Assembly (NCBI GenBank): GCA_051294375.1 | Contig: JBJCIZ010000250.1 | Span: 1 to 43,286 of the forward strand | Source: Paraspadella gotoi | Lineage: Eukaryota > Animalia > Chaetognatha | Direction: 5' to 3' | DNA: 43,286 nucleotides | In this document: one piece after another, positions 1 through 43,286 of the stretch | How positions within the stretch are numbered: position 1 is the first letter of the stretch | Layout: each line of letters begins with the position of its first letter | The notes under the pieces: generated by a model | Database searches by the model: none | Seen by the model: the letters and a program-made list of their open reading frames with translations, nothing else | What the model was told of the DNA's origin: nothing | Program-made: the position numbers and the translations under genes

Positions 1-140
1 ACTTGTCTTGTCTGTCTTGTCTTGTTCTTGTCTTGTCTGGTCTTGTCTTGTCTTGTTCTTGTCTTGTCTTGTCTGTGTCTTGTTCTTGTCTTGTCTTGGT
101 CTTGTCTTGTCTTGTCTTCGTGTCTTGTTCTGGTTCTTGT
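1..140. repeat. (TCTTG)n pentanucleotide microsatellite
   Basis: Direct inspection. Confidence 0.9.
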
Positions 141-1357
141 CTTTTTCTGTTATCTTTTCTTTCATTTTCTTTTCATGTTTCTTTTTCTTTTTTCTTTCTT
201 TTCTCTTTCTTTTCATATTTTTTATGTGTCTTTACTTTTTTTTTCCTTTTTTTTTTCCTTTTTTTTCTTTATTTTCAAATTTAAATTTTCCACCTCCCTC
301 CCGCGCGCACGAATTTTCCCTTTTGTATTTTGCGTTTGGTTAAATCGCGCCGGGGAAAACCCAGAGTCCTCGGCGATCGTGCAACGCCGGCTTTCGCATT
401 CAGCGTACCTTGAGAAAAAAAAAAAAAACCGCCCCTTTGCTCGGTTTAAAAAAAAAACGTTAGCAATTTTCGTTGTCTTTTTTTTTTTTTGGTTTTTTTT
501 TGCTAGCGATTCGCCGTTGCGAGTCTGTAGTATCTGTTATCCCCTTTGCCGGATCTGGAGCTTGGTCACGTCCGTGGTTTTTCCAACTTGCGTCTTTTTC
601 ATGTCCGTTTCTGTTTATTGTAGCTTTATCATTTTGACATCTTTTTTCTGGGTTTTTTTTTTTTTTTTTGCGTCTCAAGTGCTTGTTTAACTGCTTGTAG
701 ACATCGCTTTCCAAATTTTTTCCCCCTTTTTTCCTCCTCTTTCTATTCTGCCTTCTTCTTTTCCATCTCACGGCCATTTTCCTTTAATTCTGTTTCTTCC
801 AATTTTTTCTTTTTCCTTTCTTTCCCATTGTTTCGATCGCATTTCATCATTCATAAACTTTAGTTTTCTTTTTAGGAAACAGAAAGAGGAGAGAGAGAGA
901 GAGAAAGGAGAAAGAGGCGAGAGAGGAGAGTGAGATGAGAGAGAGAGAGAGAGGAGAGAGAGAGAGGGAGGATGAGAAGCCGGAGAGACGAGAGAGAGAG
1001 GAGAAAGAGAGAGAGAGAGGGAGATTTGCACGGGGGCTTTTCTTTTTTTAGAGGACGTCCTCTGGTTTTGTTTACGCTTTATGACCCTACTCCTCCTATT
1101 TTTTTCTTCCTCTGTCCTCCTCCTCCCCCTCATCCCCTCCTAATATCTCCCTCCTCTATCCTCCTCTCCTCTTCCTTCTCTTTCTCAAATACACTTGACC
1201 GTGGATGAATGAAAAAAACATTATTATATGGTGGCCATTTTTTCTCCTCTTTTTTTTCCTGCCCTTTCTGCTTTTAACATCTCCCTCTTTCTTACTACGC
1301 TCATCTGCGTTTGAGCTTGCCCGCTTTCTCCCCGATAACACTTTTACTACTTAATAC

Positions 1358-2365
1358 ACACCAAGTTAACACCCCGTAACAGTTAAACCCATAGAAATAA
1401 CACCAAGATAACACCCCAACGTCATCACAACACACCCTCAAACCGTTAACACCCACAGTTTAAACACCCCCAAGGATCTAAACATTACAGCCCCAAGTTA
1501 ACACCCACAGCGTCGTAACGCGATCCCCCATCCACCAGGCGCACATAACACCCAAGTTAACACCCAATTACAACAGTTAACACCACAACGTTTAATCACC
1601 CAATGATAACACACCCAACGTTAACACCCACCAGATACACACCGCACACTAGTTAACACACAGTCTACACCAAAGTTAACACGGTCCAATGTTAACACCC
1701 AAGATAACCCCAAAAGATAACAACCAAGAAACAACCAAGTTAACACCGGCAAGTAAGCCACAATGAAAACCCAAGTTTAACACCCAAGTTAACACCCCAA
1801 GATAACACCCTCCAAAGTTAACACGCCGTCAAGTTATAAACATGCCAAGTACTATAACCAGAATACCCAAGTTAACCACCAAGTTAACACCAAGTTACAC
1901 ACCAAGATAACACCCAAGTTAACAACCAGCTTAACCACCCAAGTTACAATGATACACCCAAGTTACAACAAGTAAACCAAGTTAATACCAAAGTTACCAA
2001 CACCCAAGTTATAACACCCAAGAGATAAATACCCAAGTTAAGCATGCACATAAGTTAAACAAACATAGTTAAATACCCATAGATAAAAACCCAAGTTAAC
2101 AAACAGGTACACCAAAGTTAACCCAGATTTAACACCCAAGATTAAAACCCAAGTTAACACCCAAGGTTAACAACCAAAAGTTAAACCCAAGATAAAAACC
2201 CAAGTTAACACCCAAGTTAACACCCCAAGTTTTAACAAACCAAGTTAACGACCCAAGATTAAAACCCAAGTTAACACCCAATGTTAACACCCAAGATAAC
2301 ACCCAAGTTAACACCCAAGTTAACACACTTGTTAACACCCTTGTTAACACCCAAGTTAACACCAA
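1358..2365. repeat. 12-bp minisatellite (AACACCCAAGTT)n
   Basis: Clean units at the 3' end, indel-noisy at the 5' end. Confidence 0.9.
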
Positions 2366-2397
2366 AAGTCAAAGTAAATATTTTCGGTTAAACATAA

Positions 2398-2665
2398 CTT
2401 AAGGGAGTGGTCTTTTCATACAATTGAAACATTCTTTTAAATAATATACCACTTCATTGATAGGGAAGCCAGGTACTCTGGGAGTGAATAAACGAGACTG
2501 TGAAAGAGTCTTGATTGAAAACTTGCAGGGACCTGCTATGTCATTATCTTGTAAGAGTGATGGAGGCCTTAAACCACGAAAGCCTGTCCAAAGTCAGGGG
2601 CAAGATAGCTTATTTATTAAATGAATGGATAATTTTTATATTAGTTGTACCAATTTCATAAAAGA
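2398..2665 (-). repeat. Copy of the ~325-bp dispersed repeat
   Basis: Reverse complement of 9161-9420. Confidence 0.85.
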
Positions 2666-2803
2666 GCTTGAGATATATATCTCTAGTTTTTAGACAAACA
2701 AATATCTTTCTAAAAATTAAAAAATAAAAATGTTTATTTAAACTCGAGCGAAACAAAAGGGCTTTGATTCCGTTCAGGAAAACAAGCGCGACCACCAACT
2801 TCG

Positions 2804-2874
2804 AATCACTCGTGAATCATTTTAAATATTTAAAATCACTCGTGAATTCTTATCTCCCTCTGGTGAGTATAAAA
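2804..2874 (+). promoter_or_regulatory. Putative core promoter of the SMase-like gene: duplicated AATCACTCGTGAAT motif and TATA box
   Basis: AATCACTCGTGAAT at 2804-2817 and 2834-2847; TATAAAA at 2868-2874, ~80 nt before the ATG. Confidence 0.5.
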
Positions 2875-2953
2875 CCCCGATTCGAATTCTAAGGGGGGGG
2901 AGAAAAATTCCGAATAAAAAAAAAATCGACTTTGGGTTCGAATTAAAGTCGAA

Positions 2954-3108
2954 ATGAAGTCGATCGGTATTTTCTTGCTCTTTTGTCTGGCGGCGGTGAG
3001 CGGCAAGAAAGTGACCCTGTCTGTTATGAGTTACAATACGAGACAATTGCCCACGATTCCCGCAAAGTTGCCGTTCGACAGATTGCAGAGATACAAGCAC
3101 CTCGCACG
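2954..3108 (+). CDS. SMase-like gene exon 1 (signal peptide, first strand with SYN)
   Basis: ATG at 2954; MKSIGIFLLFCLAAVSGKKVTLSVMSYNTRQLP...HLA; GT donor at 3109 followed by a GA microsatellite. Confidence 0.8.
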
Positions 3109-5793
3109 GTTGTTTGAGAGAGAGAGAGATGATAGAGATGAGAAATGGAGAGAGAGAGATGAGAGGAGGAGAGACGGAGAGTGAGAGACGAGAGAGAGAG
3201 AGAGAGAGAGTGAATAATTTTTGGAATTCGCTCACTCACAGAAACGATTCACTGGATGCCAAAACAACCGGATGTTCTTGTTTTCCAGGAACTCTTTTAC
3301 AACCCGGCCGAAGATTATCTCATTAAAGTAAGACGTACAAAATTGTACATTACAATTTGGCCTAATTTACGTTTTCAAAGCTCAAACGTAAACAATGACG
3401 ACGACGACGACGACGACGACTCCTTCGCGACCCGTTGGGGTCAGTAGGAATGACCCGTTGGGGTCAGTAGAAATGACCCGTTGGGGTCAGTAGGAATGAC
3501 CCAGAAACATTCGACCTTTAACGAACCTGATAACGATAAGGAAACTTAAAAGTAATATGTATAAATTAAAGAATAAGATCCAAATATTAGGAATTATAAA
3601 GTAAAAATGTAACCTCTAGATGCTTCGCGATGAATGGAAAGACTACAAATATGCGACAGCAAACGTCGGCAACTGTTGTCAATTGAACGACTGCCCTGGA
3701 AAATGGGATTCCATCAAAGTGAGACAAGAGGGGAACGAACCTTCTTCCAGAATAAGTTCCTTATGATACACAAAAATCGGCCCTATTTTCCGAGAACGCC
3801 GAATTTCCGTTCCTGTATCCCTTTTAATAATAATTTTAATTCTCGAATTGAATTTTAAACTTTGATTGTATCCATGTTCCAATCTCTCACCTTAATCATT
3901 AACCTTAATTCCTAACCTTAAACCCTAAACTATAATCATTATCTTCAACCCAAACCTTTAATTCTATAACCCTAATCCTTAACCCTAATCTTTAACCCTA
4001 ATCCTTAACCCTAATCTATAACCCTAATCCCTAATCTCTAACCTTTATCCTTAACCCTAATCTTTAACCCTAATCCTTAACCCTAATCTCTAACCCTAAT
4101 TTCTAACCCTAATCTTTAACCCCAACCCCTAACCCAAATCTCTAACCCTAGTCCTTTAACCCTAAACCCTAATCCTTAACCCTAACCCTAATCCTTATTT
4201 TAATTCCTAATCTAATCCCCAACCCTAATCCTTTACCCTAATCCTTAACTTAATTCCCAATCTAATCCCTAACCCTATTATTTTTATATAATTTTTAAAC
4301 CGAAAAAGCCAATTTCATTCCCTATTTAAGACGAAATTGGGGGGTCTTAGGGGAAAATAAGGCCAATAAAATGAGTAAATAAAAAAAAAATGTAAATAAA
4401 AAAAACAAAACTTTCCCACCTCTTAAACCCGTCACTTGATCCTCCCACGTTTCCAGGGCGCATCGGTCTCCTCCTGCAAGCTAACCCTTTCCAAAGGGGG
4501 CGTCATCGTTCTCAGCAAATTTCCCATCGTCGCCAAAAACGCTTACGTCTTCTCGTCGTACAAAACGAACAGCGGGGATCGTCACGCTAACAAGGGGCTA
4601 GTGCATGTCAAGGCGAGTAAAAGTATCGAATCTATAGTTTGAAATAATTGATACAGTCTCGTATGAACTTATCTTATTTAGTCTAAAATGATTCTTACCC
4701 CGTTCTCCTTTCTTATATAAAGTTATTCAATCAAATGTTGTCTAATTTTTTTTTTTGTGGTCATATTTTGTCTAATATGGTCTAATTTCGTCAGATATTA
4801 TCTAACTTTGTCTAACCTCGTCTAATATTGTTTGTTTTTTCTATTTTTTAAATAGTTTGTCTAATATTGCATAATATTATCTAATTTTGTCTCACATTAT
4901 CTAATTTTTCTTAATATTGTCTAATTTCGTCTAATTCCAGTTCCAATTCTATTCAAATATTGTCTCATCTCTTTTGTTTATTAGGTAAGGAAAGACAACG
5001 AATCGTTCAACGTTTTGGGAACACACCTTCAAGCCGACGAAGCCAGTCCCGACCTCGAGGCGCAAAAGGCCAGATTCAATCAAATCGGCGAAATGTGGGT
5101 TTGGGTTAGGGACCATCTCAAAATTCCAAAGACGGAACCGGTCATTTTAGCCGGTGAGCATGAAAACCTTTGGGAGATGATAATTGAAAGATAACTATTT
5201 CATTAAATACTATGATATTGTACGAAAAATTTCAAGATTACTTGTTTCACTGATTTTTAACTAAATTTTAAAAAGAAATTTTAGCAAGTTGAAAATATGG
5301 TTGTATTTTATTTTTGAATTATTCGGTTCCAGGAGACCTGAATGTCATTCTTAACAGCGAAGAGGAAAAGAAAACTCTCGGCCCACGAGACGATTTTCAA
5401 GGTGCCTCTCTCTTTCTCCTTCTCTTCTACGGCTCACATTTTTAATATCATGAGCAATACAAACAAAAATTTTGTCCTTAATATCTTCATCATCTTTGAT
5501 CCCAGGATTCGAATTTCACTTTGACGACAGCGCAAATGACGGTTCCATCGATCGCGTCCAAAGTTTCGACGCGCGGAGCAATTTCCTTGCGAAGGCCGAC
5601 GCTAATTGGTGGCAGTACGATTACGATTGGCACGGAACTCTCGACTACGTTATGAATTTGAAGGTACTACAGTTTTTACTAGTTTTACTGTATTTTTACT
5701 ACATTTTTACTAGTTTTGTGACAAGCCAAAAGAGACTAAAACGGCAAGACAACTAAAAATGTTAATTTTTATAATGACGTTTTAGTCAAGCAG

Positions 5794-5883
<90 letters not shown>

Positions 5884-6175
5884 TTTCTCATTTTCTAATT
5901 CTGCTATCACTATAACTGGAGAACATTATAAAGTGACTATTCATACTCATATTTTCCTTCAGCAATTTAAAAATCCGACTGGAACTCCGTACATGAGGGT
6001 CATTCCTCTCAAAGCCGAGATTCCCTGGTATTGGATCGTCCTCGATGCGGACCAAGTCGTTCGATCAAACGCCCCCGAATGGTACAACCACATCAAAGGC
6101 TTAAAACCCCACGGATTTTACAGAGATATGAGCGATCATTATCCTGTTAGGGTTGACTATGTGTTTGTCTATTGA
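2954..6175 (+). CDS. Spliced gene (8 exons, ~367 aa) for a secreted sphingomyelinase C-like phosphodiesterase (EEP/DNase I fold)
   Basis: Manually spliced exons 2954-~3108, 3242-3327, 3620-3718, 4457-4612, 4985-5153, 5333-5401, 5506-5663, 5963-6175. The product has a signal peptide (MKSIGIFLLFCLAAVSG) and the family motifs in order: SYN, DVLVFQE, GGVIVLSKFPI, DRHANKG, GTHLQA, PVILAGDLN, LDYV, SDHYPV. All junction phases fit except exon 1/2. Confidence 0.9.
3242..3327 (+). CDS. SMase-like gene exon 2
   Basis: CACAG| acceptor; TIHWMPKQPDVLVFQELFYNPAEDYLIK (metal-binding QE); |GTAAGA donor. Confidence 0.85.
3429..3502. repeat. 23-bp tandem repeat x3 with internal hairpin (intron 2)
   Basis: GACCCGTTGGGGTCAGTAGGAAT at 3429, 3452, 3475. 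Confidence 0.9.
3620..3718 (+). CDS. SMase-like gene exon 3
   Basis: CTCTAG| acceptor; 99 nt, phase 0/0; MLRDEWKDYKYATANVGNCCQLNDCPGKWDSIK; |GTGAGA donor. Confidence 0.85.
3890..4280. repeat. Degenerate CCCTAA-containing minisatellite (intron 3)
   Basis: Repeated (T)AACCCTAATC(C/T)TT units. Confidence 0.85.
4457..4612 (+). CDS. SMase-like gene exon 4
   Basis: TTCCAG| acceptor; GASVSSCKLTLSKGGVIVLSKFPIVAKNAYVFSSYKTNSGDRHANKGLVHVK; AAG|GCGAGT GC donor. Confidence 0.88.
4720..4965. repeat. 10-bp degenerate minisatellite (TTGTCTAATW) in intron 4
   Basis: TCTAA recurring every ~10 nt. Confidence 0.7.
4985..5153 (+). CDS. SMase-like gene exon 5
   Basis: TTAG| acceptor; VRKDNESFNVLGTHLQADEASPDLEAQKARFNQIGEMWVWVRDHLKIPKTEPVILA(G); |GTGAGC donor. 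Confidence 0.9.
5333..5401 (+). CDS. SMase-like gene exon 6
   Basis: TTCCAG| acceptor, phase 1; (G)DLNVILNSEEEKKTLGPRDDFQ(G) completes the GDLN motif; |GTGCCT donor. Confidence 0.88.
5506..5663 (+). CDS. SMase-like gene exon 7
   Basis: CCCAG| acceptor, phase 1; FEFHFDDSANDGSIDRVQSFDARSNFLAKADANWWQYDYDWHGTLDYVMNLK; |GTACTA donor. Confidence 0.88.
5963..6175 (+). CDS. SMase-like gene exon 8 (terminal)
   Basis: TTCCTTCAG| acceptor; QFKNPTGTPYMRVIPLKAEIPWYW...GFYRDMSDHYPVRVDYVFVY-TGA. Confidence 0.9.
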   Translation, partial: QFKNPTGTPYMRVIPLKAEIPWYWIVLDADQVVRSNAPEWYNHIKGLKPHGFYRDMSDHYPVRVDYVFVY

Positions 6176-6309
6176 GAAAGGTTTTTTTTTGAAAGATAGA
6201 CGAAAATAATTGTATTAACTTTAATATTTTTAAATTTTTTTACCAGATGTTTTTATATGTATTTTATGTTATCTCCAACGCGGAAAAATATTAAGGTAAA
6301 TGTTTTAAA

Positions 6310-6315
6310 AATAAA
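6310..6315 (+). terminator. Candidate polyadenylation signal of the SMase-like gene
   Basis: AATAAA ~135 nt after the stop codon, followed by T/GT-rich sequence. Confidence 0.45.
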
Positions 6316-6402
6316 TGCTTGACTGAAAATAATTTTACATTTTTTCTCTAATGGTCATTTGGTTAGTGGTTTTCTATGGTTTTCTATGTTTGCTGAGACC
6401 GT

Positions 6403-6448
<46 letters not shown>

Positions 6449-6559
6449 AGAGAAAGAGAAAGAATCTCTGTTTATAGAACAAAAATCTCATTCTTGAGTT
6501 TTTGAGCCTCGGGATTTTAGTTGGCGATGAGTTCAGGGAATTCTTGTCTCTTGAGGAGG

Positions 6560-6594
<35 letters not shown>

Positions 6595-6676
6595 CCGCTG
6601 TGGGCTTTTCGGGGCGGGGGCGTGGCCGAGGCTAAATGGAAATTCGGTTCCTTCTGAATTTTTCGTTTTTCCCTAC

Positions 6677-6787
<111 letters not shown>

Positions 6788-7028
6788 TAACTTGTTACTT
6801 AGAGAAACAAAAAAAAGTGGCGCGTCTTTTTCCCGAACTCCGCCTTAATCGAGTCTGACTCCTTCGGGAGTGGAGAATAGAGAGGAAAAAAAATAGAGAG
6901 CGAGACAGAGAGGAAAAAAGAAAGAAAATAAAGAAGACCAAAAGGGAAATTTCGTTTTGGCCCCAAATTTAGAAAAGAGAGAAGAAGCCTTTGGCTTTTG
7001 ATCCTCACTATCCCTGGGGCCTTTTCAG

Positions 7029-7090
<62 letters not shown>

Positions 7091-7204
7091 CATCTCTCTC
7101 TCGATCTTGACCTCCAGAATTCGCTACTACTTTATCCTGTAGACATGGGTTTCATAACCCATTATATAGTATATCATTCTTCTCAATCTGAATTACAACC
7201 AATA

Positions 7205-7492
7205 CGCGGAGCAAACTCTATAAGTGACTTTTCGGTCGGTCTGTCGGTCGGTACATAGGTCGGTGGGTATGTCCATCTGTCAGTCTGTCCCACTTATAAT
7301 TTGCCTATAATTGGTTGCTCATTTATTACAAAAGAAAAAAACTCTCAAATCTAAGGGACTACTAGCGCCTCCTTAAGGAATTCCTGAAACTACAAAGAAT
7401 AAAAGACAGAATTTTGATGCAGTGCATGTCATAAATACACGGGGCAAAATTTTTTTATAGTCATGTTATATAATGTCAGGTCATATCATGTT
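7205..7492 (+). mobile_element. HINE/DINE-1-like (Helentron-associated) interspersed repeat
   Basis: ACTCTATAAGTGACTTTTCGGTCGGTCTGTCGGTC... GTCY-type microsatellite; colinear with 25237-25515. Confidence 0.5.
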
Positions 7493-7729
7493 ATCAAAGA
7501 TAAATACTGCGACGCAACATAATGGAATTACCGTTCTTGTTTTATATTCTTTTTACCTCCCAACCTTCATCATTAAGATTTTTAAGACTTTGTGTTTTTC
7601 TCTTCCTTTTTTTTTTTCTCCTTCCGAATTTTTTTTTCTTCCTCAGTCCTTCATTTCTTTTCCTTTTTCATCCTTTCTGCCTTTTTTCCCTGTCCTTTTA
7701 TCCTTTCCCTATTTCCCCCGGGCCGATTG

Positions 7730-8710
7730 CTATCAATATCAGTATCAATATCAATATCAGTATCAATATCAGTATCAATATCAGTATCATCTCCCAACTT
7801 TGTCATTCTTTTCTTTTCCCTCCTCCTGCTTTCCCTTCTCACAAATCTCGCTCATCTCTCACTCAATCAATATCCACCCAACTTAACTATTTATTTTTAT
7901 TCCTATTTTACCACTCTTCCTGTTCCCTTTCATTAATTAATTAATTCTAATTCATACATTGATTCAATCATTCATTCATTCATTCATATCATTCATTCAT
8001 CATTCATTCATTATCATTCATCCTTCTCTTCCTTTTTTCTATCTTTTTCCTTTTCTTCAAATCTTCCGCTCCTCCTCTCCTTCCTTCTTCCCTCGGTCGC
8101 CCTATTTCCTCCTCCCTCCCTCTCTCCTCCCTATATTCCTCCCTCCTTCTCTCTCTCTTTCTTCCTCCCTCTCCCCTCCTCCCTCTTTCCCTCCCTCCTT
8201 CCCTTCCGCTCTCCCTCCTCTCCTCCCTCCCTCCCCTACTCCCTCTCCCTCACTCCCTCTCTCCCTTCCTCCTCCCCCGTTTCCTCCCTCACTTCCTCCT
8301 CCCTCCTCTCCTACTCCCTCTCATTCTCCCTCACTTCTTCTCTTCCTTCCCTTCTCCCTCGTCCTCCCTCACTTCCTTCCTCCATTCCTTTCTCCCTCCT
8401 CCCTACTCTCTCTCACCCTCACTCACTCCCTTCCCTCCTCCCTCTTTCCCTCCCTCCCTTCCTCTCTCCCTCCCTCCTTTACTCCCTCTCTCAATCTCTC
8501 TCTTCCATCTCCCTCACCTCTTTCCGTCCTCCCTCGTTCCCTCTCTCACTTCCCCCTCTCTTCCCTCTCTCCTCCCTCCACTACTCTCTCTCACTCCTCT
8601 CTTCCATCCCCTACTCCCTCTCCCTTCCCTCCTCCCTCGTTCCCTCTCTCACTTCCTCCCCCTTCCTCTCTCCCTCCCTCACCTCCCTCTCGCCCTCTCT
8701 TCCTCCCCGA
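7730..8710. repeat. Low-complexity run: (ATCART)n, (TTCA)n and a long polypyrimidine tract
   Basis: Direct inspection; explains the spurious Pro/Ser ORF 7959-8897. Confidence 0.85.
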
Positions 8711-8801
8711 TCTCATTTTCATGGTTGATTGGAGAATCTTCTTCTTTCGCCTCGAGGACAAAAACTTCGCTTTTTCTCGCTTTTCATTTAGTTTCATCAG
8801 C

Positions 8802-8847
<46 letters not shown>

Positions 8848-9160
8848 AGAGAGATATGTCAATCCTCCCACACCTCCGCCCCGCGGGGCGGCTCTAGGGG
8901 CGGCCCCAGGGGGCAGACTATTCCAGGGGGAGCAGCAAAATGGTCATTGAGGGGGCGCCCCTCTGGATTGCCTCAGGGGGCCGCCCCAGGGGGGTTCCCC
9001 TGGGGCCAACATTTTGGGTCTATTAGGGGCGCCCTAATGCTTAGCCCCCTGGGGCCAAAAAAAGTCGGCCCCTGGGGGTAACCCCTTGGGGAGCAAAAAA
9101 CTGCTCCCCAGGGGCGAGTTAAAGAGAGAGCAAAGTTTAGAGAGAAATATACTTTCTGAC

Positions 9161-9918
9161 ATGAAATTGGTACAACCAATATAAAAATTATCCATCATTT
9201 AATAAATAAGCCATCTTGCCCCTGACTTTGGACAGCTTTGGTGGTTTAAGGCCTCCATCATCTTACAAGATAATGACATAGCAGGTGCCCGCAAGCTTCA
9301 ATCAAGACTCTCTCACAGTCTCGTTTATTCACTCCCAGAGTACCTGGCTTCCCCTATCAATGAAGTGGAAAATATTTCAAAGAATGTTTCAATTGTATTG
9401 AAAAGACCACTCCCTTAAGTATTAGATCGGGAATACTTATTGTACTCCGGCCACTAGCAAAAAATACAAGGAGCTGAATTTTATGAAATTGGTACAACAG
9501 AATATAAAATTTATCCATTCATATTAATAAATAAGCTATCTTGCCCCTGACTTTGGACAGGCTTTGGTGGTTAAGGGCCTCCATCACTCTTACAAGATAA
9601 TGACATAGCAGGTCCCTGCAAGCTTTTCAATTCAAGACTCTATCACAGTCTCGTTTATTCACTCCCAGAGTACCTGGCTTCCCTATCAATGAAGTGGAAA
9701 ATATTTCAAAGAATTTTCAATTGATGAAAAACGACCACTCCCTTAAGTATTAGATCGGGGAATACTTATTGTACTCGCACTAGCATCAAAATACAAGGAG
9801 CTGAATTTTATAAATTGGTACAACCAATAAAAAAATTATCCATTCATATTAAAATAAGCTATCTTGCCCTGACTTTGACAGGCTTTGGTGGTTTAAGGCT
9901 CATCACTCTTACAAGATA
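9161..9918 (+). repeat. ~325-bp dispersed repeat, 2.3 tandem copies
   Basis: Units start at 9161, 9483, ~9810 (ATGAAATTGGTACAAC...). Confidence 0.85.
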
Positions 9919-10561
9919 TGTTATGATATGTTATTATATCTGAGAATATTTTCACCTGTCTTTATCTTCTTTCTCTCTCCTTTTCTTTTTCCCTCCTTTT
10001 TCTTCTTCCTCTTTCTCATCCCTTTTTTTTCTCTCTCCCTTTTTTTCTCTCTATAGATTTTTTTTTCCTCTTCTTCAAGAATGTTTTATGTAACTGAATT
10101 AAATTATACATATTTTTCAATATCGTTAACATCATTTATTCCATATTATCAAAAGTTATATATGATTTTGTTAACCCGAATTATTTTTTGTTAAAATATA
10201 GAAAAAGTTTTAACAACAGTAGACGTAGCCATAAATTTAGTGGTAAAAAGCTAATCAGTCATTTGACTTCTTTTTTTGTGTCTTTTTTTATCTTTCTTTT
10301 TTAAATTTTTTTTTCCTTTTTTGTGGATGCATACTGATAGACTGATAGTGAATTATGAGTCCCCACCAAAAAAACAATAAAAACTATTCATCAACACTAA
10401 ACGAGTTCTAACATCGTAAAAAATAAATTTTATTTATTTAAGATTTGTAATTAATAATTGTCAGTTTGTAGATTGCTTAAGATGAACTCACGTTGTTAAA
10501 GTAGAGGCTGACGATTTGAGAGAGGAGTGAGCAAAACTTTATATCTCGCTCAATCACATAC

Positions 10562-10779
10562 TTTTCTACCCACACACAAAATTTTATTCCAATCCATCTA
10601 TTAATCCACGAATAATTGGAGTTTAATGCTAATATGGGAGTGGACTTAAAGACTGATATTAATTAATTAATCAATTAAATATTTAATTAATTATTTTTTA
10701 TAAGTGAATTAAAAAATTAAAACCATCTACTCTTATTCTAATAATTTTTTAAGATAAAATTTTGTGTGTAGGTAGAAAA
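10562..10779. mobile_element. MITE-like 218-bp element with 26-bp inverted repeats
   Basis: TTTTCTACCCACACACAAAATTTTAT ... ATAAAATTTTGTGTGTAGGTAGAAAA (1 mismatch); related end at ~36617-36646. Confidence 0.55.
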
Positions 10780-10914
10780 TGAAAGTAAGTTTTAAGGAAA
10801 AACAAAAAGTTACTTTACTTGAACATTATTAAAAAATTTTTTCACTCTATTTCTCTCTTCTTTTTTTTATTTTCTATCGGATAAAATTATTAATGAGCTA
10901 ATTGTTAAGTTGAT

Positions 10915-11420
10915 TGTTGACCAAATTAAATAATTAATTATCCCAAGTTGTCCAAATTATCTAAATTGACCAAATATGCAAGTTGACCAAATTAAATGAC
11001 TGGTTGACTAAATTAAGCAAATTAACCATTTATACCAGTTGACCAATTTATGCCAATTGGACAAATCTATGAAATTGACCAATTATGCAAGTTGACCAAA
11101 TTATGCGAGTTGATTAATAATTATGCAAATTGATTAAATTATGAAAGTTTACCAAATATGAAAGTTTACCAAATTATGAAAGTTTACGAATTATTAAAGT
11201 TTACCAACAATTATAAAAGTTTAGCCCAATTATGAAGGTTAACCAAATTTAAGCAAGTTAACTAAAATTAAAAAAATTACCAAATTAATAAAAAGTTTCC
11301 CAATTATAAAAGTTTACAAAATTTAAAAGTTGATTAAATATATAGTTGACCAATTTATGTCAGTTGACCAAATTATGTCAATTGACTAAATTATGGCAAG
11401 GTGACATTATGCAAGTTGGT
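10915..11420. repeat. ~19-20-bp minisatellite (GTTGACCAAATTATGCAA-like)
   Basis: Direct inspection. Confidence 0.85.
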
Positions 11421-12009
11421 ATTGGATGCTATTGGTTCATGATTGAATAATTGAAGTGAAAAATATTATTTTATTTTTATATTTATTGTAATGAAAATGA
11501 AAATAGAAAATAGATAGAGAGAAGAGAGAGGAGGGAGAGAGAGTAGAGAGAGAGAGATAGGAGGGAGAGAGAGCCGTTCCAGGGGCAGGAAAATCCATTC
11601 CCTGGGGGTAGCCCAGGGGGCAAGGTTTTATAGCCCAGGGGATTCCCTGGATGGCCCCTGGGGCTCCAAAAAAGAGGCTACAGGGGCCGCCCAAGGCGGT
11701 AAGAATTGCCTTCCCTCGGGGGCCCCGCGAGCACCCCCGCGGGCCGCCCCACACCGCCCCCCGGGGGAAGCGATTCTGAAGGATGACATACTTGCTCTCA
11801 GAGATCTACTGGTGTCAGAACATGAGAAAAAATAGATGATAACGACGATGTTTAAAAATGTCAAAATGGCTCAGAGACTAAAATAAAATTGCATTTATCA
11901 AGACTTTGGAAAGAGATACTAAATAAAAACATGACATGGCACGGCATGGCATGGCAAAGGAGGTTTAAGACCTATTAATAAAACTTAGATACTCCTAGAA
12001 GAAATGTGT

Positions 12010-12140
12010 TGCCCCAGAGGCATCCCCATGGGGCCTCCATTCATTTCAAAAGTGGTACCCCTTCTCAGGCTATAATCTTCTCCCCTGGAATAGATTGCCC
12101 CCTGGGGCCGCCCCTTCTGCGGCCCCGCGGGGGCTGACAT
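12010..12140 (-). repeat. Third GC-rich block, inverted relative to 8856-8935
   Basis: Reverse complement CCCCGCGGGGCCGCAGAAGGGGCGGCCCCAGGGGGCAATCTATTCCAGGGGAG matches 8879-8932 closely. Confidence 0.65.
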
Positions 12141-12819
12141 TCTGGACGATCACATATTCTCGAATCTGCAACCCGCGGATCAGAAGAAGCTTTTGTAAGG
12201 AATCCGGGATTATCCCCTCTGTACAAAGATATGCCTCGCCCTTCCTTTTAATTTGGTTATTATCCCGGCCAGTATCTTTGTTACTTTGACTTCTCCGTGA
12301 AACTCACGGCTCAAATCAGTTGCGTTTATCGAAGCAAAGTGGAAACTTTGCAATCCCGGGAAAACTCAATTTCTAAGTGTTTTTTGCGTTTAATAATGTA
12401 CAAAGAAAGTCTATAAACACATAATTATTCGTTTTACTTCGTTAATCTCATGTTGAAATATTTGAACGGGCAACGCTTCAAACGTTAGAATTTACGGGCG
12501 TGAAGATACAAGAAACTTCACACCCTCACATCGACTTGGTAATTTCCTCTACACTGCCTCCACAATATAGTTCCACCAACCGCCCTCCACCATCATTGCT
12601 TAACTGAATCACCGGTCGATTGACGCTTTGCTTTTTTTTTTCCTCTACTGCCTTCGATTTCCTTCTATTTTCCTTTTTTTTCTTCCTTTTTTTTCCCTTT
12701 ATTTTTTTGCCCCATGAAATATGGGCGACGCCACCGTACTGACGCCCACGCGCGGAGTTTTTTTTTCTCTCTCTCTGTTTTACTCCCTCGTTTCCTTTTA
12801 TTTTGTGGATGCGTTGCTC

Positions 12820-12861
<42 letters not shown>

Positions 12862-12960
12862 CTCTCTCTGTCGTCTCTCTTTTGACCTCATGAGCCACAG
12901 TAATTTCGCCCCCGGTTTAGTCTATTTCATATTTATGTTCATGTTCATGTTCTCTCTCTT

Positions 12961-13013
<53 letters not shown>

Positions 13014-14284
13014 CGTCTCTCTCTCTCACTTTCTCGGGATAACAGTAGGACAGTCTCGTATGCTTCAGTCTCATTAAGAAACAAAAAAACAAAACCATTT
13101 AAAATCGTAAAAGAAACGACGACTTAAAAAGTGAAAGTGTAAAATACCGATTTACGTCAAAATTTGATTTCTATATATATATATGTAGCTAAAGTGTCTG
13201 TCAAATACAAAATGACAGAAAAAGCGAGATAATGAAAAAAAGACAGAAAAAAAAATAATAAAGACAGAAAAAAAAATAATAAAGACAGAAAAAGACGGGG
13301 CTACAAAGTAGGGCAGTTCGCAGCCTCTCATTGAAATAAGGACCTCCCTTTTTTATGACTACAATTTATCCGAATGATTATCCCTTCCGGGTCCTTTTTT
13401 TTTCTTTCTTTATTTCCTTTTTCTTTCCTTTTTTTTATGGGTCACTTTTCTTTCTCTTCTTTCATCCCTCCCTTCTCGAGAGGGCCTTCAATTAAAAGAC
13501 TTCTCGTCTGCGACTTAACCCTACTTTAACTTTACTTATTTTGTTCCTTGATTGATTTTTTTTCTTTACTTTCTTCTTTTCCTCCCTTCACTCTCTCTCT
13601 CTCTCTCTCNNNNNNNNNNNNNNNNNNNNNNNNNNNNNNNNNNNNNNNNNNNNNNNNNNNNNNNNNNNNNNNNNNNNNNNNNNNNNNNNNNNNNNNNNNN
13701 NNNNNNNNNNNNNNNNNNNNNNNNNNNNNNNNNNNNNNNNNNNNNNNNNNGATATCTGAATATGAATCGCGAGGGAGGAAGGAAGGGAGAAGAGCAGGAA
13801 GGAGGAAGGGAGGAAGGGGGAAAAGAGAAAGGAAAAAGGGAGGAGAGAGGAAAGGAAAAGAAATTGAGACGAGGGAGAGAGAGAGAGAGAGAGAAGGAGA
13901 CATAAGAGGCTCAGTGTAAAGCGTTTAAAAAAAAAGGGGAAAAGGGTAGAAGAGGAGATATATAATTTAGCATAGTGGCGCCGGAATAAGTAGTAAAGCC
14001 GAGATTTGGATCAACTTCAGCGGAACAATGTTTTTTTTTCACAGATGACCGCGTATCGTCGACAGACGTTCTCAGTCTGAGCCAATAGATGACCGCAGAT
14101 GTCCGCGGATGATCATAAAGCCCAGAACATTCTCGTCCGAGTTTCGGGACGAACCCGAAACTCGTTGGAAATGAGGCCGAGTTATTCTCCTTTCTAGCGT
14201 TAAGAGGAGAGAAAAGGTCAAACGGGATAATTTCCCCGCTTCTGCGGCGAATCCTTATGCCGAGCGGTCTTATGCTCATTAGAC

Positions 14285-14475
14285 CATAGCATCATTGCAC
14301 CATAGCCTCTCATTGGTTTTAAGGCCACATGGCTTAATAACCTCATGGTTCATATCTTCAAGCTTCATAGTCTCATGACTTTAAAGCTTTATGTATTCAT
14401 AGTTCATAGTTTCATAACTCATGGTTTCATAGCCTCAAGGTTTATAGCTTCATAGCTCATAGCCTCATGACCCCA
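14285..14475. repeat. Degenerate (CATAGCYT)n-type minisatellite
   Basis: Direct inspection. Confidence 0.7.
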
Positions 14476-14988
14476 TGAACGTTTTTTCGTCCATAATCGT
14501 TCGTCACGAGAAATTTTCTTTTTGGAATAATTCAAGTCCGTCGCATCGCGAATGCAGAGCTGAAGGTCTGGTCGGGAATTTTTAAAGAGAGCAGATGCCG
14601 GAGATGCAAAGAAATGACGGGTGCGGGACAGGTGCAGAAAAATATAGAGTGACGCAAGAAACAACCTTGGGGAGAAAAGGGGAGAATCTTCGCGTATTGG
14701 GAGATGCAGGAAGAACAACAGAAGATGCACCGATGGGACATAAAAAGGACGGGAAAAGAAACGGGACAGGTGCATAAAAAAGACGGATGCCGCGAAAAAA
14801 AAAAGAAACGGTTCAGCTGAGCGACAATGTCAGCGTTGGATCGAAAGTAAAGAGTCTATGTTGAGCAAGTGATACTTTAAATAAGTATTCATAACTGCCG
14901 CAAGGAAACTGATTTTAAAAATTCGTTTTGTGTTCATTCTCTCTTTCCGTTGCGTTTTAGTTAAAGACAAAACAAAGTTTATTTGTTT

Positions 14989-15132
14989 ATAAACAACGGG
15001 TTTTTTATTTAAAAAAAAAACGGACATGGTTCGAATCGAAATTTTTTCGCTGATGAAGACTCGAAAAAAAAATTAGGGTCGAAAGTTGAAACATGTCCAT
15101 TTTTTTTAATAAAAAAATAAACATTGTTTTAT
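14989..15132 (+). repeat. Long imperfect palindrome containing a Penelope-type hammerhead-like core
   Basis: Arms ATAAACAA...AAAAAACGGACATG...AATTTTTTCG and CGAAAAAAAAATT...CATGTCCATTTTTTT...TTGTTTTAT; CTGATGA-AGAC (15050-60)...GTC-GAAA (15078-84)...GAAACATGTC (15088-97), then AATAAA. Confidence 0.5.
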
Positions 15133-15439
15133 CTTTAAAAATGTCGCTATATTCTAGCTACGGATATTATCTAACGAATTTTCCTTGGCTTAAAAAAACA
15201 TAGGGTTTGTAATATTTAATGTAATATATGTCATAGGTCAAACGATAATAAACAGTCAAATAAAAAGGAGCTATTTCTTAAAGATATAAATGCCAACAGT
15301 GGGTTTGTTACTTTTTACGAAAATAAGATTATGCGAGCTGCAGTAAAACTGTTAATCTAGATCCGAATTTTCCCGGTCGAAGGTCTGAGTGGAAAACATA
15401 AAAAAATAATTCGATATTGAAATATTATCGACGAGAGAG

Positions 15440-15486
<47 letters not shown>

Positions 15487-15908
15487 ATCCATAAAAACTA
15501 GGAATCAGTAACGAGGGGAGCACAATTTCGTGTTGGGTGCTGAAACTTTGGGGAGGGGGAGTAACGAAGGTAAGGTTTGGTAAGGTTTCGAATGAATTTG
15601 GAAGAGAACGGGAGAAGGGAAAGGAATCCGGGGCTGCGAGCCTGTTTGACCCGGATCGGGACACCGAGTCATTTTTAACGATTACGAAGACAGAAAGATT
15701 GCGTGGTGCCTTCGACGGGGAAAAAAAGGGAAAAGGAGAGGAGGAAAGGAAAGGGAGAGGAGGAAAGGGGGNNNNNNNNNNNNNNNNNNNNNNNNNATGG
15801 AGGGAGAAGGAAAGGAAGAGGAGGGAAGGGGATGGGTGAGGAAGATGAAGGGAGAGGAGGAAAGGGGGATGGAGGGAGGTAAGGAAAGGGAGAGGAGGAA
15901 AGGGGTGG

Positions 15909-16239
15909 AGGGAGGAAAGGAAAGGAGAGGAGGAAGGGTGGAGGGAGGAAGGAAAGGAAGAGAGGAAGGGGGTGGAGTGAGGAAAACAAGACAAGAAAAA
16001 TATAGGAAAAGGAGATTAAGAGTAGGAGATTATACGTGGAAAGAAAAAGAATTTAAAAGATTAACACAAAATAATGAAATAAAAAAATAACTGTAACAAC
16101 TAACTATAACAAAAGTAAAGTATACTAAAGTTAAAAAAAATGGTCGTTAGAATAGACTATAGTTATCCATTTTTATCAAGTTGAGAGAGACATGAATGGT
16201 AAAATGGCAATATAGAGTCAGGAAAATGGAAAATAAAAG

Positions 16240-16288
<49 letters not shown>

Positions 16289-16470
16289 AGAGAGAGAAGA
16301 GAGAGAGAGAGAGAAGAGGAGAGAGAGAGAGAGAGAGAGGTGATGGCCAAAGGGAATCCCTTTAGGGAAAAATAAAACTGAAAAAGAATTAAAGGAACGA
16401 GGGCGGATAAAAGGAGCCAGTCACGATATATTCCTTTTCATCGTGGAGAGAGAGAGAGAGAGAGAGAGAG

Positions 16471-16528
<58 letters not shown>

Positions 16529-17454
16529 TTTGAACCTTTTTCCTTGAGACTCAAATTGAAACAAATATTAGGGAAAATAAAAAATCTAATTGAATTCCAA
16601 AATTCGTTCTTACCTTTCGATTTAATCTCATGTCCTCAGTAAAAGTATACGAAAAATTAATTTATATTTTCAAACGATTGGTAATCATTAAAATGGAAAA
16701 TGGTTTGACTCTTTTCATTTATTGTACTCTTTCTAAAGAGTCCTAACTTAAAAAGGACCAAAACATAAAATTAGGATGATGTGCATAATGGACGAACGAT
16801 CAGTAGGATTACAACGGGGATTACAACTGCACTTGGCGATACAAATGAGGAAAATGTAAAATTATTAGCAGCTCAAATATCTTACAAGACAAGGCGAAAG
16901 CCAAAACGAGCATGAAGACGACAACGACGACGACGACGAAGACAACGACGACAAAGTCAATGACAGTTTCCACGTATTAATTTGATTGTTTACTTAATAG
17001 TTGATTTAATATGAGTTTAATCTATTGTCGCCAATGACGAAGACAAAAATGGCCGCTACCACGCCAACTTCGACGCCAACGATGACGGCAAAATGACGCC
17101 AACACGACGTCATAACCACCCAAAACACGACCACCTCCTTGCATTGCGTGTCCTCCGGACGAACTTGCCTTCGTGGGAAAACCGGCATCGAAAAATCTCC
17201 GAACCGGATTCTCAAGTTGCAGAAGAAGAAAGAAAAAAAAGGTTTTTGGCGGGAAATTGCAAAATATGGATGGACGAAAAAATCTGGAGAGATGCAGGAA
17301 AGGAGAAAGAGCGAGAGAGAGAGAGAGAGACGAGAGAGAGAGAGAGAGAGACGAGGGTAGGAATCCGGTGGGATAAAACAAAAAGAGATTGAACAGGAGG
17401 GCGGGCAAGGACTTCGTCATATCAGAAAAGCGGAGAAAGATGAACGGAAGAGGA

Positions 17455-17516
<62 letters not shown>

Positions 17517-19595
17517 TTTGTACCTTCGTCCACCAAAGCGTCTGACACAAAAGGCGAGAAAACATAATCAAGTCTGGCGCCAGTAATCCCTTCATCGGCC
17601 CCTTCTCAACCCCTGACTCCCCTTCCACCCCATGTCTCCCTCTTTCGCCCGGCCGCCTTGTGCACACTCTCTCCAGACCCCCTAACTCAACTGGCCCGGA
17701 TCGCGTTCGCTCCGCGGATGTCGCACACGTCAGCCTAAGGAGACATAAGGTAGATTTTTTCTTTCGTCGCCCGCCACTGAACGTTCGAAATCACCCCTTG
17801 TTCTCCTCGACGGCCGAACTTTATTTCGTTTCCGCCGTCTTATTCGTTGTCTGTTCTCTGTATTATTTACTTGTTTGTTTTACATTTTTAATGTGTCCTC
17901 TTTCTTTCTTGCATCTTTGTGTATTGTTTTGATTCTCGTTCGGTTATTTCTCAATCGCGTGCTACTGGTCTTTATTATTTTTGGAATCAATCACTTGGTT
18001 CCAATTCCGTGGCACATAGTCGTTTCGCTGATTTGCGTTTATCGTCGTTCGTTGTCAGTCTGTAAATGCTCGCTCCCGTCGATCTCAGACCTAAGGAAGG
18101 GCTCTGGTCGTGTCGTGTTGTCGTCCGTCGTACTATTCGTCGTCTCTTGTCTGTAGGCTCCACATCTCGGCTTGATCTATTGTCTCGGTTCCAAGCATTG
18201 TTTCCGCATCGACGCAAACTGTCCATCTGATATCAGTGACAGCCCTAACTTTCCCAACACACTAGTCGACCACGGTCTACCCTGTACCTGTCGTCCGTCT
18301 CGCAGCAAACCCCGTCATCCACCTTGTTGCTCACACCTTTTCCGTAGTTTATTTATGAGGTTGTTCGCCTTTGTATTTCTCCCTCTTCTCCGTCTTCTTT
18401 TAAGTGATATTCACTATCAGCACATTAATCGGTGCTCACCTGCTCAATCCAACAACTTCTGGTTCTTTTACTGTTTTAACGCTGGGGAGTATGAGAGCAT
18501 GTACATAAAATGGGTTCAACTTGTCTTTTGTCGTGCGTTGTCGTCGTCATTCCGCTAAACTGTTGTAGTCTCTAGCTGTCCGCGCCGATGCCAATCGCAT
18601 ACCGCGTCCTGGTCCATCCGTCGTTGTAGACTATATGTTTTGTAGTTAGCATGCGTCACGTCCTGTTGTATACGATTCGCCACTCCGTCCATCCGGAGTG
18701 TTAATTCGCTCGTTGTCGCTATTGTTGCGTGGCGCCAACCAGTCAGTGCCGAGTCGTTCGTCTGTATTACAGACTTCCGACCAGATCTTGCAGTCTGAAG
18801 TTTTCCCATTGTTCCGACTCCGTAACCGTCCTCAACTCCACCGGTCGGTTGTCGCGTCTTATACAAGTTACTTGTTCCTCGTTTCGAGTTGAGATCTGCG
18901 TAACCCGTTCGTCGTCCCTCGGATACTGGTTCGTACTGCTGCCGCCCGGTATATTCCTTCGCTTTTAATCGATAGTTCCATCCTGCAACAAAAAAAAAAA
19001 CATACCAAATTCCAATACTAATTTTACATGTTACACATATCATGAACTAACAATAACCTCCCAACAAAAAAGACATACAAACACAAGATTTAGAAAAAAA
19101 GAGTAATCCGTATTGCTAAAAGAATAAGATTTATCTCTCTCTTCACTCACGGAAATACACATCAATAATCTTCCCTTCTCTCTATCCTCCCTCTCTGCCT
19201 ACCTCTTCCTTCTTCTCATTCATCCTACCTTCCAATCTCTACTCTTTCTATGAGGGAGGAAAGGAAAGGAAGAGGAGGGAAGGGGGTGGAGTGAGGAAAA
19301 GAAAGACAAGAAAAATATAGGAAAAGGAGATTTTAAGAGTAGGAGATTATACGTGGAAAGAAAAAGAATTTAAAAAGATTAACACAAAATAATGAAATAA
19401 AAAAATAAACTGTAACAACTAAACTATAACAAGAAGTAAAGTATACTAAAGTTAAAAAAATGGTTCGTTAGAATAAGACTATAAGTTAATCCCATTTTAT
19501 CAAGNNNNNNNNNNNNNNNNNNNNNNNNNTATCAAGTTGAGAGAGACATGAATGGTAAAATGGCAATATAGAGTCAGGAAAATGGAAAATAAAAG

Positions 19596-19644
<49 letters not shown>

Positions 19645-19826
19645 AGAGAGAGAAGAGAGAGAGAGAGAGAAGAGGAGAGAGAGAGAGAGAGAGAGGTGAT
19701 GGCCAAAGGGAATCCCTTTAGGGAAAAATAAAACTGAAAAAGAATTAAAGGAACGAGGGCGGATAAAAGGAGCCAGTCACGATATATTCCTTTTCATCGT
19801 GGAGAGAGAGAGAGAGAGAGAGAGAG

Positions 19827-19884
<58 letters not shown>

Positions 19885-20810
19885 TTTGAACCTTTTTCCT
19901 TGAGACTCAAATTGAAACAAATATTAGGGAAAATAAAAAATCTAATTGAATTCCAAAATTCGTTCTTACCTTTCGATTTAATCTCATGTCCTCAGTAAAA
20001 GTATACGAAAAATTAATTTATATTTTCAAACGATTGGTAATCATTAAAATGGAAAATGGTTTGACTCTTTTCATTTATTGTACTCTTTCTAAAGAGTCCT
20101 AACTTAAAAAGGACCAAAACATAAAATTAGGATGATGTGCATAATGGACGAACGATCAGTAGGATTACAACGGGGATTACAACTGCACTTGGCGATACAA
20201 ATGAGGAAAATGTAAAATTATTAGCAGCTCAAATATCTTACAAGACAAGGCGAAAGCCAAAACGAGCATGAAGACGACAACGACGACGACGACGAAGACA
20301 ACGACGACAAAGTCAATGACAGTTTCCACGTATTAATTTGATTGTTTACTTAATAGTTGATTTAATATGAGTTTAATCTATTGTCGCCAATGACGAAGAC
20401 AAAAATGGCCGCTACCACGCCAACTTCGACGCCAACGATGACGGCAAAATGACGCCAACACGACGTCATAACCACCCAAAACACGACCACCTCCTTGCAT
20501 TGCGTGTCCTCCGGACGAACTTGCCTTCGTGGGAAAACCGGCATCGAAAAATCTCCGAACCGGATTCTCAAGTTGCAGAAGAAGAAAGAAAAAAAAGGTT
20601 TTTGGCGGGAAATTGCAAAATATGGATGGACGAAAAAATCTGGAGAGATGCAGGAAAGGAGAAAGAGCGAGAGAGAGAGAGAGAGACGAGAGAGAGAGAG
20701 AGAGAGACGAGGGTAGGAATCCGGTGGGATAAAACAAAAAGAGATTGAACAGGAGGGCGGGCAAGGACTTCGTCATATCAGAAAAGCGGAGAAAGATGAA
20801 CGGAAGAGGA

Positions 20811-20872
<62 letters not shown>

Positions 20873-23561
20873 TTTGTACCTTCGTCCACCAAAGCGTCTG
20901 ACACAAAAGGCGAGAAAACATAATCAAGTCTGGCGCCAGTAATCCCTTCATCGGCCCCTTCTCAACCCCTGACTCCCCTTCCACCCCATGTCTCCCTCTT
21001 TCGCCCGGCCGCCTTGTGCACACTCTCTCCAGACCCCCTAACTCAACTGGCCCGGATCGCGTTCGCTCCGCGGATGTCGCACACGTCAGCCTAAGGAGAC
21101 ATAAGGTAGATTTTTTCTTTCGTCGCCCGCCACTGAACGTTCGAAATCACCCCTTGTTCTCCTCGACGGCCGAACTTTATTTCGTTTCCGCCGTCTTATT
21201 CGTTGTCTGTTCTCTGTATTATTTACTTGTTTGTTTTACATTTTTAATGTGTCCTCTTTCTTTCTTGCATCTTTGTGTATTGTTTTGATTCTCGTTCGGT
21301 TATTTCTCAATCGCGTGCTACTGGTCTTTATTATTTTTGGAATCAATCACTTGGTTCCAATTCCGTGGCACATAGTCGTTTCGCTGATTTGCGTTTATCG
21401 TCGTTCGTTGTCAGTCTGTAAATGCTCGCTCCCGTCGATCTCAGACCTAAGGAAGGGCTCTGGTCGTGTCGTGTTGTCGTCCGTCGTACTATTCGTCGTC
21501 TCTTGTCTGTAGGCTCCACATCTCGGCTTGATCTATTGTCTCGGTTCCAAGCATTGTTTCCGCATCGACGCAAACTGTCCATCTGATATCAGTGACAGCC
21601 CTAACTTTCCCAACACACTAGTCGACCACGGTCTACCCTGTACCTGTCGTCCGTCTCGCAGCAAACCCCGTCATCCACCTTGTTGCTCACACCTTTTCCG
21701 TAGTTTATTTATGAGGTTGTTCGCCTTTGTATTTCTCCCTCTTCTCCGTCTTCTTTTAAGTGATATTCACTATCAGCACATTAATCGGTGCTCACCTGCT
21801 CAATCCAACAACTTCTGGTTCTTTTACTGTTTTAACGCTGGGGAGTATGAGAGCATGTACATAAAATGGGTTCAACTTGTCTTTTGTCGTGCGTTGTCGT
21901 CGTCATTCCGCTAAACTGTTGTAGTCTCTAGCTGTCCGCGCCGATGCCAATCGCATACCGCGTCCTGGTCCATCCGTCGTTGTAGACTATATGTTTTGTA
22001 GTTAGCATGCGTCACGTCCTGTTGTATACGATTCGCCACTCCGTCCATCCGGAGTGTTAATTCGCTCGTTGTCGCTATTGTTGCGTGGCGCCAACCAGTC
22101 AGTGCCGAGTCGTTCGTCTGTATTACAGACTTCCGACCAGATCTTGCAGTCTGAAGTTTTCCCATTGTTCCGACTCCGTAACCGTCCTCAACTCCACCGG
22201 TCGGTTGTCGCGTCTTATACAAGTTACTTGTTCCTCGTTTCGAGTTGAGATCTGCGTAACCCGTTCGTCGTCCCTCGGATACTGGTTCGTACTGCTGCCG
22301 CCCGGTATATTCCTTCGCTTTTAATCGATAGTTCCATCCTGCAACAAAAAAAAAAACATACCAAATTCCAATACTAATTTTACATGTTACACATATCATG
22401 AACTAACAATAACCTCCCAACAAAAAAGACATACAAACACAAGATTTAGAAAAAAAGAGTAATCCGTATTGCTAAAAGAATAAGATTTATCTCTCTCTTC
22501 ACTCACGGAAATACACATCAATAATCTTCCCTTCTCTCTATCCTCCCTCTCTGCCTACCTCTTCCTTCTTCTCATTCATCCTACCTTCCAATCTCTACTC
22601 TTTCTATGAGAGAGAGAGAGAGAGAGAGATTTGAACCTTTTTCCTTTGAGACCTCAAATTGAAACAAATATTAGGAAAATAAAAAATCTAATTGAATTCC
22701 AAATTCCGTTCTTACCTTTTCGATTTAATCTCATGTCCTCAGTAAAAGTATACGAAAATAACTTTATATTTTCAAACGATTGGTAATCATTAAAATGGAA
22801 AATGGTTTGACTCTTTTCATTTATTGTACTCTTTCTAAACAGTCCTAACTTAAAAAGGACCAAAACATAAAATTAGGATGATGTGCATAATGACGAACGA
22901 TCAGTAGGATTACAACGGGGATTACAACTGCACTGGCGATACAAATGAGGAAAATGTAAAATGTATTAGCAGCTCAAATATCTTACAAGACAAGGCGAAA
23001 GCCAAAACGAGCATGAAGACGACAACGACGACGACGACGAAGACAACGACGACAAAGTCAATGACAGTTTCCACGTATTTAATTTGATTGTTTACTTAAT
23101 AGTTGATTTAAATATGAGTTTTAATCTATTGTCGCCAATGACGAAGACAAAAATGGCCGCTACCACGCCAACTTCGACGCCAACGATGACGGCAAAATGA
23201 CGCCAACAACGACGTCAATAACCACGCCAAAACACGACCACCTCCTTGCATTGCGTGTCCTCCGGACGAAACTTGCCCTTCGTGGGAAAACCGCATCGAA
23301 AAATCTCCGAACTCGGATTCTCAAAGTTGCAGAAGAAGAAAAAAAAAGGTTTTTGGCGGGAAATTGCAAAATATGGATGGACGAAAAAATCTGGAGAGAT
23401 GCAGGAAAGGAGAAAGAGCGAGAGAGAGAGAGAGAGACGAGAGAGAGAGAGAGAGAGACGAGGGTAGGAATCCGGTGGGATAAAACAAAAAGAGATTGAA
23501 CAGGAGGGCGGGCAAGGACTTCGTCATATCAGAAAAGCGGAGAAAGATGAACGGAAGAGGA

Positions 23562-23623
<62 letters not shown>

Positions 23624-23820
23624 TTTGTACCTTCGTCCACCAAAGCGTCTGACACAAAAGGCCGAGAAAACATAAATCAAGTCTGCGCCAGTAATCCCTT
23701 CATCGCCCCTTCTCAACCCCTGACTCCCCTTCTCCACCCCATGTCTCCCTCTTTCGCCGCCTCCTTCCAGACCCCTTAACTCACTGGCGTCGCGTTCGCT
23801 TCCGCGTTCGACGTCGCTAA
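15909..23820 (+). repeat. Tandem segmental copies (offset 3356 bp) plus a third partial copy; probable assembly artefact
   Basis: 16174-19251 equals 19530-22607 (identical ORF sets at +3356); 22611-23820 repeats ~16500-17760; 25-N joins at 15772-15796 and 19505-19529. Confidence 0.85.
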
Positions 23821-25236
23821 GGAGATTTTTCTTTCGTCGCCGCCAGAGTTCGAATCCCCTTTGTCGCCGCGGATGTCGCTGTTGTTGTCGTCGTTGTCGT
23901 TGTTGTCGTCGTCGTTGTTGTCGTCGTCGTTGTTGTCGTCGTCGTCATTGTCGTCGTTGTCGTTGTCGTCGTCATCGTCGTTGCCTTCGTAGTTTTTATA
24001 GTTGTTGTTAATTTCTTCCTTCTCGTCTTTGTAACTATCAGCATTAATGTATCAACATCGGTTCACCTTTTAACGCGAGTAGAGCTGCCTAAATGGTTGT
24101 CGTTGTCGTCGTNNNNNNNNNNNNNNNNNNNNNNNNNNNNNNNNNNNNNNNNNNNNNNNNNNNNNNNNNNNNNNNNNNNNNNNNNNNNNNNNNNNNNNNN
24201 NNNNNNNNNNNNNNNNNNNNNNNNNNNNNNNNNNNNNNNNNNNNNNNNNNNNNNNNNNNNNNNNNNNNNNNNNNNNNNNNNNNNNNNNNNNNNNNNNNNN
24301 NNNNNNNNNNNNNNNNNNNNNNNNNNNNNNNNNNNNNNNNNNNNNNNNNNNNNNNNNNNNNNNNNNNNNNNTCGTCGTCGTCGTCGTCGTCGTAACTTTT
24401 AATCGTATTCATCCTGCAAAAAACTAAATTCAATACTATTTACATGTTACAATGAATACAATAACCCAACAAAAAAGAAAATAAAAAAGATTAAAAAAAT
24501 TTGTAAAGAAATAAATTATTTCAACGGAATAAAAAATCTCTCTCTNNNNNNNNNNNNNNNNNNNNNNNNNNNNNNNNNNNNNNNNNNNNNNNNNNNNNNN
24601 NNNNNNNNNNNNNNNNNNNNNNNNNNNNNNNNNNNNNNNNNNNNNNNNNNNNNNNNNNNNNNNNNNNNNNNNNNNNNNNNNNNNNNNNNNNNNNNNNNNN
24701 NNNNNNNNNNNNNNNNNNNNNNNNNNNNNNNNNNNNNNNNNNNNNNNNNNNNNNNNNNNNNNNNNNNNNNNNNNNNNNNNNNNNNNNNNNNNNNNNNNNN
24801 NNNNNNNNNNNNNNNNNNNNNNNNNNNNNNNNNNNNNNNNNNNNNNNNNNNNNNNNNNNNNNNNNNNNNNNNNNNNNNNNNNNNNNNNNNNNNNNNNNNN
24901 NNNNNNNNNNNNNNNNNNNNNNNNNNNNNNNNNNNTGTTAACAAAGACAAAAACAAGGTTTTAATTGTATTGATAAAAAATATAGAGCTATAGAGCTAAA
25001 GATGTAGTTAAATTAAAGATATGTATAGTACAAGTGAAGGCCTAAAAAAAGTAAGTGCCGAGTTCACTTTTTGTGAATGAGCAACGACCGTGATTGTTAT
25101 CCATTTCTATCAGTGATCTGTGATCTGTGATCCAGCCTGAAGAAATTAATAATTGTATAATTTATAGACCTATTATTTTTCGGCCGATAAAGAAATAAAA
25201 ATTTCGTCGAATACTGCTAATCCCTACCTAATCTAA

Positions 25237-25515
25237 TTTTTAGTTGCGCCGCGAGTACTCTGTAAGTCACTTTTCGGTCGGTCTGTCGGTCCGTCGGTAT
25301 GTCTGTTCATCGGTCTGTCCCACTTACGTGAAAAATGCCCATAACTTGCACATAGTTGTTTGCTCGATGCTCATTTGTTAAGAAGGGAAAATTTTTCAAA
25401 TTTATAATCCTGAAATAATAAAAAAACAAAATACGGAATTCCGATGTAGTGCGTCGGCTAAGAAAGTTATTGTAGTCATGTAGTCATGTCATGTCACGTC
25501 ATGTCATGTATTTAC
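25237..25515 (+). mobile_element. HINE/DINE-1-like interspersed repeat
   Basis: TTTTTAGTTGCG...ACTCTGTAAGTCACTTTTCGGTCGGTCTGTCGGTCC; ends in (CATGT)n; noisy copy at ~31313-31585. Confidence 0.5.
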
Positions 25516-27306
25516 ACTCTCCCTCCCTTTGTCCCTTCCCTCTCCTAACTAATCTTTCTCCAAATTCCTACTCTCCCTCCCTTTCTAAACTCTCCTTTTA
25601 CTCCTTTACCTATCTTTTTCATCCCTCTCTATCTTCTCTCTCTTTCTTCTCTTTCTTTACTTTTCTTTTTTCTCTCCTTCTCTTCTTAACCTTCTCGCCG
25701 ACGGAGAATCAAGAGGCTTTGCTCGCCAACGTCTTTACGTCTCTCTCTNNNNNNNNNNNNNNNNNNNNNNNNNNNNNNNNNNNNNNNNNNNNNNNNNNNN
25801 NNNNNNNNNNNNNNNNNNNNNNNNNNNNNNNNNNNNNNNNNNNNNNNNNNNNNNNNNNNNNNNNNNNNNNNNNNNNNNNNNNNNNNNNNNNNNNNNNNNN
25901 NNNNNNNNNNNNNNNNNNNNNNNNNNNNNNNNNNNNNNNNNNNNNNNNNNNNNNNNNNNNNNNNNTCTCTCTCTCTCTCTCCTTCCCTTGCAGCGAGAGT
26001 CGCCAAACGTGAATATCACAAGGAAGACTTCATTGCGTTTCTCCTTGGTTACCAGGCTCCAATGCTTGATTACCTAAATCGATTGCTTGGTCGCCGCCAG
26101 CAAATCACAAGAAACGCAGGTTGCCGAAATTGGTCGGAGAGTCTTTGTTTCCGGAGCCGGAAAATTGGAATTAGTCCGGAGAAAATGCTACTTTTTCGAC
26201 GCGACATTAAATCGTGAATGACTTAATCTAAATCAACGATACGTGATTAGTGATTACCTGCCATTATAAAATATATTATAACCTAACTGATAACAATATC
26301 AGATTAATTAAGATCTTTTTTAAAAAAAAAAACTCTTATAATAATACACGACAACTTTACTAAGTTACCTTCAAAAATGTTAAAACATGTGTAAAACATA
26401 AGGCTTCATGTCATTAACCAATTTTACTATAAGTTTTTTTTTTCTGATTTGACATTGCTCTTTTGCTTTGCCTTCAAAGCAAAGCCTTTGACAAAAAGTT
26501 GTATTCATGCCGGCTGAGTTCAGATTCATTTTCGCTCGTGTATTCAGCGGAGATCAGCAATAATAGATTCACTTAATTAACAAAGGCGTCGCCGCTGGGC
26601 TGAGTGGGTCGTCCATTGACGAAGAGAACGAAGTAGATTCGCGTCGGAGGAAAGAGGATAGAGAGAAAGAAGAAAATAATGGAGGAAAAGGAAAGGAAAG
26701 GAATGAGAAAAATAATGGAGAGGATGGTGAAGGGAGAAAGAAAAAAAGGGAAGAAGTAAAGAGAATAGAATGGAGGAAAGGAAACGAAAGAGAAAAATAA
26801 TGGAGAGGCTGGTGAAGGGAGGAAGAAAAAAAGGAAAAGAAAGAGAAAAAGAATGGAGAGGTTGGTGAAGGGAGGAAGAAAAATGGAAAGGAAAAAAAGA
26901 TAATAGAATGGAGGAAAGGAAAGAAAATAGAAAAAAGAATGGAGAGGACTGATAAAGGAAGAAAAGATATAGAAACAAGATCGGTTCATCCAATGTCCAA
27001 CTAAAAAGAAAGAAAAGAAATCTCCGCGAGTGAGATTTTCGAGCGAAGCAGCTTCGGACGAAGGAGGAAAAAGAAGAGAAGAGAGAGAAAGGAAAGGATT
27101 AGGAGGAGAAGGTAATAAAGAGTCGAGGGAGGATAAGAGTAAACAGTAATTAAGAGGAATGAAGGGAAGGAAGAAATGAAGGTATTAAAGAGAAGACCGG
27201 CGAGATAAGGCAAGGGAGGTGTTAAGAATCGGACATCTTACGGGGGAAAAGATGACATTCTGGTGGTCCTATCACCACAGATGATTAAAGCTGTTTCTTT
27301 CGCTGC

Positions 27307-27537
27307 GCCTCAGTGGCTCAGTGGACTAATGCACCATCCCAATGTGCGTCCCTGGTTCGAGCCCTGAGGTTGTCATGTAGAAAGTGGGATGGACCGGGTA
27401 ACCCGCCTGTAGGCATGGGCCTACTGCCGGATCCAAAGCTCTGTACTACACGAACATGCTGTCTCGCTGACGCCACGATGTGACACCGCTGCGGGTGTGG
27501 CGCCCTGTAAAACCAGCCTCTTCAACATAGCTTTTTT
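27307..27537 (+). mobile_element. tRNA-derived SINE-like / Pol III transcription unit carrying a twister ribozyme
   Basis: A box TGGCTCAGTGG 27314-27324; B box GGTTCGAGCC 27354-27363; acceptor-stem-like GCCTCAG (27307-13) / CTGAGGT (27364-70); GC-rich structured body; T6 run 27532-27537. Confidence 0.7.
27376..27450 (+). ncRNA. Twister self-cleaving ribozyme, circularly permuted (type P5)
   Basis: P5 TGTAG/CTACA; P2 GTGG/CC(-)C; conserved GA (27388-89); T1 TGGA (27390-93) / TCCA (27432-35); UAA cleavage motif 27399-401; T2 GC (27405-06) / GC (27438-39); P3 GTAGGC/GCCTAC; P4 CGGA/TCTG closing 8-nt loop TCCAAAGC. Confidence 0.75.
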
Positions 27538-27849
27538 ATAATTTGAAATATCAACGAAGGAAGTAGGCCTAGTTTATTGATGAGAAATTGAAGGAGTTTT
27601 ATTAATACAAATAAACGAAGAGGTAATGAGAATTTAAGGCGATTATGAAGAATAAACAGACAGTAAACAAATACAGTAGAAAAAGAAGAAGAAACGGGCT
27701 AGTTAAAAAATGTAACTAAATCACAAAAAGGAATGATATTTAAATACTTTCCTACTGATAACATGAGTCAATAATCTTATATGACGATTATTGGTCGAAA
27801 ATATTCGAGGTCATACGAGAAAATATACGAGACATTGCAATTAAAGGTT

Positions 27850-27940
27850 GCCATTGCAAGTTGGCATTGCGAGTTGGCATTGCAAGTTGGCATTGCAAGT
27901 TCGTATTGCAAGTTGGCATTGCAAGTTGGCATTGCAAGTT
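27850..27940. repeat. 13-bp tandem repeat (TTGCAAGTTGGCA)n
   Basis: Direct inspection. Confidence 0.9.
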
Positions 27941-28391
27941 AATCGTGATAGTTTGATCAACACATTTTACTGCATTTTCTTCTGGCAACTAAACACCATC
28001 AAGATAANNNNNNNNNNNNNNNNNNNNNNNNNNNNNNNNNNNNNNNNNNNNNNNNNNNNNNNNNNNNNNNNNNNNNNNNNNNNNNNNNNNNNNNNNNNNN
28101 NNNNNNNNNNNNNNNNNNNNNNNNNNNNNNNNNNNNNNNNNNNNNNNNNNNNNNNNNNNNNNNNNNNNNNNNNNNNNNNNNNNNNNNNNNNNNNNNNNNN
28201 NNNNNNNNNNNNNNNNNNNNNNNNNNNNNNNNNNNNNNNNNNNNNNNNNNNNNNNNNNNNNNNNNNNNNNNNNNNNNNNNNNNNNNNNNNNNNNNNNNNN
28301 NNNNNNNNNNNNNNNNNNNNNNNNNNNNNNNNNNNNNNNNNNNNNNNNNNNNNNNNNNNNNNNNNNNNNNNNNNNNNNNNNNNNNNNNNNN

Positions 28392-28423
<32 letters not shown>

Positions 28424-28939
28424 AAACTTGCAATAGATTTTCTCGCAATAAAAACCATTCACAATAGCTTTTCAGGAATTTATTTCGCTCGCCATACATT
28501 GATTATTCCCTTGACTAACGAAATTTAACCTAGATTTAAACTAACATCTTCATAAAAATAAAATACAATATATCAATATAATCAATATATATATATAGAT
28601 ATTATTATCTTGTAAGTGAGATAGAGGCCCTAAACCTCCTTAGCTTATTTAATAAATGAATGGATTATTATTACATTGGTTGGAACAATTTCTCAAACAT
28701 TCTTAGTTTTCAATAAAAGAATGAAAAAAAACATAAAAAATTACATCCAATCATGAAAGTAATTTTTGGAAAGATCGTTTGACCTTTTGACCTTCATGAA
28801 TATCACTTCAAGTCCGTCTCTTTCGGCTCTTGGCAAAAATTCCATTTTTTTGGCGAATGGATTCAATTTTTTCTCCTCATTTCCGCCACAATTTTTCATT
28901 TGAGACGTTGGACGGGCCTTATTTTCCCAGAACGCTCCG

Positions 28940-29410
28940 GAGATAGGCGGACCGAGGAAGGAGCAGGGCGTTAACCTGGAGGCCCATTTTCAAAATATAA
29001 CATTGTGTACGAGATAGGCGGACCGTGGAAGGAGCAGGGCGTTAACCTGGAGGCCCTTTTTCAAAANNNNNNNNNNNNNNNNNNNNNNNNNNNNNNNNNN
29101 NNNNNNNNNNNNNNNNNNNNNNNNNNNNNNNNNNNNNNNNNNNNNNNNNNNNNNNNNNNNNNNNNNNNNNNNNNNNNNNNNNNNNNNNNNNNNNNNNNNN
29201 NNNNNNNNNNNNNNNNNNNNNNNNNNNNNNNNNNNNNNNNNNNNNNNNNNNNNNNNNNNNNNNNNNNNNNNNNNNNNNNNNNNNNNNNNNNNNNNNNNNN
29301 NNNNNNNNNNNNNNNNNNNNNNNNNNNNNNNNNNNNNNNNNNNNNNNNNNNNNNNNNNNNNNNNNNNNNNNNGTTAACCTGGAGGCCCTTTTTCAAAATA
29401 TAACATTGTG
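28940..29410. repeat. 71-bp tandem repeat (spans an N gap; about 6 noisy units visible at 35013-35425)
   Basis: GAGATAGGCGGACCG(A/T)GGAAGGAGCAGGGCGTTAACCTGGAGGCCC...CATTGTGTAC at 28940 and 29011. Confidence 0.85.
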
Positions 29411-29686
29411 CCTCCGTTTCATCTTAAATTCGGAAATTAGTTTATTTTTAGGTTTCAAGATTAGGTTGAATTTGAAGGTAATGGTTAAGGATTAAGTTAA
29501 TGATTAGGTTCGAGTTAGGGTCAAGTTAGGGTTAGAGTGATTGAGTAGTTCAGTGATTAAATAGTTAAGTGACCGGTGATTAGCGTGAGAGAACTTAGGA
29601 ATATGTTTGGATACCAAGATTTATCTACAATTTTTAATAATCGTAGGAAAACCTTTATCTCNNNNNNNNNNNNNNNNNNNNNNNNN

Positions 29687-29957
29687 AAGAGAGAGATCAC
29701 GAAGTCATACAGGCCAAAAAGAACCTTTGCATTGCGTGTCGGAGAAATGCCTTGGAAACGATCGAAAATTCGAACTGGAGATTCAAGTTGAGAAGAAAAA
29801 AAAAGGTTTTTGGGAAATTGCAAATATGGATGAGTAATTGGAGAGAGAGCGAGAGAGAGAGGAGAGAGAGGAGAGAGAGAAGAGAGGGTAGGAATCGGTG
29901 GGATACAAAAGGAGATTGACGGAGGGCAGATTCGGTCTATAGAAAGGTTGAGACATG

Positions 29958-30042
<85 letters not shown>

Positions 30043-30937
30043 GTATTTGGTACCTTCGTCAAAGGTGCTGACAAAAGGCCGAGAACATAATCAGTTGCGG
30101 TAGTAATCTTATGCCTTTCACCCTGATCCTTTAATGTTTCCTTGTGCGCTCCCTGTCCGACGGTTAACTACTGGGTGTCGGTCGTTCGGTTCGATGGGGT
30201 GGCTAAGAGATTTTTGTTGTGCCGAAGAGTTGAGTCCTTGTCGGCGGATGTTCGTGTTGTTGTCGTCGTTGTGTTGTTGTCGTCGTCGTTGTTGTCGTGT
30301 GTTGTTGTCGTCGTCGCTTGTCGTCGTGTCGTTGTGTGTATCGCGTTGCTTCGAGTTTATAGTTTGTTGTTAATCTCTTCTCGTTTGTATATAGATTAAT
30401 GTATAACATGGTTACTTTAACCGCGGTAGAGTGCTATGGTTGTGTGTGTCGTGTGTCGTCTGTGTTGTGTCTGTCGCCATGGTGTTGTTGTGTCGTTCGT
30501 TGTGTCGTCATCGTTGTGTTGTGTGTGTGTGTTGTCGTACGTCTATCGTCGTCGTGTTGTCGTCTGTCGTCGTCGTCGTCGTCGTAAGTTTTAATCGTAT
30601 TATCTGCAAAATAAATTTATACTATTTACATTTACAATGATACAATACACAAAAAGAAATAAAAAGCTTAAAATAAAATTTGTAAAGAAATAATATTTAA
30701 ACGGAATAAAAAATCTCTCTGCTCTTCTCTCTTCTCTGTCTCTTCTCTCTTCCTTCTTCTTCTCTCTTTCTCTTCTCATTTAGTGTTATTTATTTCGAGG
30801 ATCATTCTATATTTCGTTATGTCGTGTGTGCGTCGTCGTTCGTGTCTCGGCTATTGAACATTGTATTTTTGGTCTCGATGGTCGCGATATTTTTTTTTTT
30901 TTTCGGGGTGGATGGTGGTTCGATTGAGAGGAGAAGA

Positions 30938-30980
<43 letters not shown>

Positions 30981-33900
30981 GAGAGGAGAGAGAGTAGGTT
31001 GTTTTCGGCTGAAGTGATCACGAAGTGTTGTTAAAAAGGACAAAAGGTTTAAATTGTGTTTGATAAATATAGAGCTATAGAGCTAATGATGTAGTTATAA
31101 TTTAAGAGATATGTTATTGTAGCAGGTGAAGGCTAAAATAAGTAAGTGAGATTCCTTTTTGTGAATGAGCATCGACGTGATTGTTTATCATTTTTATCAG
31201 TGATATGTGGTTGTGATCCCAGCTGAATTAATAATTGTATAATTTTGACTATTTTTTTCGGCGATAAAGAAATAAAATTTTGTCGAATACTGCTATCCTA
31301 CCTAATGTAATTTTATAGTTTGCGCCGCGAGTATCTGTAGTCACTGTTCGGTCGGTTGTCGGTCGTCGGTATGTCTGTTCATCGGGATTGTCTTAGTGAA
31401 AAATGCCAATAAGTTGCACATATTGTTTGCTCGATGTCATTTGTTAGAGGGAAATTTTTCAAATTTATAAGTCATGAATTATAAAAAACAAGATAACGGA
31501 GATGTCCGATGTACGTGGTCGGTAAAGGAAAGGGTTATTGTGTAGTTGCATGTAGTATGTTGTCACGTCTATGTCATGTATTTACACTCCTCCTTTGCTT
31601 CCTCTCCTAACTATTCTTTTCCGAAATCTATCTCCTTCGGTAAACTCTTCCTTTTATCTCCTTTAGAACCTATTTATTTCACCTTCTCTCTTTTCTGTTT
31701 TTTTTTTACTTTTTTTTTTTTCCTTTTCTCTTTAGATAGGCTTTGTTCGCTGAGCAGGAATCAAGAGGCTTTTGCTTTTGCATCTGTCTTTTACGTTCTC
31801 TGCTCTCTCTTCTACTCGTCTGTCTCTTTCTTCTTCCTCTTATCTCTTCTCTCTTTGTGTGTTGTTGTGTCTCTGGTGTTTCGTCTCTTGTTCTGTCGGT
31901 TCCTGTTCTCATTTAGTTCCTGTTCCTGGAAACCTCGCGTATGGTGTGATCATGTTACTGAGGTTGCCTGTTGTGGTTTGCAGAGGCCGGGAGGATAAGT
32001 CTTCAATTCATATTTGGTGCTCTCTCTTCTCTCTCTTGCTTGACGTTTTGCTCTTCTCTCTCTTCTCTCTCGTGTGCCCTTTGCAGCTGAGGAGTTTGCT
32101 AAATTCGTGAATTATCATACAAGGAAGAGCTTTCATTGTTGGTTTCTCCTTTGGTTCAGGCCAATGTGCTTTGTTACTAAATGATTGCTGTGGTCGCCGA
32201 GCAATGATCACAAGAAACAGGTGTTTGTTGAATTGGTTGGTTAGAGTCGTTTTGTTTCCGGGATGTGTCGGTATAGAATTTGGAATTAGTGGCTGGTAGA
32301 ATTTGTGGTGCTACTTGTCGATCTGCGAGTAGTTAAAGTGTGAATTGAGTTAATTATCATCGATACTTTGTATTAGTGGATTTTACGTCTGCATTGATAT
32401 ATAATTATTATGAGCGCTAATTCTGATTAAATTAGTAGATTATTAAGGATCTTTTTTAAAATAAAAAAACTCTTGATAAATGATACACGACAACTTTAAG
32501 TTACCTCAAATATGTTAGAAACATGTGTAAACATAAGGCTTTCATTGTCTTATTGAAGTCGAATGTTACTATGAAGTTTTTTTTTCTGATTTGGATCATC
32601 TTTTTGCTTTGCCTTTCAAGCAGAGCCTTTGATCGAAAAGATTGTATTCAGCCGTTTTGAAGTTGAGATTCATTTTTTTCGCTCTCATGTGTATTGTTTT
32701 TGCTGTGAGATGGCTAATGATAGATTCAGCTTAATGTAAAAGGGTGCCGTGGGCTGAGTGGGTGTTATTGACGAAGAGAAGAAGTACGATTCGCGTTGGA
32801 GGAAAGAGGATAGAAGAAAGAGTAAAATTAGATGGAGAAAAGGAAAGGAAGGAATGAGAAGAAATTTGGAGAGGATGGTGAAGTTAAGTTATAAGTAAAA
32901 AGGGAAGAGTGAAAGAGATGATGAGGAAGAAGAATAGAAAAAAATGGAGAGGGGCTGGTGAAGGGAGGAGAAAAAAAGAAAGAAGAAAAAAGAATGGAGA
33001 GGTTGTGAAGGGGAATATGAATTAATGAAAGAAAAATAAGATAATAGAATGTTGTGAAGGAGAAGAAAATTGAAAAGAAGAATGGAGAGGATGGAATAAT
33101 GGAGAAAGATATAGAGACAAGATCGGTTCATCAATGTCCAACTAAAATATGTAAAGGAAAGAAATTCGCGAGTGAGATTTTTGGAGCTCGAAGCAGCTTG
33201 GCGAGAGGAGAAATAAGGAAGAGATAGGAGAGAGAGGGAAGGATTGGAGGAGAAGTGTATGAAAGAGTCGAGGTGAGGATATGGAGTAAACAGTAATTTT
33301 AAGATGTGAATGAAGGGAAGGAAGAAAGGAGGTATTAAAGAGAAGACCGGATATTAAGGCAAGGGAGGTGTTGAGAGGGGGGTCGGATCATCTTTACGGG
33401 GAAAGATGACATTCTGGTGTGTCCTATCACGACATGATGATTTAAAGTGTTTCTTTTGGTGCGTTCTAGTGGTCTCAGTGACTAATGCACGATCTCCATG
33501 GTGCGTCGTGGTTGTAGCCTGAGTTTATGTAGAAAGTGGGATGGACGGTACACGCTGTAGGCAATGGGCACTGCGGATACAAAGCTTCTGTACTACACGA
33601 AATGCTGTCTCGTGTACGGACGGATGTGACACCGCTGCGGGTGTGGCGACTGGAAAAACAGACTCTTAACATAGCTTTTATTATAAATTTTGAAATGATC
33701 AGAAGGAAGTAGACTAGTTTAGTGATGAGAATTGAAGGAGTTTTTTATGACAAATAAACGAAGAGTAATGAGATTTAAGGCGATTCTGAAGAATTAACAG
33801 ACAGTAAACAAGTAACTTGTAGAAAAGAGAAGAAGACGGGCTAGTTAAAATGGTAACTAAATCACAAAAGGAATGAATATTTAAATACTGTCTACTGATA

Positions 33901-35660
33901 ACATGATCAATAATGTTATTATTGACGATTTTATTGGTCGAAATATTCGAGGTCATACGAGAAAATATACGAGAGCTATTGCAATTATAATGGTTGCTTG
34001 CAGTTGGCATTGTCGAGTTGGCATTGCAATTGCATTGTGCATTTTCTTTGTATTGGCTAATTGGCTTGCATGTTGGCATTGAAGTTTGCGTGATTATGTT
34101 TGCACTCACACATTTTACTGCATTTTTTTCTGGTATTTATTTATCTTTATTATTTTTATAATTTGTAGTCTAAAGAAGTGTGGCCCATTTTCTCTTCTTC
34201 TCTCTTCTTTCTCTCTCTCTCTCTCTTCTCTCTCTCTGCTTCTGTCTCTCTTCTCTTTCTTTCTCTCTCAATTCTTTGCCAAGAGGAGTTCTATTTTTAG
34301 TACCCCCAAATCGCTTCGATACTTATTTTATGAGGAACTCTCATCTTTTTATGGCGAGGAAACAGTTTTCGCCAGATTCGCGTAGATAGAATTAAATGAG
34401 CGAGAGATCGAGAGAGAAGAGATGAGAGAGAGAGAGAGAAGCGAGAGGAGATGAGAGAGAGAGAGAGAGAGAAAAAGAGTAGAGAGAGATGAGGAGAGAG
34501 AGAAGAAGAAATCAATAGATTTCCTCTATAAAAAACCATTTCGACAATTTTTTATTGCTTTGCAGGATTTTATTTCGTGTATCTGCATACATCTGATTAT
34601 CTTGACTATCAAATTTAACTAGATTTAAACTAACATTATAAAATAAAATACAATATTAATATATTAATATATATTATAGATATTATTATCTGTAAGTGAG
34701 ATAGAGGCCTAAACTCCCTTAGTTATTTAATAATGAATGGATTATTATTACATTTGGGTGGAGAACAATTTCTCAAACATTTCTTAGTTTTCAATAAAAG
34801 GAATGAAAAAAAAAGTAAAAAATTACATCCATATGAAAGTATTTTTGGAGATTGTATTGACCTTTTGACCTTCATGAATATCACTTCAAGTCAGTCTCTT
34901 TCGGCCTTGGACAAAAATTGCCTTTTTTGGGAATGGATTATTTTTTCACTCATTGTCGCAATTATTTTCATAATTGAGCGTTGGACGGGCTTATTTTCCC
35001 AGAACGCTTCCGGAGATAGGCGGACCGGGAAGAGCAAGGCAGTTAACTGGAGGCCGATTTTCAAAATATAACTTGTGTACGAAATAGGCGGACGTGGAAG
35101 GAAGAGGGCGTTAACGCTGGAGGCCTTTTTCAAATATACATTGTGTACGTAGATAGGGAACCGTGGAAAGGAGCAGGTGTTAAACCTGGAGCCCTTTTTC
35201 AAAATATAACATTGTGTAGGAGATAGGCGGCCGAGGAAGGAGCGGCGTTTACAACTGTGGGAGGCCATTTTTCAATATAACATTGTGTACAGAGATGAGG
35301 GGACCGAGGAGAGGAGCAGGGCGTTAACACTGGAGGCTCTTTTTCAAAATATAACATGTGTAGAGTAGGCGGACGAGGAAAGAGAGGGCGTTAACTGTGA
35401 GGCGCTTTTCAAAAATATAAATTGGTCTCAGTTTCATCTTAAATTCGGAAGATTAGTTTATTTTTTAGGTTTCAAGATTAGGTTGAATTGAAGGTAATGG
35501 TTAAGGATATAGTTAATTGAGTAAGGGTTGAGGTTAGGTGCCAAGTTAGGGTTAGAGTATTGAGTAGTTTAGTTGATTATATTAAGTGACCGGTATTAGG
35601 TGGAGAATACTAGGATATGTTTGGATAAACCAAGATTTATCTACATTTTTAATAATGTAG
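29687..35660 (+). repeat. Noisy duplicate of ~23230-29661; probable raw long-read insertion
   Basis: Colinear with dense indels; starts right after the 25-N join at 29662-29686. Confidence 0.85.
33463..33679 (+). mobile_element. Error-laden second copy of the tRNA-SINE/twister unit (probably the same locus from a raw long read)
   Basis: Colinear with 27307-27537 inside the noisy duplicated block 29687-35660; twister part ~33528-33597. Confidence 0.55.
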
Positions 35661-37351
35661 GAAAACTTATATTCAAGACCTATTACAATGAAAAATACTT
35701 TTAGAAATTGTTCCGTTTTCTTAGTCGATTGCTTATCAGCAGATCCGTCTTAACTCACTTTTTATACTCACTTTTTTTCGGCCGTCGGTCGCCGCTCAAT
35801 TATTGTCGGGCAAACACTTATATCAATGTCAAACATCGAATTATGATAAGTTATCAAAAAAAATGATGTCCGTCGCCTCTGTCTGTCCGTCCGGTCGTCG
35901 TCCGTCCGTCCCCTTAATAGCAAATAACACCAATTACGGGGGTTTTTGGATTGATGGATTTAAATGTGTATAATTTTTTGTGTGTGATAGGTAATTGTGT
36001 GTGATGTGTCTGGATATGAGTTTTCGATTGTGATATGCTGTCCATGTTGTTAATTGGAGTTGTGAAGATGGAAATTAACATAATTAATGATATATTTTTC
36101 GTATTGGAAATGCCATTTGCCTCTATGATTGGAATTGGCTGATTGTACTCTTTTGGCAATTTTATGTGGTAGGAATTGTTGTTATTGTACAGGAAACAAG
36201 TTTTCGATGGAATAGTTGATGGAAATGAGTTTAAAGGAAAAAACAAACCAACATGTTTTATTACTATGATTATGCTCTTTTGCTTTTATATTAAATGTGT
36301 ATGCTGCAGGATTATTAATAAATACATAATTTAATCAGTTAATTAATCAATTAGTAATAATTAATAATAATTAATTAATTAGTCATTCAATCCGTCATCC
36401 GTCATCTTAGCAAAAAGCTCCAATAAAACTCGTGATTGGCTGGTTGGATATGGAATTTATAATTTTATGTGTGGGTCGGGAGTGTGTGAATAAATTGCTG
36501 AATCCGTGTGAGTGGAAATTAGTTTAAGATGGAAAACATAAGTGAATTTATAAAATCTTTTTATTTATTTACCAATAAATACTTTCCATATCATATTGGA
36601 TGGATAGATTGAGTTGAATTTGGTGTGTGGGTAGGAAAACGTATGAGCAAGCTTGAATATAAAAGTTTCAGTGGAAGTACCAGTGGAAAATGAAGTTTAA
36701 AATAAAAAATATGAGTCACATTTACTTGAAATCTTTTTATTTTATTTTACCCATGATAGTGGGATGAATTTTGTGGCCGGTAGAGTGAGTGAGAAACTAG
36801 TATATAAATTATTGACGGAAATGCAAGTTGAAAAAAATTAAATGCAAAAGTTGATAAAATGAATGCAAGTAAAAAATCTTAAAAGCCATAAGGATGTACT
36901 ATCTGCATAAAAAGAGAGAGAGAGAGAGAGTGAAGAGAGAGTGGAAGAGAGAGAGAGAAGAGTGAGAGAGAAAAAGAGAGAAGAGTGAGAGAGAGAGAGA
37001 GAGAAGGAAGACTAAATAAAAAATCTTAAAAAAGACTCAAAGATCGAGCCAGAGCCACTAATATGAAAAATTATGAAAAAAAGGAAAAACGAATGAACAT
37101 GCGATAACGAATTGTTTGATGTACTTAGTATTGATTGAGGTTATATAATTGATGATGTAATAGTAATTTATTGATGTTATGGAATTGATTATTGACTATC
37201 GATGAAATGAATTTTGATGGCGATGAAGTCGCATTCACTGCTGTGATGATAGTCTTCAGTGAATGGAATGATGTCTTTCATTGATGCGATGATTGTCTTC
37301 ATTGATTGGATGATAGTCAATAAAAACAATTGCCGTGTTATGAGTGAAAGA

Positions 37352-37384
<33 letters not shown>

Positions 37385-37425
37385 AGAGAAGAGAGAGAAG
37401 AGAGGAGAGAGAAAGAAGAAGGAGA

Positions 37426-37463
<38 letters not shown>

Positions 37464-39133
37464 AAGAGAATAAATCACGAATCGGATGAAAATATGGATT
37501 TTGTATTGATAAAAAAGCGCGGAATAAATGGCATAATAAAAGTTTTAGAAGGAAAAATAATAAATTTATTCAAAAAACAACCGATACGGGAGGCAAAAGA
37601 TGGACAGATAGGGACAGACCACACAGAGAGACAGAGAGAAGAGGAGAGAGAGAGAAACAGAGAGAGAGAGAGAGACAGCCGTGCAGAGAAAAGAGAAAGA
37701 GAAAGAGGATATATAAGTAATTTTAAAAGAGAGAGAGAGAGAGAAGCTTACAGCCTTACGCGTTAAAGAATAGCAGTACTTATAGCGTCCGCGTAGCGGA
37801 GCTATTACTCTACCAAAGGACCCGGGTCGCTGTCGGGCAGTATTTTTTAAATTATGAACACATATATCAAAAATTTTTTTATGTAAAAAAAAAGAGAGAG
37901 AGAGAGCAGAGAGAAGGAGAGAGAGAAAAGAAGCTGGACAGACGCTGCAGAGGAACTCGTTTTTGAAAAGCGTGACGGAGAAAGAGAGAGAGAGAGAGGA
38001 CATATAATTAAAAGTTTTTGTTTGTTAAATAAAACATAACAAATAGCAATATGATATGAACACATGAGAATTAAAAGATCCTTGATGATGTAGCAGCCAA
38101 TAAAAATCATCCTAAATATATCACTTTCCAGAAGCCATGATTGCAAAAAAGCGAGACGAAGCTACGAAAAATCTAGAAGAGGGTTGCCGCGGTCGAATAG
38201 AGGATATTGGTTTGTTTTGATAAAATGTAAAAAACATTTAATAAAACTGTCTGAGCAATTTTAAAGGACATAGATGATGAAACTGATATAAATTATAATT
38301 AATCTATAATTAATTAATTAATTAATCCTATTAATTAATTAATCTATTATTAATTAATTAATTAATAATTATTAATTAATTAATAATCAATTAATTATTA
38401 ATTATAGTAGCAGATCCGACAATTGTATGCTCAAACTGTTTACAACAAATGTTGAGCTGCCCTCGATTTATCTTTCTTTTTCTTTTTTTTTTTGCTTACT
38501 TTAGTAGACGACGATTGAGAATTCAACCTGTTTTAAAAATGTTTATTTACATTAAATGCAGACGACGAGGAATTAAAAACAGATTATAAACGAATATAAA
38601 AAGATTTAAAACGACGTAAAAACGTACAACGTCGCACATTTTTCCACGAGGCAAATGAAGATTCTAAAAAAATTCCGAATCAAACGTTATTTAAAAATAA
38701 CCCAGATACCCCTTTTCCCTCTTCCTCAAATTATTCGTCGACGNNNNNNNNNNTCGTCGACGCGACTCCTGATCGCGAATTTGGGAAACTCGAACCAAGA
38801 TGTCGATCCTCAGCCGTCGGACGTTGAGTCGTCTCTCCCCTACGGCGACTCCCGATACAATAAGAACAATTTAATTACATTCAAATAGCAATAAATAATT
38901 AGGAAAAAATTTAAAGCGATAAAAAAAAAAAAAATTATCACAGCTGTGTTTCGCTATTCGGCTGTAATTTCTAAAGAAAAATCTAGATAGCTGTTAAAGC
39001 CTTTCAACTATTTAAATTATTGATTGGTACGTATATACAATAATTCTTATGCTACCTTCCTCAACTAAATCATCTATATAATAATTATAGTACATTTACT
39101 AACCATAACCGCAACCGTCACGTCAGGGTAATC

Positions 39134-39249
39134 ACCCGAGTAGTTCTCGGGCTGAAATAAATAAAGAAACACTCTTTGAGTGTTCCTCTCCACGGAAATC
39201 TTTAGTAAAAGGCGAAAGATTTGTGCGCTCTGAAGAGAAACCAGAGTTG
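39134..39249 (-). ncRNA. RNU5: U5 spliceosomal snRNA (variant Sm site)
   Basis: Minus strand reads ACTCTGGTTTCTCTTCAGAGCGCACAAATCTTTCGCCTTTTACTAAAGATTTCCGTGGAGAGGAACACTC...; invariant loop 1 GCCUUUUAC (plus 39205-39213); 3' hairpin GCCCGAG-AACTA-CTCGGGT; length ~116 nt. Confidence 0.93.
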
Positions 39250-39914
39250 ATAAGGGCGGTTTTTTTGTTCAATTTGAAATTATCGACTTCTGCTTCTAAA
39301 TGGTTTCTCTTAAAAAATTGAAAAAATATTTTTATCCCATTTAAATCTTTTTTATCGAAGCAGTACGATGTTTAAAATCATTTTTTCAGAATAAGGATAA
39401 AATAATTTTGTTTTGTTTGAAGTTATACTATAAAACTTTCTTCGAGTGATGAGTAATTCAGCGGACAGCAATTTTCTGCAATATGCAAATGAGATTAAAG
39501 TCACGTATTATATCCAGGACTATTTTTTTCAAAAACTGGGGAAAGAAATATTGAACAGAAAACAGTTTTAAATTCAACTTAATAAACTTTTAAAATAAAG
39601 TATCTCCTTACTTTTAGGACAGAAAAATTCATGAACATGTCCTAAACTTGTTTGCAGGCAAACGTTGCCCAACGTTTGGAATTTAGTAGGTATTAAAAAA
39701 CAGAAATGGGACGCTTTTGAAAATATGGAACCGGTCGAGTTTTCCTTGACGATCGAATCAAATTCAGAGTATATCCTAATGTTATTATAACTAGTAATTG
39801 TTAATTATTTACTCTACGTGGTTTTAATCATATCCACCATCTAAACCTTTACATACAAAACAAATTCAAAGCATTTGACCTTTAGGAATTTTTCTGGGAA
39901 CTTTTTCCGGGACG

Positions 39915-40085
39915 GACGAGGCCAATCACGTAAACCGTAAGTGCCGATTAAACCGGCCCAAGTGGAGGCCCAAGACGGGGCCAATCACGTGAACCGTTAA
40001 GAGCCGATTAAACCGGCCCAAGTGGAGGCCCAAGACGGGGCCAATCACGTGAACCGTTAAGAGCCGATTCAACGGGCCCATGTGG
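39915..40085. repeat. 60-bp tandem repeat x3 carrying CCAAT plus E-box
   Basis: GACGGGGCCAATCACGTGAACCGTTAAGAGCCGATTAAACCGGCCCAAGTGG... at 39915, 39974, 40034 (first unit has CACGTA). Confidence 0.9.
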
Positions 40086-40548
40086 CTCAGGCGAGATCAA
40101 CTTCCGGCCAACCGACGATTGCGCTTAAGGCGACGCAGGACGCTTCTGCAGCGGCGGTTCTGCCGCCGCAGCCGCAGCCGGCCGCTGCACGTTCCCGCCG
40201 CCGCACTTCTTAAAGGCGTCGCCATCTTGGCGAAAGTCGTGACCTCTGGGGGGAAAAAAAATGAATGAAGTTCGTCGTCATGGAAACGTCGGCGTTAGTT
40301 TGAATTCAATTCAAGAAAATTACATTTTTATTTCGTGTTAACATTAGACAAGCGTTTTTTTTTTTGGTGATAGCGAGGTGGTTACCGCTGTGAAAGAATA
40401 TGCCCGCTCACATTTCTTAGAATTTCAGTTCTGACATTAACATCTGTTTCGCTAAACTTAAGGAAATCGCAGAGTCCCGGGGACGAGGAAATGCACAGTC
40501 TAGAAAATTGTTTCCGTCACCAATGAGGTTCGTCCATCGCTAACATTG

Positions 40549-40830
40549 TCAGCTCCTTGTATTTTGATGCTGTAGCGTGGAGTACAATATAGAATTNNNN
40601 NNNNNNACAATTGAAACATACTTTGAAATATAAAACCACTTCATCGATCGGGATTCGGGGAAGCCAGGTATTCTGGGAGTACATAAACGAAACTGTGAGA
40701 GAGTCTTGATTGAAAGCTTGCAGGGATCTGTTATGCAATTATCTTGTAAGAGTGATGGAGGCCCTCAACCACCAAAGCCTGTCCCAAAGTCAGGAGAATA
40801 ATTCATAATATATAACGAATGGATAATTTT
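40549..40830 (-). repeat. Copy of the ~325-bp dispersed repeat (spans a 10-N gap)
   Basis: Same orientation and sequence as 2398-2665, plus the AGCTCCTTGTATTTT segment. Confidence 0.8.
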
Positions 40831-40963
40831 TTTCGACCGACGAAGTCTCTCCATCTCTATCTCTTTTTCTTCTCACCAAATCGTCGCGGCTCGAGGGATG
40901 AGTGAGAAGAGAGAGAGAGAAAGAGAGAGAGAAGAGACGAGAGAGAGAGAGAGAGAGAGAGAC

Positions 40964-41003
<40 letters not shown>

Positions 41004-41063
41004 CAGCTCAAAAAATCCAGCGCGGATCCGACTATGAATATTCGATTCACGCATCCCTGATTT

Positions 41064-41099
<36 letters not shown>

Positions 41100-41889
41100 C
41101 TCTCTCTCTAACTCTCTCTCTTCTCTCCTCGTCTCTTCTCTCTCTCTTCTCTCCTTTTCTAGTGTGAATTAAAAAGCCGTATTCACACAAAGAAAAAAAG
41201 AATCAAGGTTGAAGCTCCTTTTGGTGATTTGAAAACTGAGTGAATGAGAATAGAATATTTTAACCTTTTTTGAGTCAATGGCCTGCGCGTTAACTTAAAA
41301 CCTTCTTCTCTCTCTCCATCTCATCTCTCTCTCTCTCTCTCTAATCATCTCTCTCTAAATCTCTTTCTCTCCCCTTAACAGTAAAGACGGAAGCCCGCTG
41401 AAGCTCTGAATTTCAATCACCTCAAATCTTTCGTCAACTGGAATTTTCATCGCCGGAATCGCTCTCTCATCTCTCCTCTCTCTCTCTCTTTCTATCTCTT
41501 TGAGGCATATACTTGAAGTTCGCGGACACCAATTTGGTCATGTCTATTGTTTCCCGGCTGCCGGCTATTGTGTCTCCTCTCCGGGCTCAAGGTCGCGGAC
41601 CTGTCCCGAACCTGAAACCCGATGGGTCATCTCCTCTTTTCTTCTCTCTCTTCCTCTCGCGCGGCCATCGCGGGCTTTAATGATCAGAAGTCCGCGATAC
41701 CGACGGAGCTGAAAGTCGGGATTCGAGACTCTCTTCTCTGCTTTCTTTCATCCCAAAAGAATAAAAAGATATGACAACAAGAAAATAATAAACAAATTAA
41801 ATTGAAAAAAGAAAAAGGAAGAAAGAATAAGGAAGAAATGAAAGAAAAAAAAATACAGAGATATCTCAAGAAAGGAAAGAAAAGAAGGA

Positions 41890-41920
<31 letters not shown>

Positions 41921-43286
41921 GGAAAAAATAAAAAAAAGAAAAAAGAAAGAGAGGAATAAAAATAAAGTTAATTAAATTAAAACAATAAAAGTAAATTAGC
42001 ACTGCCAATACGAATTAAGGAAATAAATTAAAGCCAACCCTATTCATTTAGATTTAATTTCTTTTTATTTATTAATTTTTTAATTTTCTATCTTTCCATG
42101 ATTTTTTGATTTCTGACTTATTTCTTTTTTCCCTTAATTTTTTGTTTATTTTTTTTTTTAATTTTCATTTGTTTTATGGTATTTAATATGTTTTTTTTGT
42201 TCGTTCAGCTTTGCTCCACTCCTAGTAAAAGGCGACCTCTCAAAGACAATTGGCACAAAGACAGCTTCCCAGACAAAAGATATAGTTAAAAACTTTGCTA
42301 GACTTTTTTTTAGCAAAAATTATATTTTAGGTGCTAATTCCAATTAAAATTAAAAGGAAATAAATCAAAAACGAATGTTAAGTGCTGAAAAAATATTTTG
42401 TTTTTATTGATAGTGTTTAAATTATAAACTTACTGCCAAATCGATGATGATGATGATGATGATGATGATGATATAAAAATAACGATGATGATTATTTTAT
42501 ATATAACATAATTGAAGCGTGGTTCTTGAACATATTAAAAATACAAGTAGGCGAAGTTGGCAAAGACTCTGTTCAAACTTCAACGTAATGACGAAAAAAC
42601 GAGAATGGCAATATGGCGGAAAGATGGCGAGAATGGCATTAAATCGACGGAAATGGCAACGAGCGGGAGAAGAGGAGGAGGAAGAGGAGGAGGCGTCGAG
42701 ATGCCAAAAAAAAAGGAGATAAGAAGCGGAAATGAGAGAAGAAAGACTCGCGATTCAGCGAAATCTCATCAACGTCCAAGGATTTTCGCAGAAGGAGTTT
42801 TGAGAAGAGAAAGACTAAAAATGGGAGATTCGAATTTTGGCGTTTGACTTCTTCGTCGGTGATTCGTAGCTGGGATCGAGTCACGTCGTAATCGTTGCGA
42901 AGCGACACGATAAAGGACGACGAAAGAATGTTCCGGTTGTTTTTTTTTTTATTTATTTTTATCGAACCAAAGAGTCGAAGACAATAGCAAACGTAATAAG
43001 GATAAAATATGAATTCTCGAGAATTGAAAAGTATGTTTCCTGACGTTGATATTTTTTTCTTTGTCATCTCGTGTGAATTTGCTAATAATTTATCACTCTT
43101 TTTTTTTTTCAGAGAACGAAAAAATAAATGAAACCTCTTTGTTTGAAGAAAATTCTCGACTCAAAATTTAAGCTAAATCGACGACGTTGACGACGACGAA
43201 AAAGACGACGACGAAAACGACGACGACAATGACTGCAACGAAGATGACTCTCCCGAAATTTCCATCAAAGTCAAACGTTAACCCTT

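Follow-up and report, generated by a model that had tools for sequence, protein, structure and literature searches.

An intron-bearing gene for a predicted secreted sphingomyelinase C-type enzyme in the chaetognath Paraspadella gotoi

The stretch of Paraspadella gotoi DNA analysed here (the window; 43,286 nt of contig JBJCIZ010000250.1, assembly GCA_051294375.1) contains at positions 2954-6175 a real, spliced and transcribed eukaryotic gene of eight exons. Comparisons of sequence and structure support a protein of the bacterial sphingomyelinase (SMase) C type, rather than one of the SMPD2/3 type or of another EEP family. On balance, we favor the interpretation that the gene was anciently transferred from an aquatic bacterium, became intronised, and encodes a predicted secreted, metal-dependent SMase C-type phospholipase that would act extracellularly, in the digestion or remodelling of membrane lipids.

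Gene structure and transcription

The gene lies on the forward strand, with a putative TATA-like box (2868..2873) 86 nt upstream of the ATG and an AATAAA motif downstream that may act as a polyadenylation signal (6310..6315). Its exons span 2954-~3108, 3242-3327, 3620-3718, 4457-4612, 4985-5153, 5333-5401, 5506-5663 and 5963-6175. We took one sequencing run, X9, to be RNA by guess and from the spliced contig that it contains, and worked from assembled contigs only. This contig (1,001 nt, depth 41) covers all eight exons and none of the seven introns, and aligns to the window as exactly eight segments (3026-3104, 3239-3327, 3620-3718, 4457-4610, 4983-5152, 5332-5399, 5504-5661 and 5961-6144). 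The seven introns proposed in the initial annotation are thus all seen to be removed. The X9 depth is zero in several purely intronic bins, through which the DNA runs continue. Introns 3 and 4 measure 738 nt (3719..4456) and 372 nt (4613..4984), respectively; the former carries a degenerate TAACCC-type repeat at ~3895-4270, and the latter is of the GC-AG type, with a GC donor instead of GT.

Junctions 2-7 are in phase, and exon 1 is out of frame with exon 2 as assembled. Four letters of the window at the exon-1 donor (3107-3114) are absent from all three DNA runs compared, and at this site the RNA contig shows splicing. Thus, the break in frame at intron 1 reflects an error in the assembled window and does not mark a pseudogene. 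A non-canonical GA donor had been considered for this intron, and was rejected once the DNA runs revealed the error. The initial annotation mentioned neither this frame break nor the GC donor of intron 4.

The X9 contig differs from the window at seven positions. The six differences listed comprise five synonymous changes and one Leu-to-Val change, where 20% synonymous changes are expected (p 0.002-0.005); variation is mostly synonymous, indicating purifying selection. The locus is present in eight DNA runs from two studies. Introns, splicing, presence in the DNA of several individuals and purifying selection together show integration into the host genome, and the same contig carries a U5 snRNA gene. 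These data bear on the reading that the locus is a contaminating bacterial gene, a misassembly or a broken relic in a noisy assembly. The window is indeed error-rich, with N gaps, a 3,085-nt tandem duplicate of 99.97% identity and degraded copies at 81-86%, and its out-of-frame first exon fits such a reading. No other protein gene was recognised in it (79 of the 80 other open reading frames lack a Pfam match and one has a low-complexity match), and no tRNA genes were found. However, one transcript-like contig lacks all seven spliceosomal introns, DNA runs of several samples extend over exons and introns alike and lack the four extra letters, and the variation is mostly synonymous. The spliced contig and the DNA runs largely refute contamination, misassembly or a pseudogene, which we regard as very improbable.

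Family placement and predicted protein features

The SMase C profile TIGR03395 matches two of the eight exons, exon 4 (3e-8) and exon 5 (2.4e-5), and none of the eight has a Pfam match. A tblastn search with a Salinivibrio SMase gave collinear pieces on exons 1, 2, 4, 5, 7 and 8 (summed E 2.8e-16), and all PDB matches of exons 4 and 5 are chains of SMase C. Against a profile built from the seven closest eukaryote-like relatives, B. cereus SMase reached 1e-51, human SMPD3 1.6e-11 and SMPD2 1.6e-5. The closest full-length relative, P0222, is 51% identical to the window protein. Its model (pLDDT 91.5) was closest to bacterial SMase C in Foldseek (E 1e-27, compared to 9e-15 for SMPD2) and in structure alignment (Z 37.1, rmsd 2.3 over 288 aligned residues, compared to Z 26.9, rmsd 2.8 over 267 for SMPD2). 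From the model of this relative, the fold is predicted to be an EEP/DNase I fold nearest to SMase C structures. The initial annotation had proposed a bacterial SMase C type EEP enzyme, and the profile scores and structure matches agree with it; membership in another EEP subfamily is disfavored, and the window protein is far nearer to bacterial SMase C than to human SMPD2/3. The TIGR03395 equivalog cut-off of 248.2 bits was reached by none of nine proteins scanned (P0222, 121; P0088, 163; Salinivibrio, 185). SMase C-type activity of the predicted enzyme is likely.

Hydropathy in 19-residue windows exceeds 1.25 only within the first ~26 residues (maximum 1.8) and is at most 1.21 elsewhere, so that no transmembrane segment is predicted. 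A signal peptide, judged by eye and hydropathy, would occupy approximately residues 1-17 in exon 1 (2954..3108, the donor end of which holds the four surplus letters of the window). The protein is thus predicted to be secreted, with a signal-peptide-like start and no membrane anchor, as the initial annotation had also described it. All the motifs quoted there are present and in the same order. Exon 1 encodes an SYN motif (equivalent to B. cereus N16) and exon 2 (3242..3327) encodes PDVLVFQELFYN, the metal-binding Glu (E53) and the edge-site F55 and N57 equivalents. Exon 4 (4457..4612) carries GGVIVLSKFPI and DRHANKG. These are followed by GTHLQ with the catalytic His (H151) and one N-glycosylation sequon in exon 5 (4985..5153), GDLN (D195 and N197) in exon 6 (5333..5401), SFDARSN and LDY (D253) in exon 7 (5506..5663), and SDHYPV (D295 and H296) before the stop in exon 8 (5963..6175). 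All eight central-site residues are therefore kept (N16, E53, H151, D195, N197, D253, D295 and H296; numbering transferred via the B. mycoides protein and cross-checked by PDB alignments). Some of the roles assigned to these residues are ones that we take to hold in B. cereus SMase. The other roles follow a published account (PMC9710629). The edge metal site is half conserved, with the F55 and N57 equivalents present and the acidic pair (E99/D100) not kept in exon 4; in staphylococcal enzymes, too, this site is variable (PMC9710629).

The mature chain contains four cysteines, two more than the marine subfamily described below, and three of the four lie in the Cys-rich loop of exon 3 (3620..3718). 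This loop and the WYW motif of exon 8 are subfamily features, common to bacterial members. The aromatic loop of the window protein is 12-14 residues longer than those of its relatives. The aromatic segment sits at the place of the classical C-terminal hairpin, and is modelled as a helix both in P0222 (H326-330) and in exon 8 alone (pLDDT 59, low confidence), the two models that stand in for the whole window protein. The initial suggestion that the Cys loop and aromatic segment could be a membrane-binding hairpin is not supported at the aromatic segment by either model, and both features are shared with bacteria.

Compared to the bacterial SMase C enzymes (B. cereus 2DDR, S. aureus beta-toxin 3I5V, L. 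ivanovii SmcL 1ZWX and S. griseocarneus 7CNE; TIGR03395), the window protein has the same single secreted EEP/DNase I-fold domain, motif order and central-site residues. These enzymes are the best structural match of P0222, at an identity of about 27-29%. In contrast to them, the window gene is eukaryotic with seven introns, P0222 falls below the TIGR03395 cut-off, neither the C123-C159 disulfide nor the acidic pair of the edge site is present, a different Cys loop occurs, and a helix is predicted where those enzymes have the hairpin. SMPD2 and SMPD3 (8J2F, 5UVG) have the same EEP fold and catalytic core, but are 13-16% identical to P0222, with profile scores at least 40 orders of magnitude weaker than that of bacterial SMase C. 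They are membrane-anchored, unlike the window protein, which is predicted to lack a transmembrane segment.

Relatives and origin of the gene

Organism names are attached to 43 of 80 homologs: 42 are bacterial, one is from a diatom, and none is from an animal, fungus or plant. Two bacterial guides served as seeds for the search, which biases it to bacterial matches. Looking up 30 proteins gave organism names for Seminavis, Zooshikella and Microcoleus only. The three closest relatives (51%, 47% and 36% identical) are transcript-like sequences without an organism name. The named subfamily members are 30-36% identical to the window protein and, apart from the diatom, mostly marine Gammaproteobacteria. 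Annotated as sphingomyelin phosphodiesterase or phospholipase C, they come from Pseudoalteromonas, Shewanella, Salinivibrio (WP_269580470.1), Photobacterium, Spartinivicinus, Zooshikella and the diatom Seminavis robusta (CAB9523443.1). They share with the window protein a Cys loop with WD, a YN..QLP start, an SF...SNW/F..KA segment, WYW and a GY/FY.D.SDHYPV end. We saw no characterised member of this subfamily in the sources examined. The window protein falls on the same well-supported branch, and differs in its two extra cysteines, longer C-terminal loop, introns and long branch. An alignment scan gave 140 loci, 80 of them kept and none more than 35% identical to the window protein; the sole match in a genome collection (L001) was spurious. 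A metagenome scan with P0222 gave none from 413 candidates, and the ESM Atlas returned bacterial SMase clusters for P0037 and no match for exon 4. Single-exon word-index searches found none among 12 candidates (exon 4) and none among seven (exon 8), which is weak evidence.

For the trees, 250 proteins with a domain match were reduced to 197 of near full length and to 141 after removal of near-duplicates. From these, sets of 58 and then 45 rows (the latter with three added locus translations) were picked by hand, leaving animal neutral SMases outside the trees. The subfamily was supported at 100/99, the window protein with P0222 and P0037 at 100/100, and this group with P0088 added at 96/90. 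A 13-row group of sequences without organism names, its members chosen after a first tree, reached 64/88, and the backbone was poorly supported. Grouping with the Bacillus and Leptospira enzymes was rejected (AU p 6.2e-5), whereas one origin with the diatoms (p 0.071) and sisterhood to the Vibrionaceae/Alteromonadales clade (p 0.079) were not. Thus, the initial assignment to SMase C stands, but the nearest type is a separate, mostly marine subfamily and not B. cereus or Staphylococcus.

Since the named relatives are mostly marine bacteria, the gene was probably acquired from bacteria by transfer long ago. Any transfer is likely to be old and shared, because the closest relatives are transcript-like sequences. 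Three relatives (L007, L017 and L021) are single-ORF contigs with AT-rich flanks, resembling eukaryotic mRNA. P0037 lacks 16 residues, a gap that begins exactly at the intron-4 position of the window gene, and the match of fragment P0169 begins at the intron-7 position. These breakpoints, read from protein only, suggest that introns 4 and 7 are shared with relatives. Bacterial acquisition followed by intronisation, as initially proposed, accordingly needs one revision: the gene is intron-bearing, transcribed and predicted to be secreted, and horizontal origin is most likely, but the nearest enzyme type is not that of B. cereus or Staphylococcus. Nesting within a broad, vertically inherited metazoan clade is shown by no named sequence, and the gene sits among eukaryote-like relatives without organism names.

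Alternatively, the gene could belong to an old eukaryotic SMase C-like lineage, derived from one very ancient acquisition or from eukaryote-to-eukaryote spread and patchily retained in diatoms and some animals, rather than being a lineage-specific domestication. The subfamily contains a diatom-type clade of 4-5 sequences including Seminavis robusta (100/100) alongside several eukaryote-like clades, a single clade of all these was not rejected, and intron-like breakpoints also occur in relatives of other sub-clades (P0241, P0113 and P0179). However, the best trees place bacteria between the diatom clade and the window's group (with weak support), the named homologs include no animal, fungus or plant, and the Seminavis protein lacks a signal-peptide-like start. 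We regard such a lineage as unlikely. The window gene lies inside a bacteria-dominated subfamily, and the weakly supported backbone is compatible with placement by either the diatoms or the Vibrionaceae/Alteromonadales.

Possible function and significance

We consider a digestive or housekeeping role to be probable, rather than one in venom. Recruitment of the transferred gene as a venom or defence toxin, stripping sphingomyelin from the membranes of prey or predators as staphylococcal beta-toxin does, appears rather improbable. Venom gene families typically evolve fast, whereas a single copy of the gene was found within the window's first 36 kb, with mostly synonymous variation. A predicted secreted form, an unimpaired central site, additional cysteines able to form disulfides and the elongated aromatic loop would suit a toxin. 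Haemolysis is known for SMase C enzymes of bacteria (PMC9710629), an insecticidal one is reported from B. cereus (PMC11319779), and bacterial toxin genes have moved into animal venoms before (PMC11319779, PMC6299612). However, the window protein does not keep the acidic edge-site pair, and mutation of this pair or loss of the hairpin apex in B. cereus SMase reduces erythrocyte binding and haemolysis (PMC9710629). A secreted bacterial-like enzyme of ticks had been cited as a precedent; we rejected it, as IsSMase is a SMase D/GDPD-family protein (PMC7325911). The toxin reading is therefore weak: the protein retains just half of the edge metal site, the models place a helix at the proposed hairpin, and the tick enzyme cited as precedent is of another kind.

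The GDPD-like SMase D/PLD enzymes of spiders, ticks and an "aquatic clade" are an evolutionary parallel and not homologs, with an unrelated TIM-barrel fold and D-type cleavage. The parallel lies in a secreted enzyme that cleaves sphingolipids, is likely to have come from proteobacteria and occurs here and there among aquatic eukaryotes (PMC6299612, PMC7325911). It is doubtful, in our judgment, that a group of marine invertebrates shares an undescribed secreted, intron-bearing SMase C family that arose by one ancient marine-bacterial transfer, diverged into several paralogous clades and here serves predatory or defensive membrane damage, as a C-type counterpart of the transferred SMase D toxins.

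In the mechanism that we propose, the N-terminal peptide would direct the protein to the secretory pathway, where the four cysteines may form loop disulfides. By a mechanism borrowed from B. cereus SMase, Mg2+ at an E53/H296-type central site would activate water to cleave the phosphodiester bond in sphingomyelin or in a similar sphingolipid, releasing ceramide and the phospho-head group. Docking of the enzyme on lipid surfaces may rely on the conserved aromatic WYW patch instead of the classical hairpin. The introns would have been gained after transfer, with at least one probably shared with relatives.

The sphingomyelinases known from animals are the neutral, membrane-bound enzymes, the acid ones and, among arachnids, SMase D. 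We found no earlier report of a secreted bacterial-type, intron-bearing SMase C in animals in the literature searched, which lay largely outside subscription journals. The surprise is limited, because transfer of bacterial lipases and toxins into invertebrates is a known type of event. The analysis also draws attention to a marine subfamily of SMase C that is still uncharacterised and has members in bacteria, in diatoms and among plankton-like transcripts. If our interpretation is correct, a secreted bacterial-type SMase C with introns of its own would be a fourth route to extracellular ceramide, and would offer a dated example of introns gained by a transferred gene.

Structure, variation and surroundings of the gene

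Three-frame translation of the window revealed eight exons of a sphingomyelinase (SMase) C-like gene, running on the forward strand from an ATG at 2954 to a stop codon at 6173-6175, and all of the motifs quoted in the initial annotation were present in them. A TATA-like box at 2868 and an AATAAA at 6310 flank the gene. Junctions 2-7 are in phase, intron 4 starts with GC, and in the window as assembled exon 1 lacks a GT donor in phase. This last problem was settled, since four letters at window 3107-3114 are missing from all three DNA runs compared, and a single 1,001-nt contig from X9, a public run that is probably RNA, aligns to the window in eight pieces corresponding to the eight exons. The intron-containing gene described from sequence was thus confirmed, and the SMase C-like gene is real and spliced.

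The window stretch is contained in nine runs from three studies, six of which contain at least half of its words; the run that covers it best could be the one from which the window itself derives. Between X9 and the window there are seven exonic differences, and the six listed comprise five synonymous changes and one Leu-to-Val. Against an expected synonymous share of 20% (p 0.002 for five of six, p 0.005 for five of seven), the gene is apparently under purifying selection. Another run, X5, carries a Leu-to-Arg change in the conserved LDY motif at window 5641, in one contig at depth 11, which is an error or a rare allele.

As a eukaryotic contig, the window is noisy and rich in repeats, and none of the 80 other ORFs scanned in it gave a credible Pfam match. 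A U5 spliceosomal snRNA gene lies at 39134-39249 on the reverse strand (94 bits), with a 5' stem that seems to resemble the animal type rather than the plant or yeast types. The host is a eukaryote, and this stem together with the overall style of the genome suggests that it may be an animal. A tandem duplicate (16174-19258 and 19530-22614, 99.97%) and degraded copies with many small indels (25966-27985 and 32055-34133; 28393-29652 and 34476-35666; 81-87%) are likely assembly artefacts of uncorrected long reads. A dispersed repeat of ~270 nt lies just upstream of the SMase gene (2397-2663), with two inverted copies (9161-9748) 93% identical; visual inspection suggested a further copy of this kind near 40620-40810. 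Inspection by eye also found a GC-rich stretch 3' of a pyrimidine tract and AG at about 40110-40250 on the reverse strand; it has no family match and could represent the final exon of an adjacent gene. CpG is not depleted (observed/expected 0.97 across the window, 1.31 in exons), and AG and ACG microsatellites are very dense.

Family assignment and origin

Exons 4 and 5 match TIGR03395, and their PDB matches are SMase C chains only. The best matches in a plasmid-collection search were Vibrionaceae proteins. A Salinivibrio protein is collinear with six exons, and the alignment takes in both the Cys loop and the aromatic C-terminal segment, which the initial annotation had treated as special. 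When 7,570 candidates were searched with a profile of two Vibrionaceae-type proteins and the exons, 80 were homologs; the 43 with organism names are bacterial except for one diatom. With P0037, the closest homolog then found, as the query, phmmer retrieved 137 proteins from 1.84 billion representatives. Identity to the window protein, translated across the splice junctions with an X marking each, is 51% for the homolog P0222, 47% for P0037, 36% for P0088, 30-36% for bacteria and 31% for Seminavis. The predicted fold of P0222 is confident and matches bacterial SMase C much better than it does human SMPD2, SMPD3 or TDP2; in sequence searches, a profile of seven relatives likewise placed bacterial SMase C ahead of human SMPD2/SMPD3. 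None of nine subfamily proteins reached the TIGR03395 cut-off. Since the relatives and the P0222 model match SMase C but this cut-off is missed, the window protein is predicted to work like SMase C, and is outside the classical SMase C clade.

A 45-row tree built under a mixture model separated the subfamily from Bacillus, Leptospira and Agromyces with support of 100/99. The window protein grouped with P0222 and P0037 at 100/100, and P0088 joined them at 96/90 (100/96 in another tree). A wider clade of 13 sequences including these relatives, its members picked after a first tree, had support of only 64/88. Three of the 13 (L007, L017 and L021) are single-ORF contigs with 3' flanks of 25-29% GC, two of them with AATAAA; 14 other loci examined are gene-dense, with ORF cover of 76-93%. 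Protein-level breakpoints suggest that intron 4 is common to P0037 and intron 7 to a P0088-like fragment. P0037 lacks 16 residues, including the catalytic His of GTHLQ, in a gap that starts at the window intron-4 position and ends at what is a Gln codon in its relative; it is likely a transcript spliced at a cryptic acceptor.

AU tests rejected a clade with Bacillus and Leptospira (p 6e-5), and did not reject a single clade with diatoms (p 0.071) or a sister relationship to Vibrionaceae/Alteromonadales (p 0.079). The interpretation in the initial annotation is partly supported: the bacterial SMase C type holds by prediction, and the Bacillus-like affinity does not. From the trees, these tests and the ~50% identity, the gene is embedded in a bacteria-dominated aquatic subfamily, and a transfer, if such it was, would predate divergence from the hosts of relatives that today share just ~50% identity with it.

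Elsewhere in the subfamily, P0045, P0044, P0047, P0048 and P0050 form a diatom-type clade with Seminavis robusta, its named member, which has no signal-peptide-like start; this clade is possibly a separate transfer. The mRNA-like contigs L007, L017 and L021, all from a single JGI data set, encode members of three different sub-clades, so that such genes are commonly expressed in that community. P0095, P0096 and P0089 are long, bacterial-looking fusions of the SMase domain with other domains, by eye lipase-like in P0096 and repeat or propeller-like in P0095 and P0089.

A literature search of incomplete coverage found no report of an animal SMase C gained by transfer. The tick enzyme, previously invoked as a secreted bacterial-like precedent, is of the SMase D type and orthologous to the enzyme in spider venom (PMC7325911). 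The closest parallel comes from GDPD-like SMase D, whose aquatic clade owes part of its distribution to lateral transfer (PMC6299612). Transfers into the venoms of centipedes and of caterpillars are mentioned in PMC11319779, which also refers to a B. cereus SMase C as insecticidal.

Predicted mechanism and role

With site definitions from PMC9710629, all eight central-site residues are kept, together with two of the four at the edge site (F55, N57, E99 and D100 in B. cereus numbering). Where B. cereus SMase has its disulfide, the protein has a different Cys loop instead, and the hydropathy maximum is confined to the N-terminus. The protein is predicted to be secreted. Its conserved central site would then cleave sphingomyelin or a related phosphosphingolipid in a Mg2+-dependent, C-type reaction that yields ceramide. 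Many invertebrates have sphingolipids of the ethanolamine or phosphonate type; thus, the true substrate may differ from sphingomyelin. The WYW patch, nearly invariant across 13 aligned C-terminal pieces, is a predicted membrane-docking element, and predicted models place a helix, not a hairpin, at this segment.

Edge-site and hairpin residues, which in B. cereus SMase matter for erythrocyte binding and lysis (PMC9710629), are partly absent. This speaks for a part in digestion or in surface-lipid remodelling more than for a role like that of beta-toxin, although the aromatic loop of the window protein, longer than in its relatives, would still allow for a less likely toxin role. We interpret the locus as a probably domesticated, marine-type SMase C-like gene with a predicted secreted product.

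Follow-up and report, generated by a model that had tools for sequence, protein, structure and literature searches.

Does the genome of the chaetognath Paraspadella gotoi encode a self-cleaving RNA at 27373..27453 of contig JBJCIZ010000250.1 (assembly GCA_051294375.1), and if so, what kind of repeat carries it and how would it cut? An earlier note on this DNA had read the motif as a circularly permuted, type-P5 twister ribozyme; here we analyse the whole stretch of 43,286 nucleotides (the window), together with contigs of seven public sequencing runs aligned to the region. Checked base by base, all the bases named in that description are where it places them, and T2, P3 (6 bp), P4 (4 bp, one G.U) and P5 as drawn there (5 bp, 27376-80/27446-50) all close; the cut position U27399/A27400 also stands as a predicted site, placed by homology to the twister consensus (Table 1). 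The core of the description was thus right, but it had omitted three features. P2 is imperfect (2 bp, the bulged U27385 and one C-G pair, with a 5' strand of 3 nt), the pair closing L4 is A-U in the window copy, and P1 is absent: since only 6 nt separate GAUGG from the cut-site strand UAA (27399-401) in this copy, P1 cannot form inside one copy. Moreover, P4 comprises 4 bp including one G.U pair in the window copy (27428-31/27440-43) and 5 bp in the read majority, and the folding energy of the monomer is ordinary (z -0.67).

Table 1. Positions of the twister-like motifs and of the repeats that carry them in the window.
Feature	Position	Strand	Basis or remark
Type-P5 twister-like motif, whole	27373..27453	+	base-by-base check and descriptor match
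P5 stem	27373-80/27446-53	+	8 bp
P2 stem	27384,27386-87/27402-04, bulge 27385	+	
General-base G27388 and following A27389	27388-89	+	
T1 pseudoknot	27390-93/27432-35	+	4 Watson-Crick pairs
T2 pseudoknot	27405-06/27438-39	+	2 Watson-Crick pairs, G-C
P3 stem	27409-14/27419-24	+	6 bp
P4 stem	27427-31/27440-44	+	loop L4 27432-39
Predicted cleavage site U27399/A27400	27399..27400	+	homology to twister consensus
Six-base P1 remnant, central CCGG palindrome	27393..27398	+	self-duplex -8.1 kcal/mol
266-bp high-copy repeat, read as solo LTR of a TRIM	27259..27524	+	TC start, CA end
Left target-site duplication ACAT, 4 bp	27255..27258	+	empty-site contig
Right target-site duplication ACAT	27525..27528	+	empty-site contig
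Small hairpin upstream of tRNA-like part	27290..27306	+	this copy mismatched at 27304, read majority paired
tRNA-derived segment, not a functional tRNA; likely Pol III internal promoter	27305..27369	+	regex match
Box A; box B	27314-27324; 27354-27363 (within 27305..27369)	+	regex; boxes as described for Helenus
7-bp hairpin, 3' part of repeat	27468..27485	+	two private mismatches, read majority paired
Indel-rich second copy of the 266-bp repeat	33437..33706	+	81% identity, inside 6-kb duplicate
Sister twister-P5-like motif, no P3, predicted cut U2570/A2571	2544..2608	+	Rfam and own model
Perfect 6-nt palindrome, core GGCC, sister linker	2564-2569	+	
Tandem array, period 327, 2.4 copies, one twister-like motif per unit	9161..9918	-	single-base indels between copies
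Partial sister copies	2397-2663 and 40548-40831	+	
Sister-family fragment	28641-28692		

A match to the Rfam covariance models, by which the earlier note had proposed to check the motif, was not obtained: the Rfam twister models did not match the window copy at the gathering score, nor at E<=10 on 27200-27650. The same models matched 3 of 20 control phage loci (canonical L4, gathering score), and hence miss many phage twisters. Our own covariance model, trained on 36 phage P5 twisters, scored the window copy weakly (9.6 bits, E 1.1), and three other window sites outscored it (E 0.011, 0.012 and 0.097 vs 1.1). A descriptor of the P5 strand order gave the 27373..27453 site as its single match in the window, with 5 matches per 200 Mb of Markov sequence (about 2e-3 per window, both strands), a null rate that is optimistic because the descriptor was drafted with the motif known; a post hoc descriptor with a 6-nt linker gave two window matches, against none in 585 Mb of null sequence. 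Among the other candidates, a fifth match of our own model (40125-40190, E 2.7) was rejected as GC-rich triplets, the minus-strand Rfam matches to CPEB3 and PyrR205 near the motif were rejected at E ~0.2, and no Rfam hammerhead match appeared in the searches made here.

The strongest support for twister identity comes from a sister family in the same window, a 327-bp tandem repeat, which combines compensatory changes with an Rfam Twister-P5 match below the cut-off (26.2 bits on 2556-2598 against a gathering score of 37.6; E 0.0013 in a 321-base search); our own model gave its 2544..2608 motif E 0.012. Where the 266-bp repeat that contains the first motif has G-C in T2 and C-G as its first P2 pair, the sister has A-U in both places, and both partners are altered in two pairs of P4 and three of P5; T1 and the P2 bulge are common to both families, and the sister L4 is closed by G-C. 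The type-P5 strand order and the twister assignment of the earlier note are borne out by this comparison. At the level of sequence the second family confirms the twister fold, which we regard as almost certainly real. Its copies start and end at different points, its ribozyme-like motifs lie in tandem and bound a unit, and self-pairing in the 327-nt unit is unremarkable (z -0.94); neither A/B boxes nor a clear primer site were found in it.

The setting of the first motif, namely an LTR-like repeat with a tRNA-type promoter, a palindromic linker and a second family nearby, had been passed over in the earlier note. One empty-site contig (run X1, depth 161) passes straight from 27254 to 27525, where four letters can be assigned to either side; hence the 266-bp insert 27259-27524 is flanked by ACAT. 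The sequence alone would also permit a duplication of 2 or 3 bp, and contigs ending at 27524 or starting at 27259 favour 4 bp. Contigs begin at 27259, and loose ends gather behind 27524-27526, with 17 contigs in X1 and 11 in X2 behind 27525 and 2 contigs in X9 behind 27520. In X1 and X2 the first 18 letters behind the repeat match a tRNA-Trp primer site (Kojima Fig. S2) at 17 of 18 positions, with low agreement among the loose ends (0.57 and 0.49); the 2 contigs of X9 carry only the start of this match, which brings the runs to three of seven, and no such match occurs among the rows listed for X5, X7 and X8. One X5 contig leads from the right end of the repeat through 188 other letters to its left end, a join that a tandem repeat fits equally; the empty site and this join each come from one contig in one of the seven runs. 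The 3' terminus CA fits an LTR, and the 5' terminus is TC, not TG; TG...CA termini are described as typical of LTR elements. A Troyka-type element was rejected, its termini being given as CG...CG. ARAGORN called no tRNA in the repeat, and no T4 run lies inside the element; a T6 run follows at 27532-27537, 3' of the right ACAT. No Pfam match was obtained in the 20 of 104 window ORFs scanned, and a helper element was not found there. Taken together, we consider the 266-bp repeat probably an LTR element, and the window copy is best read as a slightly decayed solo LTR.

Summed depth reaches 1.6-6e5 over the repeat body (X1, X2) vs 65-176 on the far 3' flank, which shows that the family is very large; summed depth is no copy number. 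The window copy differs from the read majority by six substitutions and one single-base gap, and at each of the six substitutions a mismatch or wobble in the window copy is a Watson-Crick pair in the majority (two in P4, one in P5 and three in two flanking hairpins, the hairpins having been drawn after the differences were seen). The picture of an ordinary single-copy ribozyme given by the earlier note does not hold for this copy: P1 is missing from the monomer, and three private changes weaken P4 and P5. No variant rows fall at 27388-96 or 27399-404 at thresholds of 3% and 1% in the seven runs. The further ribozyme variants above 1% in X1 lie in the P3 loop (3.3%) and at one position keeping a U.G pair (1.6%), and X8 shows variants of 1-2% in P2, T1, T2 and the palindromic linker; the family is too uniform for covariation within it.

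The family varies at its 5' end (27259-27283): several variants among the loose ends, possibly subfamilies, retain a hairpin-like frame but differ in its middle part, and another variant of the same stretch appears in run X10, a biofilm metagenome (depth 2-4). The repeat copy at 33437-33706 was rejected as an independent family member, as its flanks are duplicated too and it is probably an assembly duplicate. It belongs to a six-kb duplicate (~23200-29700 vs 29700-35700) whose halves are 73-85% identical and differ by many indels, as is typical when gaps are filled with an uncorrected long read; the window as a whole is microsatellite-rich and gap-filled. Elsewhere it contains a U5 spliceosomal RNA gene (39134-39249, minus strand, Rfam 94 bits) and a near-identical 3.3-kb tandem duplication (15941-19258, 19252-22614 and 22608-23864; 98%), every unit of which has a B-box-like motif on its minus strand. 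Degenerate, telomere-like repeats of 13 bp and a clean minisatellite, also of 13 bp, lie at 3959-4277 and 27847-27940.

How far the motif departs from natural twisters was judged against twisters gathered from viral contigs by pattern, which yielded 56 distinct P5-order matches, a few of them chance matches. A P2 strand of 3 nt occurs in 44 of these 56 and a P4 of at least 5 bp in 50. The UCCA:UGGA form of T1, presented in the earlier note as a compensatory change, is indeed a two-sided change vs the consensus, but it is an ordinary natural variant rather than a special one: complete twisters carry it at 22 of 120 loci (14 distinct) in one phage scan and at 13 of 31 in a second, and the T1 pair varies on both sides in 11 of 36 aligned phage sequences, a set chosen to contain the variant. 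The L4-closing pair is G-C in all 14 distinct phage twisters with the same L4, found without fixing that pair, and a narrow pattern with the A-U pair had no phage match. The A-U closing pair and the six-base linker are the unusual features; the P2 strand, P4 length and T1 variant are normal. Natural twisters have been reported to tolerate most defects in P1, P2 and P4, less so at the L4-closing position of P4, where defects lower cleavage (PMC11662667). A pattern shaped on the 266-bp family found no viral locus; of the 24 metagenome loci it did find, none showed twister stems on inspection or any similarity in blastn, and the Rfam twister models matched none of the 12 of these loci searched and none of 8 further loci, and the 266-bp repeat itself had no phage match. 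The viral loci L177-L264 hold many phage type-P5 twisters, several per contig (four on IMGVR_UViG_3300037524_001274), 13 of them with UCCA:UGGA, and L034, L038, L040 and L044 show a canonical twister P4/L4 with no obvious UAA/P2 layout in the flanks shown, possibly an unusual permutation.

Both chaetognath families possess a 6-nt linker in place of P1, and in both its core is self-complementary, CCGG in one and GGCC in the other, all four positions being different; the chance of this is 1/256, or 1/16 if only G/C is allowed. Two copies would be able to swap their 5' and 3' halves, whereby the linkers pair and P1 arises in its normal position for each core. In a nested model, with pseudoknots omitted, the swapped dimer comes out about 10 and 13 kcal/mol ahead of a pair of monomers, the shared P1 giving 7.2 and 9.4. 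The A.G mismatch that would flank the shared P1 in the 266-bp family is also present at the P1 base of 10 of the 56 phage matches. There is precedent in another ribozyme class: axolotl hammerheads whose stem has a single pair and whose tetraloop is palindromic have been described to cleave much better as dimers, and the same preference was reported for the hammerheads of Penelope elements (PMC6765202). A dimer is no strict requirement, given that twister activity can survive the loss of P1 (PMC5408937). The 266-bp family is probably catalytically active, and it is somewhat more likely than not that its cleavage depends on dimers. The best explanation, which we hold to be slightly better than an even bet, is that a P5 twister-like core sits in the solo LTR of a Helenus-type TRIM with a tRNA promoter and that the LTR pair would cut as a domain-swapped dimer. 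More tentatively, and with rather less confidence, we propose that these may be natural dimer-acting animal twisters in which P1 has become a palindrome, so that cutting would require two copies to pair, and which would drive two circle-forming element families in one genome, an LTR retrozyme with a Pol III promoter and an LTR-less tandem repeat. In the open full-text literature covered, we found neither a dimeric twister nor a ribozyme in a Helenus-type element.

The closest competitor keeps the LTR-like repeat but has its twister work as a monomer: each copy would be active by itself with no P1, the six bases being a simple loop and the palindrome incidental or just helpful, and a unit-length RNA and its circle could arise all the same. 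P1 is conserved but reported to be dispensable (PMC5408937, PMC11662667), and the 8-bp P5 holds both halves together within one copy. On the other hand, this reading has to accommodate two families that keep different palindromes of equal length, whereas the P1 inserts of the 56 phage P5-order matches measure 12-34 nt (the pattern admitted 8 nt or more) and no viral locus among the phage P5 twisters has a 6-nt linker; nor, among the matches listed, does any of 120 prokaryotic loci combine all pairings with a palindrome and a six-base linker. We consider it unlikely.

It is quite unlikely, in our view, that the twister fold, though real, is now an idle passenger, acquired from the tandem family or an RTE-type 5' end by a TRIM whose replication relies on ordinary strand transfer between its terminal repeats. 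The non-standard A-U closing pair and the bulged P2 would suit such a passenger, as would P3 and P4 flanks that resemble the Schistosoma RTE twister (PMC8501958). Moreover, the published Helenus consensus sequences contain no twister-like motif among the matches listed, so that Helenus elements seem to spread without one; the text searched has its lines wrapped at 70 letters. An idle fold sits poorly with a read majority that is better paired than the window copy at 6 of 6 differences, with catalytic positions that have no listed variants and with the compensatory changes between the families.

Very unlikely, too, is a tRNA-headed SINE or a satellite unit of ~455 bp cut from multimeric transcripts by its ribozyme, as in the SM-alpha repeats of schistosomes, which provide the precedent (PMC6765202). 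The tRNA-type head, a 5' terminus that is not TG and the end-to-start contig, which fits a tandem repeat too, would agree with this; against it stand fixed ends flanked by a 4-bp duplication, a 3' terminus of CA with the tRNA-Trp primer-site match immediately after it, 45 conserved bases upstream of the tRNA-like part and the lack of an A-rich or simple-repeat tail in the element. Finally, a chance resemblance to a twister in a GC-rich repeat, for which the missing Rfam match, weak model score and ordinary folding energy might speak, is hardly credible given the low null rates of both descriptors and a sister family with an Rfam match and compensatory changes.

If the LTR pair acts as a domain-swapped dimer, the following cycle can be proposed. 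Pol III, with its usual start position and box spacing, would start near 27305 in the 5' LTR and read through both LTR ribozymes. The two ribozymes in one transcript would pair, share one P1 helix and both cleave, releasing an RNA of ~455 nt without a terminal repeat. From one contig we infer that tandem ribozymes bound such a unit-length RNA in the 266-bp family. A host RtcB-type ligase would close it into a circle, and RtcB-type ligation has been described as efficient for retrozyme monomers in vitro. tRNA-Trp would then prime reverse transcription around the circle by a Gypsy-type helper; the primer sites of animal Helenus elements point to Gypsy helpers (PMC10886601). The products, namely solo LTRs, full units or multimers, would integrate with 4-bp duplications, in line with the circle-templated model proposed for plant LTR retrozymes (PMC4918200). 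The 327-bp tandem family would be an LTR-less version using the same kind of ribozyme, and the window copy itself could cut only with a partner transcript, or weakly alone.

In its strand order, its GA with T1, its UAA, T2 and 8-nt L4, the motif agrees with the type-P5 twister (Rfam RF02684), and the 3-nt P2 strand, 5-bp P4 and T1 variant all occur in phage; it is unlike the phage twisters in its short palindromic P1 (6 nt against 12-34 nt), bulged P2, A-U closing pair and long P3. As an element, the repeat resembles Helenus/TRIMp3 (Kojima 2024, PMC10886601) in having tRNA-derived A and B boxes in an LTR-sized repeat, solo LTRs, a 4-bp duplication as in animal Helenus, a tRNA-Trp primer site as in some wasp families and a total length within range, about 720 bp. 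It differs in that no ribozyme is described for Helenus, a term search of that paper giving no mention of twister, and in that the tRNA-like part is 5' here but near the 3' end in most of the Helenus LTRs examined and the 5' terminus is TC rather than TG; the arthropod families given there are from wasps only (PMC10886601). Plant LTR retrozymes (Cervera et al. 2016, PMC4918200) likewise have a ribozyme per LTR, a 4-bp duplication, a primer site and solo LTRs; in contrast to them, the 266-bp family has a twister and not a type III hammerhead, an animal host, a tRNA-Trp and not a tRNA-Met primer, tRNA-type promoter boxes and a palindromic stem remnant. Animal non-LTR retrozymes use a different ribozyme class, dimeric type I hammerheads (PMC7229834; for PLE hammerheads, PMC6765202), and are reported without the LTR features that the 266-bp family has (PMC7229834).

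The likeness to the twisters of Schistosoma Perere-3 (RTE), mentioned in the earlier note, extends to an animal retroelement, similar P3/P4 flanks (Table 1 of PMC8501958) and a weak P1, but not to the biology. Perere-3 twisters are described as type P1, located at the 5' end of the element with the duplication abutting the cut site (PMC8501958), whereas the motif studied here is type P5 and internal, 140 bp from the left end, with no pile-up of copy ends at the cut among the loose ends listed. A Perere-3-like insertion at the cut site was rejected accordingly, no loose ends falling at 27399/27400 among the rows listed (24 of 24+144 and 16 of 16+80).

Since unpublished truncated twisters at RTE 5' ends have been mentioned (PMC7761336) and CHiTA lists crustacean twister candidates, among which the present families may figure, a twister in an animal genome is not new in itself. 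The novelty lies in the repeat around the motif and in its palindromic P1, and not in the pseudoknot change, which is ordinary. In animals, where twisters are widespread, the sole role described for them in the literature covered is the trimming of RTE retrotransposon 5' ends; LTR retrozymes are described there only in plants. If our reading is true, the palindromic-stem dimer device of hammerheads would have arisen independently in a second ribozyme class, and a Pol III promoter flanked in nature by two twisters would parallel the engineered circular-RNA cassettes; a cut that depends on two copies could also serve as a tool. The reading further suggests why Rfam misses such motifs, many more of which may hide in repeat libraries. 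For the elements themselves it would mean that a Pol III-transcribed TRIM could replicate even though its RNA lacks a terminal repeat, and that ribozyme-driven circular RNA intermediates reach the LTR elements of animals.

Follow-up and report, generated by a model that had tools for sequence, protein, structure and literature searches.

A 266-bp repeat at positions 27259 to 27524 (+) is a solo long terminal repeat (LTR) of a high-copy LTR retrotransposon, and it joins an RNA polymerase III (Pol III) promoter to a divergent, permuted twister-like motif. It lies in a window (the whole stretch analyzed, 43,286 nucleotides) of animal-type DNA that is rich in microsatellites and contains assembly gaps. 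The parent retrotransposon was likely short and non-coding. We favor, with slightly less than even confidence, a mechanism in which this high-copy LTR element with a tRNA-type promoter has its RNA cut once per LTR by the twister-like motif, and the released piece is circularized and copied by a partner Gypsy element.

The limits of the repeat were defined using contigs from 8 of 10 public sequencing runs (7 of the 9 organism-A runs and 1 metagenome run) aligned to the stretch, reaching 30 letters past the unit ends, a reach within which no two-LTR element or internal region appeared. Based on the contig depth plateau and on loose ends, the unit spans 27259 to 27524 and not 27307 to 27537, as an earlier note had proposed. 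Summed contig depth over 27318 to 27506 was 235,000 to 389,000 in run X1 (versus 65 to 72 on the unique flank) and 428,000 to 631,000 in run X2 (versus 161 to 176). From about 2 to 6 × 10^5 inside the unit, it fell to 440 (X1) and 627 (X2) in the bin 27528 to 27548, and across four other run alignments it was 11, 0, 0, and 1.4 in the bin 27530 to 27542. Loose ends accumulated at 27258/9 and 27524-6, and their flanks were mixed and AT-rich; no tail consensus (poly(A), microsatellite, or simple repeat) was present at the loose ends in seven organism-A runs. The 48 bp upstream of the tRNA-like head belong to the repeat. This 5′ leader (27259 to 27306, +), which we interpret as U3-like, folds into a short hairpin and is covered by repeat contigs at lower depth, the left end of the unit lying several-fold below the plateau; a related leader occurs in run X10. 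A T6 run that had been taken to end the unit does exist at 27532 to 27537 (+), but it is host flank outside the family, beyond both the depth plateau and the point at which the empty allele resumes. The data indicate a family of the order of thousands of copies at most, since summed contig depth is not a copy number. Separately, two stretches of the right flank (27549 to 27590 and 27633 to 27674) are themselves moderately repeated, with depth in the thousands.

Both filled junctions of the locus were present in X1. In each of two samples, X2 and X3, one contig runs from 27254 directly into 27525, skipping 270 bases; the insertion is therefore polymorphic. The 4 letters at the empty-site junction fit either side, which at this one locus defines a 4-bp target-site duplication with its left copy in host DNA at 27255 to 27258 and its right copy at 27525 to 27528 (both +). 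The earlier note had named target-site duplications as a check, and the one found, with its empty allele in X2 and X3, joins the high contig depth and sharp ends in bearing out the multicopy mobile unit that it had suggested. We conclude that the family is real and recently mobile. No head-to-tail joint of units was among the contig junctions listed. A metagenome scan with a 15-mer from the window returned 119 stretches, none of them homologous beyond 22 to 30 letters, and viral contigs scanned for the motifs of the element gave no match.

The window copy and the bulk of the family disagree at seven places (27282, 27304, 27429, 27444, 27451, 27470, and 27479). An A-to-C variant at 27401 made up 13% of X3 depth and was absent in X5, X6, and X9; it is probably an artifact of that run. 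Several runs also contained internally deleted copies, some joining 27344 to 27500, with loss of the B box and the whole twister, and others joining 27321/5 to 27369/76, with loss of the B box only. A second, error-ridden copy in the window (33413 to 33668, +) was ruled out as an independent insertion because it has the same flanks within an indel-ridden duplicated block (79 mismatches and 329 gap positions over 2 kb). That block, roughly 6 kb long, is repeated at 73 to 85% (23246 to 29066 versus 29727 to 35134), with mostly indels separating the two versions, and a further 3.3-kb near-perfect tandem duplication with 2 mismatches occupies 15941 to 22614. Both duplications look like assembly artifacts, the 6-kb one from an uncorrected long read.

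The identity of the repeat is seen most clearly at its right end. In some copies, an 18-letter motif starting with TGG follows 1 nt after the terminal CA, and 17 of its 18 letters are those of the tRNA-Trp primer-binding site of Gypsy-32_NVi given in the supplement passages of PMC10886601. By our own arithmetic, a match this good to one of about fifty tRNA ends would arise by chance with a probability of less than 1 in a million. The motif is the consensus of loose ends in X1 (11 contigs at an agreement of 0.49) and in X2 (17 contigs, 0.57). A further 4 contigs of X2 carry a diverged form, and 2 contigs of X9 show the first 10 letters. None of the ten runs is recorded as RNA; X9, which may be one, has contigs over the repeat and across its boundary with the primer site. 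The site was not among the loose ends listed for X3, X5, and X6. A scan for the primer site returned 40 loci, none similar to the unit. Just before 27259, a G-rich purine stretch was detected in X3 only (3 contigs, agreement 0.68). The left terminus is TC, not the usual TG, and the right terminus is CA. Passages describing the crustacean CsRn1-like element GyRex2 report both a Trp primer site and non-TG...CA ends (PMC3587641).

From the CA end, the 4-bp duplication, the primer site, and a candidate purine tract, we read the locus as a solo LTR with TC...CA ends, 56% GC, and no T4 run on its sense strand. Its 3′ part (27454 to 27524, +), interpreted as U5-like, is GC-rich, ends in CA, and is bounded by loose ends in X1, X2, and X9. 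Three of these hallmarks, namely, the CA end, the duplication, and the Trp primer site in some copies, together with the lack of a tail, overturn the tRNA-SINE identity proposed earlier; the retrozyme alternative in the same note goes in the right direction. A Helitron reading was rejected on account of the target duplication and the primer site, and derivation of the LTR 3′ part from an RTE 5′ untranslated region (5′UTR) was not supported, given that 1,808 of 2,000 shuffles scored as high.

The promoter lies in a tRNA-like segment at 27307 to 27370 (+). Pattern searches placed an A box at 27314 to 27324 (+) and a B box at 27354 to 27364 (+), as the earlier note had stated; the former fits the TRGCY/YGG pattern given for Helenus elements in PMC10886601. 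Of 7 A-like and 3 B-like matches to the two patterns, these form the only pair in the window at tRNA spacing. A cloverleaf tRNA is absent, also as noted earlier: ARAGORN predicted 0 genes. The segment is closed by a 7-bp stem (27307-13/27364-70; 6 Watson-Crick pairs and 1 G-U; pair probabilities of 0.71 to 1.0) that had been described as acceptor-like. The stem exists, but it is out of tRNA register and is not an acceptor stem. When the A and B boxes are used to fix the register in standard tRNA numbering, pairing occurs at only 2 of the 7 acceptor positions; the stem instead takes the 3′ strand of the T arm and folds the tRNA-like part into one long hairpin.

The twister-like motif (27373 to 27453, +) follows directly, starting 3 nt after the stem rather than the roughly 5 nt estimated earlier. 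Head and motif co-occur in other copies, as the earlier reading would have it: single contigs span 27308 to 27500 and 27317 to 27523 in X1, 27294 to 27492 in X6, and 27305 to 27450 in X9, and both parts sit on single diverged contigs in X1, X6, X9, and X10. The helix names P1 to P5, T1, and T2, beyond those in the published template, and the labels U3 and U5 follow general usage. Aligned to the template in Table 1 of PMC8501958 and the Rfam twister-P1 consensus, the motif has the permuted P5 order: P5, AAA, P2, GA, T1, a linker, UAA, P2, GC, the P3 hairpin, P4, a U-NNN-AAGC loop, P4, and P5. On the forward strand, P5 (27373-80/27446-53) has 7 of 8 pairs, P2 (27385-87/27402-04) 2 of 3, or 3 with a bulge, P3 (27409-14/27419-24) 6 of 6, and P4 (27427-31/27440-44) 4 of 5. 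The T1 pseudoknot (27390-93/27432-35) is fully paired (4 of 4); one of its pairs is A-U in place of the C-G of the published pattern. T2 is formed by 27405-06/27438-39. Judged by position against the pattern in passages of PMC8501958, the predicted scissile bond lies between 27399 and 27400 (U^AA, +), and G27388 occupies the place of the general-base G. The catalytic G, the UAA, both pseudoknots, P4, and L4 are thus present. The closed P1 hairpin is missing; P1 is vestigial, replaced by a 6-nt linker (27393 to 27398, +). Passages of PMC8501958 and PMC7761336 report cleavage by twisters whose P1 is weak or missing. The linker here is partly self-complementary and, speculatively, P1 could form between two molecules.

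Three of the seven differences fall in P4 and P5, which are fully paired with the bulk letters, and the window copy is probably a weakened one. In nested folding of this copy, a model outside which pseudoknots fall, P4 and P2 had a pair probability of 0. The T1 strand formed part of a longer, competing helix, and the predicted cut site could be covered by a 4-bp hairpin.

A descriptor fitted to the motif matched once in the window and in 0 of 100,000 dinucleotide shuffles of the unit, and across 174 loci (379 kb) it matched only a natural phage twister; because it was relaxed to fit P2 and made after the motif had been seen, these rates are optimistic. The core module alone matched 7 of 100,000 shuffles. 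Compared with the RTE-type twister of locus L123, the motif core was equaled in score by 5 of 2,000 shuffles and the short 5′ module by 828 of 2,000. The P5-type twister proposed in the earlier note is upheld as to order and descriptor match but not by the Rfam twister models, which gave no relevant match at E values up to 10, even on 95 bases; as a control, Rfam found a natural P1 twister at 61 bits. A covariance model built from phage twisters of P5 order also missed the motif. It was trained on 54 of 60 natural examples (2 with imperfect P2 and 4 with the longest P1 were left out) that had been chosen by an exact P4/L4 pattern, and it is consequently narrow. Among the 60, a 3-nt P2 occurs in 34 and is fully paired in 33 of these, and the P1 linker is 14 to 52 nt long in all 60, versus 6 nt here. 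No variant at ≥1% that would repair the P1 linker or P2 was among the variants listed. A loose P5 pattern found 57 distinct chance matches, 0 of which had the twister loop. Contig depth in X9 showed no step at the predicted cut site, a place at which contigs cannot reveal cleavage. As for other ribozymes, the hammerhead core string is absent from the unit, which has no Rfam hammerhead match, and a weak CPEB3/HDV-like Rfam match (E value of 0.19) is far below threshold and on the minus strand, opposite to the promoter. We conclude that the motif is very probably twister-derived and not a canonical member of the class; cleavage is predicted from its sequence.

Other twisters came to light among the loci compared. 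Phage contigs L243 to L361 carry 60 distinct twisters of P5 order, 34 of which have a 3-bp P2 that shows covariation; in most, P3 is not closed by a C-G pair, and two twisters occur together on several of the contigs. Locus L121 has a textbook P1 twister 3.4 kb from a type II hammerhead (3483 to 3544 and 6901 to 6968, both −), and the twister scores under the Rfam gathering score (61 versus 67.2 bits). Two tiny scaffolds in bacterial assemblies (L123, 1 to 668, and L131, 1 to 351) contain the 5′ end of a schistosome-type RTE element, its twister truncated, and in L123 this end continues into an endonuclease-like frame; these pieces are probably contamination.

Elsewhere in the window, a U5 spliceosomal snRNA gene at 39134 to 39249 (−; 94 bits) was the only Rfam match at the gathering score. 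A 322-bp unit is present in about 2.3 tandem copies at 9161 to 9918, with dispersed partial copies at 2397 to 2663 and 40607 to 40833, and the hammerhead core string is absent from it. An open frame at 5876 to 6172 (+) ends in an SDHYPV motif. It had no Pfam or homologue match; its Atlas look-alikes were exonuclease-endonuclease-phosphatase proteins at 0.92 to 0.93, with low recognition, and it may represent the terminal exon of a DNase I-like gene. Searches with open reading frames of the window, aimed at the host taxon, gave no match.

In the mechanism that we favor, Pol III would transcribe the full two-LTR element. Because the LTR has no sense-strand T4 run, such a transcript would have no terminator of its own. 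The twister would cut both LTRs at the same bond, freeing an RNA of exact unit length without an R repeat, and this cut-to-cut RNA would keep the promoter of the 3′ LTR. It could then circularize and be reverse transcribed by a Trp-primed Gypsy partner. This circle model is taken from plant LTR retrozymes, which have the same geometry: in passages on them, the cleaved piece circularizes, binds a tRNA primer, and gives solo, full, or multimeric cDNA (PMC7761336, PMC4918200, PMC9695139). RtcB is reported to close animal retrozyme RNAs in vitro (PMC7229834). Kojima objected that a SINE would be truncated by a working ribozyme downstream of its internal promoter (PMC5786205, in part), and the earlier note had inferred that cleavage would part the promoter from the 3′ portion. 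Since the cut-to-cut RNA of a two-LTR element carries the promoter of its 3′ LTR, both the objection and the paradox of promoter loss would vanish; a ribozyme that cuts downstream of the promoter can be reconciled with a circle from a two-LTR element but not with a monomeric SINE. The 230-, 93-, and 136-nt pieces predicted earlier could arise at this locus, and only here, by virtue of the chance flanking T6: Pol III could reach this run and yield a 230-nt RNA, in which the modeled nested fold favors the helix that competes with P4 and P2. More specifically, we propose, tentatively, that this is the first LTR retrozyme in animals, a recently active, thousands-strong miniature element that combines a Pol III tRNA promoter with a P1-less permuted twister; the ribozyme would stand in for the terminator and R repeat, the RNA circles would be Trp primed, and the self-complementary linker may provide P1 between two molecules.

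A serious though less probable reading is that the locus is the solo LTR of a Helenus-like terminal-repeat retrotransposon in miniature (TRIM), with the twister as a dead or very slow passenger. Such an element would instead make a linear Pol III RNA that begins in the 5′ LTR and extends beyond the corresponding start position of the 3′ LTR; this RNA would be copied by ordinary R-region strand transfer, as in Cassandra. The vestigial P1, the mismatch in P2, the three negative model searches, and the competing folds of the window copy are all consistent with loss of activity, and passages of PMC10886601 indicate that most known TRIMp3 need no ribozyme. Retention of both pseudoknots and the catalytic letters argues against it, as does the compensatory T1 pair. 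P4 and P5 are also fully paired in the bulk copies, a weak argument, as a young family keeps its stems without selection. This reading further leaves an LTR without a terminator to define R, whereas many, not all, of the Helenus LTRs described have T4 to T6 after the B box (PMC10886601, in part).

That the LTR belongs to an autonomous CsRn1-like Gypsy element of several kilobases with gag-pol, whose tRNA-like part and twister serve transcription, 5′ processing, or cap-free translation, is improbable. A Trp primer site, a 4-bp duplication, and unusual termini are all in keeping with that clade, and passages of PMC8501958 report that translation is promoted by cleaved RTE twisters, but two indirect lines of evidence point to a shorter element. 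Pol III boxes suit short elements, as argued in part of PMC10886601, and the order-of-thousands depth is TRIM-like when set beside the 5,575 LTRs given there for LTR-11_DR.

We give very little credence to a tRNA-SINE, or a bipartite SINE composed of a tRNA and an RTE 5′UTR, mobilized by a LINE through target-primed reverse transcription. The tRNA-type boxes and the resemblance of the core to an RTE twister are suggestive of such an origin, the lower depth at the 5′ end could reflect 5′ truncation, and bipartite SINEs of this kind are described as common (PMC5786205, in part). The unit, however, lacks a poly(A) or microsatellite tail, its supposed T6 end is flank, 48 bp precede the head within it, a primer site lies downstream in other copies, and its 3′ part is unlike the RTE 5′UTR tested. 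Equally remote is chance resemblance to a twister in a GC-rich LTR, which would account for the failure of every covariance model and for a descriptor fitted afterwards but not for twelve fixed core letters in order with five helices, found in full in none of the shuffles and as the core module in seven.

We compared the unit with known systems. Helenus (TRIMp3), as described in PMC10886601, has tRNA-like A and B boxes inside the LTR, and its animal members share with the unit 4-bp duplications and primers matching tRNA 3′ ends, including Trp. These elements are reported there to be Gypsy dependent and to leave many solo LTRs, and the only arthropods listed are wasps. Unlike the unit, no ribozyme is named for them: in the text searched, “twister” has 0 matches and “ribozyme” occurs in a reference only, and searches of supplement passages with short twister strings found none. 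Their LTRs mostly have TG...CA ends and a tRNA part in the 3′ half (PMC10886601, in part), whereas ours has a TC left end and places the tRNA part in the 5′ half, with the motif in the 150 nt after it, a comparison made from the LTR of the unit alone. The Cassandra and Ajax TRIMs also have a Pol III promoter in the LTR, but it is 5S derived; Cassandra RNA is described in PMC10886601 as linear, with a short terminal repeat.

Plant LTR retrozymes, according to passages of PMC4918200 and PMC9695139, carry a self-cleaving motif in the LTR downstream of the promoter, the predicted equivalent of the arrangement here. They share the 4-bp duplication, primer site, and solo LTRs, and their purine tract may be set beside the stretch seen in X3 only. 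They differ in having a type III hammerhead and a tRNA-Met primer, versus a twister-like motif and tRNA-Trp, and for them cleavage and circles were shown and no tRNA-derived promoter is reported in those passages, whereas cleavage and circles in our unit are predictions. In animals, schistosome Sm-alpha combines a Pol III promoter with a small ribozyme, and metazoan non-LTR retrozymes are likewise short repeats with ribozymes (PMC6765202, PMC7229834, both in part); as described, both are tandem and hammerhead based, without an LTR, primer site, or purine tract. The motif itself shares with the phage P5-order twisters the order of parts, the 3-nt P2, and the GA...UAA...GC...U-NNN-AAGC core, and its P3 arm is like that of the RTE/Perere-3 T-variant twisters (PMC8501958, in part). 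It differs from these twisters in the 6-nt linker for P1, the P2 mismatch, and its location in an LTR instead of at a LINE 5′ end, and its T1 pair is unseen in the 54 aligned phage twisters, which were selected for a canonical loop. By analogy, then, the element is predicted to work like an LTR retrozyme and appears to be built like Helenus. Within the titles, abstract openings, and selected passages of open-access papers, we found no description of a twister in an LTR.

LTR retrozymes are known with hammerheads in plants, and TRIMs with tRNA promoters are known without ribozymes. If the proposed mechanism is true, circle replication by way of a ribozyme in the LTR would have arisen again in animals with a different ribozyme, and it would account for the way in which a terminator-free Pol III LTR sets the ends of its RNA. 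It would also give the twister a role outside LINE 5′ ends. The two-LTR reading tests the argument of Kojima against an active ribozyme behind an internal promoter, an arrangement that would be possible in an LTR. If the motif cleaves, it would be a natural minimal twister missed by current models, and more of its kind may hide under the labels “SINE” and “tRNA pseudogene.”
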